NCBI GenBank assembly: GCA_963667505.2
Contig: OY763490.2
Location: forward strand, 3,245,773-3,309,772
Length of the DNA stretch: 64,000 bases
Reading direction: 5' to 3'
From: Acidimicrobiales bacterium
Lineage (GTDB): Bacteria > Actinomycetota > Acidimicrobiia > Acidimicrobiales > Aldehydirespiratoraceae
Shown: positions 1-64,000 of the stretch, piece by piece
Layout: each line of letters begins with the position of its first letter
How positions within the stretch are numbered: the first letter of the stretch is position 1
The notes under the pieces: generated by a model
The model's database searches: none
What the model saw: the letters and a program-made list of their open reading frames with translations, nothing else
What the model was told of the DNA's origin: nothing
Made by a program: the position numbers and the translations under genes

Positions 1-698
1 CCGAGTCCGGGTTCGTGGTGGACGAGGCGACGCCGGCCGAGCGGCAGCGGATGGTGTTCTCGGCCATCGACGCCATCGCCGGCATCAACAGCCTGGACTG
101 GCGACGCGCCGGCCTGGACTGGCTAGACCCGAGCGGCACGGGCCGGCCGACCACCGCGATGCAGATCGGCCTGTACCGCAGCCACGTCCGCTCCGAGTTG
201 GCGGGCCGGGAGCATCCAGTGCTGCACGAGTCGCTGGACTGGCTCGCCGACAACGACCCCGGCGACGAGCGCGTGGGCCTCACCTGGGGCGACGCCCGAC
301 TCGGCAACATCATCCTGCAGGACTACCGGCCCGCGGCCATCCTCGACTGGGAGGTCTGCGCGCTCAGTCCCACCGAGGCCGACGTGGGCTGGTGGCTGAT
401 GTTCGACCGGATGTCGTTCGACGACATGGGTATCGACCGCCTCGCCGGCTACCCGACCCGGGACGAGATGGTCGCCCACTACGAGCAGGTGTCGGGCCTA
501 GAGGTGCGCGACCCCCACTACTGGGAGGTGTTCGGCGCCATGCGCTTCTGCACCATCTTCATCCGCTTGGGCGACCGCCTCACCGCGGCCGGCCTCCTGC
601 CGCCCGAGAAGAACCCAGCCGTAGGCAACCAGGTCACCGTCGCCCTGGCGAAACTGCTAGAAATCGACAACCCCACCCCCGACGTGTTGGCCCAATAG
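1..698 (+). CDS. phosphotransferase (APH/choline-kinase-like) family protein, 5' end outside window
   Basis: Frame of ORF 15..698 stays open back to base 3, so the gene runs off the left edge. C-terminal kinase-fold motifs are present (GDARLGNIIL, ILDWEVCALSPTEADVGWWL). Confidence 0.6.
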   Translation, partial: ESGFVVDEATPAERQRMVFSAIDAIAGINSLDWRRAGLDWLDPSGTGRPTTAMQIGLYRSHVRSELAGREHPVLHESLDWLADNDPGDERVGLTWGDARLGNIILQDYRPAAILDWEVCALSPTEADVGWWLMFDRMSFDDMGIDRLAGYPTRDEMVAHYEQVSGLEVRDPHYWEVFGAMRFCTIFIRLGDRLTAAGLLPPEKNPAVGNQVTVALAKLLEIDNPTPDVLAQ

Positions 699-760
699 CG
701 GCGCAGCACCGCGGTCCGGCCTGGCGGGATCCCAGCGGTGTGCCGGAACGGTTCCGGCCC

Positions 761-1530
761 TCAGGCCCGGCTCGCGCTGATGCCTGGGAGTGGTTGCTGG
801 GCGAGTGTCTTGTAGGGGTCGTCCTCGGCTCTTGGCGGCCGACTCGATCGGACATCGGTCCACAGGGCGTGCAGCTCCGGCGAGCCGCGATAGATGCGTC
901 CTCTCCCTGCGCCAACAGCATTGAGCAGGCCGGCGTCGGTGAGGGCCCTGAGGTCGCGGCTGGCGCTGAGGTCGGAGATCGGGTCGCCGTCGGTGATCTC
1001 GACGAGTTTCGCGTAGAGGGACCGCTGGAGCCTTCGGCCTCGTGCAGCGTCGGCGAGCGCTCCGATGGATCGCGGCGGCAGTCCGCGCTTGGCGATTTCC
1101 TGGGCTAGGCCGTCATAGAGCTGCTCGGTCTCGTGGACGCGCCGCTGCAGCGTCCAGGCCTGGCGGTAGTGCGCCCGCAGCATGAACCGGATCCACGCAC
1201 GGGCCGAGATGTGCGGTTGCCAGCTGCCCTGCCCGACTCGGAGAGGACCGCGTAGTAGTCGAGGGTGTTGCGCCCGAGGTACTCCTCCACTGAGGAGAAC
1301 ACCGGCGAGACCATGCCCTCCCCGGCGAGGACCATCGTCTGCCGAGCCCGGCCCATCCGTCCGTTGCCGTCGCGGAACGGACGGATCATCACCAGGTTGA
1401 GGTGAGCCATCGCGGCGCGGAACGTACCATGGGTTCCTCGGGCATCCGTCGGCCTTACCCTCGCGCTGGCCCCTCGCACCGGCAACGCTGGGGAAGTCGA
1501 ACGACAACTGCTGGAACGGGTTCGGTGCAT
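761..1530 (-). pseudogene. Fic/DOC family protein remnant (frameshifted, 5'-truncated, catalytic His replaced)
   Basis: The Fic core (AAMAHLNLVMIRPFRDGNGRMGRA ... DYYAVLSE) lies in the frame of ORF 1105..1530. The continuation (VGQGSWQPHISARAWIRFML ... C-terminal wHTH-like part) lies in the frame of ORF 761..1624. The frames switch at about 1237-1240, consistent with a 1-nt deletion. The motif reads IRPF (CGT) instead of IHPF. No N-terminal Fic region precedes it. Confidence 0.7.
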
Positions 1531-1592
1531 GGCGACATCGGTTGATCACCGGGACGTCTCGGGCGACAGCAAGAGCAACAGGAGGCGAAGGA

Positions 1593-2588
1593 GTGAGATT
1601 CGGGCTCTGGTACGACTTCCGCAACCCTCGGCGGCAGCCGTGGCCGGAACTGTACGGCGAGTTGCTCGACCAGATCGAGTGGGCGGACTCGGCCGGCTTC
1701 GAGTCGGTCTGGCTGTCGGAGCATCATGTCACCGACGACGGCTACATGCCGTCGGTGTTCGCGATGCTGGCTGCGATTGCAGGCCGGACCCGGAACCTGC
1801 GGTTGGGCACCGCGGTGTGCCTGGCCCCGCTGCACCATCCGATCCGCTTGGCCGAGGACGCTGCCGTGGTGGACGTGCTCTCCGGCGGGCGTGTGGAACT
1901 CGGACTCGCGCCCGGATACCGGCCGTTCGAGTTCGAAGTGCTGGGCGTGCCCCGCTCCCAGCGCGGCGTGCGCACCGATGAGGCGCTGGAGATCCTGCGC
2001 CAGGCTTGGACCGGCGAGCAATTCTCGTACTCAGGGAAGGTCTTCGATTTGCGCGACGTGGTCGTTCAGCCGGTTCCGCTTCGGGGTGCCGACTCGCCGG
2101 TTCACGTCGGCGGCTCCAGTCCGGCAGCCGCCCGCCGGGCCGCACGCCACGGCTGCAGCTTCATGCCTGACGTCGGCACCGGCAAAGACCTGCACAACCA
2201 GTATCGGTCAGAGTTGCTGAGGGCCGGGTTCGACCCGGCGGACTTCGACATCACCATGAACGGGTGTGTCTTCGTATGCGACGAGCCCGACCGCGGCCGC
2301 GCCCAGGTCCGTCGGTCTCTCACCTACATGTACGAGCGCTACTACGCGTGGGGGAGGGAGGGCGAGAGCTCGGCTGTCTCGGAGTTCGAGCCCATCGCTA
2401 CCGAGCGGCTGGACGAGCTGTGCATCGTCGGCGGGCCGGGTGAGGTGATCAGCCGGGTGGGCGCCCTCCGCGACGAGTTCTCGCCTGACCGGTTCATCTT
2501 CTGGGGCCGACTGCCGGGGATGCCGATCGAGGACGCGAACAGGTCGCTTCAACTGTTCGTCGAAGAGGTGATGCCCGCCATCGGCTGA
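1593..2588 (+). CDS. LLM-class (luciferase-like) flavin/F420-dependent oxidoreductase
   Basis: Motifs RFGLWYDF...WLSEHHVTDDGYMPS...GRVELGLAPGY. GTG at 1593 is preceded by GGAGGCGAAGGA. The ORF track starts at 1542, so the start is uncertain. Confidence 0.75.
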   Translation: MRFGLWYDFRNPRRQPWPELYGELLDQIEWADSAGFESVWLSEHHVTDDGYMPSVFAMLAAIAGRTRNLRLGTAVCLAPLHHPIRLAEDAAVVDVLSGGRVELGLAPGYRPFEFEVLGVPRSQRGVRTDEALEILRQAWTGEQFSYSGKVFDLRDVVVQPVPLRGADSPVHVGGSSPAAARRAARHGCSFMPDVGTGKDLHNQYRSELLRAGFDPADFDITMNGCVFVCDEPDRGRAQVRRSLTYMYERYYAWGREGESSAVSEFEPIATERLDELCIVGGPGEVISRVGALRDEFSPDRFIFWGRLPGMPIEDANRSLQLFVEEVMPAIG

Positions 2589-2620
2589 GACGGAGCCGAC
2601 TGGCTTGCGATGCGCTCAGA

Positions 2621-3520
2621 TCAGAGATGGGTCTCGAACCAGTCTGCACACAGGACTGCGGCGTCGCCTCGTCGTCGCTGGTCCTTGTAGATCGTCTGGT
2701 GGGTTGACTTGCGGATGATCTCGAGCCGCTTGTCGCGGCAGGGGATAGCGTGAAAGGCATCGAGAGCAAGATCCCAGTGGGTGTGGTCATCGCCTTCGGC
2801 CAACACCACAAGGGTAGCGCACCTGTCGATTCGCTCGGCGTACGGGCGGACGTTGTACTCCAGCAGCCACTCGGTGGAGCGTGTAGTCGCCTTGCCGACG
2901 TAGTTCGGCCCTTCGTGGACGAGCTCGCGGAACATGTCGGCGCTGGTCGGAAACGGCCATGTGGCCAAGCCTTCGGGTTCTTGGGGATTGTGGTCGAGGT
3001 AGCCGGGCCGGCTGCCGCTGAACTGAGCCGAGCGGTCGGTTTCGACGGCTCTGAGCAGCTCGCGGAAAGAGATCGTGCCGTGCGCCAATCGCAGATTCTC
3101 GTAGCCGTTGATCACTGGCACGACGGAACTGGCGGCCTTGACTCGCCGGTCGGTGGCAGCCAACTGGAGGACATGTCCGCCGCTGTAGGAGATTCCCCAT
3201 ACACCGATGCGTTCGGGATCGACACCATCGATCTGCTGAGCGAATGAGATGGCGTTCTTGTAGTCCTCGATCTGGTCCCACGGATTGATCCGCTGTCGTG
3301 GCTCGCCTTCGGACTCTCCAAGGCAGCGATAGTCGAATACCAGCGCCGCCATGTTCCGCCTGTTGAATTCCCGGGCGAACGACGGTTGCACGATCTCTTT
3401 GACGTAGCACCATCCGCCCCCCTGCACGACTATGGGAATGGCGGCTGCGTCGACACCTTCAGGCAGGTAGAGATCTGCTGAGATCTTCAAGCCGTCACTA
3501 CGAAACGTGACGCGTTCCAT
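2621..3520 (-). CDS. alpha/beta hydrolase (dienelactone-hydrolase-like)
   Basis: 299 aa. Nucleophile elbow GVWGISYSGGH. Last gene of the co-directional minus-strand cluster. Confidence 0.7.
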   Translation of the reverse strand: MERVTFRSDGLKISADLYLPEGVDAAAIPIVVQGGGWCYVKEIVQPSFAREFNRRNMAALVFDYRCLGESEGEPRQRINPWDQIEDYKNAISFAQQIDGVDPERIGVWGISYSGGHVLQLAATDRRVKAASSVVPVINGYENLRLAHGTISFRELLRAVETDRSAQFSGSRPGYLDHNPQEPEGLATWPFPTSADMFRELVHEGPNYVGKATTRSTEWLLEYNVRPYAERIDRCATLVVLAEGDDHTHWDLALDAFHAIPCRDKRLEIIRKSTHQTIYKDQRRRGDAAVLCADWFETHL

Positions 3521-3588
3521 TGTTGCACCCCCGTCTCCAGCCAGCCTCTGGGGCTGGTGCTTCGTGTAATGGGCTCACAGTCAGTCTC

Positions 3589-4506
3589 TTAGCAGAACGT
3601 TTCCACAAGGCGGTTGCGCTTCGCGAGGCGGACTGCTTCGGTCATCGTTCTGAAGTGAAGGCCCGGACGGTCGGCTGTCTGCCGCAGCACGCGTTCAACC
3701 ATCTTCAACACATGAGCTCTGCCCGTCACCTGCGGGTGCATGGTGATGTTCACCACGCCGTTGGGCTCGTGCTCCAAGGCGTACTCGATGTGGTCGAGCC
3801 AGTCCCCGCCGATGGCCTCGGTGGATCCGTATCCCGGCCGCAACGGCTCCCACACGAACGTGAACGGAGGGAAGTCGTCCAGACTCCAGCTGACCGGAAC
3901 CTCCACGATGGACGTAGGCGTGCCGAACGAGTAGCTGCCGTCCTCGTTGAGTCGGTCGCCGTCGCGCAGCCAGTACATCCGCAGGTCGTGGGCCATGAGG
4001 CTGCTGTCGTACTGGAACCCGTAGTCGGCCAGCAGCCGCGGCGAATGGGCATTGAGATTCCAGGAGGGTGAGCGGTAGCCGACCGGGGATTGACCCGTGA
4101 GGCGCTCGATGGCGTCCATGCCCTGCTCCAAGTACCGGGTCTCGGTGGCTCTGTCGAGACCCTCGAGAGGCTCATGGGCGTAGCCGTGGTGCTGGACCTC
4201 GTGGCCGGCCTCGACGATCCTGGAGCACACCTCGGGGAAGGTGTCAATCGTGTGGCCTGGCACGAACCAGGTGCTCGTGATGTCGAAGTCTCGTAGGAGC
4301 CTCAGCACACGATCGGCTCCGACTCGGGCGCCGAACTCACCGCGCGACAGGGTTCCGGGCGCCGTCGTGCGCATCATCGTGAGCCAGATGCACAGCGCGT
4401 CGAAGTCGAACGTAAGCAGGACCGACAAACCCGGAGCCTCAGGCTCGCTGGGCCGCGGTGGGTTGCTGGTGCGCTGAGTCTCGCGGGGCCTCTGTGGGTC
4501 GCTCAC
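3589..4506 (-). CDS. polysaccharide deacetylase (NodB homology) family protein
   Basis: Motifs LLTFDFDALC...TWFVPGHT...HEVQHHGYAHE. GTG at 4506 overlaps the upstream permease stop (GTGA). The longer 382-aa ORF upstream of this is off-target Arg/Pro-rich sequence. Confidence 0.7.
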   Translation of the reverse strand: MSDPQRPRETQRTSNPPRPSEPEAPGLSVLLTFDFDALCIWLTMMRTTAPGTLSRGEFGARVGADRVLRLLRDFDITSTWFVPGHTIDTFPEVCSRIVEAGHEVQHHGYAHEPLEGLDRATETRYLEQGMDAIERLTGQSPVGYRSPSWNLNAHSPRLLADYGFQYDSSLMAHDLRMYWLRDGDRLNEDGSYSFGTPTSIVEVPVSWSLDDFPPFTFVWEPLRPGYGSTEAIGGDWLDHIEYALEHEPNGVVNITMHPQVTGRAHVLKMVERVLRQTADRPGLHFRTMTEAVRLAKRNRLVETFC

Positions 4507-5393
4507 GTTCGGGCTCCTGTGGGTTGCTGATGTCTGAAGGCTTTTCGCACGCTTCCGATGTACATCAAGAGCAGGATCAGGGAAACGGTGATGATCAGGA
4601 CGCCGAGCGCGAAGATCGAGGGGGTGATCCTCAGCTGTGCAGCCGAAACCAGCATGAGAGGCAGGGTTCGATCGGCGCCCATTATGAAGATGGAGTGCGC
4701 ATACTCGTCGAAGCTCAGCATGAACGCGAAGAGACATGATCCTATTATTGCCGGCTTCATGACGGGAACAGTGACCGTGAAGAACGTCTCAAGCTGGGAC
4801 GCGCCCAACGTGTGGGCGGCTTCCTCGATGCGCCGATCGAAGCGGTTGAACAACACCATGAAGAGCAGGAACGAGAAGGGCATGGTCCAGACAACATGGG
4901 CGATGATCCCGGTGGTGAACAGCCCAGCAGGGATGCCCAGCTCCGAGAAGATGGTGACAAGGCCCAAGCTCACCGCCAGCCCCGGAGTCACGATCCCGAG
5001 CAGGATCGCGTAGGTCGCCAAGCGAGCGCCGCGGAACTTGGACCGCATGGCCTGCGCCGCGGCCATCGCGACAATCGTCGAGATCACCGCGGTAGCGACC
5101 GCCAGCTTCAGGGAGTTGCCGATGCTCGCCTTGAAGTCGAAGACGGCCTGCCCGAGATAGTCGGGGTGATCGGTGATGACGGACAGGTCGGCGAGGGACC
5201 GGTACCAGAGAGTGCCCGGATCCGTGATCGGGAACGTCGCTCCACCCTGGGGGCCTTGAAATGACAGCAGCAATATCAGCAGGATAGGTATATAGATGAA
5301 ACCCAGCACGATCAGCACCGGGATCGCCAGCGAGATCCGGGCCCACAGGCCGAAACGGACCGGCGGTGCAGGTCGAACCGCGCTTGAGCGCAT
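4503..5393 (-). CDS. ABC transporter permease (PotC/spermidine-putrescine type)
   Basis: 296 aa, multi-TM, with an EAA-like loop (RIEEAAHTLGASQLETFFTVTVP). Abuts the upstream permease stop. Confidence 0.8.
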   Translation of the reverse strand: MRSSAVRPAPPVRFGLWARISLAIPVLIVLGFIYIPILLILLLSFQGPQGGATFPITDPGTLWYRSLADLSVITDHPDYLGQAVFDFKASIGNSLKLAVATAVISTIVAMAAAQAMRSKFRGARLATYAILLGIVTPGLAVSLGLVTIFSELGIPAGLFTTGIIAHVVWTMPFSFLLFMVLFNRFDRRIEEAAHTLGASQLETFFTVTVPVMKPAIIGSCLFAFMLSFDEYAHSIFIMGADRTLPLMLVSAAQLRITPSIFALGVLIITVSLILLLMYIGSVRKAFRHQQPTGART

Positions 5394-6209
5394 TCAGAGG
5401 TCCCTCTCGAGTTGGGCGAAACGCAGCAGCCCCACGGCGATGGACAACGTGATCACGACGAGGGCGACCGCCTGAGCGCTCGCTTGCGGCCACAGCAGCA
5501 GTTCAGCCCTTCGCCAGACGGTTCCAGCCAGGAGTGGCGAAAGGCCCCCGCCGATGATTCGCTCGGTGGCGAAGTCCGACAGAATCATGACTGACACGAA
5601 GATCCAGCCGACGATTATGCCTGGTCGGGCCAACGGCAACTCGACGGTCCAGAACGTCTTGAAGGGGGACGCGCCCAAGTTCTGGGCTGCCCGCAGCAGG
5701 TCCTCGTCGAGTTGGCGGAGCTTGAAGAAGGTAGGGCCGATGATGAAGGCAACATAGAGAAAGACGAGTGCGGTCATCATCGAGGGCGATGTGTACAAGA
5801 ACAAGTCAGATGGTTCATCCAAGATGCTGGCCTCCGTCAAGGCGGTGTTGAGAAGACCGGCTCGGCCGAAGAGCGGGATCCAGGTGATCATTCGGATCAC
5901 ATAGCTGACGATGAACGGAACAAAGAGGAGAAAGATCAGAGCAGTGCGAACCCATTCAACCGTCACGACCCGGGCGGCGAAGTATGCGACAAGGACTCCG
6001 AAGACAGTAGAGATGGCGAGAACGGTCGCCAGAACCTGCAGCGTCCAGCGAACGGTCGCCCAGAACGTGCCGCTTGTGAGGATGTTGGCGTAGTTCGAGG
6101 CGGTGAGATCGGAGCGCATCCCCACCGATGCGCCCGTCCAGAAGCTGAACACCACGATTGCGCCCAGGGGGACGGCGAGGCCGATGGCGACCCACAGCAG
6201 GGCAGGCAC
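5394..6209 (-). CDS. ABC transporter permease (PotB type)
   Basis: 271 aa, multi-TM, with an EAA loop (LLRAAQNLGASPFKTFWTVELP). GTG start. Confidence 0.8.
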   Translation of the reverse strand: MPALLWVAIGLAVPLGAIVVFSFWTGASVGMRSDLTASNYANILTSGTFWATVRWTLQVLATVLAISTVFGVLVAYFAARVVTVEWVRTALIFLLFVPFIVSYVIRMITWIPLFGRAGLLNTALTEASILDEPSDLFLYTSPSMMTALVFLYVAFIIGPTFFKLRQLDEDLLRAAQNLGASPFKTFWTVELPLARPGIIVGWIFVSVMILSDFATERIIGGGLSPLLAGTVWRRAELLLWPQASAQAVALVVITLSIAVGLLRFAQLERDL

Positions 6210-6329
6210 AGCCAGCCGAGCCTGGCCGGTGACCAGACTCAGCCGAGCGGTGCGATCAGCGGTGTCAGCGGATGGCTTCAGATGCTCGTGGCCCCCTCGG
6301 ATCCGCCTGCGGGAGGTGGACGGCTCGGT

Positions 6330-7574
6330 CTAGGACGCGACGAAGTCCTGCCACCTCGACTCCAGGTACTCCGACTCGTCCGGGAACTGCCACCACCAGG
6401 CCGCCTTGGATGCGATGTCATCGACGGAGCCGCGGTCGCGGCCGCCGCCGTTGTACCAGTAGTCCCAGGCGTTGACTCCCGGCTCGGGCGAGTCGGCGCC
6501 CTCCAGCGCGGCCTGGGCCACCGACGGCGTCGGCGTCATGTAGCCCTGGTTGGCGACCGCGGCCGGCGCGAAGCCCTCGTGCCAGAAGTTGGCGTAGGCG
6601 ACGGCTGCGTCGTAGTTGGGGGACTCGGCTGACAGCACGACACCGTGGAACCACATGTTGTAGCCCTCCTTGATGGTGCCGTACACAGCCGGCTTGCCTC
6701 GGGCCGCCACCTCTCGGACGATCGGCTCCCAGGCGTTCATCAAGGACACCTCCCCGGTGTCGAGGATCTCGATCGCCTGCCCGAAGTCGTCCCACAGGAG
6801 CCGGAACTGTCCGTCCCGCTTACGCTCGATGAGGAAGTCGATGGCGAAGTCGATGTCGTTGCGGCTGGGGTTGCCGATAGTGCCCTCGGTCTGGTACTCG
6901 CCGGTCCCGACGAATGTGGCCAGCACTTCCATCGGAGCGCGCAGCGAGGCGTTGAACAGCGCCACCTTGCCCGCGTACTTGGGGTCCCACAGCGCGGCGT
7001 AGGAGTCGAGCTCCTCATCGATCAGGTCTGTGCGGTAGCCGATGGAGTCGCCGTTCCAAACCGTCGGAACAACCCACACCTCGTCGAGAGCGCCTGAGTC
7101 GCGGGCCTCCTGGGTGTAGATCTGGGTGAACGGGTGGCCGTCGCCATCCTGGCCGGCCGCGCCCGGTACCCGGAACACCTCCAACAGAGCGTCCCAGTGC
7201 GTGATGTCGGCCACCTTGATGGGCTGCAGCGTCCCGGCCTCCACCAGCGGCGCGATCTGGGCGCCTTGGGCTTCCATGACGTCCCACTGGTTCTGATAGC
7301 CGCCCTGGATCCACTGGGGCACCATCTCGCCGAACCCGACCTGGGTGCCGGTGGCGGGGATGCCCGTCTCTGCCGTGTACTGCGCCAGCACGGGGTCGAG
7401 CACGGTGGTGCCGATGCCCATGGTCCTCAGCTCGAGCTGCTGCTCGACCCTGCTGCCGCTGCACGCCGCCAGGAACGCCGGCATGGCGCCAATCCCGAGG
7501 GTCGCGTACCCGGTGTTGGCGAGGAATCGCCTCCGGGTCATGCCTCGAGGTTCTGGGTTGGGTTGGTGGTCCAT
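6330..7574 (-). CDS. ABC transporter substrate-binding lipoprotein (PotD/PotF-like), Tat-type signal
   Basis: N-terminus MTRRRFLANTGYATLGIGAMPAFLAACSG (twin-Arg plus lipobox). GGGAGG lies 4 nt upstream of the ATG. Confidence 0.8.
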   Translation of the reverse strand: MDHQPNPEPRGMTRRRFLANTGYATLGIGAMPAFLAACSGSRVEQQLELRTMGIGTTVLDPVLAQYTAETGIPATGTQVGFGEMVPQWIQGGYQNQWDVMEAQGAQIAPLVEAGTLQPIKVADITHWDALLEVFRVPGAAGQDGDGHPFTQIYTQEARDSGALDEVWVVPTVWNGDSIGYRTDLIDEELDSYAALWDPKYAGKVALFNASLRAPMEVLATFVGTGEYQTEGTIGNPSRNDIDFAIDFLIERKRDGQFRLLWDDFGQAIEILDTGEVSLMNAWEPIVREVAARGKPAVYGTIKEGYNMWFHGVVLSAESPNYDAAVAYANFWHEGFAPAAVANQGYMTPTPSVAQAALEGADSPEPGVNAWDYWYNGGGRDRGSVDDIASKAAWWWQFPDESEYLESRWQDFVAS

Positions 7575-7596
7575 GCTGCCTCCCGTTGGGTTGTTG

Positions 7597-8712
7597 CTAT
7601 TGCATGAGATATGCGTGATCTATGTCCCAGCCGACGAGCACGTCGTCGCCGAGTCGAAGCTGGCCGATGCCGTTTCCAGACTCGCCGCGGCTCAGGGACT
7701 CGGGTTCCTCCATGCGGTACTCCGTGCCGTCGGCAGCCTTGACCAGGAAGGTCACCGTGGTGCCCGAGTACCGAGCCCCGGCGACTGTTCCCTTGAAGTG
7801 GTTGGGCGTCTGCGCGGGAGTCACCCGCCTCAACGCGTCAGCCCGCACGATCAGAGTCGCAGGCTTCCCTGAGAGGACCGGGTGGCCGTCGGATCCCTTG
7901 GCGAGGAACTCGCCGAGCGTCGTGCGGATCCTGTGCAAGCCGCCGTCGGCGACCTCGGTCGGCGTGGCGTCCATCAGATTGTTCTGGCCGACGAAGCTGG
8001 CCACGAAGCGGGTCTTGGGCCGGGCGAACACCTCAGCCGGTGTGCCGACCTGCTCGAGTTGGCCATCGTGCAGCACGAGTATGCGGTCGGCCATCGCGAT
8101 GGCCTCGCTCTGGTCGTGGGTCACATGGATGAAGCTGCAGGCCAGCTCCTTCTGCAGCCGCTTGAGTTCTGCTTGCATCTCGATGCGGAGGGCGGCGTCG
8201 AGCGCTCCGAGAGCCTCGTCGAGCAGAACGACCCTGGGCTCAGTGGCGATTGCCCTGGCCAGCGCGACGCGCTGCTGCTGCCCCCCGCTGAGCTGCTCGG
8301 CCCGGCGGTCGCCGAGTCCCTCCAGGCCGACCAGGCTCAGCAGGTCGTCGGCTCGGCTGCGTCGCTCGGGCTTGGAGACCCCTCGCATGCGAAGGCCGTA
8401 GGCGACGTTGTCCCGGATGTTCAGGTGCGGGAACAGGGCGTAGCTCTGGAACACCATGGGCGTCCCCCGCCGGTGGGGAGGAACCGCCGCGGCGTCCTCG
8501 CCGAAGAGCTTGACGGTTCCGCCGGTCGGAGCGTCGAGCCCGGCGATCATGCGGACGGTGGTCGTCTTGCCCGATCCGCTCGGCCCGATGATGGAGAAGA
8601 ACTCCCCTGCGCGCACGGTGAAGGACACCGAGTCCAGCGCCAGAGTGTCACCGAAGAGGCGGGACACCTCCTCGAACTCGACCGCAGAATCGAGAGCTTC
8701 GGATTCCCTCAC
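7597..8712 (-). CDS. ABC transporter ATP-binding protein (PotA-like, with C-terminal TOBE-like domain)
   Basis: Walker A GPSGSGKTT, signature LSGGQQQRVALARA, Walker B VVLLDEALGALD. Confidence 0.9.
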   Translation of the reverse strand: MRESEALDSAVEFEEVSRLFGDTLALDSVSFTVRAGEFFSIIGPSGSGKTTTVRMIAGLDAPTGGTVKLFGEDAAAVPPHRRGTPMVFQSYALFPHLNIRDNVAYGLRMRGVSKPERRSRADDLLSLVGLEGLGDRRAEQLSGGQQQRVALARAIATEPRVVLLDEALGALDAALRIEMQAELKRLQKELACSFIHVTHDQSEAIAMADRILVLHDGQLEQVGTPAEVFARPKTRFVASFVGQNNLMDATPTEVADGGLHRIRTTLGEFLAKGSDGHPVLSGKPATLIVRADALRRVTPAQTPNHFKGTVAGARYSGTTVTFLVKAADGTEYRMEEPESLSRGESGNGIGQLRLGDDVLVGWDIDHAYLMQ

Positions 8713-8884
8713 GCCGCCCCTTCGCTCGCTGTGTCGACTGGGTCGCTACGTCATCGGTGCTCGGGGGTTTGGGGGTGGGATGACAAGCGATTCGTCGGCC
8801 GTCCGCCGGGTGGCCCGAGATGTGAGGCTAGTTCCCGCAGATTGGGCCATGCAAACCGCGCCTAGCGTCCCGCAGCGGCTGGCG

Positions 8885-9865
8885 TCAGTGTCGGGCGAGA
8901 TCCCGGACAGCTGATTCGATGGCCGTCCGGTCGGGCACGATGGCCGACTCCAAGTGGGCCGCGAACGGGATGGGCGCCCTCGGCGCAGCCAGTCGACGGA
9001 CGGGCGCGTCGAGGGAGTAGAAGAGCTCCGACGCCGCCCATGCGCACATCTCCCCGCCCCAGCCGAAGTCTTGGACGGCTTCGTGTACGACGATCATCCG
9101 GTTGGTTCGCTGCACCGACTGCGCCAGTGACTCCCGGTCGTAGGGCCAGATGAACCGCAGGTCGATGATCTCGCAGTCGATGCCTTCAGCGGCGAGCGAC
9201 TCGGCCGCGGCGAGCGACTCGGCCACCATCCGTCCCGCGGTCACGACGGTGACGGACTCGCCACGCCGGGCGATGCGGGCGCCGTAGGGGTGGGCGGCCG
9301 CATCGCCCGGCCCGACCTCGCCGCTCTCGCGGAAGTACGAGTACTTGCTCTCGACGAACACCACCGGGTTGTCGTCTTGGATGGAGTGCCGCAACATCCA
9401 ATAGGCGTCCGGCACGGTGGAAGGCATGGCCACAACCAGGCCCGGCACGTGCGCGAACCAGGTCTCGAGATGCTGCGAATGCTGGGGGCCATGCCCGGTG
9501 CCGGCATCGGACGGCGTCCTGATGACGATCGGGACCGCCACCTGGCCGCCTGACATGTAGCGAAGCTTGGCCGCGCCGTTGACGATCTGGTCCATGGCGG
9601 TGGTGATGAAGTCCATGAACATGATCTCCACCACCGGGCGCAACCCCGCCATGGCCGCGCCGATGGCCCAGCCCACGGTCGCCGACTCGGCCAGGGGAGT
9701 GTCGAGCACCCTGCCCTCGAAGCTGTCAGCCAGTCCCTGGGTGGCGGTGAACACCCCGCCGAGAGCCTCTATCTCCTGTCCCATGACCACTACGGCGGGA
9801 TCGGACGCGAGCTCGTCGGCCAGGGCTTTGCGGATCGCTTCGGCGTACTTGATCTCACCAGCCAC
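8885..9865 (-). CDS. alpha-ketoacid/acetoin dehydrogenase E1 component beta subunit (transketolase-like)
   Basis: 326 aa. Motifs VVVMGQEI...RVLDTPLAESATVGWAIGAAMAGLRPVVEIMFMDF. GTG start overlaps the E1 alpha stop by 11 nt. Confidence 0.85.
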   Translation of the reverse strand: MAGEIKYAEAIRKALADELASDPAVVVMGQEIEALGGVFTATQGLADSFEGRVLDTPLAESATVGWAIGAAMAGLRPVVEIMFMDFITTAMDQIVNGAAKLRYMSGGQVAVPIVIRTPSDAGTGHGPQHSQHLETWFAHVPGLVVAMPSTVPDAYWMLRHSIQDDNPVVFVESKYSYFRESGEVGPGDAAAHPYGARIARRGESVTVVTAGRMVAESLAAAESLAAEGIDCEIIDLRFIWPYDRESLAQSVQRTNRMIVVHEAVQDFGWGGEMCAWAASELFYSLDAPVRRLAAPRAPIPFAAHLESAIVPDRTAIESAVRDLARH

Positions 9866-10892
9866 GCGACCGGCCCTCCTGCTCGAATGCCTCGGAGTAG
9901 ACGCCGGTCGTCGCGAGCTCCTCGGACGCCGCCCGTCCCTCGAAGGCGGTGTCCACCGCGTCGGCGATCTCCTGAGCGATCCGGTCGCGGACCGCGGCGG
10001 CCTCCGCCTCCGAAACCGGAAGGTCTCGTTCGGCGTTGGCGATCGGATCGTGGGTCTGCATGTGCGACTTGCCCAAGTCCCTCGGCAGGTACCGGTAGTC
10101 GGGATCGTTGAGGCTGTGGGCTCGCACCCGCCACACCTCGACCTCGAGGAACGCCGCCCTGCCCGTGGCGCGGACCTCGTCGATCATCTCGGCGGCGATC
10201 CGGTGCACCGCGAACACGTCATCTCCGGCGACGTACTCGGATCGAAGCCCGAAGCCCGCCGCCCAGGCGGCGATGGTTCCCGGCTCGCCAAAGGTGCGCT
10301 CCACCGGCATCGAATGGGCCAGATGGTTGTTCTCGCAGGCCACTAGCAACGGCGTTCCCCAGGTCCGCGCCATGCGCAGGGTCTCGGCCAGTACGCCCTG
10401 CGCCGCGCCGCCGTCGCCGACGAAGCTGACGGCCACGAGGTCCTTGCCCAGCCGCCGGGAGGCCCAGGCCGCGCCGGCGGCCCAGGGCACTCCGCCGGCG
10501 ACGATGGCGTTCTCTCCCAGGAACCCTGAGGCGATGTCGTGCAGGTGCATCGAGCCGCCCTTGCCGCCGGAGGACCCCTGCTTCAGGCCCAAAAGCTCGG
10601 CGACGATGGCCGCCGGGCTCATGCCTTTGGCGACGGCGTGGCCATGGCCCCGGTGGGTGGACGTGACCAGATCCGTCGGCCGGAGGCAGCCGATCACGCC
10701 CGCAGCCGCAGCCTCCTGTCCCATCGAGGAATGGAACGAACCGTGCATCCTCCCGGCGAAATGCAGCGCTTCGATGCGCGTCTCGAGCTCGCGGATGCGC
10801 ATCATGGTCTCGTAGAGCTCAAGGGAGCCCGAGGAGGCTGTCGCCACCGATGCTGGCTCGGGAGTTGCCGGCGCTTCGGAGCCGCCGGTCAT
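9855..10892 (-). CDS. TPP-dependent dehydrogenase E1 component alpha subunit
   Basis: C-terminal 345 aa of the 943-aa ORF. Motifs TSTHRGHGHAVAKG, GGKGGSMHL, VSFVGDGGAAQG, ACENN. The ATG at 10892 overlaps the upstream stop (ATGA). Confidence 0.85.
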   Translation of the reverse strand: MTGGSEAPATPEPASVATASSGSLELYETMMRIRELETRIEALHFAGRMHGSFHSSMGQEAAAAGVIGCLRPTDLVTSTHRGHGHAVAKGMSPAAIVAELLGLKQGSSGGKGGSMHLHDIASGFLGENAIVAGGVPWAAGAAWASRRLGKDLVAVSFVGDGGAAQGVLAETLRMARTWGTPLLVACENNHLAHSMPVERTFGEPGTIAAWAAGFGLRSEYVAGDDVFAVHRIAAEMIDEVRATGRAAFLEVEVWRVRAHSLNDPDYRYLPRDLGKSHMQTHDPIANAERDLPVSEAEAAAVRDRIAQEIADAVDTAFEGRAASEELATTGVYSEAFEQEGRSRGW

Positions 10893-12676
10893 TCCGCTTG
10901 CCGTCTGAGCCTGCGACGGGCGGCCAGCGTCGCCTCGACGTCGACGCGGCCGTCGCTTCGCACGACGACGCCGTACTCGGACTCGGCGGACGCGGCTGTC
11001 ACATAGCCCTCGACGACATCGGCCGCGACCCGCTGGGGCTCGCGGTCGAGCGGGTCGCCGTAGCCGCCGCCACCGGTGGTGGTGTTCTCCACGACCGTGC
11101 CCCGGGGGATGACTCGCCCGGCGAACTTGGACGGCGAGACCGTTCCGAAGGCCTCGGTGGCGTGCGCGAATCCCGCCGAGCCGGGGAGCCTGACCCTGAA
11201 GTCGTTGTAGTGGCCGCCCGCCGAGGGCAGCGGCGACTTGCCGCCGTTGGTGCCCGGCGGGGGATGCCGGAACCGGTCGGCGATGAGGTTGATGGAGCTG
11301 GAGGCCGACAGGGCCCGCATGCGTTGGCGGATACCGAGCCCGCCCCGGTTGTAGCCCGGCCCGCCGCTGTTCTCGTTGAGGCAGTACTCCTCGTAGCGCC
11401 ACGGGAAGCGGCTCTCGAATATCTCGACGGGCTGGTTCATGTCGTTGCCGACCGGGTTGATCTGCGCGGTCAGACCGTCGCCTGAGGCACGGCCGCCCCA
11501 CCCGCCCTCGTGGTAGACGTAGATGATCGAGTACTCGTCCAACTCGGGGTGCCGACTGCCCCCGGTGAAGTTCTGGCAGGTGCCGAAGCAGGCGCCCATG
11601 ACCCGGTCGGGCACCGCCTGCGCGAAGCAGGCCAGCAGCACGTCCATGATCCGTGAGGAGGTCTCGACGTTGCCTCCGAACACGGCCGCGGGGGATTCGG
11701 CGTTGACCACGCTGCCCGACGGGGCCACGATGTCGATCGGCCGGAAGGCGCCGTGGTTGGACGGCATGTCGGGATCCGAGACCTGGAACAGCACGGTGTA
11801 CACCTGCGAGGCGGTGACGCCGTAGGTGGCGTTGATGGGTCCCTGCACCTGCGGATCGCACCCGGTGAAGTCCGCGGTGACCGTGTCGCCGTCGATGGTC
11901 AGCCGGCACCGAACCTTCACCGGGTCCAGCGTCGGGCCGGCGTCGTCGAGCACGTCGGCGGCCTCGTAGGAACCGTCGGGGAGGGCCGAGATCATGGCCC
12001 GCATCCGGCGCTCGCTGTAGTTCTTGATCTCGTCGGTGGCCTCGACGAAGGTGTCGGGGCCGTACTTGCGGCAGTACTCCTGCACCCGGCGCTCGGCCAC
12101 CTTCAGCGATCCGAACATGGCCCTGAAGTCTCCGTGGACGATCTTGGGAACCCGGATGTTGGCCAGGATCAGGTCCCACACGTCCTTGACGGGCTCGCCT
12201 CTGCGATAGACCTTCACCGGGGGAACGATGAGCCCCTCTTGGAAGATCTCGGTGGCGTCGCCGGGGAAGCCGCCGGGCGCGGAGCCGCCCACGTCGATCT
12301 GATGGCCCCGCACCGCCGGTATCGCCACCAGCCGCCCGTCGTGGAACACCGGTGCCATCATCGTGAAGTCGGTCAGGTGGGTGCCGCCCCGGAACGGGTC
12401 GTTGTGGAGGATGACATCGCCCTCGTCGAGGTTGTCGAGGCCGATCTCCTTGACGGTCCATTCGACGGTGTACGGCATCGACCCGAGATGGACGGGGTTG
12501 AACTCGGCCTGGGCCACCATCTCGCCGGTCCCGTCGAAGAGCGCGCACGAGAAGTCGAACCCCTCGCTGAAGATGGGCGAGTAGGCGGTGCGCGACAGCG
12601 CGTGGCCCATGCTGCGGCACAGGGCCACCAAGCCCTCGCGGATCACCTGGAGTGTGACTTGGTCGATCATGCTCAC
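10889..12676 (-). CDS. hydantoinase B/oxoprolinase family protein
   Basis: 595 aa. N-terminus DQVTLQVIREGLVALCRSMGHALSRTAYSPIFSEGFDFSCALFDG is typical of the HyuB family. Start may be 12676 (GTG) or 12670 (ATG). Confidence 0.85.
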   Translation of the reverse strand: MSMIDQVTLQVIREGLVALCRSMGHALSRTAYSPIFSEGFDFSCALFDGTGEMVAQAEFNPVHLGSMPYTVEWTVKEIGLDNLDEGDVILHNDPFRGGTHLTDFTMMAPVFHDGRLVAIPAVRGHQIDVGGSAPGGFPGDATEIFQEGLIVPPVKVYRRGEPVKDVWDLILANIRVPKIVHGDFRAMFGSLKVAERRVQEYCRKYGPDTFVEATDEIKNYSERRMRAMISALPDGSYEAADVLDDAGPTLDPVKVRCRLTIDGDTVTADFTGCDPQVQGPINATYGVTASQVYTVLFQVSDPDMPSNHGAFRPIDIVAPSGSVVNAESPAAVFGGNVETSSRIMDVLLACFAQAVPDRVMGACFGTCQNFTGGSRHPELDEYSIIYVYHEGGWGGRASGDGLTAQINPVGNDMNQPVEIFESRFPWRYEEYCLNENSGGPGYNRGGLGIRQRMRALSASSSINLIADRFRHPPPGTNGGKSPLPSAGGHYNDFRVRLPGSAGFAHATEAFGTVSPSKFAGRVIPRGTVVENTTTGGGGYGDPLDREPQRVAADVVEGYVTAASAESEYGVVVRSDGRVDVEATLAARRRLRRQAE

Positions 12677-12704
12677 CCGCTCTCATCGACTGGATCGGTC
12701 ATAC

Positions 12705-14759
12705 TCACCCGCTCTGAGCCACGCTGACCACGATGTTGCCGAGGTCGTCGATGGCGGTGCTGTCGTCGGTGCCCCTGACCACCACGGTGGAGTCGGGCTC
12801 CTCGATGATCAAGGCGCCCGGCCGGGCCCAGCCCACGCTCAGGCCGCTCCGGTCGAACACGGGGGCCTCCACGACCTGGCCGGAGGAGGAGAACAGGGCC
12901 CGGCGCCCCTTGGCCTCGGCGCCGCCCTCGGGCTCGGGCGGGGCGAACTCCGGCTTCTCGACGGCCGCGATCACGGCGAGGCGCAGGCTGACGAACTCCA
13001 GCGCCTCGTCCTCCTTGTGGTGCCCGAACAGCCGAAGGTGCTCGGCGTGGAAGTTGTCGACGACGCGCCGCACGGTGGCCTCGGTGACCGGCCCCGGCGG
13101 GAAGGCGACGTTGACCTCGAAGTTCTGGCCGCTGTAGCGCACATCGGCGGTGAACTGCATAAGCGGTGCGGCGACGACCCCCATCCGGTCCATGGCCGCC
13201 TCGCCCTCGGCCACGAGCTCCTCCGACAGCGCCGTCAGCGTGGCCAGATCGAGTTCCTCCATGCGGCGCAGATAGCTGCGGACGAAGTCGAGGCGTATGT
13301 CGGCGCACAGGCCGCCGAACGCGCAGAACGCGCCCGGAAATCGCGGCACCAGCACCGTGCCCACACCGAGTTCTCGAGCCAGCTCGACTGCGGAGACGGG
13401 TCCGGCGCCGCCGTAGGCGATCATGGCGTAGTCCCGGGGGTCGTATCCCCGCTGGGTGGACACGATGTGCATCGCGCCGACCATGGACGCCTCCGCAACC
13501 CGCACGATCCCGAGAGCAGCCTCGGTCGCGGTCATGCCCACCCGGTCGCCGATCTGGTCGCTGATCGCCTGCCCGGCCGCCTCCGCGTCGAGCCGGACCC
13601 GACCACCGAGGAAATAGGCCGGGTCGATGAGGCCGATGGTCACGTAGGCGTCGGTGAGGGTGGGCAGCGCCCCTCCTTTGCCGTAGCACACCGGGCCCGG
13701 CTCCGACCCGGCCGAGTCCGGTCCGACCTGAATCAGGCCGCCCGGATCGACCCGGGCGATGCTGCCGCCTCCGGCCCCGATCGACTTGACGTCGACCAGC
13801 GGGATCTTGAAGGGGATGCCCCATTGGATGAACCCCTCCGTGGTGCGCGACGGGACTCCGCCCTCGATCAGGCTCACCTCGAAGCTGGTGCCGCCCACGT
13901 CTATGGCCAGGAGATTCGGATAGCCGCTCTGCACCCCGAGGTGGGCGGCCCCGATGACGCCGCCCGCGGGGCCCGACTGCAGGGTGCGCACCGGTGTCGC
14001 CCTGGCTTCGGCCACGGGCACGATCCCGCCGCCGGAGCTGATCACGGTCACGCCGCATTCCATGCCCCCGGAGGCCAGTCGCCGTTCCAGGTTCTCGAAG
14101 TACGCGCCCATCACCGGCTTGACGTACGCGTCGATCACCACCGTGCTGGAGCGCTCGTACTCCCTGATCTCGGGGAGGATCTCGCTGGAGATGGAGACCG
14201 GAACGTCAGGCCAGACCCGGGTGATGATGTCGCGGGCCTGACGCTCGTGAACCGGGCTCATGAAGGAGAACAGGAAGCACACCGCGATCGACTCCACGCC
14301 GGCGTCTCTCATCTCGGTGACCGTGGCCGCCAGGGCATCGGTGTCGAGCGGCGTGACCACCCGACCCCGGTAATCCACTCGCTCGGTCGCCTCGAAGCGC
14401 AGTCGTCGGGGCACTAGCGGCACCGGGCTCGCCCATTGGAGGTCGTAGTGGCGCTCCCGGTTGATCCGCATGATCTCCAGGGTGTCGCGGAACCCGGCCG
14501 TGGATATCAGGCCGACCCGGCCCCCTTTGCGCTCGACCACCGCGTTGGTGGCGGTGGTGGTGCCGTGCACGAACTGGCCGACGTCGGAGAGGGCGACCCC
14601 GCCCTCGGCCAGCACCTCCAGGACGCCGTCGGTGCGATCGGCGGGCGTGGTGAACGACTTGGACATCGACAGTTCGCCGGTAGTGCTGTCGAAGGCGACC
14701 AGATCGGTGAACGTGCCGCCGATGTCGACGCCGATCCGCAGCGGTCCGGGCGGGGTCAC
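12705..14759 (-). CDS. hydantoinase A/oxoprolinase family protein
   Basis: 684 aa. Motifs RIGVDIGGTFTDLV and LAIDVGGTSFEV (ASKHA-fold ATPase motifs). GTG start overlaps the upstream stop (GTGA). Confidence 0.85.
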   Translation of the reverse strand: MTPPGPLRIGVDIGGTFTDLVAFDSTTGELSMSKSFTTPADRTDGVLEVLAEGGVALSDVGQFVHGTTTATNAVVERKGGRVGLISTAGFRDTLEIMRINRERHYDLQWASPVPLVPRRLRFEATERVDYRGRVVTPLDTDALAATVTEMRDAGVESIAVCFLFSFMSPVHERQARDIITRVWPDVPVSISSEILPEIREYERSSTVVIDAYVKPVMGAYFENLERRLASGGMECGVTVISSGGGIVPVAEARATPVRTLQSGPAGGVIGAAHLGVQSGYPNLLAIDVGGTSFEVSLIEGGVPSRTTEGFIQWGIPFKIPLVDVKSIGAGGGSIARVDPGGLIQVGPDSAGSEPGPVCYGKGGALPTLTDAYVTIGLIDPAYFLGGRVRLDAEAAGQAISDQIGDRVGMTATEAALGIVRVAEASMVGAMHIVSTQRGYDPRDYAMIAYGGAGPVSAVELARELGVGTVLVPRFPGAFCAFGGLCADIRLDFVRSYLRRMEELDLATLTALSEELVAEGEAAMDRMGVVAAPLMQFTADVRYSGQNFEVNVAFPPGPVTEATVRRVVDNFHAEHLRLFGHHKEDEALEFVSLRLAVIAAVEKPEFAPPEPEGGAEAKGRRALFSSSGQVVEAPVFDRSGLSVGWARPGALIIEEPDSTVVVRGTDDSTAIDDLGNIVVSVAQSG

Positions 14760-15835
14760 GAATCAGCGCCTGCGCCGACGGCCGCGCTCAGCCCGCCCAG
14801 CCAGGCCCGGGCGGCCGGCAGCCGGCTGACCGGCAAGATTCCCGGCGGGGCGTCGATCACGGTCGGGATGCTGTTGACCAGATGGGCGGACGTCGCGTAG
14901 AGGGCGTCGTTGCCGGGGCGGAAACGGATGCGGATGGGATGCTCGCCTTCGATGTCGATGGAGTCGCCGACCTCGTGCCCGGCCTCGGCGGGCCGCAGGT
15001 GCAGCAGCAGGTCGAGGGTCATGAACTCCGCTCCGTTGACACGGCCCCTCGCGGTGTGCAGGAAGCCCTCCGTCGAGCCGGCCGGAACAGCTCCGTACAG
15101 CGTGGGCGCGTCTTGGGTGGCCACGTAGGGGACGAACTCCTGGGTGACCGAGCTGTCGAGCCTCAGTCCGAGCCCCTCGACGACCATGCGTATGGACTCC
15201 GGGAATCCGACGTGACCGGCGATGGAGCCGTCGGCGTGGCCCGCGTCGAACTCGTCCAGCGTGTAGCCGATCCCGAGCCGCCGGTGGATGTCCCGGCCGA
15301 ACCCGGACACGTCGACCACTCTGCGCCCGGTGATCCTGCCGATGTCCCAGCACAGGCCGCTGGCCGCCAGGACCAGGAAGTCGAAGATGAACCCGGGGTT
15401 GACCCCCGTCCCCAGAACCGAGGCGCCGCCCCGCTTGGCCGCTTCGTCTATGCGGTCCCATTCGGCCTCCCGGCCCGGCTCTCGATAGGCGAGCTCCTCG
15501 CACGCCGACACGAAGTTCACGCCCGCCGTCACACAGGCGACTACATCGTCGGCCACTTGATGCAGGAACGAGCGCGACCCGTCGATGACCGCCACCGGTG
15601 CCGTGGCCAAGAGCTCTGACAGCTCGCCGAACACGGGGATCGGCTTGTCCGAGGCCACCCCGGCAATCTCGGCCAAATCCCCGCCGATTGCATCACGGTC
15701 CGCGCTGCACGCCCCGACGAGTTGGTAGTCGTGACGATGGGTCAACAGCAGCCGGGCAGCGTGGCGGCCGACTCCCCCCGATCCGATTATCCCGATGGGA
15801 AGCACCCCGGTCCCCTCTCGTCGAGCCCCGGGCAT
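14756..15835 (-). CDS. DapB-like NAD(P)H-dependent amine dehydrogenase family protein
   Basis: Rossmann IGIIGSGGVGRH, then VLGTGVNPGFIFDFL, typical of the 2,4-diaminopentanoate-dehydrogenase/AmDH family. Candidate starts at 15844, 15835 or 15805. The first 76 aa of the tracked ORF are Pro/Ser/Arg-rich and unlikely to be coding. Confidence 0.6.
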   Translation of the reverse strand: MPGARREGTGVLPIGIIGSGGVGRHAARLLLTHRHDYQLVGACSADRDAIGGDLAEIAGVASDKPIPVFGELSELLATAPVAVIDGSRSFLHQVADDVVACVTAGVNFVSACEELAYREPGREAEWDRIDEAAKRGGASVLGTGVNPGFIFDFLVLAASGLCWDIGRITGRRVVDVSGFGRDIHRRLGIGYTLDEFDAGHADGSIAGHVGFPESIRMVVEGLGLRLDSSVTQEFVPYVATQDAPTLYGAVPAGSTEGFLHTARGRVNGAEFMTLDLLLHLRPAEAGHEVGDSIDIEGEHPIRIRFRPGNDALYATSAHLVNSIPTVIDAPPGILPVSRLPAARAWLGGLSAAVGAGADS

Positions 15836-15920
15836 GATACGCATCCGACTTCGGGGCCTTCCAAGGGCAGGACGGCGGGCCGGGCTCGGCGACCCCTGGC
15901 TGCGAGGCGCGTCGGCTGTA

Positions 15921-17216
15921 CTAGGTGCCGAAGTCGTCGGGGACGTGGACGGGCATGTCGGACTGGGCCCATTCCTTGATCGTGTCGGCCACTTGGGCTG
16001 CCTCCTCGGCGGGCATCGCGGCCACGATGCTGCGGCCGAGTGCCTCGAACACGGGAATCTCGTCGTCTTCAAGGGCTCGCATCGGCACTTTGCGGGCCAT
16101 GGCCGCGTCGAGGGCGGGGATCAGCCGGTCGAGCTTGGCCCGCTCGCGGTCGGCCTCGCCCTCAGCGAACTCGCCCATCACGTCGGCCGCGAACAGCTCC
16201 AGGGTCTCGCAGATGTGGTCGTGGCGGTTGTTGCCGCCCTGCTGGATGAACACCACTTGGTCGACACCGGCCTCGGCGAAGCCCCGCAGATGGTCGCGCA
16301 CCTGCTCGGGGGTACCGATGCCACTCTGCTCTCCCCGGTCCTCGATGGTGTGCCGGGCGGCGAGATAGTCAGCCCAGATGTCGGTCCGGCCCGGCTTGTG
16401 CTCGCCGAAGATGTAGTGGTGGCCGAGTCCGTAGCCGAAGAACTGGAAGCCGTCGAGGCCCCGGCGCCTGGCCTCGTCGGCGTCGGGATGCACCGACAGG
16501 CCGGTGACCATGGCGATGTTGGGGTTGACGACGTGGCCGATGGGCACGCACTCGGTCTCCAGGATCCGGTAGTAGTCCTGCACCCAGGCGGCCGCGTCAC
16601 CGGGATCGACGAACGAGAAAGTGAGGGCGCCGATGCCCAGCCGGGCGGCCAGCTTGATCGTCTCCCGGCTGGAGCAGGCCACCCACAGAGGCGGATGGGG
16701 CTTCTGCACCGGCTTGGGCACCACATTGCGGCACGGCATCGAGAAGTAGTCGCCGTCGTAACCCGGATACGGGTCCATGGCCATCATGTTGCAGCACTGC
16801 TCGACCGCTTCCTGCCAGGCAGGGCGCTTATGGTCGGCGTCCACGCCGAAGCCGCCCAGCTCCAGGATCGACGACGACTCGCCGGTGCCGAAGTCCACCC
16901 GCCCGCCCGACACCAGGTCGAGAGTAGAGATCCGCTCGGCCACCCGGGCCGGGTGGTTGTAGTCGGGTGGCATCAGCACGATGCCGTGGCCGAGCCGGAT
17001 CCGCTTGGTGCGCTGGCTGCAGGCGGCCAGGAACACCTCGGGCGCGGAGGAATGCGAGTACTCCTCCAGGAAGTGGTGCTCAACCTCCCAGGCGTAGTCG
17101 AAGCCGAGCCGGTCGGCCAGCTCCACCTGCTCCAACGCCTCGTTGAAGAGCCTCTGCTCGTCGCCCTCGCCCCAGGGCCGAGGCAACTGATGCTCATAGA
17201 AGATCCCGAACTTCAC
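15921..17216 (-). CDS. LLM-class flavin-dependent monooxygenase
   Basis: 431 aa. Motifs MKFGIFYEHQLPRPW...FDYAWEVEHHFLEEYSHSSAPEVFLAA. Confidence 0.8.
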   Translation of the reverse strand: MKFGIFYEHQLPRPWGEGDEQRLFNEALEQVELADRLGFDYAWEVEHHFLEEYSHSSAPEVFLAACSQRTKRIRLGHGIVLMPPDYNHPARVAERISTLDLVSGGRVDFGTGESSSILELGGFGVDADHKRPAWQEAVEQCCNMMAMDPYPGYDGDYFSMPCRNVVPKPVQKPHPPLWVACSSRETIKLAARLGIGALTFSFVDPGDAAAWVQDYYRILETECVPIGHVVNPNIAMVTGLSVHPDADEARRRGLDGFQFFGYGLGHHYIFGEHKPGRTDIWADYLAARHTIEDRGEQSGIGTPEQVRDHLRGFAEAGVDQVVFIQQGGNNRHDHICETLELFAADVMGEFAEGEADRERAKLDRLIPALDAAMARKVPMRALEDDEIPVFEALGRSIVAAMPAEEAAQVADTIKEWAQSDMPVHVPDDFGT

Positions 17217-17227
17217 GGAACGCGACT

Positions 17228-18643
17228 CTATGAGCCACCGGGATCAATCGCAGCCTCGGCTTCCCGCGCGCGGCGGCGGGGGTAGATGAGGCTGAACAGG
17301 ATTAGGTTGCAGAGGAAGCCTCCGGCGCACACCATCCACACGGTGCGGTAGGCGGCCAGCTGGGCGGCGGGGCTGTCGGACTGGCCGATCATGGCGAACG
17401 CCACCGCGATGGCGAGGGCTACGGATAGCTGGAAGAAGGTGGTGCGGCCGGCGGCGGCCATGGCGTAGCGCTCCGGGGGGATGTCCCGCAGCGCCGCGCC
17501 CACAAGTTGCGAGAAGCCGGTCCCGGCCGCCAGCCCCACGAGCGCGGTGGCCACCAGCAGCTTGGCCAGCGACGGCGCGGTGGTGATCGAGAGAATCAGC
17601 CAGAGCACGCCTGCCGCGCCGCAGGTCGATCCGACGATGAGGATGGGAGCGTTGCCGATCCGGTCGGCCAGGCGCCCGGCCTGTGGGGCGACGAGGAACG
17701 ACACGACCGGGCCCACCGCGTAGGCCAGGCCCGTCTTGATGATCGACCAGCCCCACACGTCCTGGATGAACGACGGCAACGGCACCAGCAGCGCGAAGAA
17801 ACCCAATGCGAAGAACAGCGACCCGAGATTGCCCAGCACGAAAGAGCGGATCCGCATGAGTGCCAGGTCGAACAGGGGGGCCGGGTGTCGCCTGCTGCGG
17901 ATCGTGAACACCGCGATCATGGCGGCGCCGGCCGCGAACGAGCCGAGCGTGGGAGCGGTTCCCCAGCCCCAGGCCTCGCCCTGCACGATCCCGAGGATGA
18001 TGGTGCCCACCCCGAACGACGCCAGTGGCACTCCGATGACATCAACACGGCCGCCGGTGCGGCCCGCCTTGCTCTCGGCCAGCGCCCTGGCGCCGAGCAG
18101 CAGCGAGGCCGCCGCGACGGGAACATTCACGTAGAACACGGCCCGCCAACTGAAGGCCTCGATCAGCAGAGCCCCGAGAGTGGGCCCCAGAGCGGCCGCC
18201 AGCCCGCCGGTGGCGCCCCATACTCCGATGGCGGTCTGGTGGCGCCCGCGGGGGAATGCGGTGAGCAGCAGTGCGAGTCCGGCGGGGTATTGCATGGATC
18301 CGCCGACGGCCTGCAAAGCTCTCGCCGCGATGAGCACGCCAATGCTCGTCGAGGCCCCGGCGACTATCGATCCCGCCGCGAAAAGCACCAGGCCGAACAG
18401 GAATATCCGGCGACGTCCGTAGCGGTCGGCCAGCCAGCCCGACAGCAACAGCAGCGCGGCCACCACGATCGAGTAGGCGTTCACCACCCACGACAGCGCC
18501 GCCGGAGTGGCACCCAGCGAGGCTCGGATCTTCGGCAGCGCCAGCGAGATGATGGTGAGCTCCATGGCCACCATGAACACCGCCACCGAGACCACGGCTA
18601 GCGTCAGCCAGGCCGACCGGGGGACGCGTTCCATTATCGGCAA
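17228..18643 (-). CDS. MFS transporter (DHA2/EmrB-like, about 14 TMS)
   Basis: 471 aa, hydrophobic throughout. Motif A-like GWLADRYGRRRIF. Confidence 0.8.
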   Translation of the reverse strand: MPIMERVPRSAWLTLAVVSVAVFMVAMELTIISLALPKIRASLGATPAALSWVVNAYSIVVAALLLLSGWLADRYGRRRIFLFGLVLFAAGSIVAGASTSIGVLIAARALQAVGGSMQYPAGLALLLTAFPRGRHQTAIGVWGATGGLAAALGPTLGALLIEAFSWRAVFYVNVPVAAASLLLGARALAESKAGRTGGRVDVIGVPLASFGVGTIILGIVQGEAWGWGTAPTLGSFAAGAAMIAVFTIRSRRHPAPLFDLALMRIRSFVLGNLGSLFFALGFFALLVPLPSFIQDVWGWSIIKTGLAYAVGPVVSFLVAPQAGRLADRIGNAPILIVGSTCGAAGVLWLILSITTAPSLAKLLVATALVGLAAGTGFSQLVGAALRDIPPERYAMAAAGRTTFFQLSVALAIAVAFAMIGQSDSPAAQLAAYRTVWMVCAGGFLCNLILFSLIYPRRRAREAEAAIDPGGS

Positions 18644-18744
18644 CTCTACGACGGCACGTCGTCCTCGAATGTCCGAGCGGACGGGCAGCCCTGCCGCAAC
18701 TCCACGACTGCCTGAAGGCTGTTCAAGAGCGAGACACGCGATGA

Positions 18745-18772
18745 TCTACTCTTAGGAAAGAGTCTCTACTCT
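18745..18772. promoter_or_regulatory. candidate operator in the MFS/gmaS divergent intergenic region
   Basis: Direct repeat TCTACTCT at 18745-18752 and 18765-18772 (20-bp spacing). It flanks the inverted repeat ACTCTT-AGGA-AAGAGT (18748-18763) in an AT-rich patch about 120 bp upstream of gmaS. Confidence 0.3.
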
Positions 18773-18890
18773 GGTTAGACATAAGGGCGGAGCTTGTAGT
18801 AGGGTCCGGCCGAGCGGGCACGTTGGCGACGCGTGCGCCCCTAGCGCTACGGTTTCGCTCGCACTCACAAGCAGCCCGATAGGGGGAGAA

Positions 18891-20291
18891 ATGGCCACTG
18901 ATCTTGAGAGGTTCGTCGAAGCGGACGGACGCGAAGAGCAGATCCGAGAGGTGGAGGCCCGCATCGAGGCCGACGACATCCGGTACCTGTACTGCCAGTT
19001 CGTCTCGGTCACGGGCCGGATCATGGGCAAGGGCATACCGGCCAAGCACTTCGGCATGATCGCCCGCAAGGGCTTCCAACTCGTCTACGGCTCCACCGCC
19101 AACCTCTTCATCGACCGCCACGGCAACTACATCGGCTACGGCCCCGAGGCCCGCGAGCTCGTCGGCATCGGCGAGCCCGAGACGTTCATGCCGCTGCCCT
19201 GGGACCCCAAGACGGCCCGAGTGTGGTGCACGCTGTTCCGAGGCCGCGAGGAGGAGGTCGACGGCGGCGCCTACCTGACCTCGGACTGCCGAGGCAACCT
19301 CAGGCGGCTCCACGCCGACTTCGAGGCCAAGCACGGGCTGCACCTGCGGGCCGGCTGCGAGCCCGAGATGATGTGGCTCAAGGCCGACGCCGACGGCAAG
19401 CCCACGGTGGAGGGCATGACCAAGCCGAACTGCTACCACATCGACCAGTTCGCCGAGCTCCAGCCGCTGATCCACAAGGTGGTGGAGTACTGCGAGGCCA
19501 TGGGCCTGGACATGATCCAGGGCGACCACGAGGACGCCCCCGGCCAGCTCGAGCTGAACTTCATGTTCGACCGGGCCGAGGTCACCGCCGACCGGCTCAC
19601 CACCTACCGCCAGGTGTGCAAGCAGGTGGGCCGGGAGCTGGGCGCCTTCCCGTGCTTCATGCCCAAGCCGTTCATGGGGGTGTCGGCCAACGGGTGCCAC
19701 CACAACATCTCGCTGTGGGACGGCGACGGCAACAACAAGTTCATGCCCGAGGGCGACAACCCGCAGCTGCCCGGCCCGGTCGGCATGAAGGCCATCGGCG
19801 GCATCCTCGAGCACGTCCGGGCGCTGACCTGTCTCACGTCGCCGACGGTCAACTCCTACCGCCGGCTGTGGGACACCGGCTTCTGGGCGCCGGTGTTCGC
19901 CGACTGGGGCTTCCAGAACCGCACCACCGCCCTGCGGGTGAGCGCCCCGGGCCGCTTCGAGTACCGCTCGGTGGACAGCGCGGTCAACCCGCACCTGTCG
20001 TTCGCGGGGCTGCTGCAGGCCATGGACGACGGCCTCGACCGCAGCCTCGACCCGGGCGAGCCCGAGGAGCGCAACATCTACGAGGCCATGGAGGCGGGCA
20101 AGGACGTCCAGAAGATCCCGCTCACCCTGGGCGAGGCCCTGGAGGCGCTGCGCAGCGACGAGGTCGTCATGCGCGCGCTGCCGGGCGAGATGAGCAAGGT
20201 GTTCTTCCACTACAAGGACGACGAGTGGGAGCGGTTCCTGGCCACCGTGTCGGACTGGGACGTGGAGGAGTACCTGGACGTCCTTCCCTGA
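18891..20291 (+). CDS. gmaS: glutamine-synthetase-family enzyme, probable gamma-glutamylmethylamide synthetase
   Basis: 466 aa with a GS catalytic-domain fold. Sits immediately upstream of mgsABC-like genes. GGGGGAGAA lies before the ATG. Confidence 0.65.
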   Translation: MATDLERFVEADGREEQIREVEARIEADDIRYLYCQFVSVTGRIMGKGIPAKHFGMIARKGFQLVYGSTANLFIDRHGNYIGYGPEARELVGIGEPETFMPLPWDPKTARVWCTLFRGREEEVDGGAYLTSDCRGNLRRLHADFEAKHGLHLRAGCEPEMMWLKADADGKPTVEGMTKPNCYHIDQFAELQPLIHKVVEYCEAMGLDMIQGDHEDAPGQLELNFMFDRAEVTADRLTTYRQVCKQVGRELGAFPCFMPKPFMGVSANGCHHNISLWDGDGNNKFMPEGDNPQLPGPVGMKAIGGILEHVRALTCLTSPTVNSYRRLWDTGFWAPVFADWGFQNRTTALRVSAPGRFEYRSVDSAVNPHLSFAGLLQAMDDGLDRSLDPGEPEERNIYEAMEAGKDVQKIPLTLGEALEALRSDEVVMRALPGEMSKVFFHYKDDEWERFLATVSDWDVEEYLDVLP

Positions 20292-20346
20292 CGGCCGAAG
20301 AAACCGAGCAACAGAACCACGACACCTCGAACAAGGGGGTAGCACC

Positions 20347-21276
20347 ATGTGCGGCATAGCCGGCGTGATCCACCGGCACGGCGCTGCCGACGTCGGCGCC
20401 GAGCTCACAGCCATGCTCCAGTCGATGAAGCACCGCGGGCCGGACTCCACCGGCTACGCGGTCTACGGACCGGCCGACGACATGGTCGTCATCCGTTTCG
20501 TGCTGGCCGAGCCCAACAAGAGCACCGGCTTCGGGATGGAGGAACGCCTCGAGCGAAACCGGGCCGAGGTGGAGAGCCGGCTGGCCAAGATCGGTGCCGA
20601 GGTGGCCACCGTCACCAGCGACACCGGCTACGCCTTCCGGGCCACCATCCGCTACGGCGGCGACCTGAAGGCTTTGGCCGACTACCTCGAGGACGTGCCC
20701 GGCTGCGAGGTGCTGTCGCTGGGCAGCTCTCTGGAGATCATCAAGGACCTCGGCGACGCCGAGACGGTCAGCGGCCAGTACGAACTGGGCTCTTTCCGGG
20801 GCACCCACGGCATCGGCCATGTGCGCATGGCCACCGAGTCCGAGGTCGACCTGGCCAGCGCCCACCCCTACTGGGCCTACCCGTTCGCGGACGTGGCCGT
20901 GGTCCACAACGGACAGCTCACCAACTACCACCAGTGGCGCCGCCGACTGGAGCAGCACGGCCACCGGTTCCAGAGCGAGTGCGACTCCGAGATCATCGCG
21001 GTGTACCTGGCCGAGTACATGTCGCGGGGCCTGTCGCTGGAGACGGCCATGAAGCACAGCCTCGACGACCTCGACGGCGTGTTCACCTACGTGTGCGTCA
21101 CCGGCAACGAGCTGGGCGTCGCCAAGGACGAGATGGCAGCCAAGCCGCTGGTGCTGTTCGAGTCCGATCCCCTGGTGGCGGTGGCCACCGAGGAGGTCGC
21201 CATCCGGGCCCTGGTCAAGCGCGAGGTCATAACCCGCGACCCCTACGAGCGGGAGGTGCTGGTGTGGCAGGTCTAG
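20347..21276 (+). CDS. mgsA: class-II glutamine amidotransferase domain protein, N-methylglutamate synthase subunit A-like
   Basis: N-terminal MCGIAGV (Ntn Cys2), 309 aa. Position between gmaS and the GXGXG-domain gene. Confidence 0.7.
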   Translation: MCGIAGVIHRHGAADVGAELTAMLQSMKHRGPDSTGYAVYGPADDMVVIRFVLAEPNKSTGFGMEERLERNRAEVESRLAKIGAEVATVTSDTGYAFRATIRYGGDLKALADYLEDVPGCEVLSLGSSLEIIKDLGDAETVSGQYELGSFRGTHGIGHVRMATESEVDLASAHPYWAYPFADVAVVHNGQLTNYHQWRRRLEQHGHRFQSECDSEIIAVYLAEYMSRGLSLETAMKHSLDDLDGVFTYVCVTGNELGVAKDEMAAKPLVLFESDPLVAVATEEVAIRALVKREVITRDPYEREVLVWQV

Positions 21277-21310
21277 GCAGCGTGACGGTCGGTGCTGGTG
21301 TGGCAGGTCT
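21255..21310 (+). repeat. 20-bp direct duplication of the mgsA 3' end
   Basis: GGTGCTGGTGTGGCAGGTCT occurs at 21255-21274 (ending in TAG) and again at 21291-21310 (followed by GA, giving TGA). Period is 36 bp. Confidence 0.9.
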
Positions 21311-21343
21311 GAGTCGGGATCCCAGCCCGAGAGGGGAGCGCTG

Positions 21344-22138
21344 ATGCCCGGCTCAGGGTCGCGCAGCGGCGTCAGCTACGACGCCCGGGGGCTGGTGGAG
21401 CCCCACGCCGAGATGCCCGACAACATCGAGATCGACGGAGGACGGGCTCGCTTCGACGCCACCGACCTGACCATCCGCCAGATCAACATGGCGCTGCGCA
21501 AGCTGATCTACAACGACGGCATCGGTGACGTGACCGTGCTCAACCCGTCCTCCAAGCACTCGCTGGCGGTCGGGATCCTCAAGCGCTGCCGCATCCACTT
21601 CGAGGGCAGCCCCGGCTGGTTCGCCTGCGGGCTCATCGACGGGCCCGAGGTCACCATCAACGGCCGGGTGGGCTGGTCGGTGGCCGAGAACATGATGTCG
21701 GGCGTGGTGACCGTCGAGCGCAGCGCGGGCTCGCTCACCGGGGCGGCCATCCGCGGCGGAGACCTGATCATCAAGGGCGACGTCGGGGCCCGCACCGGCA
21801 TCGACCAGAAGGGCGGCACCATCATCGTCACCGGCGACGTGGGCATCAACACCGGGTTCATGATGCAGCGTGGCCGCCAGATCATCTGCGGCAACGCCGG
21901 CATGAACCTGGGCGACTCCATGTACGACGGCACCATCTACGTGGCCGGCAAGGTGCGCTCGCTGGGCGTGGACTGCGTGCCGGGAGACTGGACCGACGCC
22001 GACACCGAGCTGATCAAGCGCAAGTTCCGCATCCACGGGCTCGGCGACCCGCCCGAGTTCCAGAAGTTCGTGTGCGGCAAGCAGCTCCACAACTACGACG
22101 CGCTGGAGCCCTCCGAGCGCAAGCTCGTCATCCACTAG
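21344..22138 (+). CDS. mgsB: GXGXG-motif (glutamate synthase alpha-subunit C-terminal domain-like) protein, N-methylglutamate synthase subunit B-like
   Basis: Repeated beta-helix G-x-G motifs (GDVGARTG, GDVGINTG, GNAGMNLG). Alternative start at 21413. Confidence 0.7.
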   Translation: MPGSGSRSGVSYDARGLVEPHAEMPDNIEIDGGRARFDATDLTIRQINMALRKLIYNDGIGDVTVLNPSSKHSLAVGILKRCRIHFEGSPGWFACGLIDGPEVTINGRVGWSVAENMMSGVVTVERSAGSLTGAAIRGGDLIIKGDVGARTGIDQKGGTIIVTGDVGINTGFMMQRGRQIICGNAGMNLGDSMYDGTIYVAGKVRSLGVDCVPGDWTDADTELIKRKFRIHGLGDPPEFQKFVCGKQLHNYDALEPSERKLVIH

Positions 22139-22252
22139 AGGCCGAGCGGAAGGGGAGCGATTCGTGAGCAAGTTCGCGAGGCATCGAGCGAGGCCGTGGC
22201 CCGAGCGGCCCGTGAGCGCAGCGAACAAGAGCGGGAATTAGGAGCACTGGTC

Positions 22253-23647
22253 ATGTCTGAAGTCAACAAGAGCACCGACGTCCTGGGCAAGAGCCGCATC
22301 TTCACGCCCGAGGTCATCAACGACATCCATGTGAAGTCCGAGCTGGGCCGCTACCGGATGCGAGGCTTCTCGATCTTCAAGAAGATCCCCCACTGGGACG
22401 AGCTGGTGTTCCTGCCGGGCACCCTCACCCGGTTCGTGATCGAGGGCTACCGCGAGAAGTGCGAGACCCGCACGGTCATCGGCTCGCGCTTCGCGGCCAA
22501 GCCCCTGGAGCTCGACATCCCGGTGTACATCACCGGCATGAGCTTCGGCGCGCTGTCGCTGGAGGCCAAGATGGCCCTGGCCAAGGGCGCCTCCATGGCC
22601 GGCACCGCCACCTGCTCGGGCGAGGGCGGGATGATCCCGCCCGAACGCGACCTGTCCACCAAGTGGTACTACCAGATCATCCAGAGCCGCTACGGCTTCA
22701 ACCCCCATCACCTGATGCTGGCCGACGCGGTGGAGTTCTTCATCGGACAGGGCTGCAAGGTCGGCCTCGGCGGCCACCTCATGGGCCAGAAGGTCACCGA
22801 GCAGGTGGCCGAGATGCGCTCGCTGCCCGCGGGCATCGACCAGCGCTCCCCGGCACGGCATCCCGACTGGCTCGGCCCCGACGACCTGTCGCTGAAGATC
22901 CAGGAGGTACGCGAGGCCACCGACTACCAGATCCCCATCCAGCTCAAGCTGGGCTCGGCCCGGGTCTACGACGACGTGCGCATGGCGGCCAAGTGCGGCC
23001 CCGACGTGATCTACCTCGACGGCGCCGAGGGTGGCACCGGCGCCGGACCCCACCTGGCCACCGAGGAGACCGGCATCCCGCTGATGGCGGCCATCCCCGA
23101 GGCCCGCCGGGCCCTCGAAGACGTGGGCCTGGCCGACGACATCGACCTGGTCGTGGCGGGCGGCATCCGCAACGGCGGCGACGTGGCCAAGTGCCTGGCC
23201 CTGGGGGCCGACGCGGTGGCGTTGGGCACGGCCGCGCTGATGGCGCTCAACTGCAACAAGGAGATCCCTGGCGTCACCGACTACGAGGGCACCATCGGCG
23301 TGCCCGCGGGCGAGTGCTACCACTGCCACACCGGCCGCTGCCCGGTGGGGGTGGCCACTCAGGACGTGGAGCTGCGCAAGCGCCTCGACGTCGACGAGGC
23401 CGCCCTGCGGGTCTACAACTTCCTGATCACGCTCACGATGGAGGTGCAGATGCTGGCCCGGGCCTGCGGCAAGACCGACATCCACTCACTGGAGCCCGAG
23501 GACCTGGCCGCCCTCACCCACGAGGCGGCGGCCATGGCCAAGGTGCCTCTGGCGGGAACCAACTACATCCCCGGCGTCACCGAGGAGCGCACCCTGGCCG
23601 AGATCAGGGACCTGTTCGACAAGCACGTCATCGACGGAGGAATGTGA
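22253..23647 (+). CDS. mgsC: FMN-binding glutamate synthase family protein, N-methylglutamate synthase subunit C-like
   Basis: GltS FMN-domain motifs (ITGMSFGALS, YLDGAEGGTGAGP, VAGGIRNGGDVAKCLALGADAV). TAGGAG lies upstream of the ATG at 22253. The tracked ORF starts at 22196. Confidence 0.75.
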   Translation: MSEVNKSTDVLGKSRIFTPEVINDIHVKSELGRYRMRGFSIFKKIPHWDELVFLPGTLTRFVIEGYREKCETRTVIGSRFAAKPLELDIPVYITGMSFGALSLEAKMALAKGASMAGTATCSGEGGMIPPERDLSTKWYYQIIQSRYGFNPHHLMLADAVEFFIGQGCKVGLGGHLMGQKVTEQVAEMRSLPAGIDQRSPARHPDWLGPDDLSLKIQEVREATDYQIPIQLKLGSARVYDDVRMAAKCGPDVIYLDGAEGGTGAGPHLATEETGIPLMAAIPEARRALEDVGLADDIDLVVAGGIRNGGDVAKCLALGADAVALGTAALMALNCNKEIPGVTDYEGTIGVPAGECYHCHTGRCPVGVATQDVELRKRLDVDEAALRVYNFLITLTMEVQMLARACGKTDIHSLEPEDLAALTHEAAAMAKVPLAGTNYIPGVTEERTLAEIRDLFDKHVIDGGM

Positions 23648-23688
23648 AATGGCTGGAACTGCCGACGCGACGACGAGGGAGCAGTGAC

Positions 23689-24144
23689 ATGGCCGGATCG
23701 GCGAGCACGGGCGAGAGCCCCCGCGAGACCCGCACGGTCGCCATCGACGCCGAGGTGCTGGCCGGCAAGCGCTTCGCCTATCAGGAGGACGTGTCGCTGG
23801 TGGAGGACATCGACCTGCTGGCGGCCACCCCCGGCCCCGACATCAACTGGCTGGAGGACATCACCCTGCTGGAGGAGGACGGCGTGCCCGCGGTGTTCGA
23901 CCGCTACTCGAACTCGTTTCTGAAGATCTACTTCCCGATCCCGCCCGGCCGCGAGGACGAGGTCGCCCGCAAGGTGCTCATCAAGCACCTGACCGAGGGC
24001 AACTCCTACGGGATCACGCTCAAGGACATCCACTGCAAGTTCCCGCAGGTAGAGCTGGGGCCGTGGGTGGACGATTCTCCGATCGTGGGCACCGACTGGC
24101 GCCAGCCGGTGCTGGAGGGATGGACCGCCCCCGCGAGCCACTGA
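23689..24144 (+). CDS. hypothetical acidic protein (151 aa), no family recognised
   Basis: In-frame tail of ORF 22459..24144. The ATG at 23689 is preceded by GAGGGAG. GC3-rich codon usage. Lies 41 nt after the mgsC stop and 42 nt before the flavoprotein gene. Confidence 0.55.
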   Translation: MAGSASTGESPRETRTVAIDAEVLAGKRFAYQEDVSLVEDIDLLAATPGPDINWLEDITLLEEDGVPAVFDRYSNSFLKIYFPIPPGREDEVARKVLIKHLTEGNSYGITLKDIHCKFPQVELGPWVDDSPIVGTDWRQPVLEGWTAPASH

Positions 24145-24186
24145 GACCGAGAGGCTGAGCGCGAGCAGACAAGGAGGGCAGCTCCA

Positions 24187-25518
24187 ATGGGACTTCCAGG
24201 CTCGGCACGCTATGTGATCATCGGCGCCGGCATACACGGCCTGTCGACTGCGTGGAACCTGGCCCGCGACCTGGGATCGTCGGGTCGGGGATCGGGCGAC
24301 GACGTGGTGGTCATCGACAAGACCGGCGTCGGCGCGGGCGCGTCCGGCATCGCCTGCGGCGTCGTGCGCAACAACTACTTCCAGCCGGCCATGCGCGAGC
24401 TGATGGCCCACTGCACCGACGTCTGGGAGAGCGACCCCGAGGCGTTCTCATACCATCCGGTGGGCTACCTGCAGATCAGCCACGAGGCCATGCGGGCCGA
24501 CGTGGCCTCGATCCACGCCCAGCAGCAGGCCATCGGCTACTCCTCGACCTTCGTCGAGGGCGCGGCGCCCTCGGCGGCGTACATGCGGGGGATCTTCGAC
24601 GACTGGCAGGCTCAGGGCGTCACCAGCGTGCTGCACGAGCACCGCGGCGGCTACGCCAACAACATGGCGTCGCTCAAGGGACTGCTGCAGAAGGCGGAAG
24701 CCGAGGGCGTGGCCGTGGTGGGCGGCGTGACCGTGACCGGCTTCGACCGCGACGCATCCGGGGCGGTCACTGCGGTGCTCACCGACCAGGGGCCGGTGGA
24801 GTGCGACCATGTGGTGGTGGCGGTCGGGCCGTGGGTCCAGCAGATCTGGGCCATGCTCGACCTGCCCTTCACTGTCGATGTGCTCGGACGCGACGGTCGC
24901 CTCCACCGCCGGCCCACCTGGACCTACATGTGCCTGCAGGAGGGCACGCTCGGTGTCGATCCGGGCTACCTCACCGACAACGACGGGAACATGCCGCCGG
25001 TGGTCCACATCGACACTGACGCCCCGCTGCACGACGAAGAAGGGCTGGTCACCGAGGGGCCGTGGGGCGTCTACTACAAGCCCGACTTCAACTTCGGCGG
25101 CGTGCAGGGCGGCTACATGCCCTACGTGGTGGACAAGCCCGCTGAGGAGGTCGCGGTCGATCCCTACGGCCCGGACTCGCCCGACTTCATCGTGGGCGCC
25201 GAGTTCTACCGCACCTGGAGCGCGGCGCTGGCCCACTGCCAGAAGCGCTTCGAGGGCAAGTCGCACCTGATGAGCACCGAGCCGTCGGGCGGCATCGGCA
25301 GCTTCTCGCCCGACAACTTCCCGGTGTTCGACACGTTCTGCGACAACGCCTACTTCATCGCCGACTCCAACCACGGCTACAAGATGATCGGCGTGGGCAG
25401 CCTGGTAGCCAAGGAGCTGCTGGGCGAGTCGCAGGCCCTGCTGGCGCCGTTCCGATGGTCGCGCTACGCCGAGGGCAGGCTCCACCCGGTCAGCAACTCG
25501 CCCTACCCCTGGAGCTGA
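24187..25518 (+). CDS. FAD-dependent oxidoreductase (DAO family, sarcosine-oxidase-beta-like)
   Basis: Dinucleotide fold YVIIGAGIHGLSTAWNLA. Motif GIACGVVRNNY resembles the SoxB/MgdA-type region. 443 aa. Confidence 0.7.
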   Translation: MGLPGSARYVIIGAGIHGLSTAWNLARDLGSSGRGSGDDVVVIDKTGVGAGASGIACGVVRNNYFQPAMRELMAHCTDVWESDPEAFSYHPVGYLQISHEAMRADVASIHAQQQAIGYSSTFVEGAAPSAAYMRGIFDDWQAQGVTSVLHEHRGGYANNMASLKGLLQKAEAEGVAVVGGVTVTGFDRDASGAVTAVLTDQGPVECDHVVVAVGPWVQQIWAMLDLPFTVDVLGRDGRLHRRPTWTYMCLQEGTLGVDPGYLTDNDGNMPPVVHIDTDAPLHDEEGLVTEGPWGVYYKPDFNFGGVQGGYMPYVVDKPAEEVAVDPYGPDSPDFIVGAEFYRTWSAALAHCQKRFEGKSHLMSTEPSGGIGSFSPDNFPVFDTFCDNAYFIADSNHGYKMIGVGSLVAKELLGESQALLAPFRWSRYAEGRLHPVSNSPYPWS

Positions 25519-25602
25519 CCGCAGCCCGGGGGACGGCTGCAACCAACAAGTCGCCGATCCGCTGAGGCCGTCCGGCCTATGGGTTTGGGATAGTTTGTCG
25601 CG

Positions 25603-27912
25603 GTGTACTCTTCGCTGGCCCGGCGGTGCTTCCGGCGTCCCTGGCGCGGACTCGTCGTCTGGCTCCTGGTCCTGTTCGCGGTGCTGGGTATCTCCGGGAA
25701 TCTCGGAGAGGCCTACAGCGCCGATTTGGCCATAGCCGGCACCGAGAGCCACGACGGCAACGACCTTCTCAAGCAGCACTTCGCCGGCGTTGGCGCCGGA
25801 CCGGCCGGCACCATCGTGTTCCGGGCCGAGCAAGGCGTGGACGATCCCGAGGTGCGGTCGGCGATGGGCGAGTTGTTCGCTCGGGTGAGGGCACTCGAGG
25901 ACACCTCCATCATCACGCCGTACGATCCGCTGGTCGGGCCGCTGCGAATCGCGCAGGACGGCGACCATGCAGGCCGCGTCGCATACGCCGATGTGAGTCT
26001 CCCGGCCGGGACGAGCGCCACCGAGGCCCAGGACATGGGAAGGACCATCGAGGGCCTGATCTCCGAGCTCGAGTTGCGATCCATCGAGGGCCTCGAGGTG
26101 GAAGTGGGCGGGGTCTGGTTCGCCGAACTGAGGCCGCCCGAGTCCGAGGCCATCGGGCTGGCCTTCGCGGTGTTCGTCCTCATCGCAATGCTGGGTTCGG
26201 TTATGGCCATGGGCGCCACTGTGGTGGCGGCTCTGGTCACCGTCGGCATCGGCGCGGCCACCATCATCGTCCTCAGCAACTTCATGACCGTGCCCGACTT
26301 CGCGCCGGCCATAGGCCTCATGATCGGGCTGGGCGTCGGCATCGACTACGCACTGTTCATCATCACCCGCTACCGGGACGCGCTGAGCGAGGGCCACGAG
26401 CGGGAGCAGGCCCTAGTGCTGGCGCTCGACTCCGCAGGCAGGTCCGTCATATTCGCGGGCGCGACTGTCGTCGTGTCGCTGCTGGGCATGCTGTTCATCG
26501 GGATCCCGTTCGTGACCGGCTTCGGCGTCGCCGCGGCCGCGACCGTGACAGTGGTGGTGGTCGGCTCGGTCACGCTGCTGCCGTCGCTGGTCGCCCTGCT
26601 CGGCGACCGGCTCACCACCACCCGGGTTCGGGGCGTGGTGGCCGCGGCGCTGTTCAGCGCAGCCCTGTTCGGCGCCGGCGCCGGGATCGAGCCGTTGGCC
26701 ATCGGCGCCGTGCCGGCTGCTCTGGTCGTGCTGGCGGCCGGGATGTTCGGAGGGGACGGGAACCCTCTGCGACGAAGGCTGCGGTCCCGTCGGACCCGTC
26801 CGCTCCGCGAGACGGGGTGGTACCGGCTCAGCCGCGCCGTGCAGGCTCGGCCGTGGAGCTTCGCCATAGGCGGCACCGCGCTGCTGCTGTTGTTGGCTGC
26901 TCCGGTGTTCGTGCTGCGGTTCGGATTCGCGGACGAGAGCAACTACGCCGCGGAGACCACCACCCGCAAGGCCTACGACCTGCTCGTCGACGGCTTCGGA
27001 GCGGGTGCCAACGGTCCTCTGCTGGTGGTGACCGAGGTGTCGGGCGTCGCCCAGATGGCCGAGTTGGCCAGCCTGGCAGGGGCCATCGAGGCCACCGACG
27101 GGGTCAGCTTCGTCAGCCCTCCCATCCCCAACAGCCCGCTGGCGCCGACCGCGGCCGCCCTCGAGGTCCGGCCGGCCACCGGGCCCCAGGCTGACGAGAC
27201 CGAGGCCCTCGTCAAGCACCTTCGCAGCAATGTGATCCCCGCGGCCGCCGCCGGGACGAGCCTCGATCCTGTGATCACCGGGCTGGTCGCGGTCAAGGCC
27301 GACGTCAGCGACTTCTTGAAGTCGCGCACCTTGGTGTTCTTCGTGGCGGTGCTGGGCGCCTCCTTCCTGCTGCTGATGGCCGTGTTCCGCTCGCTGGTCG
27401 TGCCGCTGAAGGCCGTCATCATGAACATGCTCTCGATCGGCGCGGCCTACGGCGTGCTGGTGGCCGTGTTCCAGTGGGGCTGGCTGGGCGGCCTCGTGGG
27501 GGTCGAGCCGGGGCCGATAGAGCCGTTCATGCCTATGATGCTGTTCGCGGTCCTGTTCGGCCTGTCCATGGACTACGAGGTGTTCCTCCTGTCGAGGATG
27601 AAGGAGGAGTTCGAACGCACCGGCGACGCGGTGAACTCCGTTGCCGACGGCTTGGCCCTGACAGCCCGAGTGATCACCGCGGCCGCCTTGATCATGGTGT
27701 TCGTGTTCGGGAGCTTCGTGTTCGAGGACCAGCGGGCAATCAAGATGTTCGGCGTCGGTTTGGCGGCCGCGGTTGCAGCCGACGCCAGCCTTGTACGGAT
27801 GCTCATCGTGCCCTCGACGATGGAGCTGCTCGGCGCTCGCAACTGGTGGCTCCCAGGCTGGCTCGACCGCATTCTTCCGAACGTCAGAGTTGAAGGCAGC
27901 AACATGGCCTGA
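25603..27912 (+). CDS. MMPL family (RND superfamily) transporter
   Basis: 769 aa with two 6-TM bundles. Motif GIDYALFIITRYRDAL recurs as SMDYEVFLLSRMKEEF. Confidence 0.85.
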   Translation: MYSSLARRCFRRPWRGLVVWLLVLFAVLGISGNLGEAYSADLAIAGTESHDGNDLLKQHFAGVGAGPAGTIVFRAEQGVDDPEVRSAMGELFARVRALEDTSIITPYDPLVGPLRIAQDGDHAGRVAYADVSLPAGTSATEAQDMGRTIEGLISELELRSIEGLEVEVGGVWFAELRPPESEAIGLAFAVFVLIAMLGSVMAMGATVVAALVTVGIGAATIIVLSNFMTVPDFAPAIGLMIGLGVGIDYALFIITRYRDALSEGHEREQALVLALDSAGRSVIFAGATVVVSLLGMLFIGIPFVTGFGVAAAATVTVVVVGSVTLLPSLVALLGDRLTTTRVRGVVAAALFSAALFGAGAGIEPLAIGAVPAALVVLAAGMFGGDGNPLRRRLRSRRTRPLRETGWYRLSRAVQARPWSFAIGGTALLLLLAAPVFVLRFGFADESNYAAETTTRKAYDLLVDGFGAGANGPLLVVTEVSGVAQMAELASLAGAIEATDGVSFVSPPIPNSPLAPTAAALEVRPATGPQADETEALVKHLRSNVIPAAAAGTSLDPVITGLVAVKADVSDFLKSRTLVFFVAVLGASFLLLMAVFRSLVVPLKAVIMNMLSIGAAYGVLVAVFQWGWLGGLVGVEPGPIEPFMPMMLFAVLFGLSMDYEVFLLSRMKEEFERTGDAVNSVADGLALTARVITAAALIMVFVFGSFVFEDQRAIKMFGVGLAAAVAADASLVRMLIVPSTMELLGARNWWLPGWLDRILPNVRVEGSNMA

Positions 27913-27974
27913 TCTACAGGGCCGCATTGGGTCGTAAAGCCCGTCGGCGAGGATAGGCCCACACCGATAGGCTG

Positions 27975-29189
27975 GTGAAGATGCACGTCGGCGAGCATGA
28001 AGCTGACGGCTCGCCCGTGGTGCCGTCCGACTATCGCGACTCGTTCAAGCGCGCGTATGCGGCGGACTCCGACCGGGCGACGAACTACATCGTGCACACG
28101 ATGGTGGCCGACCCGGTCTGTGACGAGATGATGGACCAGCTCGCCGCGGCTCCGATGGACGACTCGGACCGGTTCTTGCGGGCGGCCGTCGAGGATCCCG
28201 ACGATCCGGCGCTGAAGGACGCTCCGCCCGCGGTGCACGCCTTCGTCGAGGAGTTGGAGACGGTGCCCGACTGGGTCGACTTCGCAGACTTCACCGGCGG
28301 CGTCCGGGCCTTCCACCGGGACTCGGGGACGTGCCTGGCCGCGATGCTGGGCGGTGTGCTCGTCGAGGGCTTCTCCACCACCATCGCCAAGTCCTTCTTC
28401 ATCACCGGGCGGCTGCGCGATCAGGGGGTCAGGCGCCTGCACCAGAACAACCGTCACATGATCGAGATATTCCTGCCGTCCGGCTTGGAGACGAAGAACG
28501 ACGGCTGGAAGCTCTCGGTGCGGATCCGGTTGGTGCATGCCAAGGTCAGGCAACTCTTCAACAGTTCCCACGATTGGGACACCGACGCGCAGGGGGTGCC
28601 GGTCAGTGCGGCCCAGACCGCTTACGCACTGACGGCCTTCTCGGCGAGGATGCTGCTGCACATGAAGGGGCTGGGTGCCAGATACAGCGACGAGGAGCGC
28701 GACAGCTTCATGGCTGTCTGGCGGTATTCGGGGCATTTGATGGGAATCCCCTCCACTATCCTGCTACGCGACTACGCCGACGCGCTGGAGCTGTTCAGGA
28801 TCGGCAGCTTGTGCGAGCCCGACCCGGACATCGAGTCGATCGTCATGGCAAACTCACTGGTGCACTCGGCGCCCCTCGTGGCCGGAATCACCGATCCGGC
28901 CGATCGCCGCAAGATGGCGAAGTACATTTTCACGGTGTCGCGCGCCATGATCGGCGAAGCGCTGGCCGACCGGCTGCAGTATCCGTCCGGTCGCACGCTC
29001 GGCGTGCTGCCCTGGTTCCGCGTCCAGCGGCGATACCACCGCTTCATGAAGGATCGGATCCCGATGCTGACCCGGGAGTCGAACTTCACCGCGTTCAGCA
29101 CTCTGCTCGAAGTGTCGGCCCTGAAGGAGTTGGACATCGGTTACAGACTCCCCGACCACGTCTACGCGGAGGAGTCGCGTAGCTGGTGA
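27975..29189 (+). CDS. MpaB/DUF2236-family oxygenase-like protein
   Basis: 404 aa. Central RIRLVHAKVRQ motif and overall helical composition are typical of the family. Start is 27975 (GTG) or 27981 (ATG). Confidence 0.5.
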   Translation: MKMHVGEHEADGSPVVPSDYRDSFKRAYAADSDRATNYIVHTMVADPVCDEMMDQLAAAPMDDSDRFLRAAVEDPDDPALKDAPPAVHAFVEELETVPDWVDFADFTGGVRAFHRDSGTCLAAMLGGVLVEGFSTTIAKSFFITGRLRDQGVRRLHQNNRHMIEIFLPSGLETKNDGWKLSVRIRLVHAKVRQLFNSSHDWDTDAQGVPVSAAQTAYALTAFSARMLLHMKGLGARYSDEERDSFMAVWRYSGHLMGIPSTILLRDYADALELFRIGSLCEPDPDIESIVMANSLVHSAPLVAGITDPADRRKMAKYIFTVSRAMIGEALADRLQYPSGRTLGVLPWFRVQRRYHRFMKDRIPMLTRESNFTAFSTLLEVSALKELDIGYRLPDHVYAEESRSW

Positions 29190-29212
29190 GTCCGGCGGCA
29201 GGGGGCTTTCCG

Positions 29213-29235
29213 CCAGCAGGTCGGAAGCCTGCTGG
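29213..29235 (+). terminator. candidate stem-loop terminator after the MpaB-like gene
   Basis: CCAGCAGG-tcggaag-CCTGCTGG (8-bp stem) begins 24 nt after the stop. No U-tract. Confidence 0.3.
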
Positions 29236-29408
29236 GCCGCGCTGCCGCCGCTGGCCGGGGCGCCGCCGACCGTGGGTAGATCGCTTGCATCCGCCCGCAC
29301 GAGGTAAGCCGCAGCCCGGTCGCGCGCATGGCACCGTGGCGCCGTGTAGCATCGCGACGGGTCACAGCCGACTGCGATCGATCAGCGATTGCGAGGAGAG
29401 CGATTTCA

Positions 29409-29750
29409 TTGGACATCAGCACTGAGCGGCATGGTGCCGTCTTGATCGCAAGGGCCGAAGGCCGCGTCGACGGATCCAACGCGCAGCAGTTCCATCAGGC
29501 GGTGGAGTCGGCGCTGGGCGCTGATGATCTGGCGATGGCGCTTGACTTCAGTCGACTCTCATACATCAGCAGCGCAGGTCTTCGCGTGGTGCTGTTGACT
29601 GCCAAAACGTTACAACAGCGGCGAGGGCGTCTAGTTGTATGCTCACTTCCCAATGGCATAAGGGAACTCTTTCAGATCAGCGGTTTCGACAAGATCATCA
29701 CCATATGCGAGTCTTGTGACGAGGCAGTTGCTGAACTCAACGGCAGTTGA
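29409..29750 (+). CDS. STAS-domain anti-sigma-factor antagonist (RsbV/SpoIIAA-like)
   Basis: DFSRLSYISSAGLRVVL contains the conserved phospho-Ser context. TTG start at 29409 is assumed; the tracked ORF begins at 29328. Confidence 0.75.
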   Translation: MDISTERHGAVLIARAEGRVDGSNAQQFHQAVESALGADDLAMALDFSRLSYISSAGLRVVLLTAKTLQQRRGRLVVCSLPNGIRELFQISGFDKIITICESCDEAVAELNGS

Positions 29751-29850
29751 ATACACGAGGCAGCCTGACGATGTTCAGATCTACTATGCTATTAGCCAGT
29801 TCGCGTGATTCTATACAAATCGGACCATCAACGAAAGCAATTCAAATCCA

Positions 29851-31014
29851 ATGATAGAGCCTCCATACAAAATTCTGGTTGTCGATGATGAACCGGACCT
29901 CGAGCCTTTGGTGTTGCAACGTATGCGGCGGCATATTCGATCAGGCCAATACATATTCACCTTTGCCCAGAACGGGATTGAAGCCCTAGAGTGCCTGAGA
30001 GAGGACGAAGAGATACTAATTGTCTTGTCCGATATAAATATGCCGAAAATGGATGGTCTCACACTCCTTGAGAACATTCCTAGCGTAAATCCCAATGTGC
30101 GTTCTGTGATCATTTCAGCCTACGGAGACATGAAGAACATTCGCACTGCGATGAACCGTGGTGCTTTCGACTTTGTGACAAAGCCGGTGGACTTCGATGA
30201 TCTCAAGTTGACAATTGAACGTACATTGCAGCATTTGCTGGAATGGACCGAGGCACTGGCCGCTCGCGACAGGCTTGTAACGATCCAGAACGAACTGAGC
30301 GTGGCCAGTACCATGCAACAGTCGATACTGCCTAGGAGTTTCCCTACGTCAGACCTCTACGACGTGTACGCCAGCATGAAGCCCGCACGATCAGTGGGCG
30401 GCGACTTCTTCGACATAGTCATGCTCGACGCTGGCCGTGTCGGCATCGCCATCGCCGACGTTTCGGACAAGGGCGTGCCGGCTGCACTGTTCATGATGTC
30501 CAGCCGCACGCTGTTGAAGGGATCAGCCATCGGGATGGAGGCGCCCGGGGAAGTCCTGCGCGAGGTCAACGACCTTCTATGCGAGAATAATGACACTGCA
30601 ATGTTCGTCACGCTCTTCTATGCGGTCTATGATCCCCTCAGTGGGCGACTCACGTACGCTAACGGCGGACACAACACGCCAGTTATCGTGGACACTACTG
30701 GCGGATCGAGACAGCTACCGATGACCGGAGGTGTGGCACTAGGATTGATGTCGGGCCTCGAGTATGATCACGACTCTGTCGTGCTGAGACCCGGTGAGAC
30801 AGTTGTTCTGTACACAGACGGTGTAACCGAGGCAATGAATCTCGAAAAAGAAGAGTTCGGAATGGAGCGTCTTGAGCAGATGTTTGAAGGGTCGCCTCCA
30901 AATAATGCCAAAACAGCCAACGATCTGATTTTTGACGCTGTGAATGAGTTCGCGGGCGACGCTCCACAATCCGATGACATCACATGCATGACACTACGTC
31001 GCAACGAGGAGTGA
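29851..31014 (+). CDS. response-regulator receiver fused to PP2C/SpoIIE phosphatase (RsbU/RsbY-like)
   Basis: REC motifs: ILVVDDEPD, VLSDINMPKMDG, FVTKP. PP2C motifs: GGDFFDI, ADVSDKG, YTDGVTEA, SDDITCM. Confidence 0.85.
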   Translation: MIEPPYKILVVDDEPDLEPLVLQRMRRHIRSGQYIFTFAQNGIEALECLREDEEILIVLSDINMPKMDGLTLLENIPSVNPNVRSVIISAYGDMKNIRTAMNRGAFDFVTKPVDFDDLKLTIERTLQHLLEWTEALAARDRLVTIQNELSVASTMQQSILPRSFPTSDLYDVYASMKPARSVGGDFFDIVMLDAGRVGIAIADVSDKGVPAALFMMSSRTLLKGSAIGMEAPGEVLREVNDLLCENNDTAMFVTLFYAVYDPLSGRLTYANGGHNTPVIVDTTGGSRQLPMTGGVALGLMSGLEYDHDSVVLRPGETVVLYTDGVTEAMNLEKEEFGMERLEQMFEGSPPNNAKTANDLIFDAVNEFAGDAPQSDDITCMTLRRNEE

Positions 31015-31016
31015 AG

Positions 31017-31436
31017 ATGGCCGAGAAGCTGGTCCTTGAAGTAGACAACCATCGCAGTGAACTCGATCGCATTACCGCGGCTGTCGAAGAGTTGGGAGAG
31101 CGTGAGCAATGGCCACCGGCGCTCGTGTTCAAGGTCCATCTTGCGCTCGAGGAATTGGTGGTGAACGTGATGACCCATGGTCGGCATGAGAAGATGCACG
31201 AGATACGGGTGACGCTCACCTCAGACGACGAGGCGGTGTCAGTGGAGATTATGGACGACGGCCTGCCGTTCGACCCGTTGAATGACGCCCCCGAGCCGGA
31301 CCTCACGGGCCAGATCGAAGATCGTCGAGTGGGCGGTCTCGGCGTGTTCCTCGTGCTGGACATGGCGGATGAAGTCAACTACGCCCGAGAGCACGGGAAG
31401 AACTGCTTCTTCATGAAAGTGCTCCGGGACGCATGA
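31017..31436 (+). CDS. HATPase_c-type anti-sigma regulatory Ser kinase (RsbW/SpoIIAB-like)
   Basis: N-box-like LALEELVVNVMTHG and G-box DDGLPFDP...GGLGVFLV. The ATG at 31017 lies 3 nt after the upstream stop. Confidence 0.75.
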   Translation: MAEKLVLEVDNHRSELDRITAAVEELGEREQWPPALVFKVHLALEELVVNVMTHGRHEKMHEIRVTLTSDDEAVSVEIMDDGLPFDPLNDAPEPDLTGQIEDRRVGGLGVFLVLDMADEVNYAREHGKNCFFMKVLRDA

Positions 31437-31467
31437 GGGACGGCCCCGGAGTGAGAGGATCGCTTCG

Positions 31468-32727
31468 GTGAGCCGGGCCGGGCTCTGCGTCTCGGTGGCA
31501 GTTCTGATCGTGGTCGGGTGCGGTTCGTCGGGACCCGGCGACGACAGCTCGGTCATCTCCACTACTGTGCCGGAGAGCTTCGACGGCGAGGTGGGCACGG
31601 CCCAGCCTGCCGCGGACGCTGGCCCGACCCCCGGCGTGTCGGACCAGGCGGTCGTCTTCGGTCAGTCCGCCGCGTTCAGCGGCCCGGCCGCGGAGTTGGG
31701 CACCAGCATGCGGCTCGGGGTCGAGGCCGCCTTCGCCGAGGCGAACCGCGGCGGCGGCGTCCACGGTCGGCGGTTGGAGCTCGTCTCCCTCGACGATGCC
31801 TACGAGCCCGAGGCGGCCATCGCCAACACCCGCACGCTGATCGAGCAGGAGCAGGTGTTCGCGCTGATCGGCGCCGTGGGCACTCCGACTTCCCGTTCGG
31901 CGACGCCGGTGGCCGCCGAGAGCGGTGTGCCCTACGTTGCTCCATTCACCGGCGCGGCCTTCCTGCGCGACCCGCAGTGGGAGAATGTGATCAACCTCAG
32001 AGCCTCCTATTACCAGGAGACCGAGGAGATGGTGGAGCGCCTGACCTCCGACTTGGGCGTCGAGCGGATCGCGGTCATGTACCAGGACGACTCGTTCGGC
32101 CGGGCTGGGTACCGGGGCGCCCTCCAGGCTCTGGAGCGCCGGACTATGGAGCCCGTGTCTCTGGGGGTGTACACGCGCAACACGACTGCCGTGAAGTCGG
32201 GGTTGCTGGACGTGCGCCAGGGCGATCCCGACGCAGTCATCATCGTCGGAGCCTACAAGCCGGTGGCGTCGGTGATCACCTGGGCCCGGGTACTCGGGAT
32301 GGACGCCGTGTTCATCACCCTCTCCTTCGTGGGAAGCAACGCCCTCGCTGAGGAGCTTGGCAGCTACGCTCCCGGCGTCTTCGCCACGCAGGTGATGCCG
32401 TTTCCGACCGACGCCACGGTGCCGGCTGTGGCCGCCTACCTCGAGGCGCTGTCCGCGCACGATCCGGAGGCCGATCCGGGGTTCGTGTCCATCGAGGGCT
32501 ACCTGGCCGGGCGGCTCGCCATCGCCAGTCTCGAGCTGTGCGGCCCAGAGCTCGACCGGGCCTGCTTCCTGGCGAGCTTCAATGACTTGAGGGCCGAGCA
32601 CCTCGAGAGCTTCGAGCTGGACTTCGGACCCGACGACAACCAGGGTTCCGACGCGGTGTTCCTGACGGTGATCGACGAGAACGGCCAATACCGGCCCATC
32701 GAGACGATGTTGGAGGCGACTCGATGA
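31468..32727 (+). CDS. type-1 periplasmic binding protein (Leu/Ile/Val-binding family) lipoprotein
   Basis: Lipobox VLIVVGCGSS. Motifs GQSAAFSGPAAELG...LIGAVGTPT. No cognate ABC permease or ATPase nearby. Its stop overlaps the kinase start (ATGA). Confidence 0.75.
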   Translation: MSRAGLCVSVAVLIVVGCGSSGPGDDSSVISTTVPESFDGEVGTAQPAADAGPTPGVSDQAVVFGQSAAFSGPAAELGTSMRLGVEAAFAEANRGGGVHGRRLELVSLDDAYEPEAAIANTRTLIEQEQVFALIGAVGTPTSRSATPVAAESGVPYVAPFTGAAFLRDPQWENVINLRASYYQETEEMVERLTSDLGVERIAVMYQDDSFGRAGYRGALQALERRTMEPVSLGVYTRNTTAVKSGLLDVRQGDPDAVIIVGAYKPVASVITWARVLGMDAVFITLSFVGSNALAEELGSYAPGVFATQVMPFPTDATVPAVAAYLEALSAHDPEADPGFVSIEGYLAGRLAIASLELCGPELDRACFLASFNDLRAEHLESFELDFGPDDNQGSDAVFLTVIDENGQYRPIETMLEATR

Positions 32728-34973
32728 CGGATCTGCGCGGCGAGATGAAGGAACGGCTGGCGCAGCTCGCCCGGATGCGCTATCGCATATCGACAAGGCT
32801 CTACGTGGGCATCGGAACCTCGGTAGTGCTCACGATCCTGGCCGCTCTCGTCGGCCTCTTCTCGTTCAGCCAGGTCGCCGACGGCCAGAACAGGGTCAAC
32901 GAAGGCAGCGTGCCGTCGCTGGCGGCCGCGTTCAGGGTGGCGCAACTCAGCGGCGAGCTGGTCGCCACCGCGCCGGGCCTGGGCGCCTCGTCTCGTAGTG
33001 ACTTCGCATCGCTCTCCGCGAGTGCCGACACAACTTACTCCCATTTCGCGGAGAGCCTGGCCGCGCTCGAAGAGGCCGGCATCAGCGAAGCCCAGCGGGA
33101 TGAATTGCAGAGACTCAGCGCGAGGCTTCTCGCCAATGTCGAGGAGATCAAGGCCGACAAGCTCAAGATCTTCGAACTGGCCGAGAGCAGGGAGAGCCTC
33201 AAGTCCGAGTTGGACGAAGTGAGCGCAAGGCTCGACGTCACGCTGATTCCGACGATTGACGACCAGTTCTTCTACACCATGACGGGGTATCGTGCGCTTG
33301 CCGGCATTCGGGCGACCCGTTCGGTTCACCTGGCCGAGCGCGAGGTGGCGCACTACCGCTACCTGGCCGAGCTGCAGGCCGATGCTGACACTGCGGCGCA
33401 GCTGCTGGCCAGTGCGTTCGCGGTTTCGGACGCCTCCAGCGTCGAGCCGCTGATCGAGCGTTTCGAGTCGGCGCAAGGCCGTGTGGAGCGAAGCCTGTCG
33501 GGTTTGCAGGACTCGTCGGCTCGCACCCGGCTGCAGCCCATCTTCGATCAACTCCTCAGCCTGGGAGGTGAACAGGGCGGATTCGTTCTGAGGGTTGAAG
33601 AACTCAGGCTGATAGAGCACCAGGGGCAGCTGCTCCAGGACAACCGGGCGATCGCCGCCGACCTGCTTCACGGGGTCAACGATCTGGTCGGCTCGGCTGA
33701 GGCTGAGGTTCGGGCGGCCACCGACGCCTCGGAGGAGGCGATGGCCACGGGTCGGGCCCTGCTGCTGGCTATCGCGGCGATCGGCGTCGGCGGAGCGGTG
33801 CTGATCGTATTGCGGGTGGGCCGGGTGCTGGTGAGCCGACTGGCTCGCATCTCGGCCTGGATGCGTCGCATGGCGTCGGGCGACTTGGAGGCCACCGAGG
33901 AGATCGAGGGCCGCGACGAGGTGACCGAGATGGCCGCGGCGCTGGAGGTGTTCCGACAGCACGCTCTCGAGGTCCAGCGCCTGAACCTGGTGGAGATGCT
34001 GGCCGAGGAGCTCAAGGAGAAGAACGATCAGCTCGAGGAGGTGCTGGAGGACCTGCAGAAGGCCCAGGATCAGATCGTCATGCGGGAGAAGCTGGCCGCC
34101 CTCGGCGAGCTGACCGCGGGCGTGGCCCACGAGATAAAGAACCCGTTGAACTTCGTCAAGAACTTCTCCGAGGTGTCCGGGGAGCTGATCGAAGAGTTGA
34201 GGGAGGCGATCGACGACATCGGCGACGGGATCGAAGAAGACCAGAAGTCGTACATAGAGGAGATCTCCGATGATCTAACCGGCAATCTGGAGCGGATCCG
34301 CTCACACGGCGACCGGGCCAACCGCATTGTGCACGACATGCTGCAGATGGGCCGCGACACCGGCGAGTGGCAGATGGCGAAGATCAACGACCTCCTGGAG
34401 GAACACTCCCGTCTCGCCTATCACGCGGCTAGGGCCAATGACTCGGACTTCCAGCTCGACCTCAAGTTCGATCTCGATCCCGAGATCGGCCGCATCGAGG
34501 TGATACCGCGCGACCTGAGCCGCGTGTTCTTGAACATGATCGGCAACGCGGGCGACGCCACCGACGAGAAGCGGCGCAAGCTGCTGGCAGGCGACATCCA
34601 ACCGGCCCCCTCGGAGGAGTCCGAGCCCTACATGCCCACACTGTGGATTTCCAGTCGCCGTGATGCGGAGAAGATCGAGATCCGCATCAAGGACAACGGC
34701 ATGGGGATCCCTCCCGACGTGGCCGACAAGATCTTCAATCCGTTCTTCACCACCAAGCCCACCGACCGGGGAACCGGCCTGGGCCTGGCCATCTCGAGCG
34801 ACATCGTGCGCCAGCACGGCGGCAGCATCCGTGTGGAGTCCGAGCCGGGCCTGTCCACCGAGATGATCATCGAGCTGCCGCTGGAGCCGCCGCAAGCGGC
34901 ACGAGAGGCCGAACTCGCCCAGGCCGAACAGGCCGACGACGAGCCGTCTGCCGAGGAGCCGGTCGGAGTCTGA
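32724..34973 (+). CDS. sensor histidine kinase (TM - about 300-aa extracytoplasmic domain - TM - HAMP - coiled coil - HisKA - HATPase)
   Basis: H-box AGVAHEIKNPLNFV, N-box FLNMIGNAGDA, G-boxes IKDNGMGIP and GTGLGLAIS. HAMP after the second TM. No receiver domain. Confidence 0.85.
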   Translation: MTDLRGEMKERLAQLARMRYRISTRLYVGIGTSVVLTILAALVGLFSFSQVADGQNRVNEGSVPSLAAAFRVAQLSGELVATAPGLGASSRSDFASLSASADTTYSHFAESLAALEEAGISEAQRDELQRLSARLLANVEEIKADKLKIFELAESRESLKSELDEVSARLDVTLIPTIDDQFFYTMTGYRALAGIRATRSVHLAEREVAHYRYLAELQADADTAAQLLASAFAVSDASSVEPLIERFESAQGRVERSLSGLQDSSARTRLQPIFDQLLSLGGEQGGFVLRVEELRLIEHQGQLLQDNRAIAADLLHGVNDLVGSAEAEVRAATDASEEAMATGRALLLAIAAIGVGGAVLIVLRVGRVLVSRLARISAWMRRMASGDLEATEEIEGRDEVTEMAAALEVFRQHALEVQRLNLVEMLAEELKEKNDQLEEVLEDLQKAQDQIVMREKLAALGELTAGVAHEIKNPLNFVKNFSEVSGELIEELREAIDDIGDGIEEDQKSYIEEISDDLTGNLERIRSHGDRANRIVHDMLQMGRDTGEWQMAKINDLLEEHSRLAYHAARANDSDFQLDLKFDLDPEIGRIEVIPRDLSRVFLNMIGNAGDATDEKRRKLLAGDIQPAPSEESEPYMPTLWISSRRDAEKIEIRIKDNGMGIPPDVADKIFNPFFTTKPTDRGTGLGLAISSDIVRQHGGSIRVESEPGLSTEMIIELPLEPPQAAREAELAQAEQADDEPSAEEPVGV

Positions 34974-34977
34974 CCCG

Positions 34978-36210
34978 TCAAGCGCGGGCGCTGGGCCCGT
35001 ACGAGAGATGCATCAGCTCGCCGCTCGCGAAACGCGACGGCCGAAGGGCCCGGGCGTCGATGGCCGGCGCGTCGCCTACCTGATCGACGCCCAGAACGGC
35101 CGCGGCCGCGATCTCGCCCAACGCGGGCGACAGCTTGAGCCCGTGGCCGGAGAGGCCCACCGCCAGGTACAGGCCGGCCACGGGGCCGATCTCTTCGGCC
35201 CATCCCAGGATCGGGTGATAGTCCGGCGAGATGTCGTAGGCGCCGCTGGTCCTCCACACCACTGAGCCCGCCTCAAGGGTCGGGAGCCGCTCGGCCATGG
35301 CCCGAGTGATGCGGGCAGCGTGCGCCGTGTGATCGGCATGCGAGGCGTCGGCGAGCGGGTCATCGACCGGCGGCATCTCCGGGGGATAGGCCACTGCCAG
35401 CACGCGCCGGCCCATGTCGGGGCGGATCACCAGATTGGAGTTGCCGTCGGTGATGCAGGTGTGCAGTCCTCTCGCTCCCGGCGGCTGCGCCAGCATGGCC
35501 ATGTCGAGGCGCCGTCGTTCGACGGGCACGTCCACGCCCAGTGGATCGAGCAGATCCCGGGCCCATGCGCCCGTAGCCGCCACCACGACCGGCGCCCGGA
35601 TCGGGCCCCTCGAGGTGGCCACTCCGGCGACAGCGCCGTCGGACACCAGAATCTCCTCCACTGCCAATGGCGTCAGTACGGCCGCGCCCGCGCCCGCGGC
35701 CGCGGCCAACCAGCTCAGCACCATCTTGGTGACGTCGATATAGCCGCCGTCGGGCTCGTACGCTCCGCCCGCGATTCCGGCCGCATTCACCAGCGGCTCG
35801 ATGTCGACGATCTCGCTGCCGCGCACGAAGCGGGTGTCCACTCCGAGGCTCCGGCCCAGCTCGATGTTGTGGCGGAGCCCGCCGAGCTGGGCTTCTGTGA
35901 CCAGCAGCATGTAGCCGAACCTCGCGTAACCGGGATCACCGAACCCCACCGCCGCGTCCCAGTTGCGTATGCAGTGGAACCCTCTCTGGGCGATGCGCAC
36001 CATCAACTCGTTGGAGTAGTGCTGACGGATCTGGCCGAACGTGCGCCCCGAGATCCCCCCCACCGGCGGTCGGGCGTCGACCACCGCGATGCGCCGACCG
36101 GAGTGCCGAGCCAGTTGGTAGCCGATGCTCGCACCGGTCACGCCGGCGCCGATCACGACCACGTCGACCTCCGGCGGCACCGGCTGGCTGGGCCGGGGGC
36201 GGCCGCTCAC
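34978..36210 (-). CDS. FAD-dependent oxidoreductase (DAO family; glycine/sarcosine/D-amino-acid-oxidase-like)
   Basis: VDVVVIGAGVTGASIGYQLA. The GTG at 36210 overlaps the malate synthase stop (GTGA). The upstream 109 aa of the tracked ORF are Arg/Pro-rich and non-coding-like. Confidence 0.7.
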   Translation of the reverse strand: MSGRPRPSQPVPPEVDVVVIGAGVTGASIGYQLARHSGRRIAVVDARPPVGGISGRTFGQIRQHYSNELMVRIAQRGFHCIRNWDAAVGFGDPGYARFGYMLLVTEAQLGGLRHNIELGRSLGVDTRFVRGSEIVDIEPLVNAAGIAGGAYEPDGGYIDVTKMVLSWLAAAAGAGAAVLTPLAVEEILVSDGAVAGVATSRGPIRAPVVVAATGAWARDLLDPLGVDVPVERRRLDMAMLAQPPGARGLHTCITDGNSNLVIRPDMGRRVLAVAYPPEMPPVDDPLADASHADHTAHAARITRAMAERLPTLEAGSVVWRTSGAYDISPDYHPILGWAEEIGPVAGLYLAVGLSGHGLKLSPALGEIAAAAVLGVDQVGDAPAIDARALRPSRFASGELMHLSYGPSARA

Positions 36211-38396
36211 AGTGTCGTACCGGCCTTGACGGCCCGGCGATGAGCCCGGAGTATGCGCTCGGTGTAGCCGTTGGGCTCGGTGCGGGCCGAGCGGACCAAC
36301 TCCGCCGCGGCCTGGAAGGGGATGCTGGCGTCGTAGTCGGGCGCCATCGGCCGGTAGAGGGAATCTCCGCTGTTCTGCTGGTCGACGAGATTGGCCATGC
36401 GCCGCAGGGTCTTGTGCACCTGATCCTCGGTGACCAGCCCGTGGTGGAGCCAGTTGGCGATGTGCTGGCTGGAGATGCGCAGCGTGGCCAGGTCCTCCAT
36501 CAGGCCGATGCCGTTGACGTCGAGCACGGTGGAGCACCCCACGCCGTGGCCCACCCAGCGCACGACGTATCCGAGGATGCCTTGAACGTTGTTGTCGAGT
36601 TCCCGCTGGACTTCCGCGGGGCCCAGTTCCCGGCCGGGGGGCAGCGCCGGGATGTCGATCAGGTCGGCTGGAGAGGCCGGCGGCCGGCCGTCCAGACGGC
36701 GCTGGCGGTCGGCCACATCAACGGCGAAGTAGTGCAGGGCATGGAGGGTGGCCGCAGTGGGCGAAGGCACCCAGGCCGTGCTCGCCCCAGCGAGAGGATG
36801 CTGGATCTTGGCCTTCACCATGGCGGCCATCTCTGTCGGCATGGTCCACATGCCCTTGCCGATCTGGGCCCGGCCCCTGAGTCCGCAAGCCAGGCCGGTG
36901 TCGACGTTGGAGTTCTCGTAGGCGCCGAGCCATGTCGCCGCCTTCATCTCGGCTTTGGGGATCATCGGACCGGCTTCCATGTCGGTGTGGATCTCGTCGC
37001 CGGTGCGGTCAAGGAAGCCGGTGTTGATGAACACCACCCGGTCGCGGGCTGCTGCGATCGCCGCGGTCAGACCCAGCGACGTGCGCCGCTCCTCGTCCAT
37101 GATTCCCATCTTCAGGGTGGAACGGGACAGTCCGAGGGCGTCCTCGACCCTCCCGAACAGGTCGCAGGCCAGCGCCACCTCGTCGGGACCGTGCATCTTG
37201 GGCTTGACGATGTACACGGAGCCGGCCGCCGAGTTGCGGACCGGCCGGCCCTCGATGCGGCCATGCCCTCGCAGGTCTTGCAGGGCGCACAGCGCGCTGA
37301 CCATGGCGTCGAGCATCGTCTCGTGGATCGGCTCGTCATGGATCGTCACCATGTCGGTGGTGAGGTGCGGGCCGACATTGCGGACCAGCATCAGGCTGCG
37401 GCCCGGAAGCGTCAGAGGGCTGCCGTCGGTGCCGTTGAAGGAGCGGTCGCCGTTCAGGGCGCGATGCACCCGGGTGCCGTCGTCTCGCACGAAGCTCGCG
37501 TCCAGGTCGCCCTTCATCAGGCCGAGCCAGTTGCGGTAGACGACGACCTTGTCCTCGGTGTCCACCGCTGAGACCGAGTCTTCGTAGTCCATGATGGTGG
37601 TGACGGCCGACTCGAGGCGGATGTCGTGGACGCCCGCGTGGTCGCGCCCGCCCACTGGATGGCCGCGGTCGATGCAGACTTCGCAGTGCAGGCCGTTCTT
37701 GTGCAGCAGGATGGAGGCCGGTGCCTCCGCAGCGCCGGTGTATCCGACCAGCCGCTCGGGCTGCAGCATGGTGGAGGTGGTGCCGTCACCGTTGCGGGCC
37801 TGCAATTCTCCCTCGACGATCCTGTACTCGGTGATCCAGGCGTGCGAGGCCGAATCGAGAGCGAAGTGGCGGTCGAGGAAGGCGCGCCCCTCCGCCACCA
37901 CCCGGTCGCCTCTGATCGGGTTGTAGCCCCCACCTCTGCCGCAGCCGTCCGCCTCCGACAGCACGTCGGTTCCGTAGAGGGCGTCGTAGAGGCTGCCCCA
38001 GCGGGCGTTGGCCGCGTTGAGCGCATAGCGGGCGTTGTCGAGCGGCACCACGAGCTGAGGCCCGGCCACCGTGGCGATCTCCGGGTCCACGTTGGAGGTG
38101 GCCGCGGCGAACGGGCCGTCGTCGGGCCGCAGGTATCCGATGCTGCGAAGGAAATCGGCGTAGGCCTCTGGGTCGTGGTCTCGACCCTCGGCCCGGCCGG
38201 CCCGGTGCCAGTCGTCGATCTGGGCTTGGAGGTCGTCGCGCCGGGCCAGCAGCGCGGCGTTGCGCGGACCGAGTTCCGCGACGATCGACTCGAAGGCCTC
38301 CCAGAACTCGCTGGCCTCTATGCCCGTGCCGAACAGAGCCTCGTCGGCCACGAAGTCGTAGAGCGGTTGGTCAATCTCAAGTCTGCCGATGTGCAT
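36207..38396 (-). CDS. glcB: malate synthase G
   Basis: 729 aa from MHIGRLEIDQPLYDFV. Family-typical stretches are present (GSVYIVKPKMHGPDEV, MGIMDEERRTS, DRVVFINTGFLDRTGDEIHT). Confidence 0.9.
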   Translation of the reverse strand: MHIGRLEIDQPLYDFVADEALFGTGIEASEFWEAFESIVAELGPRNAALLARRDDLQAQIDDWHRAGRAEGRDHDPEAYADFLRSIGYLRPDDGPFAAATSNVDPEIATVAGPQLVVPLDNARYALNAANARWGSLYDALYGTDVLSEADGCGRGGGYNPIRGDRVVAEGRAFLDRHFALDSASHAWITEYRIVEGELQARNGDGTTSTMLQPERLVGYTGAAEAPASILLHKNGLHCEVCIDRGHPVGGRDHAGVHDIRLESAVTTIMDYEDSVSAVDTEDKVVVYRNWLGLMKGDLDASFVRDDGTRVHRALNGDRSFNGTDGSPLTLPGRSLMLVRNVGPHLTTDMVTIHDEPIHETMLDAMVSALCALQDLRGHGRIEGRPVRNSAAGSVYIVKPKMHGPDEVALACDLFGRVEDALGLSRSTLKMGIMDEERRTSLGLTAAIAAARDRVVFINTGFLDRTGDEIHTDMEAGPMIPKAEMKAATWLGAYENSNVDTGLACGLRGRAQIGKGMWTMPTEMAAMVKAKIQHPLAGASTAWVPSPTAATLHALHYFAVDVADRQRRLDGRPPASPADLIDIPALPPGRELGPAEVQRELDNNVQGILGYVVRWVGHGVGCSTVLDVNGIGLMEDLATLRISSQHIANWLHHGLVTEDQVHKTLRRMANLVDQQNSGDSLYRPMAPDYDASIPFQAAAELVRSARTEPNGYTERILRAHRRAVKAGTTL

Positions 38397-38443
38397 CGGG
38401 TCAGCTAACCATGTCCGGTCCGTTCCCAACCAGCCCGGCCGTC

Positions 38444-38511
38444 GGGACGGGGAGACTGCTGGCACGGGGAGGCCGCTGGGACGGGGAGGCCGCTGGGACG
38501 GGGATCCGATG
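38444..38511. repeat. 4 x 17-bp G-rich tandem repeat in the glcB/antiporter divergent intergenic region
   Basis: Units are GGGACGGGGAGACTGCT, GGCACGGGGAGGCCGCT, GGGACGGGGAGGCCGCT and GGGACGGGGATCCGATG. There are four GGGG tracts plus interspersed GGG. Confidence 0.9.
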
Positions 38512-38615
38512 GGGGGCCGTCCGATCAAACCGGACGCAGGAGGCTGGCTGCTGGCAGCCGGGATCGGTCGTCGCTAGTCTCGACGATCGCCGTCGACGAC
38601 CGGTGGAGGACGGCC

Positions 38616-40286
38616 TTGATCGACGAGGTCCTGTTCCCGATCGGGCTCCTCATAGTTGTGGCGAAGCTCATGGAGGGCTTCCTAGGCCGGCTGCGGCTGA
38701 ACTCGATAGTGGCCTACGCGCTGACCGGGATGATGCTCGGGCCGGTCCTCGGCTTCGTGGAGCCCACCTCCGAGCTCCACCTGTTCCTCGATATCGGCAT
38801 CTTCGTGCTCTTCTTCATCATCGGCCTCGAGGAGATCGACGTCCCTGCCTTCGTATCCACCCTGCGGGGCCGCTATTTCCTGGCCGCCATCATCTCAGTG
38901 GGGATCTCGATGCTGGCCGCGATGGCCGTCGTCTCGGATCTCTTCGACGCCGGCTTCGTGCTGGGCCTCGGGCTCGCGGACGCGCTGGCGCTGTCGGGCG
39001 TGCTGTCCCTGTCCAGCCTCGGCCTCGTGGCCAAGGTCCTGGCTGACGGCGGCCACCTCAAGGAGCCGATCGGGCTCAAGATGTTCGCGGTGGTGATCAT
39101 CGCCGAAGTGCTCGCCCTGCTCCTGGTGGGGTTCACCGTCGGCCAGACCGGTGAGGGACTGAGCTATCTGGGGGTGCTTCGGCTCTTCGGCCAGATCATC
39201 GGCTTCGTAGTGGTCGCTTGGATCCTGTCGGCAAGGCTGCTCCCCGCGGCGATCGGCTTCCTGCAACGGTTCCTGAACGTCCCGGAACTGTCGTTCGGAC
39301 TGCTCATCGGGGGTTTGTTCCTAATGGTGGTGGCAGCCGAGAGCGTCGGCCTGCATGGAACGATCGGCGCGCTGCTGTTCGGGGCGGCCCTGTCGGGGCT
39401 CCCCCATGAGATCCGAGCCGACATCCTGCCCGGGATGCGCAGCGCTTCGGAAGGGCTGTTCGTGCCGCTCTTCTTCGCCTCGGCGGGCTTGCACTTCGAC
39501 CTGTCCTTCGCTGACCTGCCCGCGGCCACCATCGCGGCCTTGGTGCTCGTGCCATTGTTGGGCAAGTTCCTCGGTGCCTTCGTCGGCGCCCGCGTCACCC
39601 GGATAGAGAGCCCGTTGGCTCTGACCGCCGGTCTGATGGCCAAGGGTGTGGCCGAGATCGCGCTGCTGCTGGTGCTCTTCGATGTCGGCGTGATCGACAA
39701 GCGGGTGTTCTCGTTGCTGGTGCTGGTCATGCTGGGCTACATACTGCTGATGCCCCAGGTGATCGGGCTGGCTGTGAGAAGGGCCCGCGAGACCGACCGC
39801 TCCGAGCTGCCGAGGTCGCTGCCTCCCTCGTTCGCTCGCCTCGCCCTTGAGGATGTGAAGGTCAGCAACGTCCTCGACACGGCCCGGGCCTATCCGGCAC
39901 CTCGGATCTCGGTGAGGGACTTCGTGAGCGAGTGGAGGGTGCCGAACCAGCACGACTACCTGGTAGTGGAGGACGGCCAGGTCGCGGGGATCGTCTCGAT
40001 GGTCAGGCTGCGGTTGCTCCCCAGAGGCTCCTGGGCCACCACCACGCTGAAGGACGTGCTCCGCCAGACCACGCCCCGAGCCCATCCAGACGAGCCGCTA
40101 GACGACGTGCTCGAGCGCATGACCCATCACTCGCTCACGGTGATCCCGGTAACCGATCCGGAATCGGGCGAGTTCCTTGGCTCGGTCGCAAGCCACGACG
40201 TCGTGGACCTCATCCTGTTGATGGACGAGATCGAGGGCGAGCTGCTGCAGCTGGACGAAGACGAGGAGACCCCGGAATCCCCGTAG
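38616..40286 (+). CDS. cation:proton antiporter (CPA family) with C-terminal CBS pair
   Basis: About 400-aa multi-TM Na_H_exchanger-like region, then two CBS-like modules (DYLVVEDGQVAGIVS; SLTVIPVTDPESGEFLGSVASHDVV). Non-ATG start. Confidence 0.75.
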   Translation: MIDEVLFPIGLLIVVAKLMEGFLGRLRLNSIVAYALTGMMLGPVLGFVEPTSELHLFLDIGIFVLFFIIGLEEIDVPAFVSTLRGRYFLAAIISVGISMLAAMAVVSDLFDAGFVLGLGLADALALSGVLSLSSLGLVAKVLADGGHLKEPIGLKMFAVVIIAEVLALLLVGFTVGQTGEGLSYLGVLRLFGQIIGFVVVAWILSARLLPAAIGFLQRFLNVPELSFGLLIGGLFLMVVAAESVGLHGTIGALLFGAALSGLPHEIRADILPGMRSASEGLFVPLFFASAGLHFDLSFADLPAATIAALVLVPLLGKFLGAFVGARVTRIESPLALTAGLMAKGVAEIALLLVLFDVGVIDKRVFSLLVLVMLGYILLMPQVIGLAVRRARETDRSELPRSLPPSFARLALEDVKVSNVLDTARAYPAPRISVRDFVSEWRVPNQHDYLVVEDGQVAGIVSMVRLRLLPRGSWATTTLKDVLRQTTPRAHPDEPLDDVLERMTHHSLTVIPVTDPESGEFLGSVASHDVVDLILLMDEIEGELLQLDEDEETPESP

Positions 40287-40373
40287 CGCGGCCTTGGATC
40301 CACGGGCCCGTCTGCGGCCCGGGCCGTCTATGCCGCCTGGGCCCGGTGCCGGTCGGCTGTCGGCGGTCTGAGG

Positions 40374-42410
40374 TCAGCGGTGCGACATCTGCGTGACGGC
40401 GTCCACGACCCGGGCTGCAGACGGAAGGTAGGCATCTTCCAGGGGCGGGCTGAAGGGCACCGGCGAGCGGGCCGCGGTGATTCGAGCCACGGGGGCGCGA
40501 AGCTGGTCGAACACAGCCTCTGTGATGGTGGCGGCAAGTTCGGAGGCCATGCTGCAGCCGGGCGGACTCTCGTCGATCACGACTGCTCGGCCGGTGCGCT
40601 CCACCGAGGCGGCGACAGTGCCCGCGTCGAGGGGCGACAGGGTCCGCAGATCGATGACCTCGGCCGAGGTCTGGTGCTCGGCCGCCAGCCGTTCGGCGGC
40701 TTGGACAGCCAACGGCACGGTCGCGCCGAAGGCGATCAGGCTCACGTCGTCGCCGCGGCGCTGCACCGCGGCCTTCCCGATCGGCAGCCCATAGCGTCCT
40801 TCGGGCAAGGGCCCGCGGGTGCGGTACAGGCCCATGTGCTCCAGGAACACGACCGGGTCGTTGTCGGCGATCGCCTGCAGGAGCAGGCCCTTGGCGGTAG
40901 CCGGAGTGGCCGGAGCCACCACCTTCAGGCCCGGAATGCTGGCGAAGATCTGGTGAAGCGTGTCGGAGTGCTGGCCTCCGGCCCGGAGCCCGGCGCCGGC
41001 CGCCATGCGCAGCACCACAGGCACGTCGGCCTGGCCGCCGAACATGTAGCGCATCTTGGCGGCCTGGTTGAAGATCTGGTCGAAGCAGTACGGGATGAAG
41101 CTGGCCCACATGACATCGACCACAGGCCGCAGGCCGGCCACGGCCGCCCCGACGGCTGCGCCCACGAAACCGGCCTCCGAGATCGGGGTGTCGCGGACAC
41201 GGGTGGGACCGAACTCCTCGATCAGGCCCTTGGTGGCGCCGAACGTACCGCCCATGGCGCCCTCCAGGGGGGCGCCGAGCCCGGCGCCGCCGGCGATGTC
41301 CTCGCCGAGAACGATTACACGGGTGTCGGCCCGCATGGCTTCGACCAGCGCTTCATGGACGGCCTGGAGATAGGAGCCCTCCCGCGCGGTCGTCGGCGGC
41401 TCGCGCGCCGGTTCTCGGTCGGGCCGCTCCTCGCTGATCACGTAGCGCTCGACTTCTGCCGGATCGGGCCAGGGCGCGGCCCGAGCGGCGCGGTAGGCGT
41501 CGTCGAGTTCGGCTTCGACCTCGGCCGTCAAGGCCCGGGCGTCGACGCCCGCGGAGCTGACCAGCCGCGCGACGGGGTCGGTGGCCCGAGCGGCGCGGCG
41601 CTGCTCGCGGGAACGGTAGTGCTCGGGATCGCCGACGTAGTGGCCGCGCATTCGCACGATCTTGGCCTCGACGAGGGTGGGGCCGTCGCCCCGGCGGGCT
41701 CGGTCGATGGCGGTTCCGGCCCCGGTGAGCACATCGAGGTAGTCCGACCCGTCGACCACCGCGGCGGCCATGCCGTAGGCCTGGGCCCGCACCGCTATGT
41801 CGGTGACGCTGGTGGCGTAGGCGGCGGGCGTCGACTCGGCCCAGCCGTTGTTCTCGCACACGAAGACCACCGGCAGACGCCAGATCGCGGCCAGGTTGAG
41901 TGACTCGTGGAAGATGCCTTGGTTGGCTGCTCCGTCGCCGAAGAACGAGACGGCCACCCGGCCGTCGCCGAGCACGCTGGCCGCCAGTGCCGCGCCGACG
42001 GCCAGCGAGATGCCGCCGCCCACGATGGCGTTCGCGCCGAGCACGCCCTTCGTGAAGTCGGCGATGTGCATTGATCCGCCTCGGCCCTTGCACAGGCCGC
42101 TCTCCCGTCCGTAGAGCTCCGACACCATCGCGGCGAGGTCGCAGCCCTTGGCGATGCAGTGGCCGTGGCCCCGGTGGGTGCTGGTGATGATGTCGTCTTC
42201 GTTCAGATGGGCGCAGACCCCCGCGGCCACCGGCTCGGCGCCGTGGTAGGTGTGAACGAAACCGGGCATGTCGCCCTTGGCGAACTCTCGGAGGACCCGG
42301 TCCTCGAACACCCGGATGCGCAGCATCGTCCGCAGTCCGGCCTCGAGCAGCTCCGCGGGCGTCCCCGGCATCACGGGCTGCGGGTCGGGCGGGCTCGGGG
42401 ATCGGTCCAT
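40374..42410 (-). CDS. fused TPP-dependent dehydrogenase E1 alpha-beta protein
   Basis: 678 aa. The N-terminal half has E1-alpha motifs (TSTHRGHGHCIAKG, GRGGSMH, VSFFGDGAANQG, CENN). The C-terminal half has E1-beta motifs (VIVLGEDI...RVRDTPISEAGFVGAAVGAAVAGLRPVV). Confidence 0.85.
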   Translation of the reverse strand: MDRSPSPPDPQPVMPGTPAELLEAGLRTMLRIRVFEDRVLREFAKGDMPGFVHTYHGAEPVAAGVCAHLNEDDIITSTHRGHGHCIAKGCDLAAMVSELYGRESGLCKGRGGSMHIADFTKGVLGANAIVGGGISLAVGAALAASVLGDGRVAVSFFGDGAANQGIFHESLNLAAIWRLPVVFVCENNGWAESTPAAYATSVTDIAVRAQAYGMAAAVVDGSDYLDVLTGAGTAIDRARRGDGPTLVEAKIVRMRGHYVGDPEHYRSREQRRAARATDPVARLVSSAGVDARALTAEVEAELDDAYRAARAAPWPDPAEVERYVISEERPDREPAREPPTTAREGSYLQAVHEALVEAMRADTRVIVLGEDIAGGAGLGAPLEGAMGGTFGATKGLIEEFGPTRVRDTPISEAGFVGAAVGAAVAGLRPVVDVMWASFIPYCFDQIFNQAAKMRYMFGGQADVPVVLRMAAGAGLRAGGQHSDTLHQIFASIPGLKVVAPATPATAKGLLLQAIADNDPVVFLEHMGLYRTRGPLPEGRYGLPIGKAAVQRRGDDVSLIAFGATVPLAVQAAERLAAEHQTSAEVIDLRTLSPLDAGTVAASVERTGRAVVIDESPPGCSMASELAATITEAVFDQLRAPVARITAARSPVPFSPPLEDAYLPSAARVVDAVTQMSHR

Positions 42411-42427
42411 CCGTCTGGGCCTCGTCG

Positions 42428-42676
42428 TCAGCCCGGGTCCGGCCCGGCGGCGATGACCCCGATGCGGGTGCCGATGGGGGCTTCGAGGCCCGGCTCGGCC
42501 TCATGGCGGATCAGGCCTGAGAACTCGGCCTCGATCTCCATCTCCACCTTGTCGCTCTCCATCACGAACAGCGGCTCGCCCGCTTCGACTTCGCCGCCGT
42601 CCTCGACGAGCCACTCGACCAGGGTGACGTCCCCCTCGTACATCCCCGTCTTGGGCAGGATCACCTCGCGGGTCAT
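42428..42676 (-). CDS. stand-alone lipoyl/biotinyl-attachment domain protein (82 aa)
   Basis: VEAGEPLFVMESDKVEMEIEAEFSG carries the lipoyl-lysine motif. No E2 catalytic domain follows. Confidence 0.75.
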   Translation of the reverse strand: MTREVILPKTGMYEGDVTLVEWLVEDGGEVEAGEPLFVMESDKVEMEIEAEFSGLIRHEAEPGLEAPIGTRIGVIAAGPDPG

Positions 42677-42720
42677 CGCCGGTGCATCCCCGTCTTGGGC
42701 AGGATCGCGGCGCCGGTCAT
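42673..42720 (-). CDS. repeat-encoded 15-codon mini-ORF (MTGAAILPKTGMHRR), proximal copy
   Basis: ATG at 42720. Its TGA overlaps the lipoyl-gene ATG (ATGA). Translation status unknown. Confidence 0.2.
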   Translation of the reverse strand: MTGAAILPKTGMHRR

Positions 42721-42764
42721 CGCCGGTGCATCCCCGTCTTGGGCAGGATCGCGGCGCCGGTCAT
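42717..42764 (-). CDS. repeat-encoded 15-codon mini-ORF (MTGAAILPKTGMHRR), distal copy
   Basis: The ATG at 42764 overlaps the GntR stop (ATGA). Its TGA overlaps the next mini-ORF ATG. Translation status unknown. Confidence 0.2.
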   Translation of the reverse strand: MTGAAILPKTGMHRR

Positions 42765-43462
42765 CGCTCGGGGCTAGGGCCAGCCGTGCGGATGGCGCCG
42801 TAGAGGATGTGGAGCGTGTCGGTCGTCAGATGGAGGTGCTGGCCCAGGACCTCGGCGAGTTCGTCGCCGCGGCGTTCCTCGCACAGCTCGACCATGCGCC
42901 GGTGCTGCTCGTCGGCCACGGGAAGGGCGGCCCCCCGGGTGAGCATCAGGTATCGCTTGGTCACCCCCCACAGCCGGTCGAGAGCCCTCTCGATGGTGGG
43001 CGTGAGGCCGGGGGCCAGCAGGACTCGATGGAACCGCTGGTGGGTTGCGATGTAGCCGGCGTCCATGGTTCCGGGCGTCTCGGCTGAGTTCTCCACATCG
43101 GCCAGGGCGGCGTGCAGAACCGGGATGTGCTTGTCGGGCATGCCCGCCGCGGCGCGCCGCGCCACCGGTGGCTCGATGAGGCGGCGCAGGTCGTACACGT
43201 CGGCGAGCTCGTCCAGCGAGATCCTGGTGGCCACCGCTCCCACGTTGGGCATTGTTTCCACCAGCCCCTCGGCCTGGAGCATCCGGATGCCCTCCCTGAT
43301 CGGGATGTGGGAGACCTGGAGGCGCCGCTCCAGGTCTCGGACATTGATGCGCTCGCCGGGGCCGATCGTGCCGTCGAGGATCAGACTGCGCACCTCCTCC
43401 GCGACGGCGTCGGGCACCGAGGTGGAGTTCTTCCTCGACTCGCGGCTGCCAGTGACGTTCAT
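42761..43462 (-). CDS. GntR/FadR-family transcriptional regulator
   Basis: 233 aa. wHTH region RINVRDLERRLQVSHIPIREGIRMLQAEGLV plus a helical FCD-like C-terminus. This is the C-terminal part of the 608-aa tracked ORF. Confidence 0.8.
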   Translation of the reverse strand: MNVTGSRESRKNSTSVPDAVAEEVRSLILDGTIGPGERINVRDLERRLQVSHIPIREGIRMLQAEGLVETMPNVGAVATRISLDELADVYDLRRLIEPPVARRAAAGMPDKHIPVLHAALADVENSAETPGTMDAGYIATHQRFHRVLLAPGLTPTIERALDRLWGVTKRYLMLTRGAALPVADEQHRRMVELCEERRGDELAEVLGQHLHLTTDTLHILYGAIRTAGPSPER

Positions 43463-43518
43463 CGGGCCGTCACCTGTTCGCGCTCGCTCTAGGCCCCGGG
43501 GGCGTGGACGCGGCGGTG

Positions 43519-44562
43519 TCATATCTCGGCTCCTGTGGCTCGACGCTCGAAGTATCTGCTGGTGGCGTCGAGGGCGGCCGCGGCCACGAGGGCGACGCCG
43601 GCGCTCACCCGGACCCAGAAGGGCTTGGCCCCGAGCAGCAGCAGCCCGTCGTTGAGCACGCCGATGAACAGCACCCCGGCCGCTACGCCGAGAAGGTTGC
43701 CCTTTCCGCCACCGAAGGCCACTCCGCCCAGCAGGATCGCGCTGAGCACCTCGATCTCGATCCCCTCGCCCAGGGTCGGGGGTGCCGAGTTGAGCCGGGA
43801 CACCAGCACCACGGCGCCCACGCCCGCGCCGACACTGCTGGCGATGTACAGCAGGAGAGGCAGCCGCCACAGGCTGATGCCGGCCCGGCGGGCCGCTTCG
43901 GCGTTCACGCCGAGGGCCATCATGTGGCGCCCCCACAGCGTCTTGGTGTGGAACAGCCCGCCGATGATGAAGATCGCCCCGGCGATCACCACCGGATTGG
44001 GAATGCCGACGCCGGGTAGTAGGCCCTGGCCGATCTCTTGGAACCCGCCGGTCCACCCGCTGGCCAGATCCCCGTCGTTGACCACGAAGGTGAGGCCCCG
44101 GACTGCGGTGTAGAAGCCCAAGGTGACGATTATCGGAGCGAAGCGCCCCAGCGTCGCCAGGGCGCCCTGGGAGGCGCCGACCGTGCCCGCCAGGAGGATG
44201 GCGACGACGCAGGCGAGGACGGGTTGGACCCCCGCCTCGAGCTGTTTGCCCAGAACGACCGCGCTCAGGCCGAGGGTAGACCCGACCGCGAAGTCGATGT
44301 AGCCCGACATCAAGAGCAGAGCCGTGGGCACCGCCATGATTCCGACCACGGCCACTTGCAGGAAGATGAGCCGGATGTTGGCCGTGGTCATGAACTTCTC
44401 GGACTGCGACCAGAAGAAGAGCACCTCCACGACAAGCGCGACGACGATGCCGTTCCTGAGGAACCCGGCTCGGACCCGGGCGAGCCGAGCCTCGGGATCG
44501 GCGCCCACCGCGCCCGCCGTGCGGACGCGCGGCTTCGTAGGGGAAGCTCCGGCAGTGCTCAT
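43519..44562 (-). CDS. ABC transporter permease (RbsC/BPD_transp_2 type)
   Basis: 347 aa with about 10 TM. Typical N-terminus ...NGIVVALVVEVLFFW.... Confidence 0.8.
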   Translation of the reverse strand: MSTAGASPTKPRVRTAGAVGADPEARLARVRAGFLRNGIVVALVVEVLFFWSQSEKFMTTANIRLIFLQVAVVGIMAVPTALLLMSGYIDFAVGSTLGLSAVVLGKQLEAGVQPVLACVVAILLAGTVGASQGALATLGRFAPIIVTLGFYTAVRGLTFVVNDGDLASGWTGGFQEIGQGLLPGVGIPNPVVIAGAIFIIGGLFHTKTLWGRHMMALGVNAEAARRAGISLWRLPLLLYIASSVGAGVGAVVLVSRLNSAPPTLGEGIEIEVLSAILLGGVAFGGGKGNLLGVAAGVLFIGVLNDGLLLLGAKPFWVRVSAGVALVAAAALDATSRYFERRATGAEI

Positions 44563-44611
44563 TCTGGTCGGGATCGCCTTGGGTCAAGAGCGGCCCGCGC
44601 CTGACTCGGGA

Positions 44612-45613
44612 TCAGCCGCCCGTGAACTCGGTGTAGGCGTCGAGGATCTCCTGGGCCCTCGCGGCGTCGTCCGGAGTCACCAGCTCGTAGGGCAGCTCCA
44701 GATTCGCCGTGGTGGTGCCCTCGACGATGTTGATGGGCAGATCGGCCACCGCCCTGCCCAGGTCGTCGAGTACGAGGGCGCCGCTGGCCCGGTAGATGCC
44801 GCCCTCGCCGCCGCCGGCAGCGAGGAGTTCGAGAGCCTCGTTCTGGCCGTCCATCCCGGCCACGAAGAACTCGCTGGCGTCGCGTCCCGCTCTCATCTGC
44901 GCCAGGACCGCCTGGTAGGCGCCTAGGGCGCCGGCGTCGTTGATGCCGATGATCATGGCGATGTTGGGATTGGACTGGAAGAACGTCTCGGTGCTGGTCA
45001 GGCCGGCGTCCTCGGCCACGACCTCTGCCTCGAGAGGAGCAACTCCGGTGGCCCCGACGATGATCTCCCTGATCGGATCAGTGCGCTGCGTGCAGGCCGA
45101 ACCGCACTGGTCGAAGGTGAACAGCACCCACGAGAAATCGTCGCGGTCGCCGGTGAAGTCCTCCTCCAGCCACCTGAGCGCCTCGTTCGCCACCTTCTCC
45201 GCGCCGGCCACGTTCTGGTAGACGATGGCTGCGTCGCCGTTGGGCACCTCGGTCGAGTAGCCGACGACGACGATTCCCTCCGCCTTGGCCTTGTCGATCG
45301 TCGCTTGGAGCGGTTCCACACCGCACAGTGGTAGGACCACGATGGCGTCCACCTGCTGGACGATGAAGTTCTCCACGTCTTGGACTTGCTGGTCGCAGTC
45401 GCCGTTGGCCGCGCCCTCGACGAACTCGTAGCCCCGTGACTCCGCCTGGATCCGGGCCGGCCCGGCCACGATCGGGTAGATACCGGCCGTCTCGTTGCCG
45501 TAGCTGAAGGCGATCGTCCCTTTGGACGAGTCGTCATCGCTGCCGCTGCAGCCGACAGCCAGCAGCGTCAGCGCCGCCAGCGCGGCCAAGAGACGAATGA
45601 AGCTTCTCGACAT
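44612..45613 (-). CDS. sugar-type ABC substrate-binding lipoprotein (RbsB-like periplasmic binding protein)
   Basis: Signal peptide and lipobox LTLLAVGCSGS. The ATG at 45613 is preceded by CAGGGGGA. The tracked ORF starts at 45640. Confidence 0.75.
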   Translation of the reverse strand: MSRSFIRLLAALAALTLLAVGCSGSDDDSSKGTIAFSYGNETAGIYPIVAGPARIQAESRGYEFVEGAANGDCDQQVQDVENFIVQQVDAIVVLPLCGVEPLQATIDKAKAEGIVVVGYSTEVPNGDAAIVYQNVAGAEKVANEALRWLEEDFTGDRDDFSWVLFTFDQCGSACTQRTDPIREIIVGATGVAPLEAEVVAEDAGLTSTETFFQSNPNIAMIIGINDAGALGAYQAVLAQMRAGRDASEFFVAGMDGQNEALELLAAGGGEGGIYRASGALVLDDLGRAVADLPINIVEGTTTANLELPYELVTPDDAARAQEILDAYTEFTGG

Positions 45614-45667
45614 GGGATCCCCCTGTGTTGTTTCGGTCACCGGATGGTGACGGTGATTGTGTGTCGA

Positions 45668-46516
45668 TCAGGCCGGCACGAGCGCGGGCATCGAGCGGTA
45701 GTAGTCGGCGTAGGAGACGATCTCGACGTCCATCTCCCTCGCGTAGGAGAGGAGGGCGCGGACCCACTGCGTCCCGGCCTCGTCGTAGCGGAGCATGGCC
45801 CAGTCGTGGAAGCAGGCACCGTAAACGAGGTCGTCGGCGACGATTTCGTCGATGGCGCTCCGCAGCACCCGGCCGAACTCCCGGCCCCGGTCGAGGCCGT
45901 TGGCCTCGAACCATATGCCGTCGAGCCAGTGCTGGAACGGGATCTCGAGGATGTCGGGATGCCCCTGCTCGGAGTACCAGAACGGCTGCGTCGAAATGGG
46001 CGTGGGGTTGCCCCCGTCGGGGCCGCGCCCCCATGAGCTCACGAACCGGATGCCGCACCGCTCGAGGATGTCGAGCAACTCGGGCCGGTCGCTCAGTCCC
46101 AGGTAGTGGCCGTGGGGCGTGCGCAGGCCGATGCACTCGACGCCGAGGTGCGTCTGTATGGCGGCCGACGTCGTCTGCAGCTCCGTCTCGAGCGCTTCGG
46201 CGGGCGAGGCTAGGAACACACCGCCGTTCCAGTAGTCGGGCTTGAAGAGGGCGTGGCTGTAGGTGTGCTGCTGGATGTCGATCAACGGATGGCGGACCAG
46301 ATCCTGGAACAGAGCGACGTGATGCACGAGAGTCCGGCCGCAAACGAATATCGTCGCAGGCGCATCGAACTCCTCGTGGTTTCGGAGTATCACTTCGATG
46401 CCCTTGGGGGTGGAGTCCGGCTCGATCGCCTGGGCCATCCCGTGATCGCCGAGTCGGGCGAGGCCCTCTCCTATGGCGAAAGACTCGACGTCGTAGCCGA
46501 CCAGAAGCTTCGCCAT
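45668..46516 (-). CDS. polysaccharide deacetylase (NodB homology) family protein
   Basis: MAKLLVGYDVE...ATIFVCGRT...IQQHTYSH. GGAAGGAG lies before the ATG at 46516. It sits between the ABC ATPase and binding-protein genes. Confidence 0.65.
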   Translation of the reverse strand: MAKLLVGYDVESFAIGEGLARLGDHGMAQAIEPDSTPKGIEVILRNHEEFDAPATIFVCGRTLVHHVALFQDLVRHPLIDIQQHTYSHALFKPDYWNGGVFLASPAEALETELQTTSAAIQTHLGVECIGLRTPHGHYLGLSDRPELLDILERCGIRFVSSWGRGPDGGNPTPISTQPFWYSEQGHPDILEIPFQHWLDGIWFEANGLDRGREFGRVLRSAIDEIVADDLVYGACFHDWAMLRYDEAGTQWVRALLSYAREMDVEIVSYADYYRSMPALVPA

Positions 46517-46564
46517 GAAGGCTCCTTCCTCGCGCTCTCTGGCTCTCTGCCGAACTGGCGAGAA

Positions 46565-46573
46565 TATAGTATA
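46565..46573. promoter_or_regulatory. TATAGTATA odd palindrome (candidate -10 element or operator), copy 1
   Basis: 9-bp AT-only-arm palindrome in the 106-bp intergenic region upstream of the deacetylase gene. An identical 9-mer occurs at 50479-50487. Confidence 0.3.
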
Positions 46574-46622
46574 GCTCCGGCTGCGGTACGGGAAAGTCGG
46601 ATGGGCCACTCGGCGGCGCCGC

Positions 46623-47369
46623 TCAGGCCGCGGCTCCCGTTGTGATGAGTTGGACGAGGTCCCGACTGGTTACATCGGCGAGTTCGATGTCAGCGACGGC
46701 CTCGCCGTGGCGCAGCACCACAACCCGGGAGCAGGCGTCGAGCACTTCCTGCATGTTGTGGCTGATCAGCACGACGGCGAGGCCGCGGTCTCGCAGCGTC
46801 CTGATGAGCTCTAGCACGAGGCGGGACTGCTCGACGCCGAGCGCGGCCGCCGGCTCGTCCATGAGCACGATCTGGCGTCCCCAGGCCACGGCCCGCCCGA
46901 CCGCGACGGCCTGCCGCTGCCCGCCCGACAGTTTCTCGATCGGGTGGCGCACTGAGCTGATGTTGATGTGCAAGCCCTCGAGGATCTTCTTGGCCTCGAG
47001 GTGCATGCGGCGCTTGTCTATCCACCCCGCGAGCCGAGGTCGGCGGGTGAGCTCCCGGTTCAGGAAGATGTTGCCGGTCACATCCAGCGTCTCGATGAGC
47101 GCGAGGTCCTGATGGACGGTCTCGATGCCCCGGTCGTGGGCGTCGCGTGGAGAGGCCAACTCGACGGCGGTGCCATGGATGAGGATCTCGCCCGCGTCGG
47201 GCTTGATGATCCCGGCGACGCACTTGACGAGCGTCGACTTGCCGGCGCCGTTGTCGCCGATCAGCCCCAGCACCTCCCCGGCCCGCACGCCGAAGCTCAC
47301 CTGGCGCAGGGCCTGCACTGCGCCGAAGGACTTGTCGATTCTGCGGACCTCGAGAACGAAGTCAGTCAT
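46623..47369 (-). CDS. ABC transporter ATP-binding protein (single NBD)
   Basis: Walker A GDNGAGKST, signature LSGGQRQAVAVGRA, Walker B IVLMDEPAAALG. Confidence 0.9.
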   Translation of the reverse strand: MTDFVLEVRRIDKSFGAVQALRQVSFGVRAGEVLGLIGDNGAGKSTLVKCVAGIIKPDAGEILIHGTAVELASPRDAHDRGIETVHQDLALIETLDVTGNIFLNRELTRRPRLAGWIDKRRMHLEAKKILEGLHINISSVRHPIEKLSGGQRQAVAVGRAVAWGRQIVLMDEPAAALGVEQSRLVLELIRTLRDRGLAVVLISHNMQEVLDACSRVVVLRHGEAVADIELADVTSRDLVQLITTGAAA

Positions 47370-48195
47370 GGCCGACGGTGACGTAGCCCTCGAGGGGCTG
47401 GATGAGGATTCCTCCGTCTACCGCGAGGAGCGCGCCCGTCACGAACTCCGCCATGTCAGAGGCCAGGAACACCGCGGCGCGGCCCACGTCGTCGGGCCGG
47501 CACAGGCGTCCGAGCGGAGTGCGGTCCACTATGCCCGCCCACTGGGCCTCAAGATCGATGCCTTGAGGGGCGCCGGCTTTGACGAACTCGATCGTGCCCT
47601 CGGTCATGGCCGCCCCGGGGCACACGGCGTTGACGCGGATGCCGTGGGGGGCTAGCTCCATGGCCAGCGACCGGGTCAGGCCCGCTATGGCGTGCTTGGA
47701 CGTCGTGTAGTGGGCCAGCCCTTCCGCCGAGGGCGCCTGGGCATCAACCGAGGCGACGTTGACGATGACCCCGGACCGGCGCGGCTTCATGCTGCGGGCC
47801 GCGGCCCGCGCGCACAGGAAGCCGCCCGTGACGTTCACGTCGATGATCCGAGCGAACTCGTCGCGGGGCATCTCGGTGGCCAGGTAGTTGGAGAACACGC
47901 CGGCGTTGTTGACCAGGACGTCCACGGGTCCGACTCGCGACTCGACGGCGTCGAACAGTGCTGCCACCGAGGCCTCCTCAGACACGTCGACGCGATGGCC
48001 GTGACAGGCTCGGCCGGTCGAGTCCGCCAGGCGGTCGGCCGTCGACTGGGCGGCTGCCTCGTTGATGTCGGCCACGGTGACGGCCGCGCCGGCCTCGGCC
48101 AGCCGGCGGGAGATGGCGGCCCCAAACCCTTGGGCCGCGCCGGTGACGATGGCACAGCGTCCCGCGAGCGACCACAGGTCCTCGAGGGGAGTCAC
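47362..48195 (-). CDS. SDR-family oxidoreductase
   Basis: TGAAQGFG, NNAG and YTTSKHA catalytic motifs. The GTG at 48195 overlaps the amidohydrolase stop (GTGA). The rest of the 680-aa tracked ORF is off-frame overlap. Confidence 0.85.
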   Translation of the reverse strand: MTPLEDLWSLAGRCAIVTGAAQGFGAAISRRLAEAGAAVTVADINEAAAQSTADRLADSTGRACHGHRVDVSEEASVAALFDAVESRVGPVDVLVNNAGVFSNYLATEMPRDEFARIIDVNVTGGFLCARAAARSMKPRRSGVIVNVASVDAQAPSAEGLAHYTTSKHAIAGLTRSLAMELAPHGIRVNAVCPGAAMTEGTIEFVKAGAPQGIDLEAQWAGIVDRTPLGRLCRPDDVGRAAVFLASDMAEFVTGALLAVDGGILIQPLEGYVTVGHD

Positions 48196-49517
48196 GGGAC
48201 GTGGCGCTCGAACCGAGCCGGCGCGTAGGGGCGGGCCTGCTCGAAGGGCATGCGTCGGGCCGGCGGGGCGTCGGGTCGCCACGGCCTGACCTCCCGCCCG
48301 CCCTTGACGACGCGCAGACGGCGCCGGTCGGCCAGCACCGCCACGTTCTCGTCGGGCCGTCCGTCGACGATCAGCAGGTCGGCGTACTTGCCCGGGGTCA
48401 GCGTGCCGATCATGGCCGAATGCGCCGGTGCTGCGACGGCCGCGTCGCGGGTCATGCACAACAGGGCTCGCATGTCGGTCATGCCGAGGTGACTGACGAA
48501 GAGCTCCAGTTCGCGGGTGTGCCACTGGCCATAGGGCGTCATGGCGAACCCGCTCTCGGATCCGGCCATCAGCGTGGCACCCTGCTCGTGGGCCTTGGAC
48601 AGGATGGACACGGCCGCGTCGAGCTCGCGCCGGATGGCGTCGTTGGCGGCGGGCCGCATGCCGCCGGCCTCGAGGGAGTTGACGAGCAGGGTCATGGCCG
48701 GCAGCAGCGGTATGCCTCGGGCCAGGACTCGGTCGAGGGTCTCGGTGTCCATGTAGGAGGCGTGCATGATCCAGTCGACTCCGGCGGCGGCCGCATCGGC
48801 GACGGACTGGCGCGACCGGGCGTGCATGGCCAGCGGGCGGCCGAGCCGGTGGGCCTCGCTGACCGCCAGTTCCAACTCGTCGAGCCGGAACGCGGCCCAC
48901 TCGGTGGTGCCCGGGCCGGACCCGGCGATCTTGACCATGTCCACCCCGTCCTTCACCTGGTCGCGTATCTCGTTCAAGAGCTCGTCCCGACCGCGGACGA
49001 GAGCGCCGAATGAGGACTCCTGGACGTCGATCCAGCGGGGCAGGGTGTCGCCTATGCCCTGCTGGGTGGTGATCTGCCTGCCCGCGGCCGAGAGCCTCGG
49101 GCCTTGGATGAGCCCGGCTTCCACCGCGTCGCGCACAGCCGAGGCGACTCCGGTCGGCCCGCCCGGGTCGCAGGCGCTGGTCACTCCGGCCATCAGGACC
49201 GTCTCGGCGCTGGCCGCCGCCCGGATGGCCCGGTACGGCGACGGCGTGTAGATGTAGAGCTCCTCCTCGGTCTGAGGCTCGCCGAAGCTGATGTGCATGT
49301 GGCCGTCGACCAGGCCCGGCATGACAGTGGCGCCGCCCGCGTCGTCGGTCGGGACCGTCTCGCCCCGGAACTCTCGGGGCAGGTCGCGCGATGCGCCGGC
49401 CCACGCGATCAGCTCGCCGTCGACCACCACCGTGCCGTCGTCGATCACGGTCTCATCGACGCATGGAAGCAGTCGGGCATTCTCGATGCGGCTCAGTTCC
49501 CGACCGGCCGCGCTCAT
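48192..49517 (-). CDS. amidohydrolase-superfamily metallohydrolase
   Basis: 441 aa with the MPGLVDGHMHI metal-binding motif. Confidence 0.8.
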   Translation of the reverse strand: MSAAGRELSRIENARLLPCVDETVIDDGTVVVDGELIAWAGASRDLPREFRGETVPTDDAGGATVMPGLVDGHMHISFGEPQTEEELYIYTPSPYRAIRAAASAETVLMAGVTSACDPGGPTGVASAVRDAVEAGLIQGPRLSAAGRQITTQQGIGDTLPRWIDVQESSFGALVRGRDELLNEIRDQVKDGVDMVKIAGSGPGTTEWAAFRLDELELAVSEAHRLGRPLAMHARSRQSVADAAAAGVDWIMHASYMDTETLDRVLARGIPLLPAMTLLVNSLEAGGMRPAANDAIRRELDAAVSILSKAHEQGATLMAGSESGFAMTPYGQWHTRELELFVSHLGMTDMRALLCMTRDAAVAAPAHSAMIGTLTPGKYADLLIVDGRPDENVAVLADRRRLRVVKGGREVRPWRPDAPPARRMPFEQARPYAPARFERHVP

Positions 49518-49594
49518 CGCTGGTCCTCCCAGCCGGCGATGACGGCGACCGTCTCGCCGACTCGCTGGCTCGGCTCCCTGCGGGGCGCGCTCAT
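49514..49594 (-). CDS. 26-codon mini-ORF (MSAPRREPSQRVGETVAVIAGWEDQR)
   Basis: ATG preceded by GAGGAGGAG plus a 5-nt spacer. Its TGA overlaps the amidohydrolase ATG (ATGA). Below the ORF-track length cut-off. Confidence 0.3.
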   Translation of the reverse strand: MSAPRREPSQRVGETVAVIAGWEDQR

Positions 49595-49611
49595 CTTTGC
49601 TCCTCCTCGGA

Positions 49612-50466
49612 TCAGAACGGGACGAGCGGGAAGTACTCGCCCCCTATGGGATCTCCGGCAGCCAGCCCGAGTTCGGCGTCACTGTAGTTGTACTCGTAGC
49701 GCTGCGAGCCGAGCCAGACGGTCCCGTCGCCCACGAATCGTATGACGAGGGCCCGCCTCGGACGGTCGCTCCGGTTGGTGCCGGACGCGTGCCACACGAG
49801 CGACGAGTGAAGCGACACCTCGCCGGCCGCGAGGGCGAGCGTCCGGACCTCGAACCCCAGTTCGCGGGGATCCCCTATGGGCTTGACCGCAGCCGGCCGC
49901 TGGTCTCGGAGGTACGGCGTGCCCGTGCCGAAGACGGCGGGTAGACGCTCCCCGGCCAGATGGCTGCCGGCGGCCATGTGCATCGCGCCGTTGTGGGCGT
50001 CGGTGTCGTCCAGCGCCACCCAGGCCGTCACCGCGTTGGGCTGGGCCAGCGGCCAGTAGGGGAAGTCCTGATGCCATTTCAGCTCGCCCCCCGAGCCCGG
50101 AGCCTTCGTGAGGGCATTGTCCTCGAGGAGCCGCACCTGGCGGGCGCCGATGAGCTGGGCCGCCCAGCGGGCCAGAGTGGGGTTGAACACGAAAGCCCGA
50201 ATCTCGGGCTCCACCCTCCACAGATTGAACAGGAACTCGACGGGGCCCGCTCCCTCTGGCCTCGGTTCGTCAGTGTCGGGCCACAGGTCGGGGTCGAGCA
50301 GGTCGTAGAGCCGTCCCTCGCTGCGCTCGCGGTCCTGCACCGAGGCCACAAGGCCGCGGATGGCCTCGATTTCCTTGTCGCCAAAGACGCGGCCTGGGCA
50401 CAGGAACCCTGATTCGTAGAACTCGAAGATCTCAGGACCGGTGAGAGGATCGCCGCGTGAGGTCAT
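49612..50466 (-). CDS. phytanoyl-CoA dioxygenase (PhyH) family Fe(II)/2-oxoglutarate oxygenase
   Basis: WHQDFPYW (HxD) and distal VSLHSSLVWHASGTNRS. Start taken at MTSRGDPLTGPEIFEFYESGF (50466). Confidence 0.75.
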   Translation of the reverse strand: MTSRGDPLTGPEIFEFYESGFLCPGRVFGDKEIEAIRGLVASVQDRERSEGRLYDLLDPDLWPDTDEPRPEGAGPVEFLFNLWRVEPEIRAFVFNPTLARWAAQLIGARQVRLLEDNALTKAPGSGGELKWHQDFPYWPLAQPNAVTAWVALDDTDAHNGAMHMAAGSHLAGERLPAVFGTGTPYLRDQRPAAVKPIGDPRELGFEVRTLALAAGEVSLHSSLVWHASGTNRSDRPRRALVIRFVGDGTVWLGSQRYEYNYSDAELGLAAGDPIGGEYFPLVPF

Positions 50467-50478
50467 CGACGGATAGGC

Positions 50479-50487
50479 TATAGTATA
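50479..50487. promoter_or_regulatory. TATAGTATA odd palindrome, copy 2
   Basis: Lies in the 43-bp divergent region between the PhyH gene and the cupin gene. TAGGCT and TAGTAT hexamers overlap it. Confidence 0.3.
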
Positions 50488-50509
50488 TCTTTCGTCACTG
50501 GTCGAGTGC

Positions 50510-50977
50510 GTGTGCTGGCACACCGAGAGTGCGAGGCCTGTTTCGCACTCCCACCCGAGAGGCAGGCAGAACTTGGGAGAGCAAGTCGTTCGAGCAGACA
50601 CGACGGAGCCCGATGACTGGTCCGACACGGCGTTCGCGCATCTCGACGTGCGCACGCTGATCTCGGAGGACCGCCTCGGCTCGGAGAGGGTGATGGTGGG
50701 TCAGACCATCTATCCGCCCGGAAGCACCCACGAGCACCACCTCCACCCCGACGCGGAGGAAGTGGTGATTGTCATTTCGGGCCGAGGCTGGCACCGGGTC
50801 GGGTCGGAGTTTTACGACATCGGCCCGGGCGACATCGTCTTCATCCCGGCCAACGCTGCGCACTCCGCGGGCAGCGACCCCGGCGAGCCGATGGTCATAC
50901 TCTGGATCCTGGGCGGCGTCCCGTCGCTGGAGAAGGCCGGCTACGTGGCCGTTCCGACGATCCATCGAAGTCGTTGA
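50510..50977 (+). CDS. cupin-domain protein
   Basis: GSTHEHHLHPDAEEVVIVISGRG...GDIVFIPANAAHS. Start uncertain (GTG at 50510 or a downstream TTG). Confidence 0.65.
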   Translation: MCWHTESARPVSHSHPRGRQNLGEQVVRADTTEPDDWSDTAFAHLDVRTLISEDRLGSERVMVGQTIYPPGSTHEHHLHPDAEEVVIVISGRGWHRVGSEFYDIGPGDIVFIPANAAHSAGSDPGEPMVILWILGGVPSLEKAGYVAVPTIHRSR

Positions 50978-52494
50978 CCGAGCTTTGGCAACTGGGGGTC
51001 CGCGGTCTGGCCCGTCTCTACGGTGCCCGTCAGGCAAGCCCCGTGGAAGCGCTCGAAGCCTCACTTGATCGCATACGGGCGGTGGACGGGATGGTCGGCG
51101 CCTTCGCATGCGTGCTCGCCGAGGCGGCCTATGATGCGGCTCGCCGCCGGGAAGACGAGCTTGTCAGGGGGGTGGTCCGCGGTCCCCTTCACGGCATTCC
51201 CGTCGCCGTGAAGGAGCTGTTCGACGTCGAGGGCGCCCCAGGCGACTACGGGTCCGATGCGTTGTCGGGCCGGGTTTCCGCTGCTGATGCCGAGCTGGTC
51301 CGCCGGCTGCGGCGGGGCGGCGCGCTGATTGTGGGCACGACTCGCTCCCACGAGTTCGGATGGGGCATCACCACCCAGCACGAGCGAAGGGTCGGCACTC
51401 GGAATCCCTGGAATCTCGATCGCGTTCCCGGCGGGTCCAGCGGCGGCTCGGGCGCCGCTGTCGCCTCGGGGATGGTGCCGGCGGCCGTCGGCAGCGACAC
51501 AGGAGGCTCGATTCGCATCCCGGCCAGCTTCTGCGGAGTGTCCGGGCTCAAGCCCACGTTCGGCCGGGTCAGTCGCACGGGCGGGGTGGCGCTGGCGCCC
51601 TCGTTCGACACTGCGGGGGCGCTGGGCCGCACTGTCGAGGACGCGGCGACGGTGGTGGAGGCCATGAGCGGCGCCGACGGCGTCGACCCCGCGTGCCCGC
51701 CGGATCTGCCTATTGCGAGCGCAATCCCGGTGCCGAGTTCGCTGGACGGTGTTCGCGTCGGCGTCTCGGCCGACCTGATGGATGTGGGGCTGGATGCGGG
51801 CATCGAGGCGGTCTTCAAGACCGCGGCGGGCGCCTTGGAGGCACTGGGCGCCGAGATCGTGGAGGTTGCCCTGCCTGACGCCGAGTCGATCCGAGCATCG
51901 TTCGCGCCCCTTCAAATGGCCGAGGCCTACCACGTGCATCACCGGTCGATGGGTCTGTACCCGCAGCGGGCCGGCGACTACGGCGCCGACGTCCGCTCGC
52001 GTCTCGAGGCGGCGGCCGACGTGTCGGTGGGCGACTATCTGACCGCCCAGAAGGAGCGCGGCCGGATCGTTGCGGCTTTCGAGCGAAGACTCAGGTCTCT
52101 GGATGCCATGCTGAGCCCGGTCTCGGGGGTCGGGCCGAGTCGCGTCGATGACAGTGATCAGGCTGTTTGGAACGGTCGGGCTCGACCGCTGCGCGATGCG
52201 GTGATGATCTATACCGTGCCCAACAACATGACCGGGCTGCCGACCAGCGTCGTGCCCGTTGGAGTTGATCCGGACGGTCTGCCGGTGGGCGTCCAGTTGA
52301 TGGCCGAACGCTGGCGGGAGGACAAGGCTGTGGAGATTGGCGAGGCGCTGAGGCTGGCCGTCGAACCAGCCGTGGCGGCATTCCCCGAGCCCGGCGGTCG
52401 CTCCGGCGCGAGAACGGCAAGGCCGGAGTCTCGGAGGCATCCCGAGCCCGGAGGCGCCGGGGCGGCTCTTCCGGTCGGAACGGCAAGCGGATAG
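50974..52494 (+). CDS. amidase (amidase-signature family)
   Basis: GGSSGGSGAAVASG...GSDTGGSIRIPA. TTG start overlaps the cupin stop. Confidence 0.85.
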   Translation: MTELWQLGVRGLARLYGARQASPVEALEASLDRIRAVDGMVGAFACVLAEAAYDAARRREDELVRGVVRGPLHGIPVAVKELFDVEGAPGDYGSDALSGRVSAADAELVRRLRRGGALIVGTTRSHEFGWGITTQHERRVGTRNPWNLDRVPGGSSGGSGAAVASGMVPAAVGSDTGGSIRIPASFCGVSGLKPTFGRVSRTGGVALAPSFDTAGALGRTVEDAATVVEAMSGADGVDPACPPDLPIASAIPVPSSLDGVRVGVSADLMDVGLDAGIEAVFKTAAGALEALGAEIVEVALPDAESIRASFAPLQMAEAYHVHHRSMGLYPQRAGDYGADVRSRLEAAADVSVGDYLTAQKERGRIVAAFERRLRSLDAMLSPVSGVGPSRVDDSDQAVWNGRARPLRDAVMIYTVPNNMTGLPTSVVPVGVDPDGLPVGVQLMAERWREDKAVEIGEALRLAVEPAVAAFPEPGGRSGARTARPESRRHPEPGGAGAALPVGTASG

Positions 52495-52504
52495 GAGTTC
52501 TGGC

Positions 52505-53305
52505 ATGCCCTATGCACAGTCCGGCGACGCTCGGATCTATTTCGAGCAGCACGGCGAGGGTTCGGGCCCGCCCCTGGTACTGATACGGGGCACCGGCGCC
52601 GACGGGACTCGCTGGATGCCTCAGGTCGAGGCTTATTCGCCCGAAGTACCGTGTGTGATCTTCGACGGACGGGGCGTCGGCCGAAGCGAGACGACGCCGG
52701 CGCCGTACACGGTGGAGCAGATGGCCGGGGACACCCTTGCCGTGATGGATGCGGCTGGCGTCGATGCAGCCCACATTGCCGGCTCGTCGTTGGGAGGGGC
52801 CATCGGCCTCCACCTGGCCGTTCATGCTCCCGCTCGGGTGCTAACGCTGCAGCTGCACTCGAGTTGGCTGGCTACCCGAGGATTCTCCGCCTACTCGCTC
52901 GGCCTGCTGAAGAAGTTCCTCGTGACGGGGGGGACCGACTTCTACTACGAGGCGACCCTGCCGCTGCTGTTCAGTTGCTCCTTCATGATGGACAACTTCG
53001 AGGACCTCATGAAGATCCTTGCCCACATGCAGGCCAACTCCGCCACCAGGGAGGGGCTGCTCGGGCAGATCGAGGCCAATCTCAGCTATGACCTGAGCGC
53101 CGAGGCCGGGCGGGTGCAGGCACCCACCCTGATAACCGTCGGCGACCAAGACTATGTGCTGCCGGTGTCGTGCTCCCGGGAGCTTCACTCCGCCATCGAG
53201 GGATCGGAACTTGTCGTCTTCGAGGGCTGCGGGCATCTCGTCACGATGGAGAACTCCGAGGAGTTCAATCGGGTCACGCTCGACTGGCTGCGGCCGCACC
53301 TCTAG
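52505..53305 (+). CDS. alpha/beta hydrolase (enol-lactonase-like)
   Basis: HGEGSGPPLVLIRG, nucleophile elbow GSSLGGAIG, C-terminal GCGHL. Confidence 0.8.
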   Translation: MPYAQSGDARIYFEQHGEGSGPPLVLIRGTGADGTRWMPQVEAYSPEVPCVIFDGRGVGRSETTPAPYTVEQMAGDTLAVMDAAGVDAAHIAGSSLGGAIGLHLAVHAPARVLTLQLHSSWLATRGFSAYSLGLLKKFLVTGGTDFYYEATLPLLFSCSFMMDNFEDLMKILAHMQANSATREGLLGQIEANLSYDLSAEAGRVQAPTLITVGDQDYVLPVSCSRELHSAIEGSELVVFEGCGHLVTMENSEEFNRVTLDWLRPHL

Positions 53306-54561
53306 AGGCAGGGGCTGGAGGAGGCGAGAGACTCGCGGTCGTATCGGGCCACCCGCTTGTAGCGGTCCGACAGCGCGGCCATCTCGTCGGCGGTGATCAC
53401 GTCGTCGATCCGCTCGAAGGGCCGGTCGCCGGTGCGCTCGTGGACCTCCTTGAGGATCACGTCGGGGGGCGCGCTGCGGCTGGCGTGCACCACCGCCGAT
53501 GTGGCTTCCAGCCGCTGGTCCTCGTAGGCCTGGAGCGCCTCGGGCACCGACTCCGACGACTGCAGGCAGTCGGCCAAGGCCCGGGCGTCGAGGATGGCCT
53601 GGCCCGCACCGTTGGAGCCGCGAGGGTACATGGGGTGGGCGGCGTCGCCCAGCAGGGTGGCCCGGCCGTGAGTCCATCTCGGCAGCGGGTCGCGGTCCAC
53701 CATCGGATACTCCAGGATCTGCTCGGAGTCCCGGATCAGCCCGGCCACGTCGAGCCAGTCGAAGGTCCAGTCGGCGAAGACGCCGTGGAAGTCCTCCAAG
53801 CGGCCGACGCGGTTCCAGTCCTGCTCGTTGAACTGGTCGGTCTGCACCTCCGCCACCCAGTTCACGAGCTGGCGGCCCTCGCCGTCCACATCGTGGCGGA
53901 TCGGGTAGATCACCATCTTTCCGACTGTCAGCCAGCCCGCCCGCAAGTAGGTGGATCCGCTCAGGAACGGCGCCCAGACGGTGGTTCCCCTCCACATGTT
54001 CACGCCCGAGTACACGGGAGGGCCCTCGTCGGGAAAGAACTGCCGGCGCACGACGGAGTGGATTCCGTCGCAACCGATCACCGCGACGCCCTTGCCTTCT
54101 TGCAGGGAGCGTCCGGTGGCGGCATCGACGAACCGGGCGGTGGCGCTGTCAGCGTCGGAGTCCACCCCGATGCAGCGATGGCCGGTCAGGACCCGGCCCG
54201 CGCCGTCGTCGACCCGGTCGAGGTAGGCGCGATAGAGGACCTGTTGCAGGTCGCCCCGGTGGATCTGAAACTGGGGCCAGTCGTAGCCCGCGTAGCGGCC
54301 CACCGGCTCGGAGTACACGAACTGCCCGAACCGGTTGAAGAAGCACGACTCCCTGGTGGTGACGGCCGCCTCGGCCAGGGCGTCGGTCAGTCCGAGCAGG
54401 CCCAGCTCCTTGCTGGCGTGGGGCAGCAGGCTGATGCCCACCCCGATGGGCTCGATCCGGGGCGCGGCCTCGTAGACGCGGGCGACGATGCCCCGCTCAT
54501 GGAGCATCAGGGCCAGCGTCAGGCCACCGATGCCGCCTCCGACGATGATCACATCGTCCAT
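53302..54561 (-). CDS. FAD-dependent (group A aromatic-hydroxylase-like) monooxygenase
   Basis: MDDVIIVGGGIGGLTLA, DGIHSVVR, LLGDAAHPMYPRGSNGAGQAILDA. Confidence 0.8.
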   Translation of the reverse strand: MDDVIIVGGGIGGLTLALMLHERGIVARVYEAAPRIEPIGVGISLLPHASKELGLLGLTDALAEAAVTTRESCFFNRFGQFVYSEPVGRYAGYDWPQFQIHRGDLQQVLYRAYLDRVDDGAGRVLTGHRCIGVDSDADSATARFVDAATGRSLQEGKGVAVIGCDGIHSVVRRQFFPDEGPPVYSGVNMWRGTTVWAPFLSGSTYLRAGWLTVGKMVIYPIRHDVDGEGRQLVNWVAEVQTDQFNEQDWNRVGRLEDFHGVFADWTFDWLDVAGLIRDSEQILEYPMVDRDPLPRWTHGRATLLGDAAHPMYPRGSNGAGQAILDARALADCLQSSESVPEALQAYEDQRLEATSAVVHASRSAPPDVILKEVHERTGDRPFERIDDVITADEMAALSDRYKRVARYDRESLASSSPCL

Positions 54562-54612
54562 GGCGGGGCGGTGCCTGAGGTCCGGTGCCCGCGGCCCGGC
54601 GGCGGCGCCTCC

Positions 54613-55956
54613 TCAGGCCGAGTCGGCCAGGTAGGACTCCAGCGAGTCGTCGAGGGCGTCCTCCCACCGGGTGTGGTGGATGGGCGCCACCGTGCCCGTC
54701 AGCGGCGACGTGTGCCCGTGGTCGCGGTAGCCGATGATCGACTGCTTCTTGTGCTTCTTCCAGTCGTAGAACATCTTGTTGACCAGTGGCGTGTTGAAGT
54801 CCGGGTAGTCGGTCTGGTCCACCAGGTCCTGGGTGTAGTCGCCCTGGAAGTCGATGCAGGCGTAGTCGTCGGCCAGCGCGTCCTCCGCGGCCTGGGCCTC
54901 CGCGATCCAGCGGGCCTGCTCGTCGGCGCCGGGCAGGTCGATACGGCCCATGATCACGTCGCGGGCGTACCAGGCTTGCGCGTCGAACATGTTGAACGTG
55001 TACCACTGGTCCTGCATCCCCAGGTACATGATCCGGTTCTCGGGCTGGAACACCACGCCGCGGTACAGCATCGAGGTGGCCAGCCGGTTGGCGGTCACCA
55101 GCCGCAGCTCGTCGTCCATGAACGGGAAGTGGTGCAGGTAGCCGGTGCACGACACGATGGCGTCCACCTCGGCGGTCGAGCCGTCGGCGAAGTGCACTGT
55201 CCGGCCCTCCACCCGGGTCAGGATGGGCCGCTCGGTGATGCCCTCGGGCCAGTCGAAGCCCATGGGGCCGCTGCGCGACGAGCAGACCACCGAGCGGGCC
55301 CCGTACTTCCAGAGCTGCGAGGCGACGTCCTCGGCCGAGTAGCTGGCTCCGATCACCAGCACGTCGCGGTCGGCGAACTGCACCGCGTCGCGGAAGTCGT
55401 GGGCGTGCATGAGCGTGCCCCCGAAGGTCTCATAGCCGGGGTAGTGGGGCATGTTGGGGACCGAGAAGTGCCCGGTGGACACCACCACATAGTCGAAGTC
55501 CTCGCTGATGTCGGCGTCGTCGGCCTGGTCGTGGGCGGTCACGGTGAAGCCGTCGCCTTGGGCGGAGCGGCTCACTCGGCGCACCGGATGGTTGAAGCGG
55601 ATCTGGTCGCGGAAGCCGCTGCGGTCGGCCCGGCCCACGATGTAGTCGTAGAGCACCTCGCGGGGCGGGAACGACGCGATCGGCCTGCCGAAGTGCTCCT
55701 CGAAGCCGTAGTCGGCGAACTCGAGGCACTCCTTGGGGCCGTTGGACCACAGGTAGCGGTACATGCTGGCGTGGCAGGGCTCCCCGTGCTCGTCGAGCCC
55801 GGTGCGCCAGCTGTAGTTCCAGAGCCCGCCCCAGTCCTCCTGCTTCTCGAAACAGACGACGGTGGGCGCGGCGTCACCCGCGGCGGTGTCGCTGGCGAAG
55901 GCGTGGAGTTGCGACAGCCCGCACGGCCCGGCTCCGATGACAGCCACTCGTGTCAT
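54613..55956 (-). CDS. tmm: flavin-containing monooxygenase, probable trimethylamine monooxygenase
   Basis: 447 aa. Motifs VIGAGPCG, EKQEDWGGLWNYSWRTGLDEHGEPCHASMYRYLWSNGPKECLEF, FMO motif FGGTLMHAHDFRD, and NADPH site VIGASYSAED. From memory this closely matches bacterial Tmm. Adjacent to the tdm-like gene. Confidence 0.8.
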   Translation of the reverse strand: MTRVAVIGAGPCGLSQLHAFASDTAAGDAAPTVVCFEKQEDWGGLWNYSWRTGLDEHGEPCHASMYRYLWSNGPKECLEFADYGFEEHFGRPIASFPPREVLYDYIVGRADRSGFRDQIRFNHPVRRVSRSAQGDGFTVTAHDQADDADISEDFDYVVVSTGHFSVPNMPHYPGYETFGGTLMHAHDFRDAVQFADRDVLVIGASYSAEDVASQLWKYGARSVVCSSRSGPMGFDWPEGITERPILTRVEGRTVHFADGSTAEVDAIVSCTGYLHHFPFMDDELRLVTANRLATSMLYRGVVFQPENRIMYLGMQDQWYTFNMFDAQAWYARDVIMGRIDLPGADEQARWIAEAQAAEDALADDYACIDFQGDYTQDLVDQTDYPDFNTPLVNKMFYDWKKHKKQSIIGYRDHGHTSPLTGTVAPIHHTRWEDALDDSLESYLADSA

Positions 55957-56085
55957 ATCCGAATCTCCCCTGTGGTTGGACGCGCCGGTAGTGGCATCAA
56001 AAGCTAGCGCAGCCCGTCGGTGCTGTGTGGAGACGGGTGGCGGCGCGTGACAGGCGACTCGTCGAGAGGCGCTCCGCCGATGCGG

Positions 56086-58476
56086 TCAGGCGAGACCGCG
56101 GACGCGGGTCTTGTCGGGATCGTAGAACGGGTAGCGGACCACCTCGGCTTCGATGCGCTTCTCGTGACCGTCGAGCTTGCCGACCTCCACGGCTGTGCCG
56201 ATCTCGGTGTACTCCACCGCCATGCGGCACAGGGCGATGTTCTTGCGCAGGATCGGCGAGATGGTGGCGCTGGTGACCACGCCCACCTGGTTGCGCCCCG
56301 CGTACACGCCGTCGCCGTGGGCGGCGGGCTCGCCTCCGCCCAGTTCCAGGCCGACCAGGCGGCGCTGCGGGTTGTCGCGGCGCTTGGTGAGCGCCTCGCG
56401 GCCGATGAAGTCGTCGTCGTTGGTCTTGAGAGCGACCGTGAAGCCGATGCCGGCCTCGTACGGGTCGGTCTGGTCGCAGAACTCGTGGCCCGCGAAGATC
56501 AGCCCCGCCTCGATCCGCAGGATGTCCAGCGCGGCCAGGCCCATGGGCACGAGGCCGTGGTCGGCGCCTGCCTGGAAGACTGCATCCCACACCGCGGGGG
56601 CGTCGGAGGGATGGCAGAACACCTCGTAGCCGAGCTCGCCGGTGTAGCCGGTGCGAGACACCACCAGCGGGATGCCGTCGTGGTCGCCGATACGGGCGAT
56701 GGCGAACCGGAACCACCCCATCTCCGCGATGGTGGGCTGGTCGGGGCGGGTCCAGGTGGCCTGCTCGAGGATGCGACGGCTGTTGGGCCCCTGCACCTGC
56801 AGGTTGTGGAGCTGCTCGGTGGAACTGCGGACCCAGGCCTGCAGTCCCAGGCGCTGGGCCTGCTCGCGCAGCCAAACTCCGCTGTATCCGAGCTGCCCGC
56901 CGATCCAGCGGAAGTTCTCGCGGCCCAGCCGGAACACGGTGCCGTCGTCGATCATGCCGCCCGTCGGGTGGCACATGGCGGTGTAGACCACCTGGCCGTC
57001 GGCGAGGCGGCGTATGTTGCGGGTGACGCAGGTCTGCATCAGCAGCTCGGCGTCGGGGCCGGTGACCTCGTACTTGCGCAGCGGGGAGAGGTCGATGGCC
57101 GCGGCGGCCTGCCGACAGGCCCAGTACTCGGCGACCGGGCCGTGGGCGGTGTAGGAGTCGGCCAGCCAGTAGCCGCAGTACTCGCTGAAGCTGCGGGTCA
57201 GCGCGGAGGTGCGGGGATGGAAGCCGGTCTCGGAGGTGAGCTGTGCCTCGGAGTCTGCGGTCATGCGGATGGCCGTCGCTTTCTTGAACCGGTTGGCGGC
57301 TGGGTACACCCGCACCGCGATGTCGGTCGGGTTCCAGGCGTTGGCCGCGTCGATGTCGTCGGGGCAGGCGGTGGTGACGCAAACCAGGTCCTCGAGGGCT
57401 CGCAGCAGCACGTAGTCGCCGGGGCGGGACCAGGGCTCGTCCAGGTAGATCTGGTTGGCGTCGTCGAGGTTGGTGTTGTAGAAGAAGTTGATGGCCTCCC
57501 AGCCCCGGCGGCGGGCCACGCCGTAGGGATCGAGGGCGTCGTTGATGTTTTCGGTGCAGTTGACGTGGCCGGGGTAGCCCATCTCCTCGTAGTAGCGGGC
57601 GTTGCAGGCGGTGTTGAAGGTGTCGTGACGGCCGACGGTGTCCTGGACCACCTCCACCAGCGGCTGCATCCTGGCGTTGAAGAACTTCGAGTACAGGCCG
57701 GGCGCGGGACAGCTCGCCCCCATGAGGGTGCGGGTGATGGTGGCGTCGAGGCTCAGCTCGACGCCACCGTCTAGGTCGGCCGCCGCGAAGCACTGGAAGT
57801 CCGAGCACTGCCGCCCCTCAACGTCCACCACCTGGAACCAGTCGCCCTTGGCCACCTCGTATGCCGCCGCGGTGCAGCGACCGACGATGAAGTCCTGGCT
57901 GGGGTCGGTCAGCGGCGCCGGCAGCAGAGGCTCGACTTCGGCAGCGGGGTTGCTTCGGTGGACGTAGGCGACCAGGTCGGTGGGCGGCACGCCGCCGTGG
58001 GCCGACATGGGCTCGCCGGGCGCGGCGACCGCGCAGGCCACGTCGGCGTGGGCCACCACTCGGGCGGTGACGCCCGGCGGGGTGTCGCCGCTCAGGACCC
58101 GCAGCGGCGTCGCGGCCCGCACCGCGGCCAGGTCGATGCCGGCCCGCGCCAGTCCGGCCCGCACCCGGCGGGCGTCCGCCAGCGGCGCGGACAGGATCCC
58201 CAGCGCGGCCGGCTTGTCGTCGCCCGATGCCCGCCCGCGGTGGCCGTCGCCGTCGACGACGCTGAGCAGGCCTGGGTCGGATCGGCCCGCCGTGTCGAAG
58301 GTGACCAGTTCACAGCCCTGCCGCCCCTCGGGATCGACGACCTCTAGTTCGTCTCCGGCGTCGAGGGCCACCACGGTGGCGCCGCCACCGGTCACCCGGT
58401 AGCGCTCCACCCCCGGCCCGAGCAGCATCAGCCCCGGCACCACCATCCGGGACTGCTCAGGCGAGATCGTTGTCAT
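56086..58476 (-). CDS. tdm: DUF1989 plus GcvT (aminomethyltransferase-fold) fusion, probable trimethylamine-N-oxide demethylase
   Basis: 796 aa from MTTISPEQ. N-terminal half is DUF1989-like (WFQVVDVEGRQCSDFQCF...CPDDIDAANAWN). C-terminal half is GcvT-like (IDLSPLRKYEVTGPDA...VSRTGYTGELGYEV). The 130 Arg-rich residues upstream in the tracked ORF were discarded. Confidence 0.8.
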   Translation of the reverse strand: MTTISPEQSRMVVPGLMLLGPGVERYRVTGGGATVVALDAGDELEVVDPEGRQGCELVTFDTAGRSDPGLLSVVDGDGHRGRASGDDKPAALGILSAPLADARRVRAGLARAGIDLAAVRAATPLRVLSGDTPPGVTARVVAHADVACAVAAPGEPMSAHGGVPPTDLVAYVHRSNPAAEVEPLLPAPLTDPSQDFIVGRCTAAAYEVAKGDWFQVVDVEGRQCSDFQCFAAADLDGGVELSLDATITRTLMGASCPAPGLYSKFFNARMQPLVEVVQDTVGRHDTFNTACNARYYEEMGYPGHVNCTENINDALDPYGVARRRGWEAINFFYNTNLDDANQIYLDEPWSRPGDYVLLRALEDLVCVTTACPDDIDAANAWNPTDIAVRVYPAANRFKKATAIRMTADSEAQLTSETGFHPRTSALTRSFSEYCGYWLADSYTAHGPVAEYWACRQAAAAIDLSPLRKYEVTGPDAELLMQTCVTRNIRRLADGQVVYTAMCHPTGGMIDDGTVFRLGRENFRWIGGQLGYSGVWLREQAQRLGLQAWVRSSTEQLHNLQVQGPNSRRILEQATWTRPDQPTIAEMGWFRFAIARIGDHDGIPLVVSRTGYTGELGYEVFCHPSDAPAVWDAVFQAGADHGLVPMGLAALDILRIEAGLIFAGHEFCDQTDPYEAGIGFTVALKTNDDDFIGREALTKRRDNPQRRLVGLELGGGEPAAHGDGVYAGRNQVGVVTSATISPILRKNIALCRMAVEYTEIGTAVEVGKLDGHEKRIEAEVVRYPFYDPDKTRVRGLA

Positions 58477-58481
58477 CGCGG

Positions 58482-58898
58482 TCAGCGGCGGCGGCCTAGG
58501 GGTCCTGACAGGCCTCGGCCGCTTGGGCGATCGCCGTCGGTGCCGTCTCCAGGGGCGGCGACGTTGGCGAACATGTCCCAGACCAGCAGTACGGCAGCCA
58601 CGACGGATGCCGCGGCCGCGATCCAGAGACCGGCGGCCGGGTCGGTCTTGTCGTCGAACACGGCTCGCAGCGCGGTGGCGGCCGCGAACCCGGCGCCGAT
58701 CCAGGCCGGCCGCCAGCCCACCTGCACCAGCCCGACGGTCACCAGGCCCGCCACCAGGACGAGCTGGCCCTCGTTGGTCTCGACGCCCTGCACCGACTTG
58801 GTCGCGCTGCCTGATGCGGCCGTGTGCCAAGGCAGGAACATCGCCGCGGCCGCGCCGGCCATGCACACTTGGGCGACCCGTCTGCGGATGCTCCTCAC
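58482..58898 (-). CDS. hypothetical integral membrane protein (126-138 aa)
   Basis: 3-4 hydrophobic segments. GTG at 58898 or ATG at 58862. The stop lies 5 nt before the tdm ATG. Confidence 0.5.
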   Translation of the reverse strand: MRSIRRRVAQVCMAGAAAAMFLPWHTAASGSATKSVQGVETNEGQLVLVAGLVTVGLVQVGWRPAWIGAGFAAATALRAVFDDKTDPAAGLWIAAAASVVAAVLLVWDMFANVAAPGDGTDGDRPSGRGLSGPLGRRR

Positions 58899-58922
58899 GG
58901 CGTCAGGGTCGGGGGTTCAGGC

Positions 58923-58968
58923 GCGGACGGGCGCCGCATCGCCATGTGACGACGCGGCGCCCGTCCGC
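58923..58968 (-). terminator. strong GC stem-loop (candidate intrinsic terminator, attenuator or processing site)
   Basis: Perfect 15-bp inverted repeat: GCGGACGGGCGCCGC (58923-58937) and GCGGCGCCCGTCCGC (58954-58968), with a 16-nt loop. Lies 22 nt after the stop of the 42-aa ORF. No U-tract. Confidence 0.45.
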
Positions 58969-58990
58969 ATTGAATGGGGTGAGTCAGCCG

Positions 58991-59119
58991 TCAGCCAACG
59001 GCCTGGATGCAGATGAGCGTGAAGACGATGCAGGCCAGGCCGAAGATGACGATGGCCATCTCGATGCCCTTGTCGTGGCCCTGCTTGCCCTTGAGCTCGA
59101 AGTGCTTGCGGTTGGCCAT
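58991..59119 (-). CDS. 42-aa single-pass membrane micro-protein (MANRKHFELKGKQGHDKGIEMAIVIFGLACIVFTLICIQAVG)
   Basis: Hand-translated; below the ORF-track cut-off. The ATG lies 1 nt after the upstream stop, with GGAGGA 6 nt upstream. Basic N-terminus plus one TM. Confidence 0.5.
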   Translation of the reverse strand: MANRKHFELKGKQGHDKGIEMAIVIFGLACIVFTLICIQAVG

Positions 59120-59120
59120 G

Positions 59121-59345
59121 TCAGTCCTCCGAGTTGTACTTGTCGGCGAGACGGTCGGCCGCGTCGTTGAGGAGCTTGTCCTCGCGGGCGGTGATCATCA
59201 CAGCCATGATCACTGAGACGGCTATGGCGATGATCGCCAGGACCACCGAGGCCGTGTTGCCGCCGGGCCCCCAGGTGAAGTACCCGGTAGTGCCGTCGGC
59301 CGCTTCCAAGGCGGCCTCCCAGCTGTCGTATGGGAAGGTGTTCAT
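59121..59345 (-). CDS. 74-aa single-pass membrane protein
   Basis: ORF-track entry. Central TM segment VVLAIIAIAVSVIMAVMI. AGGAGGA before the ATG. GC3-rich codons. Confidence 0.55.
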   Translation of the reverse strand: MNTFPYDSWEAALEAADGTTGYFTWGPGGNTASVVLAIIAIAVSVIMAVMITAREDKLLNDAADRLADKYNSED

Positions 59346-59503
59346 TCAGTCCTCCTGTTGGGTGAACTAGATCGGTCGTTGCGTCTGTCGTGATGTTGCG
59401 CCTCTTGCTGTGCCCGCCTGCGCTTGCCCCAGTACCCGGCGGCGGCGACCACCGCGTACATGAGGGCTATGGCGAGGACTAGCTGCAGCCATGAGGCGGA
59501 CAC
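59342..59503 (-). CDS. 53-aa single-pass membrane protein (GTG start assumed)
   Basis: In-frame tail of ORF 59342..59593, beginning 4 nt after the amt stop. TM segment WLQLVLAIALMYAVVAAAGYW, then a basic tail. Its TGA overlaps the next ATG (ATGA). No clear SD. Confidence 0.35.
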   Translation of the reverse strand: MSASWLQLVLAIALMYAVVAAAGYWGKRRRAQQEAQHHDRRNDRSSSPNRRTE

Positions 59504-59507
59504 CCGG

Positions 59508-60896
59508 CTAGCGGCTATTGCTGTAGTCGGACTGCAGCACGCCCGCAGAGACCACTTCAGTTCCGTCGGGCTGGATGATCGTCTCGTCGGCACGGCCGTG
59601 CTCCGGGAAGAAGTCCATCCCGTACTCGGCCATGTCGAGGCCCTCGATCTCGACCTCGGGCGGCACCCTCAGCAGGTTGAGCTTCTTGAGGATCCACGAG
59701 GCGATGTAGCCAGTGAAGAACGCCAGCGGTATGAGCGCGGCAGCCCCCACGAGCTGGCCCAGGAAGCTGGTCTCCACGCCGGCCGGACCGGTCGGGTACC
59801 CGGCTGCGAAGATGCCGACGCATATCACCCCGAAGAAGCCCATCACGCCGTGGACGGTCACCGCGCCGACGGCATCGTCGATGCGGGCCCTCGTGTCGAA
59901 CCAGTTGCCCACGTGGTAGGCGATCCCGGCCGAGAAGAAGGCGAGGATCAGGACCAGGTTCGGGCTGTAGATGTCGGCGCCCGCCGAGACGGTCACGACG
60001 CCTGCCAGGCCCCCGGAGATGGTCCAGAACGGATCGCCCCGAGAGAAGAGGTAGCCGCCGGCGAAGCCGCCCGCGAAGCCCATGGTGATGGTGTAGGTGA
60101 TGGCCGACAGAGTGGCCGGGTTGAAGTAGATGTTCGCCCAGCCCGGAGTGGTGTCGGCCGTAATGGCCAGGCACGCCGCGTAGAACGCGTAGAACGCCGA
60201 GAAGATGATCATCAGCCCCATCAGCGTCATGTGGACGTTGTGGGGTTTGAACGTTCGGGCGTTGCCGTCGGCGTCGTACCTCCCGATTCTCGGGCCGAGG
60301 TTGAACAGCACCCCCAAGGCGAAGATGCCCGAGATGCCGTGGACCACGCCGGAGGCGGCGAAGTCGTGGTAGCCGAAGTGGACGGTCAGCCAGCCGCCGT
60401 AGCTCCATCCCCAAGCCGCGGCCACGACCCAGACCAGGCCGCCCATCAGGGCGGTCAGCCACAGGTAGGCCGAGATGCGGATGCGCTCCAGGACTGCGCC
60501 GGACATGATCGATCCGGTCGTCCACGAGAACAGCACGAAGGCCGCCCAGAAGACGCCGGTGATGTTGTCGCCGAGGTTCGGTCCCGCGGAGCCGTCCCAC
60601 GGCAGGCCGTAGCCGTCGCCGCAGAAGTACAGCCCCTCAAGTCCTGCGGGGCTGGCGCCGTCGGCTGAGACCGTGAACTTCAGTCCCTCCTGCATGCAGA
60701 AGTACACGTACCAGCCGAAGTAGTAGAACGTCGGTGTCACGACGGCTATTGTCATGATGTTCTTCATTGCCGTGGACATGATGTTCTTGCGTCGTGATAC
60801 ACCGGCTTCATATGTCATGAAGCCCACATGCAAGAACCACATGAGAGCGACAGTGAAGAAGTAGTAAGCCTCGGTGAACACAATAGAAGTGTCCAT
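59508..60896 (-). CDS. amt: ammonium transporter (Amt/MEP family)
   Basis: About 462 aa from MDTSIVFTEAYYFF with about 11 TM. Family stretches DFAASGVVHGISG, AVTVHGVMGFFGVI. Confidence 0.85.
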   Translation of the reverse strand: MDTSIVFTEAYYFFTVALMWFLHVGFMTYEAGVSRRKNIMSTAMKNIMTIAVVTPTFYYFGWYVYFCMQEGLKFTVSADGASPAGLEGLYFCGDGYGLPWDGSAGPNLGDNITGVFWAAFVLFSWTTGSIMSGAVLERIRISAYLWLTALMGGLVWVVAAAWGWSYGGWLTVHFGYHDFAASGVVHGISGIFALGVLFNLGPRIGRYDADGNARTFKPHNVHMTLMGLMIIFSAFYAFYAACLAITADTTPGWANIYFNPATLSAITYTITMGFAGGFAGGYLFSRGDPFWTISGGLAGVVTVSAGADIYSPNLVLILAFFSAGIAYHVGNWFDTRARIDDAVGAVTVHGVMGFFGVICVGIFAAGYPTGPAGVETSFLGQLVGAAALIPLAFFTGYIASWILKKLNLLRVPPEVEIEGLDMAEYGMDFFPEHGRADETIIQPDGTEVVSAGVLQSDYSNSR

Positions 60897-61041
60897 CGAC
60901 TCACCCCCAATTCTTCTGGTCTGTCCCCGGCCGGCTGGCCGGGCCACCGCTCACGATAGCACACCGATGCAATCCGCCCCGAATCAGGCAAGGACGGACG
61001 CTGTTTGCGGCCTGGCCGGTGGTGCGTGCGGCGGGTGGGCC

Positions 61042-61464
61042 TCAGTCGTCGCCGGGCTCGTCCACGTTGATCTGTTCGAGCTCGCCCGATCCGGCGTTCA
61101 CCCACACCGCGGCGCGGTGCAGGAAGTCTTCGGGGCCGCCGTCGGGCTCGCGCACGGTGAACACCACCACCCACATCGACTCGGGCGGGAAGCCCTGTCG
61201 CAGTACCTGCGCCTCGGTGTGCTCGGGGGCGAACGCCCCGGGGTGGGCGGCCAGCGCGGCGCGGGCGGTGGCCTGGGCCTCCTGTTCGGAGATGTCGACT
61301 CCCTGGCAGCTGCGGGTGAAGAAGAGCACGGCCAGCAGGACCCCGACGGCGATCAGCAGCACGGTGCGTCCCTGTAGTCGGCCCAGCCGCGAGAGAAAGC
61401 TGTTCGACCGCGCGCCGGCCGGCTCGGGATCGTGCGGCTCGGGCGCGGAGGGCAGGTCAGTCAT
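61042..61464 (-). CDS. hypothetical membrane-anchored protein
   Basis: Start taken at MTDLPS (61464). One TM (TVLLIAVGVLLAVLFF) followed by a soluble domain of about 95 aa. Overlaps the upstream gene by 8 nt. Confidence 0.5.
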   Translation of the reverse strand: MTDLPSAPEPHDPEPAGARSNSFLSRLGRLQGRTVLLIAVGVLLAVLFFTRSCQGVDISEQEAQATARAALAAHPGAFAPEHTEAQVLRQGFPPESMWVVVFTVREPDGGPEDFLHRAAVWVNAGSGELEQINVDEPGDD

Positions 61465-61681
61465 CTCGGGGCGGGCGGACCAGGAAGCGCAACACGATGT
61501 ATCCCACCACATGGGTGATGGCCACGAAGCTGATCCACCACAACGCGACCGTGAGTCGGTACTGCCGTTCCCGGCACTCCCACCAGGTGAGCCCCACCGC
61601 GCCGGCCAGCAGGATCCACAGCAGCAGGCTGTTGCCGGGGTTGCTGTCGCTCAGCCAGCCCAGCACGATCAGCAGGCCCAC
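61457..61681 (-). CDS. hypothetical small membrane protein (74 aa, 2-3 TM, Trp-rich)
   Basis: ORF-track entry. Starts 4 nt after the regulator stop. Confidence 0.45.
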   Translation of the reverse strand: MGLLIVLGWLSDSNPGNSLLLWILLAGAVGLTWWECRERQYRLTVALWWISFVAITHVVGYIVLRFLVRPPRDD

Positions 61682-61685
61682 AGCA

Positions 61686-62366
61686 TCATCCTCCTGCGTC
61701 TCGCGGCTCGCCGGCCGGGTACACCTTGATGGAGATGAACCGTATCGGCAACGTAACGAGCTCGACCGGACCGTGGGCCACCTCGCCGTGGATCTGCATG
61801 GTGTCGCCGGGGTTCAGGCGGTAGGCGGTGCCGCCGTAGCCGTAGTCGAGCGAGCCCTCCAGCACATGCAGGAACTCCACGCCGGGATGCTGGTACAGCG
61901 GGAACACGCCGCCCGGCTCGGTGATGGTGGTGATCATCGGCTCGATGACTCGGCCGGGGCCCCGCAGGGCGCCGAGATCCTGGTACAGCCGTCCGGGCCC
62001 TCCGCCCTGGTGGTGGATCTCGTGGCCCTCGCCGGCTCGCACGATCACCAGGTCGTGCTCCTCGTCGAGGCCCCGGAACAGGGCGGTGACCGGCACCTGG
62101 GCGGTGGCCGCCAGCCGTACCAGCGTCGAGAGGCTCGGCGCGCTCTGGCCATGCTCGATCTTGGACAGCATTCCCAGCGAGATCTCCGCGGCGGCCGCGA
62201 AGGCCGACATGGTCATGTTGAGAGCCTGGCGGAACTCGCGCACCCGGCTCCCTACCACTCGGCAGACCTCCTCGGTAGACACCGACGCCCCCAACGCGGC
62301 GGCGAAGTCGCTGGCACCGGGGTCGTTCGCAGCCATCGACGCCATCTCCCGATTATTGCCCGACAT
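61686..62366 (-). CDS. XRE-family HTH regulator with C-terminal cupin domain
   Basis: HTH region MSAFAAAAEISLGMLSKIEHGQSAPSLSTLVRLA. Cupin region HPGVEFLHVLEGSL...GDTMQIHGEVAHG. Start may be internal because the divergent gene is only 32 bp away. Confidence 0.8.
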   Translation of the reverse strand: MSGNNREMASMAANDPGASDFAAALGASVSTEEVCRVVGSRVREFRQALNMTMSAFAAAAEISLGMLSKIEHGQSAPSLSTLVRLAATAQVPVTALFRGLDEEHDLVIVRAGEGHEIHHQGGGPGRLYQDLGALRGPGRVIEPMITTITEPGGVFPLYQHPGVEFLHVLEGSLDYGYGGTAYRLNPGDTMQIHGEVAHGPVELVTLPIRFISIKVYPAGEPRDAGG

Positions 62367-62398
62367 CGGAGGCCCCGCGACACGCCTTCGGCGTTCGG

Positions 62399-63034
62399 GT
62401 GCCCGCAGCGGGCGTCGGACCCGCGGTCTACCATCGGTGCATCTTGATCCTTCTGCGGCATGGCCGCACTCCGAACAATGCCGAGGCCCGGCTTCAGGGA
62501 CAGTCCGACTCGCCTCTCGACGAGGTCGGCTTCGAGCAGTCCGCGGTGGTCGGCCGGGCCATCAGGGAGCGGTGGACGGTGGACCGGGTGGTGGCGTCAT
62601 CGCGCCGCCGCACCCGCCAGACGGCCCGGGCGGCCGGCCTCGGCGACCTGCCCACCACCATCGACGACCGCTGGATGGAGATCGACTTCGGCACCTACGA
62701 CGACCGTCGGATAGGCGAGGTCATGGCCGAGCTCGGCGCGGCCTGGGCCTCCGACATCTCGTTTGTGCCGCCCGGGGGCGAGTCGATGGCCTCGTTGCAC
62801 GAGCGGGTGGGCGAGGCGGTGGCCGACATCGCGGAGGAGGCGACCGCCCGCAACATCGTGGTTGTGACCCATGCGACCCCGGTGAAGTCTGCGGTGGTGC
62901 GGCTGCTGGGCGGGGGCGCCGAGATGATCATGCGGCTGCGAGTCAGCCTGGCGTCGGTCACCGTGTTCGGCCCGGTGGCGCACGGGCTCGTGCTCACCGA
63001 GTTCAACTGGTGTCCGGCTCGCGGCGTCGCCTGA
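62399..63034 (+). CDS. histidine phosphatase (phosphoglycerate-mutase-like) family protein
   Basis: LLRHGRTPNN catalytic RHG motif and distal VVTHATP. Start uncertain. Confidence 0.75.
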   Translation: MPAAGVGPAVYHRCILILLRHGRTPNNAEARLQGQSDSPLDEVGFEQSAVVGRAIRERWTVDRVVASSRRRTRQTARAAGLGDLPTTIDDRWMEIDFGTYDDRRIGEVMAELGAAWASDISFVPPGGESMASLHERVGEAVADIAEEATARNIVVVTHATPVKSAVVRLLGGGAEMIMRLRVSLASVTVFGPVAHGLVLTEFNWCPARGVA

Positions 63035-63163
63035 CGACCGCACCGTCGGCTGGCTGCCAGGAAATCGCCTGACGGTCACGCGGTTGGCTGGCTGCCCACC
63101 GCTCGCTCGACGACCGGGCTTTGCCGTTGCGGTCGTCAAGGGCCTATCTTCGAGCCGAGTCCT

Positions 63164-63646
63164 ATGGTTCCGAAGATCTCGCGGATGAACCACGCCGTCC
63201 TTTACGTGCGCGACGCCCGTCGCCATCAGAGGTTCTACGCCGACGTGCTCGGCTTCACCACCGTGATCGACGGGCCCGGGGCCTACGTGTTCATGCGGGC
63301 GCCGGGCTCGGAGAACCACCACGACATCGTGTTCTTCTCGGTCGGCGAGCAGGCCGGCCCCTCGCAGGCGGGCCGCAGCACCGTCGGCCTCTACCACATC
63401 GCCTGGGAGGTCGGCACCCTCGACGAGCTCGTCGCCATGCGCGAGCGCCTCTCCGAGGCCGGAGCTCTGGTGGGCCAGAGCGACCACGGCCCCAACAAGA
63501 GCCTGTACGCCAAGGACCCCGACGGCCTGGAGTTCGAGGTGATGTGGCTGGTGCCCCGCCGGCACTGGGGCGACGAGGAGCACCAGGCCATCATCCGCCC
63601 GCTCGACCTCGACGCCGACCGCAAGCGCTTCGCGACTCTCGGCTGA
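63164..63646 (+). CDS. VOC (glyoxalase/bleomycin-resistance/extradiol dioxygenase) family protein
   Basis: MNHAVLYVRDARRHQRFYADVLGF...LYHIAWEV...SLYAKDPDGLEFEV. Confidence 0.8.
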   Translation: MVPKISRMNHAVLYVRDARRHQRFYADVLGFTTVIDGPGAYVFMRAPGSENHHDIVFFSVGEQAGPSQAGRSTVGLYHIAWEVGTLDELVAMRERLSEAGALVGQSDHGPNKSLYAKDPDGLEFEVMWLVPRRHWGDEEHQAIIRPLDLDADRKRFATLG

Positions 63647-63689
63647 GTGCCGACACGGCAGAGACGAAGGACACGAAGGAGCAGAGCCC

Positions 63690-64000
63690 ATGAGCATCGC
63701 CGAGAGCCTCGGCAACCCGTACTGCTATTTCCTCGACGACGACGCCTTCGTCGAGACGGCCCGGCCCGGCTTCAGGCACCGGGTGATCACCGGCGAGCAC
63801 CTGCAGTTCTGCTTCTGGCGCATCGCCGGCGGGGCGTCGGGGTCGGTGTTGCACAACCACACCGAGAACGAGCAACTCGGCATCATCATGAAGGGCAAGC
63901 TCGACTTCCGCATCGGCCCCGACGGCGACAACGACGAGCGCATCGTGCTCGGCGAGGGCGACTCGTATCTGGCGCCTCGGTCGGTGTGGCACGGCGACTC
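63690..64000 (+). CDS. cupin-domain protein, 3' end outside window
   Basis: Hand-translated: MSIAESLGNPYCYFLDDDAF...SVLHNHTENEQLGIIMKGKL...GDSYLAPRSVWHG. GAAGGAG lies upstream of the ATG. Open to the window edge. Confidence 0.6.
   Translation, partial: MSIAESLGNPYCYFLDDDAFVETARPGFRHRVITGEHLQFCFWRIAGGASGSVLHNHTENEQLGIIMKGKLDFRIGPDGDNDERIVLGEGDSYLAPRSVWHGD

Follow-up and report, generated by a model that had tools for sequence, protein, structure and literature searches.

Organisation of the locus

The window (the whole 64-kb stretch of DNA analysed, C1:3245773-3309772) contains a gene for a 678-residue E1 in which the alpha and beta parts form one polypeptide, preceded by the gene of an 82-residue lipoyl protein (Table 1). 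Both had been recognised in the original prediction, made from the nucleotide sequence, which further stated that nothing else accompanies the pair. This last point is wrong: the lipoyl protein and the E1 form the 3' end of a multi-gene catabolic cluster kept in 15 of 15 intact orthologous loci of Acidimicrobiia, in each of which the E1 gene comes immediately after the lipoyl gene, with a 4-bp overlap in several. The cluster is ordered as alpha/beta hydrolase, amidase and cupin, divergent from PhyH dioxygenase, amidohydrolase, SDR, (ABC importer/GntR regulator), lipoyl protein and E1. True orthologues occur in only 2 of 150 sampled genomes of the order.

Table 1. Features of the window discussed in the text
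Feature	Position	Strand	Basis and remarks
Split E1 (beta, 8885-9865; alpha, 9862-10892)	8885-10892	minus	Pfam, ORFs, translations without stops
Fused E1 alpha-beta, 678 aa	40374-42410	minus	Pfam domains, identity, tree and motifs; ThDP-dependent AcoAB-type E1
Stand-alone lipoyl carrier protein, 82 aa	42428-42676	minus	Biotin_lipoyl, E 4e-13; ESDKV, predicted lipoyl-lysine Lys43
44-bp tandem repeat, 2.9 copies	42641-42767	minus	TRF score 226, 95% matches; duplicates the lipoyl gene start at the gntR/lipoyl junction
GntR/FCD-family regulator	42761-43462	minus	GntR and FCD domains; start approximate, alternative ATG at 43522; L005 orthologue 231 aa
ABC importer block	43519-47369	minus	Pfam
Importer permease	43519-44562	minus	
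Importer binding protein	44612-45613	minus	
NodB-type deacetylase of the importer block	45668-46516	minus	
Importer ATPase	46623-47369	minus	
Short-chain dehydrogenase (SDR), core gene	47362-48195	minus	adh_short_C2, E 6e-62
Amidohydrolase_1 enzyme, carboxypeptidase/ochratoxinase-like, core gene	48192-49517	minus	Pfam
PhyH-family Fe(II)/2-oxoglutarate dioxygenase, core gene	49612-50466	minus	PhyH, E 4e-29; closest solved structure MysH
Divergent unit (cupin, 50510-50977; amidase-signature enzyme, 50974-52494; alpha/beta hydrolase, 52505-53305)	50510-53305	plus	Pfam, NCBIfam

The SDR is present in all intact orthologous clusters, and the divergent unit in every orthologous locus whose retrieved flank extends that far (the flank of L005 ends before it). 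The importer block is limited to one subclade, being present in L005 and L008-L013 and absent from L006, L007 and L014-L020. One locus, L019, is degraded: a deletion took the lipoyl gene and the N-terminus of the E1, while the hydrolase and the amidase remain.

The SDR exceeds the NCBIfam cut-off for PRK07231 and also matches BudC/acetoin reductase models, below their cut-offs. The closest solved structures to the amidohydrolase are 9kov (an unnamed variant), Xaa-Pro dipeptidase, amidohydrolase/amide hydrolase entries, the Arg carboxypeptidase Cc2672 and ochratoxinase. Together, the structural neighbours of the cluster enzymes (MysH for the dioxygenase, amidohydrolases of the Xaa-Pro dipeptidase/Arg-carboxypeptidase/ochratoxinase type, and GatA/biuret hydrolase) pinpoint no substrate. 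The context of PhyH, amidohydrolase, amidase, cupin and NodB-type proteins argues, at the level of gene content, for a substrate other than acetoin.

The E1 component

The 678-residue protein comprises an E1_dh domain (residues 28-317, E 7e-74), a Transket_pyr domain (347-530) and a Transketolase_C domain (545-668). Its identity to annotated AcoA/AcoB (47-52%) exceeds that to PdhAB (37-44%) and BkdAB (~35%). In a 94-row tree, the 16 fused E1s form one clade (SH-aLRT 100) nested in a group (SH-aLRT 99) with proteobacterial AcoAB, the E1 of an Enterococcus lpd-E1-E2 aco operon and E1s of SAR202. By identity and phylogeny, the enzyme is thus assigned to the AcoA/AcoB lineage and not to Pdh or Bkd, the families against which the original prediction had proposed to place it. 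The ThDP-binding and catalytic residues expected of a heterotetramer-type E1 are all present (GDG158...NN188, alpha His257, beta Glu412 and beta His481) and are conserved in 92-94 of the 94 family members.

The alpha-beta fusion had been presented as part of the oddity of the locus. It is common: more than 6,900 homologues are of similar length and, among the 120 homologues listed, all those covering most of the 678-residue query contain both the alpha and beta domains. A second fused E1 is encoded in the same genome, with a normal E2 after it. Other fused E1s have a canonical E2 partner (the Thermoflexus locus L098 and locus L100) or no partner at all (L099). A tie between the fusion and the lipoyl-only state is rejected by these cases; conversely, lipoyl-only layouts mostly accompany split E1s, and outside this clade the fusion shows no association with the lipoyl-only state.

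The window harbours a second E1 of the split type, rightly described as devoid of any neighbouring lipoyl, E2 or E3 gene. It adjoins hydantoinase A/B, and in the same tree it is a long branch remote from the fused E1; it is a system separate from the fused E1 module.

The lipoyl carrier

The sole Pfam match of the 82-residue protein is Biotin_lipoyl, GCV_H being absent, and its top NCBIfam match is the N-terminus of AcoC (PRK14875). The AF2 model has a pLDDT of 87 and superimposes on solved human and E. coli lipoyl domains (3crk_C and 1qjo) with TM values of 0.78-0.87, in agreement with the lipoyl fold assumed in the original prediction. In the model, strands 35-41 and 44-49 flank K43, which places the lysine in a hairpin turn, and the motif is of the DK(A/V) type, not the biotin MKM. 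K43 is invariant across 17 sequences. Among database relatives, those of highest identity (44-59%) are for the most part stand-alone proteins of 76-130 residues; the long relatives of highest identity are E2s of the classical lipoyl-PSBD-2-oxoacid_dh build rather than AcoC.

The small ORF might be the leftover of a decaying E2, next to an E1 that works alone as a lyase or carboligase or to a non-functional unit. The visibly degraded locus L019 would fit such decay, as would the 44-bp tandem duplication at the start of the lipoyl gene in this genome. This reading is highly improbable. The real ORF is left intact by the duplication; in orthologues, the gntR stop just overlaps the lipoyl start. 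Aligned orthologues keep a length of 79-87 residues and an identity of 64-85% with the lysine unchanged; the median dN/dS of 0.27 indicates purifying selection and the lipoyl fold is predicted with confidence; the start of the E1 is overlapped in several orthologues; and the nearest relatives are themselves free proteins. As judged from sequence conservation and the structural model, the carrier appears to be a functional lipoyl protein.

Inventory of E2 and E3

As previously stated, the window contains no E2 catalytic domain and no E3: a genome-wide HMM scan places the four 2-oxoacid_dh and four Pyr_redox_dim matches of the genome outside it, and the 82-residue protein is the only Biotin_lipoyl match inside. 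Neither E2 nor E3 was found within ±10 kb in any orthologous locus. Each of the four E2 catalytic domains adjoins its own E1 or lpd. The single canonical lpd lies beside the housekeeping E2 (C1:906.6-908.1 kb) at C1:~904.9-908.1 kb, ~2.4 Mb from the pair, making an E3 available in trans. An OdhA-like frame of 1229 residues exhibits E1_dh and 2-oxoacid_dh matches and no lipoyl match. The genome encodes eight sets of E1 genes versus four E2 catalytic domains, and it contains two modules of the kind described here, with an E1 and a free lipoyl arm.

No dedicated canonical E2 or E3 tracks the E1-carrier unit. The smallest genomes carrying the unit, G078/G158 and G154, have only two E2 domains each (the housekeeping E2 and the OdhA-like protein), and so do G038 and G111, two genomes of the same family as the window that lack the unit. 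On these counts, and on the neighbourhoods of the four E2 domains in the genome itself, a dedicated E2 encoded elsewhere is rejected.

Comparison with known systems

In textbook 2-oxoacid and acetoin dehydrogenases, the lipoyl arm belongs to the E2 that forms the core of the complex. Here, a catabolic E1 retains the arm only, as a free 82-residue protein; unlike in canonical PDH and BCKDH, there is no dedicated lipoyl-PSBD-2-oxoacid_dh E2, and an E3 is found only in trans.

Proteobacterial acoXABC operons, represented by those of Burkholderia sp. RPE67 plasmid p1 and of a Paracoccus pantotrophus plasmid (L088, L089), resemble the window in several respects: their E1 is 48-51% identical and joins the fused E1 in the tree with a support of 99, an SDR is adjacent, the AcoC N-terminus resembles the carrier, and the operon has neither an E3 gene nor a 2-oxoacid_dh domain. 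The latter is missing because AcoC consists of a lipoyl domain and an alpha/beta hydrolase. Aco operons normally lack an E3 gene, and its absence here is not the departure from canonical complexes that it had been taken for. In contrast to acoXABC, the window E1 is a single polypeptide, the lipoyl domain is a free protein with no acyltransferase domain attached (either 2-oxoacid_dh or alpha/beta hydrolase), AcoX and a sigma-54 regulator are absent and a GntR regulator stands in their place, and the neighbouring PhyH, amidohydrolase, amidase and cupin genes point to a substrate that is not acetoin.

The actinobacterial OdhA/KGD uses the lipoyl domains of E2p (AceF/DlaT) in trans (PMC10415282; Hoffelder et al. 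2010, cited therein). In the same phylum, the window module is proposed to work likewise, an E1 and an acyltransferase acting on the lipoyl group of a separate polypeptide that a shared Lpd reoxidises. The two differ in the polypeptide that bears the lipoyl domain: a complete E2p for OdhA/KGD, and in the window a free mini-protein whose gene accompanies that of a catabolic E1 and to which no acyltransferase has been assigned.

No structural core exists in the glycine cleavage system (P, H, T and L proteins): its lipoyl group is borne by a small free protein that moves among the decarboxylase, the unloading enzyme and dihydrolipoyl dehydrogenase. The likeness lies in this shuttle logic only, that is in the mode of working and not in membership: the carrier belongs to Biotin_lipoyl and not GCV_H, the E1 depends on ThDP whereas the P protein uses PLP, and the catalytic parts are non-homologous.

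An equivalent layout occurs on Thermus thermophilus megaplasmids (L090, 8 strains), in which acoA and acoB are followed directly by the gene of an 82-residue 'biotin/lipoyl-containing protein' (ESDKA), then a TRAP transporter, the annotated stretch containing neither E2 nor E3. The Thermus E1, unlike that of the window, is split, stands on a long separate branch indicative of an independent origin and has other neighbour genes. No published characterisation of this trio was found. In the 94-row tree, the E2-less combination of E1 and lipoyl protein arose at least 5 times independently, Thermus included, and it is also present in Chloroflexota, Cyanobacteria and Planctomycetota. A full-text literature search found no E2-less E1 with a free lipoyl carrier described in catabolism, but only the trans use of lipoyl groups by OdhA and biosynthetic systems of the QncN/L/M type.

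Thus, the part of the original prediction that saw an E1 plus carrier-protein system stands, with genes that overlap in several orthologues, a lipoyl fold, an invariant lysine and no tracking E2/E3, which make it a genuine conserved unit. Its oddity was overstated, since aco operons lack E3, AcoC lacks 2-oxoacid_dh, OdhA uses lipoyl groups in trans and the fusion is not tied to the lipoyl-only state.

Proposed loading and unloading of the carrier

The gene content suggests that an imported amide-containing substrate would be converted by the PhyH dioxygenase and the SDR to an acyloin, diketone or 2-oxo intermediate. The fused E1 would then cleave or decarboxylate this intermediate and reductively acylate the carrier at lipoyl-Lys43. 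Behind this proposed step stand the E1 family, the intact catalytic residues, the lipoyl fold of the predicted structure and the tight coupling of the two genes. The carrier may act as a diffusible shuttle, comparable to the H protein, to be reoxidised by the single canonical Lpd of the genome.

It is proposed that the acyltransferase is also borrowed: the E1, cleaving an acyloin or 2-oxo compound, would load its own carrier, the housekeeping Lpd would reoxidise it, and an acyltransferase domain would unload it onto CoA in trans. This scheme is given about an even chance. Because actinobacterial OdhA uses lipoyl groups carried by another polypeptide, the housekeeping E2 or the OdhA-like E1o-E2o protein would be the likeliest unloader. 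Against a borrowed E2 count the unfavourable kinetics with which an E2 core would accept acyl groups from a free lipoyl domain not its own. The cluster offers no PSBD-bearing partner for the E1, and tethering to a core is therefore not evident. Furthermore, the independent recurrence of the layout in at least 5 lineages would better fit a self-sufficient system than occasional borrowing.

A core-free lipoate system for C-C cleavage, working in the manner of glycine cleavage, may be considered, though it is rated as less likely than not: a non-E2 enzyme, either the cluster hydrolase or another partner, would free the acyl group and only Lpd would be shared.

The conserved alpha/beta hydrolase of the cluster belongs to the broad PcaD/RutD/AcoC group and could unload the carrier by another route, which counts against a borrowed E2. 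It might represent the detached second half of an AcoC, unloading the acyl-dihydrolipoyl carrier either as a CoA acyltransferase or as a thioesterase yielding the free acid, with Lpd alone being borrowed. In the acoXABC operons, which hold the closest named relatives of the E1, the E2 is indeed a lipoyl domain with an Abhydrolase_1 domain and no 2-oxoacid_dh, and the AcoC N-terminus is the best NCBIfam match of the carrier. Over its whole length, the hydrolase can be aligned with the C-domain of AcoC, whose fold it shares (29% identity, E 8e-21), with the GxSxG serine and the C-terminal His in register; it reaches 97 bits on positions 118-366 of PRK14875, and occurs in every orthologous locus with a long enough flank. 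However, it scores higher with RutD (142 bits) and PcaD (141 bits), is equally identical (29-32%) to the AcoC C-domain, PcaD and RutD, and has no supported link to AcoC in its tree (bootstrap 45, SH-aLRT 60). It is transcribed divergently, with the amidase and the cupin, and L019 keeps it together with the amidase despite having lost the lipoyl gene and the E1 N-terminus. No such hydrolase lies near the other lipoyl-only clades, and the long proteins closest to the carrier are E2s with a 2-oxoacid_dh core. As NCBIfam, BLASTP, tblastn and the tree reveal no specific affinity of the hydrolase for AcoC, this assignment ranks as a rival explanation only and is considered unlikely.

The acyl-lipoyl group might otherwise be passed to a different acceptor, such as an amine, or water by means of another hydrolase, or be taken by an unlinked transferase; or the carrier might serve only as a two-electron acceptor, acyl-ThDP being hydrolysed on the E1. 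The evolutionary record is consistent with such schemes: the E2-less layout, which has at least 5-6 separate origins and persists across different phyla, is joined by intermediate forms with a lipoyl domain and PSBD but no core (L042, P0214, P0197), by a lipoyl domain fused directly to the E1 (P0210) and by SAR202 relatives, in whose vicinity both a lipoyl gene and an E2 are missing. The excess of E1 gene sets over E2 catalytic domains in the genome points the same way. Conversely, apart from an SDR, no candidate enzyme is common to the different lipoyl-only clades; known E1 chemistry yields an S-acyl-dihydrolipoyl product, for which a transferase is needed; and the simpler borrowing in trans is possible in every carrier genome. 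Another acceptor thus seems rather unlikely, and borrowing of the housekeeping Lpd and of an acyltransferase in trans is retained as the working scheme.

Implications

The cluster represents a pathway, so far uncharacterised, that marine and sponge-associated Acidimicrobiia probably direct at an amide-containing compound. Borrowing of the housekeeping E2 and E3 by its E1 module would illustrate how bacteria attach new substrate-specific E1 modules to existing machinery, and would extend the OdhA precedent. If the carrier is instead unloaded without an E2 core, this would constitute a new lipoate reaction scheme and, as the layout evolved repeatedly, a general, undescribed route linking catabolic E1s to lipoate redox chemistry. 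The equivalent module of Thermus thermophilus makes the question testable in a culturable organism.

Architecture and type of the fused E1

The lipoyl-E1 pair of the window is genuine and conserved, and represents an uncharacterised variant of acetoin-dehydrogenase-type systems. The 678-aa protein combines E1_dh, Transket_pyr and Transketolase_C domains and therefore unites E1 alpha and E1 beta in a single chain. On the minus strand the lipoyl gene comes first, 17 bases ahead of the E1 gene; its stop overlaps the E1 start by 4 bp in several orthologues. The ESDKV motif is a lipoyl signature, as opposed to the biotin signature MKM, and a domain search detects no other lipoyl or biotinyl domain within the window. 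ORFs and Pfam-type domain matches thus agree with the original prediction of a fused E1 accompanied by a free-standing lipoyl protein. At the gntR/lipoyl junction, a tandem repeat has duplicated codons 1-12 of the lipoyl gene, which gives rise to two mini-ORFs upstream (MTGAAILPKTGMHRR); the orthologues show just an overlap of the gntR stop with the lipoyl start.

Among annotated plasmid records, AcoA/AcoB (acetoin:DCPIP oxidoreductase) are the named proteins closest to the fused E1, at 47-52% identity, ahead of PdhAB (37-44%) and BkdAB (about 35%). A tree of 94 rows unites the 16 fused E1s in a single clade (SH-aLRT support 100); proteobacterial AcoAB, an Enterococcus lpd-E1-E2 aco operon and SAR202 E1s join that clade in a wider group (support 99). 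Identity ranking and tree thus both designate an AcoAB-type enzyme. The enzyme keeps the ThDP motif (GDG158...NN188), alpha His257, beta Glu412 and beta His481, like 92-94 of the 94 sequences. The fusion itself is not a special trait: more than 6,900 homologues have comparable length, the genome's other fused E1 (719 aa) is followed by a normal E2, and among fused relatives elsewhere, some have a canonical E2 and others stand without a partner. SAR202/Dehalococcoidia loci (L023-L047), the sister E1 clade, have neither lipoyl gene nor E2 within 10 kb; five have an alpha/beta hydrolase ~4 kb upstream, and many an SDR downstream.

Features of the lipoyl-E1 system and related loci (plain numbers, window; C1 and C15, contigs of the same genome; L, fetched homologous loci)
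Feature	Location	Strand	Description
Split orphan E1	8885-10892		No lipoyl gene anywhere in its cluster (8885-18745)
Hydantoinase B/A	10889-14762		Neighbours of the split E1
Fused E1	40374-42410	minus	678 aa; E1_dh residues 28-317, Transket_pyr 347-530, Transketolase_C 545-668
Stand-alone lipoyl protein	42428-42676	minus	82 aa; Biotin_lipoyl domain, motif ESDKV
44-bp tandem repeat	42641-42767		2.9 copies, 95% matches
PhyH enzyme	49612-50466		Nearest solved relative MysH, 82 bits
Alpha/beta hydrolase	52505-53305		
E2 domain 1	C1:906-908 kb		After lpd
E2 domain 2	C1:2.871-2.874 Mb		After E1 alpha and E1 beta
E2 domain 3	C1:2.206-2.210 Mb		After other fused E1
E2 domain 4			Part of OdhA-like 1229-aa E1o-E2o protein, without lipoyl domain
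Further orphan E1 pair	C1:607475-609459		With M24 peptidase and dehydrogenases
Further orphan E1 pair	End of C15		
Second E2-less module	C1:3333400-3335822		E1 alpha, E1 beta, 91-aa stand-alone lipoyl protein (VETEKV)
Degraded cluster copy	L019:7677-11647		Deletion took cupin through lipoyl and first ~126 E1 residues; E1 now 545 aa; amidase and alpha/beta hydrolase intact
E1 + stand-alone lipoyl clade			Includes Pleurocapsa, Chloroflexota, Anaerolineae; SDR always next
Pleurocapsa PhyH gene	L046:6949-7893		Upstream of E1-lipoyl-SDR module
Pirellulales variant	L042:11957-12454		165-aa lipoyl + PSBD protein that accompanies an E1
Burkholderiaceae, possible case	L070		277-aa ORF
Thermus thermophilus module (TF24 plasmid pTF24b)	L090:3980-6170		acoA-acoB-82-aa lipoyl-TRAP transporter; megaplasmids of eight strains

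The stand-alone lipoyl protein

The AlphaFold2 model of the carrier (14-sequence alignment, pLDDT 87) is all-beta and places Lys43 in the turn that joins strands 35-41 and 44-49. Among solved structures, Foldseek pairs it with lipoyl domains, for example human PDH L2 (3crk_C) and E. coli E2p (1qjo), at TM scores of 0.78-0.87. Lys43 is invariant in orthologues, in cyanobacterial, chloroflexal and Thermus homologues and in AcoC N-termini, and the median pairwise dN/dS is 0.27. In an all-against-library search, the relatives of top identity (44-59%) are mostly stand-alone proteins of 76-130 aa; the most identical long ones comprise classical E2s built of lipoyl, PSBD and core, truncated proteins of lipoyl + PSBD, and a single lipoyl-E1 fusion. 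Predicted fold, invariant lysine, selection and relatives together argue for a lipoylatable domain. Gene decay is a highly improbable account of the E2-less pair. Core-less intermediate E2 forms of 165-266 aa, with lipoyl and E3-binding (PSBD) domains, include the Pirellulales protein and proteins P0214 and P0197; in another protein, P0210, a lipoyl domain is fused straight onto E1 alpha.

A conserved pathway cluster

The search with own-built HMMs covered the ORFs of the window, of 80 genome loci and of three metagenome loci. The nearest loci belong to marine and sponge-associated Acidimicrobiia metagenome-assembled genomes. An intact fused E1 (68-87% identity) occurs in 16 loci, 15 orthologous ones plus the window, all with the same cluster: alpha/beta hydrolase-amidase-cupin, divergent from PhyH dioxygenase-amidohydrolase-SDR-lipoyl-E1. 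The hydrolase-amidase-cupin unit is present wherever the fetched flank extends far enough. Given this conservation, the pair is the final step of a conserved pathway, and the claim that it stood with nothing else around it falls. HMM searches detect no E2 catalytic domain or E3 within 10 kb at any of the 16 loci. One subclade, to which the window belongs, has an insertion upstream of the lipoyl gene that comprises an ABC importer, a NodB deacetylase and a GntR regulator. Across the order, true orthologues occur patchily, in 2 of 150 genomes sampled.

MysH, the Fe/2OG enzyme that serves in making mycosporine-like amino acids (palythine), is the closest solved relative of the PhyH enzyme. For the amidohydrolase, the closest are Xaa-Pro dipeptidase, Arg-carboxypeptidase and ochratoxinase-type enzymes, and for the amidase GatA and biuret hydrolase. 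Taken with the NodB deacetylase and a binding protein of sugar type, these relatives suggest as substrate an imported compound with several amide bonds.

E2 and E3 in the genome

The assembly (4.48 Mb, 30 contigs; window at C1:3245773-3309772) contains four 2-oxoacid_dh catalytic domains and four Pyr_redox_dim matches, all outside the window, which confirms the absence of E2 core and E3 from the 64 kb. Each E2 domain already has a partner. Eight sets of E1_dh-type genes face these four domains and one canonical lpd. The carrier genomes G078/G158 and G154 hold only two E2 domains, in two of them just the housekeeping E2 and the OdhA-like protein, and the non-carriers G038 and G111, of the window's own family, have the same E2 content. 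Because no canonical E2 follows the presence of the cluster in this comparison, a dedicated E2 is not found.

The split E1 likewise lacks a lipoyl, E2 or E3 neighbour, as originally predicted. It is a long branch amid proteobacterial E1s with canonical E2, and also lies near a DAP-dehydrogenase-like protein, a luciferase-like monooxygenase and an ABC importer.

Acyl release and recurrence of the layout

Besides an AcoAB-type E1 with intact catalytic residues and, in tight and conserved linkage, a lipoyl-fold carrier with its target lysine, the genome encodes in trans a single canonical Lpd, a single housekeeping E2 and an OdhA-like acyltransferase, and no E2 or E3 dedicated to the pair. PhyH hydroxylation and SDR oxidation would generate an acyloin, diketone or 2-oxo function, which E1 would cleave to acylate the carrier; Lpd would reoxidise the carrier, and an acyltransferase in trans would pass the acyl group to CoA. 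We give this whole scheme about an even chance, the E1-to-carrier step and Lpd in trans being more secure than the E2-in-trans step.

In proteobacterial AcoC, the lipoyl domain is fused to an alpha/beta hydrolase and not to a 2-oxoacid_dh core, and the cluster's own hydrolase could be the missing catalytic half of a split AcoC. This hydrolase and the AcoC C-domain align over their full length (29% identity), with the GxSxG serine and catalytic His in register. However, its scores are higher for the RutD and PcaD models than for AcoC. It is equidistant from AcoC, PcaD and RutD with no resolved position in the tree, and is absent from other lipoyl-only clades; in L019, it and the amidase outlast the deletion of the lipoyl gene and E1 N-terminus. 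A split AcoC is therefore unlikely. A hitherto unrecognised acceptor, or a scheme with the E1 alone as oxidoreductase, is rather doubtful, and the ordinary explanation, shared housekeeping partners, is the most likely.

The E2-less layout is less unusual than at first sight, since proteobacterial acoXABC operons lack both an E3 gene and a 2-oxoacid_dh core, and E1 with a stand-alone lipoyl protein recurs, with at least 5-6 origins of the lipoyl-only state on the 94-row tree. The second module of this genome lies ~24 kb past the window's right end, beside an SDR, an Mch-like protein, a flavin reductase and a Rieske oxygenase. On pTF24b, the lipoyl domain (ESDKA) is labelled 'hypothetical' or 'biotin/lipoyl-containing', as in seven other strains. 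The Thermus thermophilus trio provides a model, in a culturable organism, for modules of E1 and carrier that lack an E2, and the main interest of the system is that this free-carrier layout recurs.

What the first reader, a model, noticed from the sequence alone, without database searches (positions are those of the whole stretch)
42641..42767. 44-bp tandem duplication of a gene start creates a chain of four ATGA-coupled reading frames (gntR - miniORF - miniORF - lipoyl carrier)
The first 12 codons of the lipoyl-carrier gene, including its ATG, are repeated upstream with a 44-bp period. There are two identical extra copies and one diverged copy.

Because 44 is not a multiple of 3, each extra copy encodes MTGAAILPKTGMHRR. 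Each terminates at a TGA that overlaps the ATG of the next unit.

The GntR regulator's own stop overlaps the first mini-ORF's ATG. Removing the two extra units would restore a direct gntR/lipoyl-gene ATGA overlap, so the repeats look like an insertion into a translationally coupled junction.

Possible explanations are a slipped-strand expansion that tunes coupling efficiency (copy-number-variable expression), a regulatory relay, or an assembly artefact.
Basis: seen in the sequence. Interest (0 to 1): 0.6.

Follow-up and report, generated by a model that had tools for sequence, protein, structure and literature searches.

The report
Copy-variable start-codon repeat between coupled genes
A 44-base stretch holding the start of a small lipoyl-carrier gene has been copied head-to-tail one to three times in different wild strains of an uncultured sponge-type actinobacterium. 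Its length makes each copy a tiny gene that stops exactly on the next start, so the ribosome hand-over from the upstream regulator gene is probably kept; this is a locally made counterpart of the MIRU repeats of mycobacteria.

Summary
On the minus strand the FCD-type GntR gene ends in an ATGA. Two identical 44-nt units follow, each a 15-codon ORF (MTGAAILPKTGMHRR) whose TGA overlaps the next ATG. Then comes the true start of an 82-aa lipoyl-domain gene and a fused E1 alpha-beta dehydrogenase gene.

It is not an assembly artefact. Six independent metagenome contigs of strains 92-99.7% identical in the flanks carry the same array with 1, 1, 2, 3, 3 and 3 extra units. All units are exactly 44 nt and keep the ATG and ATGA, but their sequences are mosaic and the peptide is not conserved.

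Seven sister species have the plain gntR/lipoyl ATGA overlap with no repeat, so the array was inserted into a coupled junction.

The unit is not found elsewhere in the genome. The architecture is: a strict census finds 18 arrays that reiterate an overlapping stop/start junction, and 12 of them have a period of 2 mod 3 (p=0.004).

Best reading: a locally generated junction minisatellite, tolerated because its phase regenerates -4 overlaps. It is MIRU-like but not mobile.

The parts
42761..43462 (-). GntR-family regulator gene (FCD subfamily), 233 aa. Its stop TGA at 42763-42761 overlaps the first unit's ATG. An in-frame ATG at 43522-43520 overlaps the permease stop (ATGA) and would give a 253-aa form.
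   Evidence: Pfam matches PF00392 and PF07729. The 233-aa product is cluster representative P0001.
42721..42764 (-). Extra unit 1 (44 nt). Mini-ORF 1 spans 42764-42717 and reads MTGAAILPKTGMHRR plus a TGA that overlaps the ATG of unit 2.
42677..42720 (-). Extra unit 2 (44 nt), identical to unit 1. Mini-ORF 2 spans 42720-42673, and its TGA overlaps the lipoyl-gene ATG.
42641..42676 (-). Third, partial copy: the native first 12 codons of the lipoyl gene (MTREVILPKTGM). This is the source of the first 36 nt of the unit.
   Evidence: TRF array end. Orthologues without the repeat start MT(H/Y)EVI(M/L)PKTGMYEG.
42428..42676 (-). Stand-alone lipoyl/biotinyl-domain carrier gene, 82 aa.
   Evidence: PF00364, E=3.7e-13. 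Its best NCBIfam similarity is to the lipoyl domain of acetoin dehydrogenase E2, far below that model's cut-off.
40374..42410 (-). Fused E1 alpha-beta thiamine-diphosphate dehydrogenase gene, 678 aa, starting 17 nt after the lipoyl gene's stop.
   Evidence: PF00676, PF02779 and PF02780. NCBIfam PDH E1 alpha and beta models match below their cut-offs.
43519..44562 (-). ABC sugar-type permease gene upstream of gntR. Its TGA lies in an ATGA with an upstream in-frame start of gntR.
   Evidence: PF02653; sequence alignment.

Best explanation
This is a real, locus-specific, copy-number-variable minisatellite. It arose by tandem duplication (replication slippage or unequal exchange) of a 44-nt segment holding the lipoyl gene's start, inside a pre-existing gntR/lipoyl ATGA stop-start overlap.

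Because 44 = 2 mod 3, every copy is a self-contained 15-codon ORF that starts at a copy of the gene's ATG and stops at the TGA of the next ATGA. A ribosome finishing gntR therefore meets a chain of -4 overlaps (gntR, mini-ORF 1, mini-ORF 2, lipoyl gene) instead of an 84-nt untranslated gap, so termination-reinitiation coupling can be passed on. This last step is inferred, not shown.

The peptide itself has no function; only length and phase matter. The array persists and changes copy number (1-3 extra units) within the species because this phase makes it nearly harmless.

It is one product of a genome-wide process in this lineage. Junction duplications arise often, and those with a period of 2 mod 3 survive preferentially. 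Any effect of copy number on the GntR : lipoyl/E1 ratio is likely a modest by-product.
For: - Structure.
- Ancestral state: five species-level relatives and two more contigs have a direct gntR/lipoyl ATGA. Two further species have permease/lipoyl ATGA.
- Local origin: the first 36 nt of the unit equal the lipoyl N-terminal codons that are conserved in orthologues. The 21-nt core and the 17-nt unit junction occur nowhere else in the 4.48-Mb genome.
- Reality and variability: seven haplotypes carry 1, 1, 2, 2, 3, 3 and 3 extra units, with flanks 92-99.7% identical. Two different copy numbers come from one sample. All 15 units are exactly 44 nt with ATG and ATGA intact.
- No peptide constraint: there are 10 distinct units, and almost all changes are non-synonymous (MTGAA.., MTREA.., MTHEV.., MTREAIVHNTRMHRR).
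- Unit mosaicism: heads GGCGCCGCG versus CGCGAGG(C/T)G are shuffled between positions, which indicates unequal exchange or conversion.
- Genome-wide frame rule: of 18 arrays that reiterate an overlapping stop/start junction between two coding flanks, 12 have period 2 mod 3, 4 have 0 and 2 have 1. Binomial p=0.004 against 1/3. Arrays without coding flanks are 34 versus 31 for 2 versus 1 mod 3 (Fisher p=0.03). Clean parallels are shown.
- No sign of another mechanism: the RNA is less structured than shuffles (z=+1.77), there is no Rfam hit, and there is no promoter-like or terminator-like site.
- Weak Shine-Dalgarno pairing before the three starts: -3.5, -5.7 and -5.7 kcal/mol against a background mean of -4.15. 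This fits dependence on coupling.
- Literature: coupling is best at -4 to +3 nt and largely lost beyond 30-40 nt, and MIRUs use the same -4 trick (PMC12548453).
Against: - No transcript, ribosome or read-level data could be obtained, so translation of the mini-ORFs and coupling itself are inferred.
- At this locus alone, the intact ATGA in all units is not significant: 13 variable positions miss 4 of 44 sites by chance with p about 0.23.
- The last 8 nt of the unit (CACCGGCG) match neither the present gntR tail nor the gene's codons 13-15. The founding event was therefore either older or more complex than a simple duplication.
- The genome-wide census rests on my own crude coding calls (open frame plus GC3-GC2) and on small numbers (n=18).
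- Persistence of at least one unit in all seven strains could also mean the array is useful, not merely tolerated.
Confidence: 0.75

Rival explanations
1. Adaptive translational rheostat. Selection maintains the array because the number of reinitiation steps sets how many ribosomes pass from gntR to the lipoyl/E1 genes. Copy-number change would then be a heritable, reversible way to tune the regulator-to-enzyme ratio.
For: - Copy number differs among closely related strains and within one sample.
- All seven strains keep at least one unit, while seven sister species have none.
- Shine-Dalgarno pairing is weak, so downstream translation plausibly depends on hand-over.
Against: - There are no expression data.
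- The same architecture occurs at a dozen functionally unrelated junctions, which fits a mutational process plus a filter better than locus-specific adaptation.
- Conservation of the ATGA within units is not significant here.
Confidence: 0.18
2. Assembly artefact: a spurious expansion or a concatenation of haplotypes.
For: The genome is a metagenome-type assembly with 7% estimated contamination. Reads could not be checked.
Against: Six other contigs, from four short-read scaffold assemblies and one long-read assembly, carry the array at the same place. They show different copy numbers and internal variants, and all are in exact 44-nt register.
Confidence: 0.01
3. Insertion of a mobile MIRU-like element that targets start codons.
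For: The end result looks the same as a MIRU insertion: tandem units, a mini-ORF, and -4 overlaps on both sides (PMC12548453).
Against: - 36 of the 44 nt are the downstream gene's own first 12 codons.
- The unit occurs at no other place in the genome.
- The other relay arrays have unrelated, locally derived units with periods of 20-65 nt.
- No match was found in the genome or metagenome collections.
Confidence: 0.02
4. Leader-peptide or attenuator-type regulation, or a bioactive 15-aa peptide.
For: Short ORFs directly upstream of a metabolic gene are the classical layout of leader-peptide control.
Against: - The peptide sequence is not conserved among strains.
- There is no alternative stable RNA structure (z=+1.77) and no terminator-like site.
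- There is no Rfam match.
- There are no runs of regulatory codons.
Confidence: 0.02
5. Reiterated DNA operator: each unit carries a binding site for the adjacent GntR regulator or another factor.
For: The location is next to a regulator gene. The unit contains the near-palindrome CCGGCGCCGC in the 'GAA' head type.
Against: - The near-palindromic head is replaced by CGCGAGG(C/T)G in many units and in every single-unit strain.
- The position is inside the operon, downstream of the regulator, not at a promoter.
- The same architecture occurs at junctions that have no regulator.
Confidence: 0.02

Closest known systems
MIRU / MIRU-VNTR (mycobacterial interspersed repetitive units), e.g. the senX3-regX3 intercistronic repeats of the Mycobacterium tuberculosis complex
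   Same: - Short units of tens of bp in tandem between genes of one operon.
- Each unit holds a small ORF whose start and stop overlap those of the neighbours at -4 nt spacing, so coupling is thought to be preserved (PMC12548453).
- Copy number is polymorphic among strains. This point about MIRUs rests on my own knowledge of MIRU-VNTR typing.
   Different: - MIRUs are a dispersed family with a shared consensus and are thought to be mobile. This unit is made from the local gene start and occurs only here.
- Other arrays in this genome have unrelated units.
- The host is a sponge-type Acidimicrobiia, not a mycobacterium.
Translational coupling by -4 nt (ATGA) stop-start overlap, and short 'delivery' ORFs that hand ribosomes to a downstream gene
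   Same: Every junction in the chain is a canonical -4 overlap. The mini-ORFs would act only as ribosome conveyors (review PMC12548453).
   Different: Here the conveyor ORFs are reiterated copies of the downstream gene's own start, and their number varies. Coupling has not been measured.
Contingency loci / phase variation by simple-sequence repeats in coding starts
   Same: A tandem repeat at a gene's 5' end that changes copy number by slippage.
   Different: Units of 1-9 nt switch the reading frame ON or OFF. Here, gain or loss of a 44-nt unit leaves the downstream frame and its start untouched, so no ON/OFF switch is possible.
Phase-selected junction duplications noted elsewhere in this scan (sponge-associated Acidimicrobiia genomes)
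   Same: Locus-specific tandem duplications of stop/start junctions with an excess of periods of 2 mod 3 (AI notes). I reproduced the rule independently in this genome.
   Different: Those are unpublished, unchecked notes. This locus adds population evidence: seven haplotypes with 1-3 units.

Membership tests
MIRU-type intercistronic minisatellite | Tandem units of about 40-100 bp lying between co-oriented genes of one operon | tested here: met
   44-nt units lie between gntR and the lipoyl-carrier gene on the same strand.
MIRU-type intercistronic minisatellite | Each unit contains an ORF whose start and stop overlap the neighbouring stop and start (-4 nt) | tested here: met
   All 15 units in seven haplotypes have an ATGA at both ends and an open 15-codon frame.
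MIRU-type intercistronic minisatellite | Copy number polymorphic among strains (VNTR) | tested here: met
   1, 1, 2, 2, 3, 3 and 3 extra units in haplotypes that are 92-99.7% identical in the flanks.
MIRU-type intercistronic minisatellite | Dispersed family: the same consensus unit at many loci (mobile element) | tested here: not met
   - The core 21-mer (up to 2 mismatches) and the 17-nt unit junction occur only at this locus in the genome.
- There is no match in the genome contigs or metagenome contigs collections.
- Other relay arrays have unrelated units.
Translationally coupled gene pair | Stop and start codons overlapping or within a few nt on one mRNA strand | tested here: met
   There are ATGA overlaps at gntR/unit 1, unit 1/unit 2 and unit 2/lipoyl. 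Orthologues have a direct ATGA.
Translationally coupled gene pair | Downstream translation depends on translation of the upstream ORF | not testable with these tools
   This needs reporter fusions or ribosome profiling. Only weak Shine-Dalgarno pairing and low RNA structure are available as indirect hints.
Phase-variable contingency locus | Repeat gain or loss shifts the reading frame or the promoter spacing of the gene, switching it ON or OFF | tested here: not met
   Haplotypes with 1, 2 or 3 units all keep an intact lipoyl ORF with its own ATG in an ATGA.
Leader-peptide attenuator | Conserved leader peptide or regulatory codons, plus alternative RNA hairpins or a terminator | tested here: not met
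   The peptide is variable. Folding gives z=+1.77 with no stable structure. There is no terminator-like site and no Rfam family match.

The most novel reading that the evidence does not exclude
Junction minisatellites such as this one are a heritable, reversible translational dial. Each added 15-codon relay ORF lowers (or buffers) the flow of ribosomes from gntR into the lipoyl-carrier/E1 genes. Strains in the sponge population differ in enzyme-to-regulator ratio through copy number (1-3 units). More generally, local duplication of -4 junctions is how compact operons in this lineage acquire spacers and new small ORFs, and is possibly the way MIRU-like elements are born.
Probability: 0.18. Interest if true: 0.75.

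Novelty: new variant of a known kind. Interest (0 to 1): 0.55.

Why it matters
- It gives a natural series (0 units in sister species; 1, 2 and 3 units in co-occurring strains) for measuring how much ribosome flux survives each termination-reinitiation step. This bears on the open question of how translational coupling works.
- It shows that MIRU-like architecture (tandem mini-ORFs locked by -4 overlaps) can arise locally from a gene's own start, without a mobile element.
- Together with the excess of periods of 2 mod 3 across the genome, it is evidence that selection acts on the phase of junction duplications. That means coupling matters enough in this uncultured lineage to filter mutations.
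- Practically, such arrays confuse gene callers. The starts of gntR and of downstream genes are called differently in different assemblies.

Tried and rejected
- Exact look-ups of the lipoyl and E1 proteins found nothing. The route that worked was the GntR 90% cluster followed by contig look-ups.
- Exact junction pattern scans of genome contigs and metagenome contigs found nothing.
- Structured RNA or riboswitch: rejected.
- Internal promoter or terminator: none by the simple sigma-70 scan, which is of limited value for Actinobacteria.
- Test for selection on the ATGA within this array: underpowered (p about 0.23).
- My first genome-wide screens were noisy, because long spurious ORFs are common at 70% G+C. 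Only the strict census is used for statistics.
- Origin of the 8-nt unit tail CACCGGCG: I considered (a) a copy of the gntR tail (3 mismatches), (b) the gene's codons 13-15 (4 mismatches), and (c) a slipped copy of the head ATG-ACCGGCG. None could be decided.
- Literature searches for a published description of locally generated junction minisatellites found only the MIRU case.

Full report
**Observation.** On the minus strand the sequence reads ...CCCGAGCG ATGACCGGCGCCGCGATCCTGCCCAAGACGGGGATGCACCGGCG ATGACCGGCGCCGCGATCCTGCCCAAGACGGGGATGCACCGGCG ATGACCCGCGAGGTGATCCTGCCCAAGACGGGGATGTACGAGGGG....
- TRF reports a period-44 array of 2.9 copies with score 226 at 42641-42767.
- The upstream ORF is a GntR/FCD regulator (PF00392, PF07729). 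Its TGA at 42763-42761 overlaps the first unit's ATG.
- The downstream ORF (42676-42428) is an 82-aa lipoyl/biotinyl-domain protein (PF00364).
- A fused E1 alpha-beta dehydrogenase gene follows 17 nt later.
- Each extra unit reads MTGAAILPKTGMHRR and stops at the TGA inside the next ATGA, because 44 = 2 mod 3.
- The two extra units are identical. The gene's own start differs from them at 8 of 44 positions.

- The GntR protein belongs to a 90%-identity cluster with six other members.
- Their contigs (L034-L039) come from four short-read scaffold assemblies and one long-read assembly. All have the same gene order and the same array.
- The numbers of extra units are 3 (L034), 1 (L035), 1 (L036), 2 (L037), 3 (L038) and 3 (L039), against 2 in the window.
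- The flanks are 92-99.7% identical, and no two haplotypes are the same.
- L037 (2 units) and L039 (3 units) come from the same sample.

An assembly artefact is excluded. This is a copy-number-variable minisatellite within one species-level population.

**What the units look like across strains.**
- All 15 extra units are exactly 44 nt. All begin with ATG and end so that the next ATGA closes the frame. None has an internal stop.
- Ten units are distinct, with 13 variable positions. Nearly all changes alter the peptide (MTGAA.., MTREA.., MTREV.., MSREV.., MTHEV.., and MTREAIVHNTRMHRR in L035). The peptide is therefore not under constraint.
- Two head types (GGCGCCGCG and CGCGAGG(C/T)G) are distributed in mosaic fashion along the arrays. 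In L034 the unit next to the gene carries the gene's own head. This is the signature of unequal exchange or conversion.
- The absence of changes in the four ATGA positions is not significant on its own (p about 0.23).
- A 1-nt indel segregates in the nearby permease-gntR leader in three of the seven haplotypes, whereas the 15 units have no indel. This is suggestive but weak.

**Ancestral state.**
- Five species-level relatives in the same genus (G016, G018, G021, G026, G030) have gntR and the lipoyl gene in a direct ATGA overlap with no repeat. So do two more contigs with 80-81% identical GntR (L040, L041).
- Two species lack gntR at this position and have the permease in an ATGA overlap with the lipoyl gene.
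- Their lipoyl genes start MT(H/Y)EVI(M/L)PKTGMYEG.

The first 36 nt of the unit are therefore a copy of the gene's own first 12 codons, and the array is an insertion into a coupled junction.

**Local, not mobile.**
- The 21-nt core (up to 2 mismatches) and the 17-nt unit junction occur only at this locus in the 4.48-Mb genome.
- The junction pattern is absent from the two public collections scanned.

**Genome-wide context.** I ran TRF on the whole genome and searched for arrays that reiterate an overlapping stop/start junction.
- Many have the same build. Examples are C1:2915307 (41 nt, 3 extra units), 3183040 (32 nt, 4), 3013482 (35 nt, 3), 2402398 (35 nt, 4, diverged), 1606740 (35 nt, 3), 17922 (47 nt, 2), 2925717 (20 nt, 2) and 3425974 (65 nt, 3).
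- In these arrays the unit is visibly the head of the downstream gene plus the tail of the upstream gene.
- For such a unit, a period of 2 mod 3 automatically puts the copied start into the frame of the copied tail. The mini-ORF is then open and ends on the next ATGA or GTGA.
- In a strict census the junction had to be repeated at the period and both flanks had to be open frames of at least 60 codons with a coding-like GC3-GC2. It gave 18 arrays: 12 with period 2 mod 3, 4 with 0, and 2 with 1 (p=0.004 against one third).
- Arrays with no coding flank show no such bias: 34 versus 31 for 2 versus 1 mod 3 (Fisher p=0.03).
- The gene calls are my own crude ones, and the numbers are small.
- Earlier notes of this scan describe the same thing in the next window of this genome and in other sponge-type Acidimicrobiia. 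I treated them as leads. My scan independently recovered the 29-nt array that one of them describes (C1:3361860).

**Other mechanisms checked.**
- The array RNA folds less well than shuffled controls (z=+1.77; 195 of 200 shuffles fold at least as well).
- There is no Rfam match.
- There is no sigma-70-like promoter or intrinsic terminator.
- The 16S rRNA 3' end is canonical (..CACCUCCUUUCU). Pairing with the 22 nt before the three ATGs is weak: -3.5, -5.7 and -5.7 kcal/mol against a background mean of -4.15. This fits starts that rely on hand-over from the preceding ORF.

**Mechanism.** The published review of translational coupling (PMC12548453) makes three relevant points:
- Coupling is most efficient at -4 to +3 nt.
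- Coupling fades by 30-40 nt.
- MIRUs sit at start codons with an internal ORF coupled at -4 nt, 'likely' minimising the impact on the host gene.

An 84-nt untranslated insert between gntR and the lipoyl gene would be expected to break the coupling. The same insert read as two 15-codon ORFs with -4 overlaps should pass ribosomes on.
- Shown here: the structure, its population variability, its local origin, the ancestral direct overlap, and the genome-wide phase bias.
- Inferred: that the mini-ORFs are translated, that coupling operates, and that phase is what selection sees.

I put 0.75 on 'tolerated, phase-filtered junction minisatellite' and about 0.18 on the stronger claim that copy number is used as an expression dial.

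**Comparison and novelty.** It works like a MIRU-VNTR locus but fails the defining MIRU feature of a dispersed, shared consensus unit. It is not a phase-variation switch, because unit gain or loss leaves the gene's frame and start intact. It is not a leader-peptide attenuator. I found no published description of locally generated junction minisatellites. I class it as a new variant of a known kind.

**Organism context.** The closest named relatives of the E1 gene are uncultured Acidimicrobiaceae / Acidimicrobiales MAGs (SB06xx bins and OZ-series chromosomes). The genome has 69.6% G+C and about 287 TRF rows with period of at least 10 per Mb.

Noticed in passing
window 43456-43525 (minus strand); L034, L038, L039: The permease stop lies in an ATGA with an ATG that is in frame with gntR in the window (253-aa form). 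In three haplotypes a 1-nt deletion shifts this 20-codon leader so that it ends on the TGA of the gntR ATGA (ATGAGC). It thus becomes another relay mini-ORF. The whole operon is a chain of -4 overlaps.
   Followed up: partly
own genome C1:3425974-3426208 (116 kb beyond the window): A 65-nt unit is repeated 3.6 times at 100% identity. Each copy begins with the start of a 404-aa gene (MTGPLDGVRVVEV..., a CoA-transferase-like N-terminus by eye) and ends in an ATGA, giving three identical 22-codon mini-ORFs. No coding gene lies directly upstream.
   Followed up: partly
own genome C1:3183040-3183199, 2915307-2915455, 3013482-3013602, 2402398-2402570, 1606740-1606854, 17922-18052, 2925717-2925777: Further junction-spanning arrays with periods of 32, 41, 35, 35, 35, 47 and 20 nt and 2-4 extra units. 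Each unit is the head of the downstream gene plus the tail of the upstream gene, and all are GTGA- or ATGA-chained.
   Followed up: partly
own genome C1:3785874-3786096: A 17-nt unit (ATGACCGACGGACTCCC) is repeated about 13 times, giving a run of 6-codon ATGA-chained mini-ORFs. The flanking coding status is unclear.
   Followed up: no
window 38444-38504: A G-rich 17-nt tandem repeat (3.6 copies) lies in the divergent region between the malate-synthase-like gene and the Na+/H+ antiporter-CBS gene.
   Followed up: no
window 40374-42676: An unusual enzyme set: a stand-alone 82-aa lipoyl-domain protein followed by a fused E1 alpha-beta (678 aa), with no E2 catalytic domain or E3 nearby. It sits behind a sugar-type ABC transporter, a polysaccharide-deacetylase-like gene and an SDR-containing 680-aa ORF. 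The same fusion occurs in Chloroflexota, Thorarchaeota and others.
   Followed up: no
own genome C1:201777-217403: Large arrays with a 28-29-nt repeat (GTGTTCCCCGCCCGTGCGGGGGTGAGCC) at a spacing of about 61 nt. These are CRISPR arrays by appearance.
   Followed up: no

What the first reader, a model, noticed from the sequence alone, without database searches (positions are those of the whole stretch)
58482..62366. Amt transporter followed by three ATGA/1-nt-coupled single-pass micro-proteins (53, 74, 42 aa) and a small polytopic protein, directly upstream of tdm-tmm
Downstream of the Amt gene are three tightly chained tiny ORFs, each with one hydrophobic helix.
- The 74-aa ORF has AGGAGGA upstream of its ATG.
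- The 42-aa ORF has GGAGGA upstream of its ATG.
- The 53-aa ORF has no clear SD and relies on an assumed GTG start.
- The junctions are an ATGA overlap and a 1-nt gap.

After a strong hairpin comes a 126-138-aa membrane protein whose stop is 5 nt from the tdm start.

Upstream of amt, an XRE-cupin regulator and two more small membrane proteins are co-oriented.

I recognise none of the small proteins. Their tight linkage to an Amt-family channel inside a trimethylamine module suggests accessory subunits or regulators of a methylated-amine/ammonium channel. Two of the three are below typical annotation length cut-offs.
Basis: partly seen in the sequence, partly recalled or inferred. Interest (0 to 1): 0.6.

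Follow-up and report, generated by a model that had tools for sequence, protein, structure and literature searches.

The report
Amt channel with dedicated membrane micro-proteins
A divergent ammonium/methylamine-channel gene is always followed by the same tiny membrane-protein genes, in sponge symbionts, ocean and soil bacteria, so these unstudied micro-proteins are probably built-in partners of the channel, something not reported for this universal transporter family in the literature I could search.

Summary
On the minus strand lie xre-cupin, up74, up156, amt, ORF1 (53 aa), ORF2 (74 aa), ORF3 (42 aa), a 22-bp hairpin, p138, tdm and tmm.

The small ORFs are real genes:
- Synteny is conserved in 31 of 37 genomes of the genus and 61 GTDB loci.
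- Median dN/dS is 0.27-0.36 in the annotated frame, against 0.6-2.1 in shifted frames.
- The ORF1 start is GTG or ATG; SD sites are conserved for ORF2 and ORF3.

They travel with the Amt gene, not with tdm-tmm. This Amt is a distinct paralog. It carries FYAFYAAC where canonical Amts have WFGFNGGS, and the twin-His residues are kept. In 61 related genomes, ORF2 is present exactly where this paralog is present. A motif scan of metagenomes found the paralog in ocean, soil and rhizosphere contigs. Of 44 loci with enough flank, 43 had ORF2-like and 44 had ORF3-like genes downstream. Several soil loci sit beside N-methylglutamate-pathway-like genes instead of tdm.

No Pfam or NCBIfam family matches the micro-proteins.

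Best reading (about 0.55): they are accessory subunits or regulators of a methylamine-type Amt channel. This rests on comparative genomics only, with no expression or interaction data.

The parts
61686..62366 (-). XRE-HTH + cupin transcription regulator (226 aa); 4 nt upstream of up74
   Evidence: Pfam HTH_3 at 1.6e-11 and Cupin_2 at 1.3e-11. Weak PuuR-like NCBIfam hit below cut-off. Detected in 33 of 48 full-context GTDB loci, so it is not an obligatory part of the block.
61457..61681 (-). up74: 74-aa membrane protein, two predicted TM helices, conserved W-E-C-R-E-R-G-Y-R loop
   Evidence: Conserved in 46 of 48 full-context loci. Also present in soil-type loci, where it lies downstream of amt. 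No Pfam or NCBIfam hit. Hydropathy.
61042..61464 (-). up156 (140 aa from ATG 61464): N-terminal cytoplasmic tail, one TM, extracytoplasmic helix plus four-strand sheet (PepSY-like) domain. Start overlaps the up74 stop by 8 nt.
   Evidence: Alignment A3. AF2 model at pLDDT 81 with H60-73 and four strands. Soil homologues hit PF03413 PepSY at 3.6e-4 and 4.8e-3, below the gathering score. Foldseek gave only weak hits (4exr, BLIP, cystatin-like scaffolds; E >= 0.1).
59508..60896 (-). Divergent Amt-family channel (462 aa from ATG 60896; the frame is open to GTG 60947). FYAFYAAC replaces WFGFNGGS.
   Evidence: PF00909 at 1.6e-63; TIGR00836 scores 228 bits, below its 343-bit cut-off. Residue mapping against Ks-Amt5 and the genome's canonical Amt: D160, H168, H318, W148 and F215 equivalents are kept; W212->F, N216->Y, S219->C or gap. 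The motif is invariant in 40 relatives. Identity to the canonical paralog is about 31%, and the distribution is bimodal (>=78% or <=38%). The start at M18 is inferred from the GGGGGTGA upstream and from the basic stretch that an upstream start would add to an outward-facing N-terminus.
59342..59503 (-). ORF1: 53 aa, short N-out stub, one TM (M-Y motif), polybasic cytoplasmic stretch, variable tail. GTG start 4 nt after the amt stop, no SD.
   Evidence: Start is GTG in 50 and ATG in 8 of 58 loci; the gap to the amt stop is 3-9 nt in 39 of 41. No SD in 56 of 58. Core dN/dS is 0.35 against 0.67 and 1.49 in shifted frames; the tail is unconstrained. The ORF1 HMM finds it in 24 of 44 metagenome loci.
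59121..59345 (-). ORF2: 74 aa, acidic aromatic-rich N-terminal segment (FPYDSW...GYFTWGPGGN), one TM, conserved C-terminal helix (REDKLLNxAADRLADKY).
   Evidence: Found in 31 of 37 genus genomes with intact frames. 184 homologues in the 5.8-billion-protein set, all unnamed or 'hypothetical'. Only 24 clusters at E <= 1e-3 among 1.84 billion representatives. dN/dS is 0.30 against 1.36 and 1.75 in shifted frames; GC3 is 0.89. SD core of at least 5 nt in 57 of 58 loci. ORF2-like gene downstream of this Amt type in 43 of 44 metagenome loci.
58991..59119 (-). ORF3: 42 aa, basic cytoplasmic N-terminal peptide (KQIEF..Q.H.K motif), then one TM that runs to the C-terminus with a conserved Cys.
   Evidence: dN/dS is 0.36 against 0.59 and 2.12 in shifted frames; GC3 is 0.95. 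SD core of at least 5 nt in 51 of 55 loci. The motif is kept in distant and soil loci as KQIEFPPxQTHxKxFE. Found in 44 of 44 metagenome loci. In NCBI nr as hypothetical protein, e.g. MCY3619058.1.
58923..58968 (-). Perfect 22-bp GC-rich hairpin without a U-tract, between ORF3 and p138
   Evidence: Fold of -58.2 kcal/mol with z = -6.8. A strong stem-loop sits at the same place in nearly all sponge-clade relatives, with quite different stem sequences. It is absent where the ORF3-p138 gap is 3-37 nt. No Rfam family reaches gathering score. The consensus terminator scan finds nothing.
58482..58898 (-). p138: 138-aa four-TM protein with a beta-hairpin after TM1. GTG start without SD; stop 5 nt before tdm.
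   Evidence: Alignment A2. AF2 model at pLDDT 77, pTM 0.61, with four helices plus E23-29 and E32-37. Foldseek top hits are all TARP gamma-2 or claudins (E 0.02-0.2, prob up to 1.0, TMq 0.5-0.58), which is not significant by E-value. dN/dS is 0.27. Present in 48 of 48 full-context GTDB loci but not seen in soil-type loci.
56086..58476 (-). tdm, trimethylamine N-oxide demethylase (796 aa)
   Evidence: NCBIfam NF053776 equivalog at 1170 bits against a 1100-bit cut-off. Pfam DUF1989 + GCV_T + GCV_T_C.
54613..55956 (-). tmm, trimethylamine monooxygenase (447 aa)
   Evidence: NCBIfam NF058570 equivalog at 738 bits against a 675-bit cut-off. Pfam FMO-like.

Best explanation
The window encodes a specialised Amt-family channel together with its own set of small integral-membrane proteins.

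Shown:
- ORF1, ORF2, ORF3, p138, up74 and up156 are genuine genes under purifying selection.
- ORF2 and ORF3 (and usually ORF1, up156 and up74) are inherited together with one distinct Amt paralog. That paralog keeps the conducting core (twin-His, Asp160, Trp148 and Phe-gate equivalents). Its outer ammonium-recruitment motif is remodelled from WFGFNGGS to FYAFYAAC.
- The genes are chained at distances typical of translational coupling.
- The block sits in methylated-amine catabolic neighbourhoods: tdm-tmm in marine and sponge Acidimicrobiia, and type III GS plus NMG-synthase-like genes in soil-type and some other loci.

Inferred:
- The micro-proteins assemble with the Amt trimer as accessory subunits that stabilise, gate or tune the channel.
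- The channel serves methylamine/methylammonium (possibly dimethylamine) traffic for these pathways rather than bulk ammonium. The genome has a separate canonical Amt for that.

Predicted topology fits this picture:
- ORF2 puts an acidic, aromatic-rich 30-residue segment outside. Variants of it carry a Cys pair.
- ORF3 puts a basic KQIEF..Q.H.K peptide on the cytoplasmic face.
- ORF1 puts a polybasic tail on the cytoplasmic face.
- p138 (marine clade only) is a four-TM, TARP/claudin-like auxiliary protein.

The hairpin after ORF3 separates the amt-ORF1-3 unit from p138-tdm-tmm. It probably acts as a U-less terminator or stabiliser that sets their relative expression.
For: Genes are real:
- Synteny holds in 31 of 37 genus genomes and 61 GTDB loci.
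- dN/dS is 0.27-0.36 in frame against 0.59-2.1 out of frame; Amt itself is 0.13.
- ORF1 start is GTG or ATG. SD sites are conserved for ORF2 and ORF3.

Tie to the Amt paralog:
- In 61 related genomes, 31 have both the paralog and ORF2. One has an Amt fragment at a contig end. 29 have neither (5 in the same genus, 24 in other families).
- All four other hits in a 400-genome phylum sample have an ORF2-like gene directly downstream.
- 43 of 44 metagenome loci have ORF2-like and 44 of 44 have ORF3-like genes downstream.
- Two ORF2 relatives among the weakest matches of the profile search (L102, L103) still follow an Amt C-terminus.
- The block stays together where tdm, tmm or xre are missing or moved (L095, L098, L099, L093).

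Coupling distances: amt to ORF1 is 3-9 nt; ORF1 to ORF2 is -4 to about 44 nt; ORF2 to ORF3 is 1-15 nt.

Distinct paralog: motif analysis; a canonical Amt lies elsewhere in the genome.

Methylamine context:
- Tdm and Tmm equivalogs.
- TIGR03105 type III GS above cut-off plus GATase2/GXGXG/GltS-FMN genes beside the block in L098, and by tblastn in L149, L174, L150 and L155.
- amt and XRE genes recur in TMA/DMA/MMA clusters of Rhodobacteraceae (PMC7574528; PMC5520151).
- Assimilatory Amts conduct methylammonium and dimethylammonium (PMC5764959).

Fusion-type hints: P0134 reads as ORF1 joined to ORF2; P0121 and P0113 carry an extra TM before the FPYDSW segment, which places that segment between two TMs.

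Fold hint: p138's best matches are channel auxiliary subunits (TARPs).
Against: - There is no direct evidence of expression, of physical association, or of any effect on transport.
- Conserved adjacency and co-occurrence also fit co-regulated proteins that act elsewhere.
- dN/dS of 0.3-0.36 is relaxed compared with Amt (0.13).
- ORF1 is missing in some loci (L102, L227). p138 is clade-restricted. So the set is not fixed.
- The substrate assignment rests on neighbourhood and on motif changes whose effect is unknown.
- Foldseek and PepSY matches are below significance.
- HMM seeds for the metagenome count included some sequences from the same loci.
Confidence: 0.55

Rival explanations
1. Receptor reading. 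The divergent Amt does not transport but senses external methylamine or ammonium, like Ks-Amt5 and Sd-Amt1. The separate small membrane proteins and the PepSY-like protein relay the signal, for example by holding or releasing the XRE-cupin regulator at the membrane.
For: - Known receptor Amts keep the selectivity and twin-His residues, so the conserved residues here do not prove transport (PMC11152129; PMC5764959).
- An XRE-cupin regulator is chained 4 nt upstream of up74 in the window.
- ORF1, ORF2 and ORF3 all expose conserved cytoplasmic peptides.
- The outer binding motif is remodelled.
Against: - No transducer domain is fused to this Amt, which ends after an ordinary C-terminal region.
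- The xre gene is absent from 15 of 48 full-context loci and was seldom detected near soil-type loci.
- The apparent closeness to Ks-Amt5 and Sd-Amt1 in PDB searches is not specific. The genome's canonical Amt ranks the same structures first, with twice the score.
Confidence: 0.15
2. Co-regulated but independent. The small proteins are membrane components of methylated-amine metabolism that do not bind Amt. They might anchor or organise soluble enzymes, or protect the membrane against ammonia, amine or formaldehyde stress. They merely share an operon with the transporter.
For: - p138 abuts tdm (5 nt) and appears to begin a separate, possibly leaderless unit after the hairpin.
- Selection on the micro-proteins is weaker than on Amt.
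- The composition of the set varies between clades.
Against: - ORF2 and ORF3 follow this Amt paralog both in tdm-tmm and in NMG-type neighbourhoods, and were never found without it.
- Their order and coupling distance to the amt stop are conserved, while all enzyme genes around them change.
Confidence: 0.2
3. The small ORFs are chance open frames in GC-rich intergenic DNA and are not translated.
For: - High-GC genomes give many spurious ORFs (one search lists dozens).
- ORF1 has no SD and a GTG start.
- ORF1 with this start is not in the public protein collection.
Against: - Frames, lengths and motifs are kept at 42-95% amino-acid identity across genera.
- dN/dS is lowest in the annotated frame.
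- GC3 is 0.89-0.95 for ORF2 and ORF3.
- ORF1 start alternates between GTG and ATG.
- SD sites are conserved.
Confidence: 0.02

Closest known systems
AmtB-GlnK (amtB-glnK operon; PII protein plugs the channel)
   Same: An Amt channel gene is co-transcribed with a dedicated partner that is thought to act on the channel itself. The partner is made in step with the channel.
   Different: GlnK is a soluble trimeric PII protein. Here no glnK follows amt, and no PII gene (PF00543) exists in this genome or in any of the 37 genomes of the genus. The partners are integral-membrane micro-proteins with no similarity to PII. They are not a simple replacement either: 13 of 16 other genomes carrying the block do have PII.
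Small-protein partners of bacterial transporters (AcrZ-AcrB, KdpF-KdpABC, MgtS/MgtR/MgtU-MgtA/B, MntS-MntP, SgrT-PtsG, WatS1, LucB)
   Same: Single-pass proteins of about 30-75 aa that bind a transporter and change its stability, specificity or activity. They are often encoded beside it. This is the kind of mechanism proposed here.
   Different: There is no sequence relationship. Here three to six different small proteins accompany one channel. The 2023 review of such regulators lists only GlnK for Amt proteins (PMC10710835).
amt (amtB) and XRE regulator genes inside TMA/DMA/MMA clusters of Rhodobacteraceae, Methylocella and SAR11
   Same: An Amt-family gene and an XRE-family regulator recur next to tmm, tdm, dmm, gmaS and mgs genes (PMC7574528; PMC5520151).
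   Different: Those reports do not mention small membrane proteins. Whether proteobacterial clusters have counterparts could not be tested with the collections available. The paralog here is a separate, motif-defined type: among GTDB species genomes it was found only in MAGs titled Acidimicrobiia/Actinomycetota, plus one contig in a MAG titled Bryobacterales, and in unclassified GC-rich metagenome contigs.
Receptor-type Amts Ks-Amt5 (6EU6) and Sd-Amt1 (8QJ3/8QJ4/8QPF)
   Same: They are the best-scoring solved structures for this Amt (109 and 96 bits). They are examples of Amt modules repurposed with added partner modules.
   Different: They carry fused histidine-kinase or HAMP-GGDEF domains, and this protein has none. 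The ranking is not specific, because the canonical paralog gives the same order.
TARP/claudin tetraspan auxiliary subunits (for p138)
   Same: Predicted four-helix bundle with an extracellular beta-hairpin after TM1. TARPs are auxiliary subunits of ion channels. Every one of the top 15 Foldseek hits is a TARP.
   Different: E-values are 0.02-0.2 and identity is 9-12%. The model has only moderate confidence (pLDDT 77). No claudin sequence signature was seen. This is a resemblance of shape only.

Membership tests
Amt/Mep/Rh ammonium transporter family (PF00909) | Full-length match to the family profile above the curated cut-off | tested here: met
   PF00909 at 215 bits against a 23.2-bit cut-off, residues 29-444. 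The stricter TIGR00836 'amt' subfamily model is not reached (228 bits against 343).
Amt/Mep/Rh ammonium transporter family (PF00909) | Pore residues: twin-His (H168, H318), D160, W148, Phe gate (E. coli AmtB numbering) | tested here: met
   HDFAASGVVHG and DDAVGAVxVHG are kept. AAWGW and the aligned Phe of the xFx motif are kept. All are conserved in 40 relatives. The numbering was transferred through the Ks-Amt5 and canonical-paralog alignments and through my knowledge of the AmtB motifs.
Amt/Mep/Rh ammonium transporter family (PF00909) | Canonical outer recruitment motif W-F-G-F-N-G/A-G-S (W212...S219) | tested here: not met
   The motif is replaced by F-Y-A-F-Y-A-A-C (HMMER alignment), or the same with S219 at a gap (MAFFT). 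The replacement is invariant in the subfamily.
AmtB-GlnK pair | PII gene (PF00543) adjacent to amt, or at least present in the genome | tested here: not met
   No PII is adjacent. No PF00543 match in the genome or in any of 37 genus genomes.
Receptor-type Amt (Ks-Amt5, Sd-Amt1) | Cytoplasmic transducer domain fused to the Amt C-terminus | tested here: not met
   The protein ends about 35 residues after the LRVPPEVEIEGLD region, and ORF1 starts 4 nt later.
Receptor-type Amt (Ks-Amt5, Sd-Amt1) | Binds but does not translocate the ligand | not testable with these tools
   Needs electrophysiology or uptake assays.
Small-protein transporter subunits/regulators (AcrZ, KdpF and similar; a functional class, not a homologous family) | Single-pass protein under about 75 aa encoded with the transporter | tested here: met
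   ORF1, ORF2 and ORF3 each have one predicted TM and lie 4 nt, -4 nt and 1 nt apart behind amt.
Small-protein transporter subunits/regulators (AcrZ, KdpF and similar; a functional class, not a homologous family) | Physical binding to the transporter with an effect on it | not testable with these tools
   No multimer prediction, pull-down or assay was possible.
PepSY domain (PF03413), for up156 | Profile match above the gathering score (24 bits) | tested here: inconclusive
   The window protein has no hit. Two soil homologues score 21.2 and 17.6 bits over model positions 2-58 of 60. The AF2 fold of helix plus four strands is compatible. Foldseek gives E >= 0.1.
Claudin/PMP22/TARP tetraspan superfamily, for p138 | Significant fold or sequence match | tested here: inconclusive
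   Foldseek E is 0.02-0.2 with TMq 0.5-0.58. No Pfam hit.
Trimethylamine N-oxide demethylase (NF053776) and trimethylamine monooxygenase (NF058570) | NCBIfam equivalog score above cut-off | tested here: met
   1170.1 bits against 1100, and 738.4 against 675.

The most novel reading that the evidence does not exclude
A previously unrecognised hetero-oligomeric form of the Amt channel. One Amt paralog has a remodelled, more hydrophobic outer binding site. It needs dedicated single-pass subunits:
- ORF2 would cap the outer vestibule with an aromatic-rich peptide.
- ORF3 and ORF1 would act on the cytoplasmic face.
- In marine lineages a TARP-like tetraspan auxiliary protein would be added.

Together they would take up or gate methylated amines. 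The system is spread through GC-rich bacteria of soil, ocean and sponges. It would be the missing methylamine entry route for the N-methylglutamate and TMA-oxidation pathways.
Probability: 0.35. Interest if true: 0.8.

Novelty: new variant of a known kind. Interest (0 to 1): 0.62.

Why it matters
- Amt/Mep/Rh proteins are universal. In prokaryotes their only established partner, as far as the review I read shows, is the soluble PII protein GlnK. Membrane-embedded accessory subunits would be a new layer of control, or of substrate tuning, for this family.
- How methylamine enters cells that use the N-methylglutamate pathway or TMA oxidation appears poorly defined in the papers I could reach. 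A motif-defined Amt paralog that always brings its own micro-proteins and always sits in such gene clusters is a concrete, testable candidate.
- The carriers include abundant sponge symbionts (MAGs titled Ca. Aldehydirespirator and Ca. Poriferisodalis). They also include organisms behind many soil and ocean metagenome contigs, so the system bears on marine and soil methylated-amine and nitrogen cycling.
- It adds three conserved families to the small-protein field, which is systematically under-annotated. ORF1 is not in public protein sets with its supported start.

Tried and rejected
1. Micro-proteins as a replacement for GlnK. PII is absent from all 37 genomes of the genus. However, it is present in 13 of 16 other genomes that carry the block, so there is no anticorrelation. 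Rejected as an argument; kept as a side observation.

2. Nearest solved structures are receptor Amts, so this is a receptor. The canonical paralog of the same genome ranks Sd-Amt1 and Ks-Amt5 first too, with double the score. The ranking is uninformative.

3. Family assignment of the small proteins. Pfam and NCBIfam scans of the window proteins and of ten divergent homologues gave nothing above cut-off. The only near hits were sub-threshold PepSY matches for up156 homologues.

4. Rfam on 58300-62700 at E <= 1 gave only meaningless hits on the hairpin (mir-3622, F6). Consensus promoter and terminator scans found nothing.

5. Fold searches of AF2 models of p138 and up156 gave no match at E <= 0.001. 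They are reported as leads only.

7. Tie to tdm-tmm. The block is within 10 kb of tdm in 47 of 48 GTDB loci. It is not in L098 or in soil-type contigs, where NMG-like genes take that place. The link is therefore to methylated-amine metabolism in general and to Amt in particular.

8. Literature searches for Amt-associated small membrane proteins, and for the candidate genera, found no description of these genes.

9. Proteobacterial methylamine clusters could not be examined.

Full report
**Anatomy**

All genes of interest lie on the minus strand. In order:
- xre-cupin regulator, 62366..61686.
- 4-nt gap, then up74, 61681..61457.
- up156. Its conserved start is ATG 61464, which overlaps the up74 stop by 8 nt (ATGACTGA). 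It ends at 61042.
- 145-nt spacer, then amt. The frame is open from 60947, but the likely start is ATG 60896 behind GGGGGTGA. Stop TAG is at 59510-59508.
- 4-nt gap, then ORF1 (GTG 59503..59342, 53 aa).
- ATGA overlap, then ORF2 (59345..59121, 74 aa), with AGGAGGA upstream.
- 1-nt gap, then ORF3 (59119..58991, 42 aa), with GGAGGA upstream.
- 92-nt spacer with a perfect 22-bp hairpin at 58923-58968.
- p138 (GTG 58898..58482).
- 5-nt gap, then tdm (58476..56086).
- 129-nt gap, then tmm (55956..54613).

Tdm and Tmm exceed NCBIfam equivalog cut-offs, and Amt matches PF00909.

**Organism**

Record titles of the closest loci name metagenome-assembled genomes of sponge-associated Acidimicrobiia. The titles include Candidatus Aldehydirespirator, Candidatus Poriferisodalis and 'Acidimicrobiaceae bacterium'.

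**Are the small ORFs genes?**

Conservation and synteny:
- ORF2 is found with an intact frame of the same length in 31 of 37 genomes of the genus, at 63-100% identity.
- In all 20 short and 20 long loci fetched, the order is xre, up74, up156, amt, ORF1, ORF2, ORF3, p138, tdm. Amino-acid identities are 52-79% for ORF1, 57-95% for ORF2, 57-80% for ORF3 and 48-71% for p138, against 77-96% for Amt.

Selection (median pairwise dN/dS):

| Gene | Annotated frame | Shifted frames |
|---|---|---|
| ORF1 core, codons 1-32 | 0.35 | 0.67, 1.49 |
| ORF2 | 0.30 | 1.36, 1.75 |
| ORF3 | 0.36 | 0.59, 2.12 |
| p138 | 0.27 | not computed |
| Amt (benchmark) | 0.13 | not computed |

GC3 is 0.89 for ORF2 and 0.95 for ORF3.

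Start signals:
- The ORF1 start codon is GTG in 50 and ATG in 8 of 58 loci. It lies 3-9 nt after the amt stop in 39 of 41 cases and has no SD in 56 of 58. This pattern fits termination-reinitiation.
- ORF2 has an SD core of at least 5 nt in 57 of 58 loci, and ORF3 in 51 of 55.
- The ORF1 tail beyond the polybasic stretch is variable in length and unconstrained.

**What do they travel with?**

GTDB species genomes:
- A profile scan gave 61 loci.
- Among 48 with full 20-kb context, all have amt, ORF2 and p138. Forty-five have all seven genes by tblastn (up74, up156, amt, ORF1-3, p138).
- In two of the three exceptions (L098 and L099), ORF inspection shows ORF1- and ORF3-like genes that tblastn missed.

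Distant members (Amt only 62-63% identical):
- The block stays together while its surroundings change.
- In L095 and L098, up156 and up74 lie on the opposite strand downstream of p138. In L093, tdm-tmm lie upstream.
- In L098 no tdm is nearby. Instead the block is flanked by a type III glutamine-synthetase-family gene (TIGR03105, 582 bits against a 470-bit cut-off), by GATase2, GXGXG and GltS-FMN genes, and by a SoxB-like oxidase.
- By established knowledge (Latypova 2010; Chen 2010), that gene set is the layout of the gamma-glutamylmethylamide / N-methylglutamate route for monomethylamine. This assignment is inferred from domains and gene order, not tested.

**The Amt is a separate paralog**

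- The genome has a canonical Amt elsewhere, with LGWFGFNGGS (PF00909 at 334 bits), and no PII gene.
- The window's Amt is about 31% identical to it.
- It keeps the equivalents of D160, H168, H318, W148 and the gate Phe residues.
- It has FYAFYAAC where Ks-Amt5, the canonical paralog and E. coli AmtB have WFGFNGGS or WFGFNAGS. The changes are W212->F, N216->Y and S219->Cys (or a gap in the MAFFT alignment).
- The motif is invariant in 40 relatives, including the most distant ones.

**Phyletic coupling**

In 61 related genomes, identities to this Amt are bimodal: at least 78% or at most 38%.
- 31 genomes have the paralog, and all 31 have ORF2.
- One has a fragment of it at a contig end.
- Five genomes of the genus lack both.
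- All 24 genomes of other families in the order lack both.

An even sample of 400 genomes of the phylum gave only four further carriers, in three families at 61-63% identity. All four have an ORF2-like gene directly behind amt, and one (L229) also has a GS-like gene close downstream of the block.

**Environmental spread**

- A degenerate DNA pattern for FYAFYAAC hit at least 120 metagenome contigs. They come from ocean (TARA and others), soil, desert and rhizosphere samples.
- Most of the 80 loci returned carry the Amt at 50-87% identity.
- Of 44 loci with the Amt C-terminus and at least 700 nt downstream, HMMs found an ORF2-family ORF in 43, an ORF3-family ORF in 44 and an ORF1-family ORF in 24. 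All lie on the same strand within 1.5 kb.
- Caveat: some HMM seeds came from these same loci.

Soil-type versions differ in detail but share the architecture:
- ORF1: about 35-40 aa, one TM plus an RRR stretch.
- ORF2: 96-121 aa, with an N-terminal segment holding two Cys and the motif GF(M/F)TFGPG, then one TM, then E(N/D)R+L.
- ORF3: KQIEFPPxQTHxKxFE, then one TM.
- These are followed by the PepSY-like protein and the up74-like protein. p138 was not seen there.

Several soil contigs carry the type III-GS-like and NMG-synthase-like genes within a few kb (L149, L174, L150, L155).

**Size of the ORF2 family**

- The family is small and uncharacterised. There are 184 hits in the 5.8-billion-protein set, none named beyond 'hypothetical protein'.
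- A profile search gave 24 clusters at E <= 1e-3 among 1.84 billion representatives. Three of those are long repetitive proteins and probably noise.
- The two weak members whose contigs I read (L102, L103) again follow an Amt C-terminus and precede an ORF3-like gene.

**Protein features**

Topology from hydropathy and charge and alignments:
- ORF1: N-out stub, one TM, polybasic C-terminus inside.
- ORF2: an acidic N-terminal 34 residues with no Lys or Arg and six aromatic residues (F4, Y6, W9, Y22, F23, W25). Then one TM with invariant Ser44 and Thr52, then R54-E55 and a conserved helix.
- Three points support an outside location for the ORF2 N-terminal segment. Variants insert a 14-residue piece with two Cys. 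Soil forms have a Cys pair. P0121 and P0113 add a TM in front of the segment.
- ORF3: a basic N-terminal peptide inside, then one TM with a conserved Cys.
- P0134 reads as ORF1 fused to ORF2.

Structure models:
- p138 folds at pLDDT 77 as four helices with a beta-hairpin after TM1. All of the best 15 Foldseek PDB hits are TARP gamma subunits, followed by claudins, at E 0.02-0.2. This is a shape resemblance to channel auxiliary subunits, not a membership.
- up156 folds at pLDDT 81 as one TM plus a helix on a four-strand sheet. Soil homologues reach PepSY at 3.6e-4, below threshold.

**The hairpin**

- A strong stem-loop of 14-22 bp lies between ORF3 and p138 in nearly all sponge-clade loci.
- The stem sequences are unrelated between subclades, for example GGCTGGCGCCGCGTCG, GGCAGACGCCGCGCCGCC and GTAGGGGGTACA. 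Structure, not sequence, is conserved.
- It is missing where the gap is 3-37 nt.
- No Rfam family or U-tract terminator pattern matches.
- p138 has a GTG start without SD in 51 of 56 loci. Many relatives have a TANNNT-like hexamer 6-7 nt upstream (sequences).
- I infer that the hairpin ends or stabilises the amt-ORF1-3 message, and that p138-tdm-tmm may start as a leaderless transcript. This is unverified.

**Interpretation**

- Shown: real genes, strict co-inheritance with one Amt paralog, coupling-type junctions, and a methylated-amine neighbourhood.
- Inferred: they assemble with the Amt trimer and tune or gate a methylamine-type channel.
- Assimilatory Amts are known to carry methylammonium and dimethylammonium (PMC5764959). 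amt and XRE genes are recurrent in TMA/DMA/MMA clusters of Rhodobacteraceae and others (PMC7574528; PMC5520151).
- A 2023 review of transporter regulation lists small-protein partners for several transporter families, but only GlnK for Amt (PMC10710835).

Rivals that remain open:
- A receptor role for this Amt, with the small proteins as relays. Receptor Amts keep the same pore residues (PMC11152129).
- Co-regulated but independent membrane functions.

**What could not be done**

- No multimer structure prediction.
- No access to proteobacterial clusters.
- No taxonomy for the soil contigs.

Noticed in passing
whole genome G000 and its genus (not in the window): No PII protein (PF00543; GlnB/GlnK) is found in this genome or in any of the 37 genomes of its genus. 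In contrast, 21 of 24 genomes from other families of the same order have one or two. This looks like a lineage-wide loss of a near-universal nitrogen regulator.
   Followed up: partly
window 18933-25515 (+): The window holds a second methylamine-type gene set: a GS-like gene, GATase2, GXGXG, GltS-FMN (83% identical to the L098 protein) and a SoxB-like FAD oxidase. A closer gmaS-like (62%) plus mgsABC-like set lies about 110 kb upstream of the window at C1:3131519-3136045.
   Followed up: partly
G000 contig C16 (44 kb), about 3500-12000: This contig is a near-duplicate of the window's amt region. ORF2 is 99% identical, Amt is split over two frames, and it carries the genes that relatives have between tdm and tmm. 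It is probably a second strain or a haplotype in the assembly, whose contamination estimate is 7%.
   Followed up: no
window 55957-56085, compared with L044:13321-17760 and other relatives: In the window tdm and tmm are 129 nt apart. In most relatives 1-4.5 kb is inserted there. The insert carries succinyl-CoA-synthetase-like alpha and beta genes and an HpcH/CitE-like lyase on the opposite strand, plus an aminotransferase gene co-oriented with tdm; the set looks like serine-cycle genes. I read this by eye from translations; no family scan was run.
   Followed up: no
window 58899-58922 and the same place in L042-L057: p138 starts with GTG and lacks an SD in 51 of 56 loci. Many relatives show TAGCCT, TAGTCT or TAATCT 6-7 nt upstream of the GTG, as expected for a leaderless transcript starting at the start codon. 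The window has GACCCT there.
   Followed up: no
window 61297-61314 (up156 residues 51-56, RSCQGV): A Cys directly after the TM of up156 is conserved in most homologues (SCSG, SCQG, GCSG, QSCQ) but absent in four distant ones. It might be a lipobox-like site, making the PepSY-like domain a lipoprotein.
   Followed up: no
P0120, P0122, P0124 (ORF2 variants); P0121, P0113; P0134: ORF2 has lineage-specific variants. Some have a 14-30-residue insertion with two Cys in the outer segment. Some have an extra N-terminal TM helix. One ORF (P0134) reads as ORF1 fused in frame to ORF2.
   Followed up: partly
window 60897-61041: A 145-nt spacer lies between up156 and amt, in an otherwise tightly packed string. 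No Rfam match was found. Its conservation and any promoter or operator were not examined.
   Followed up: no
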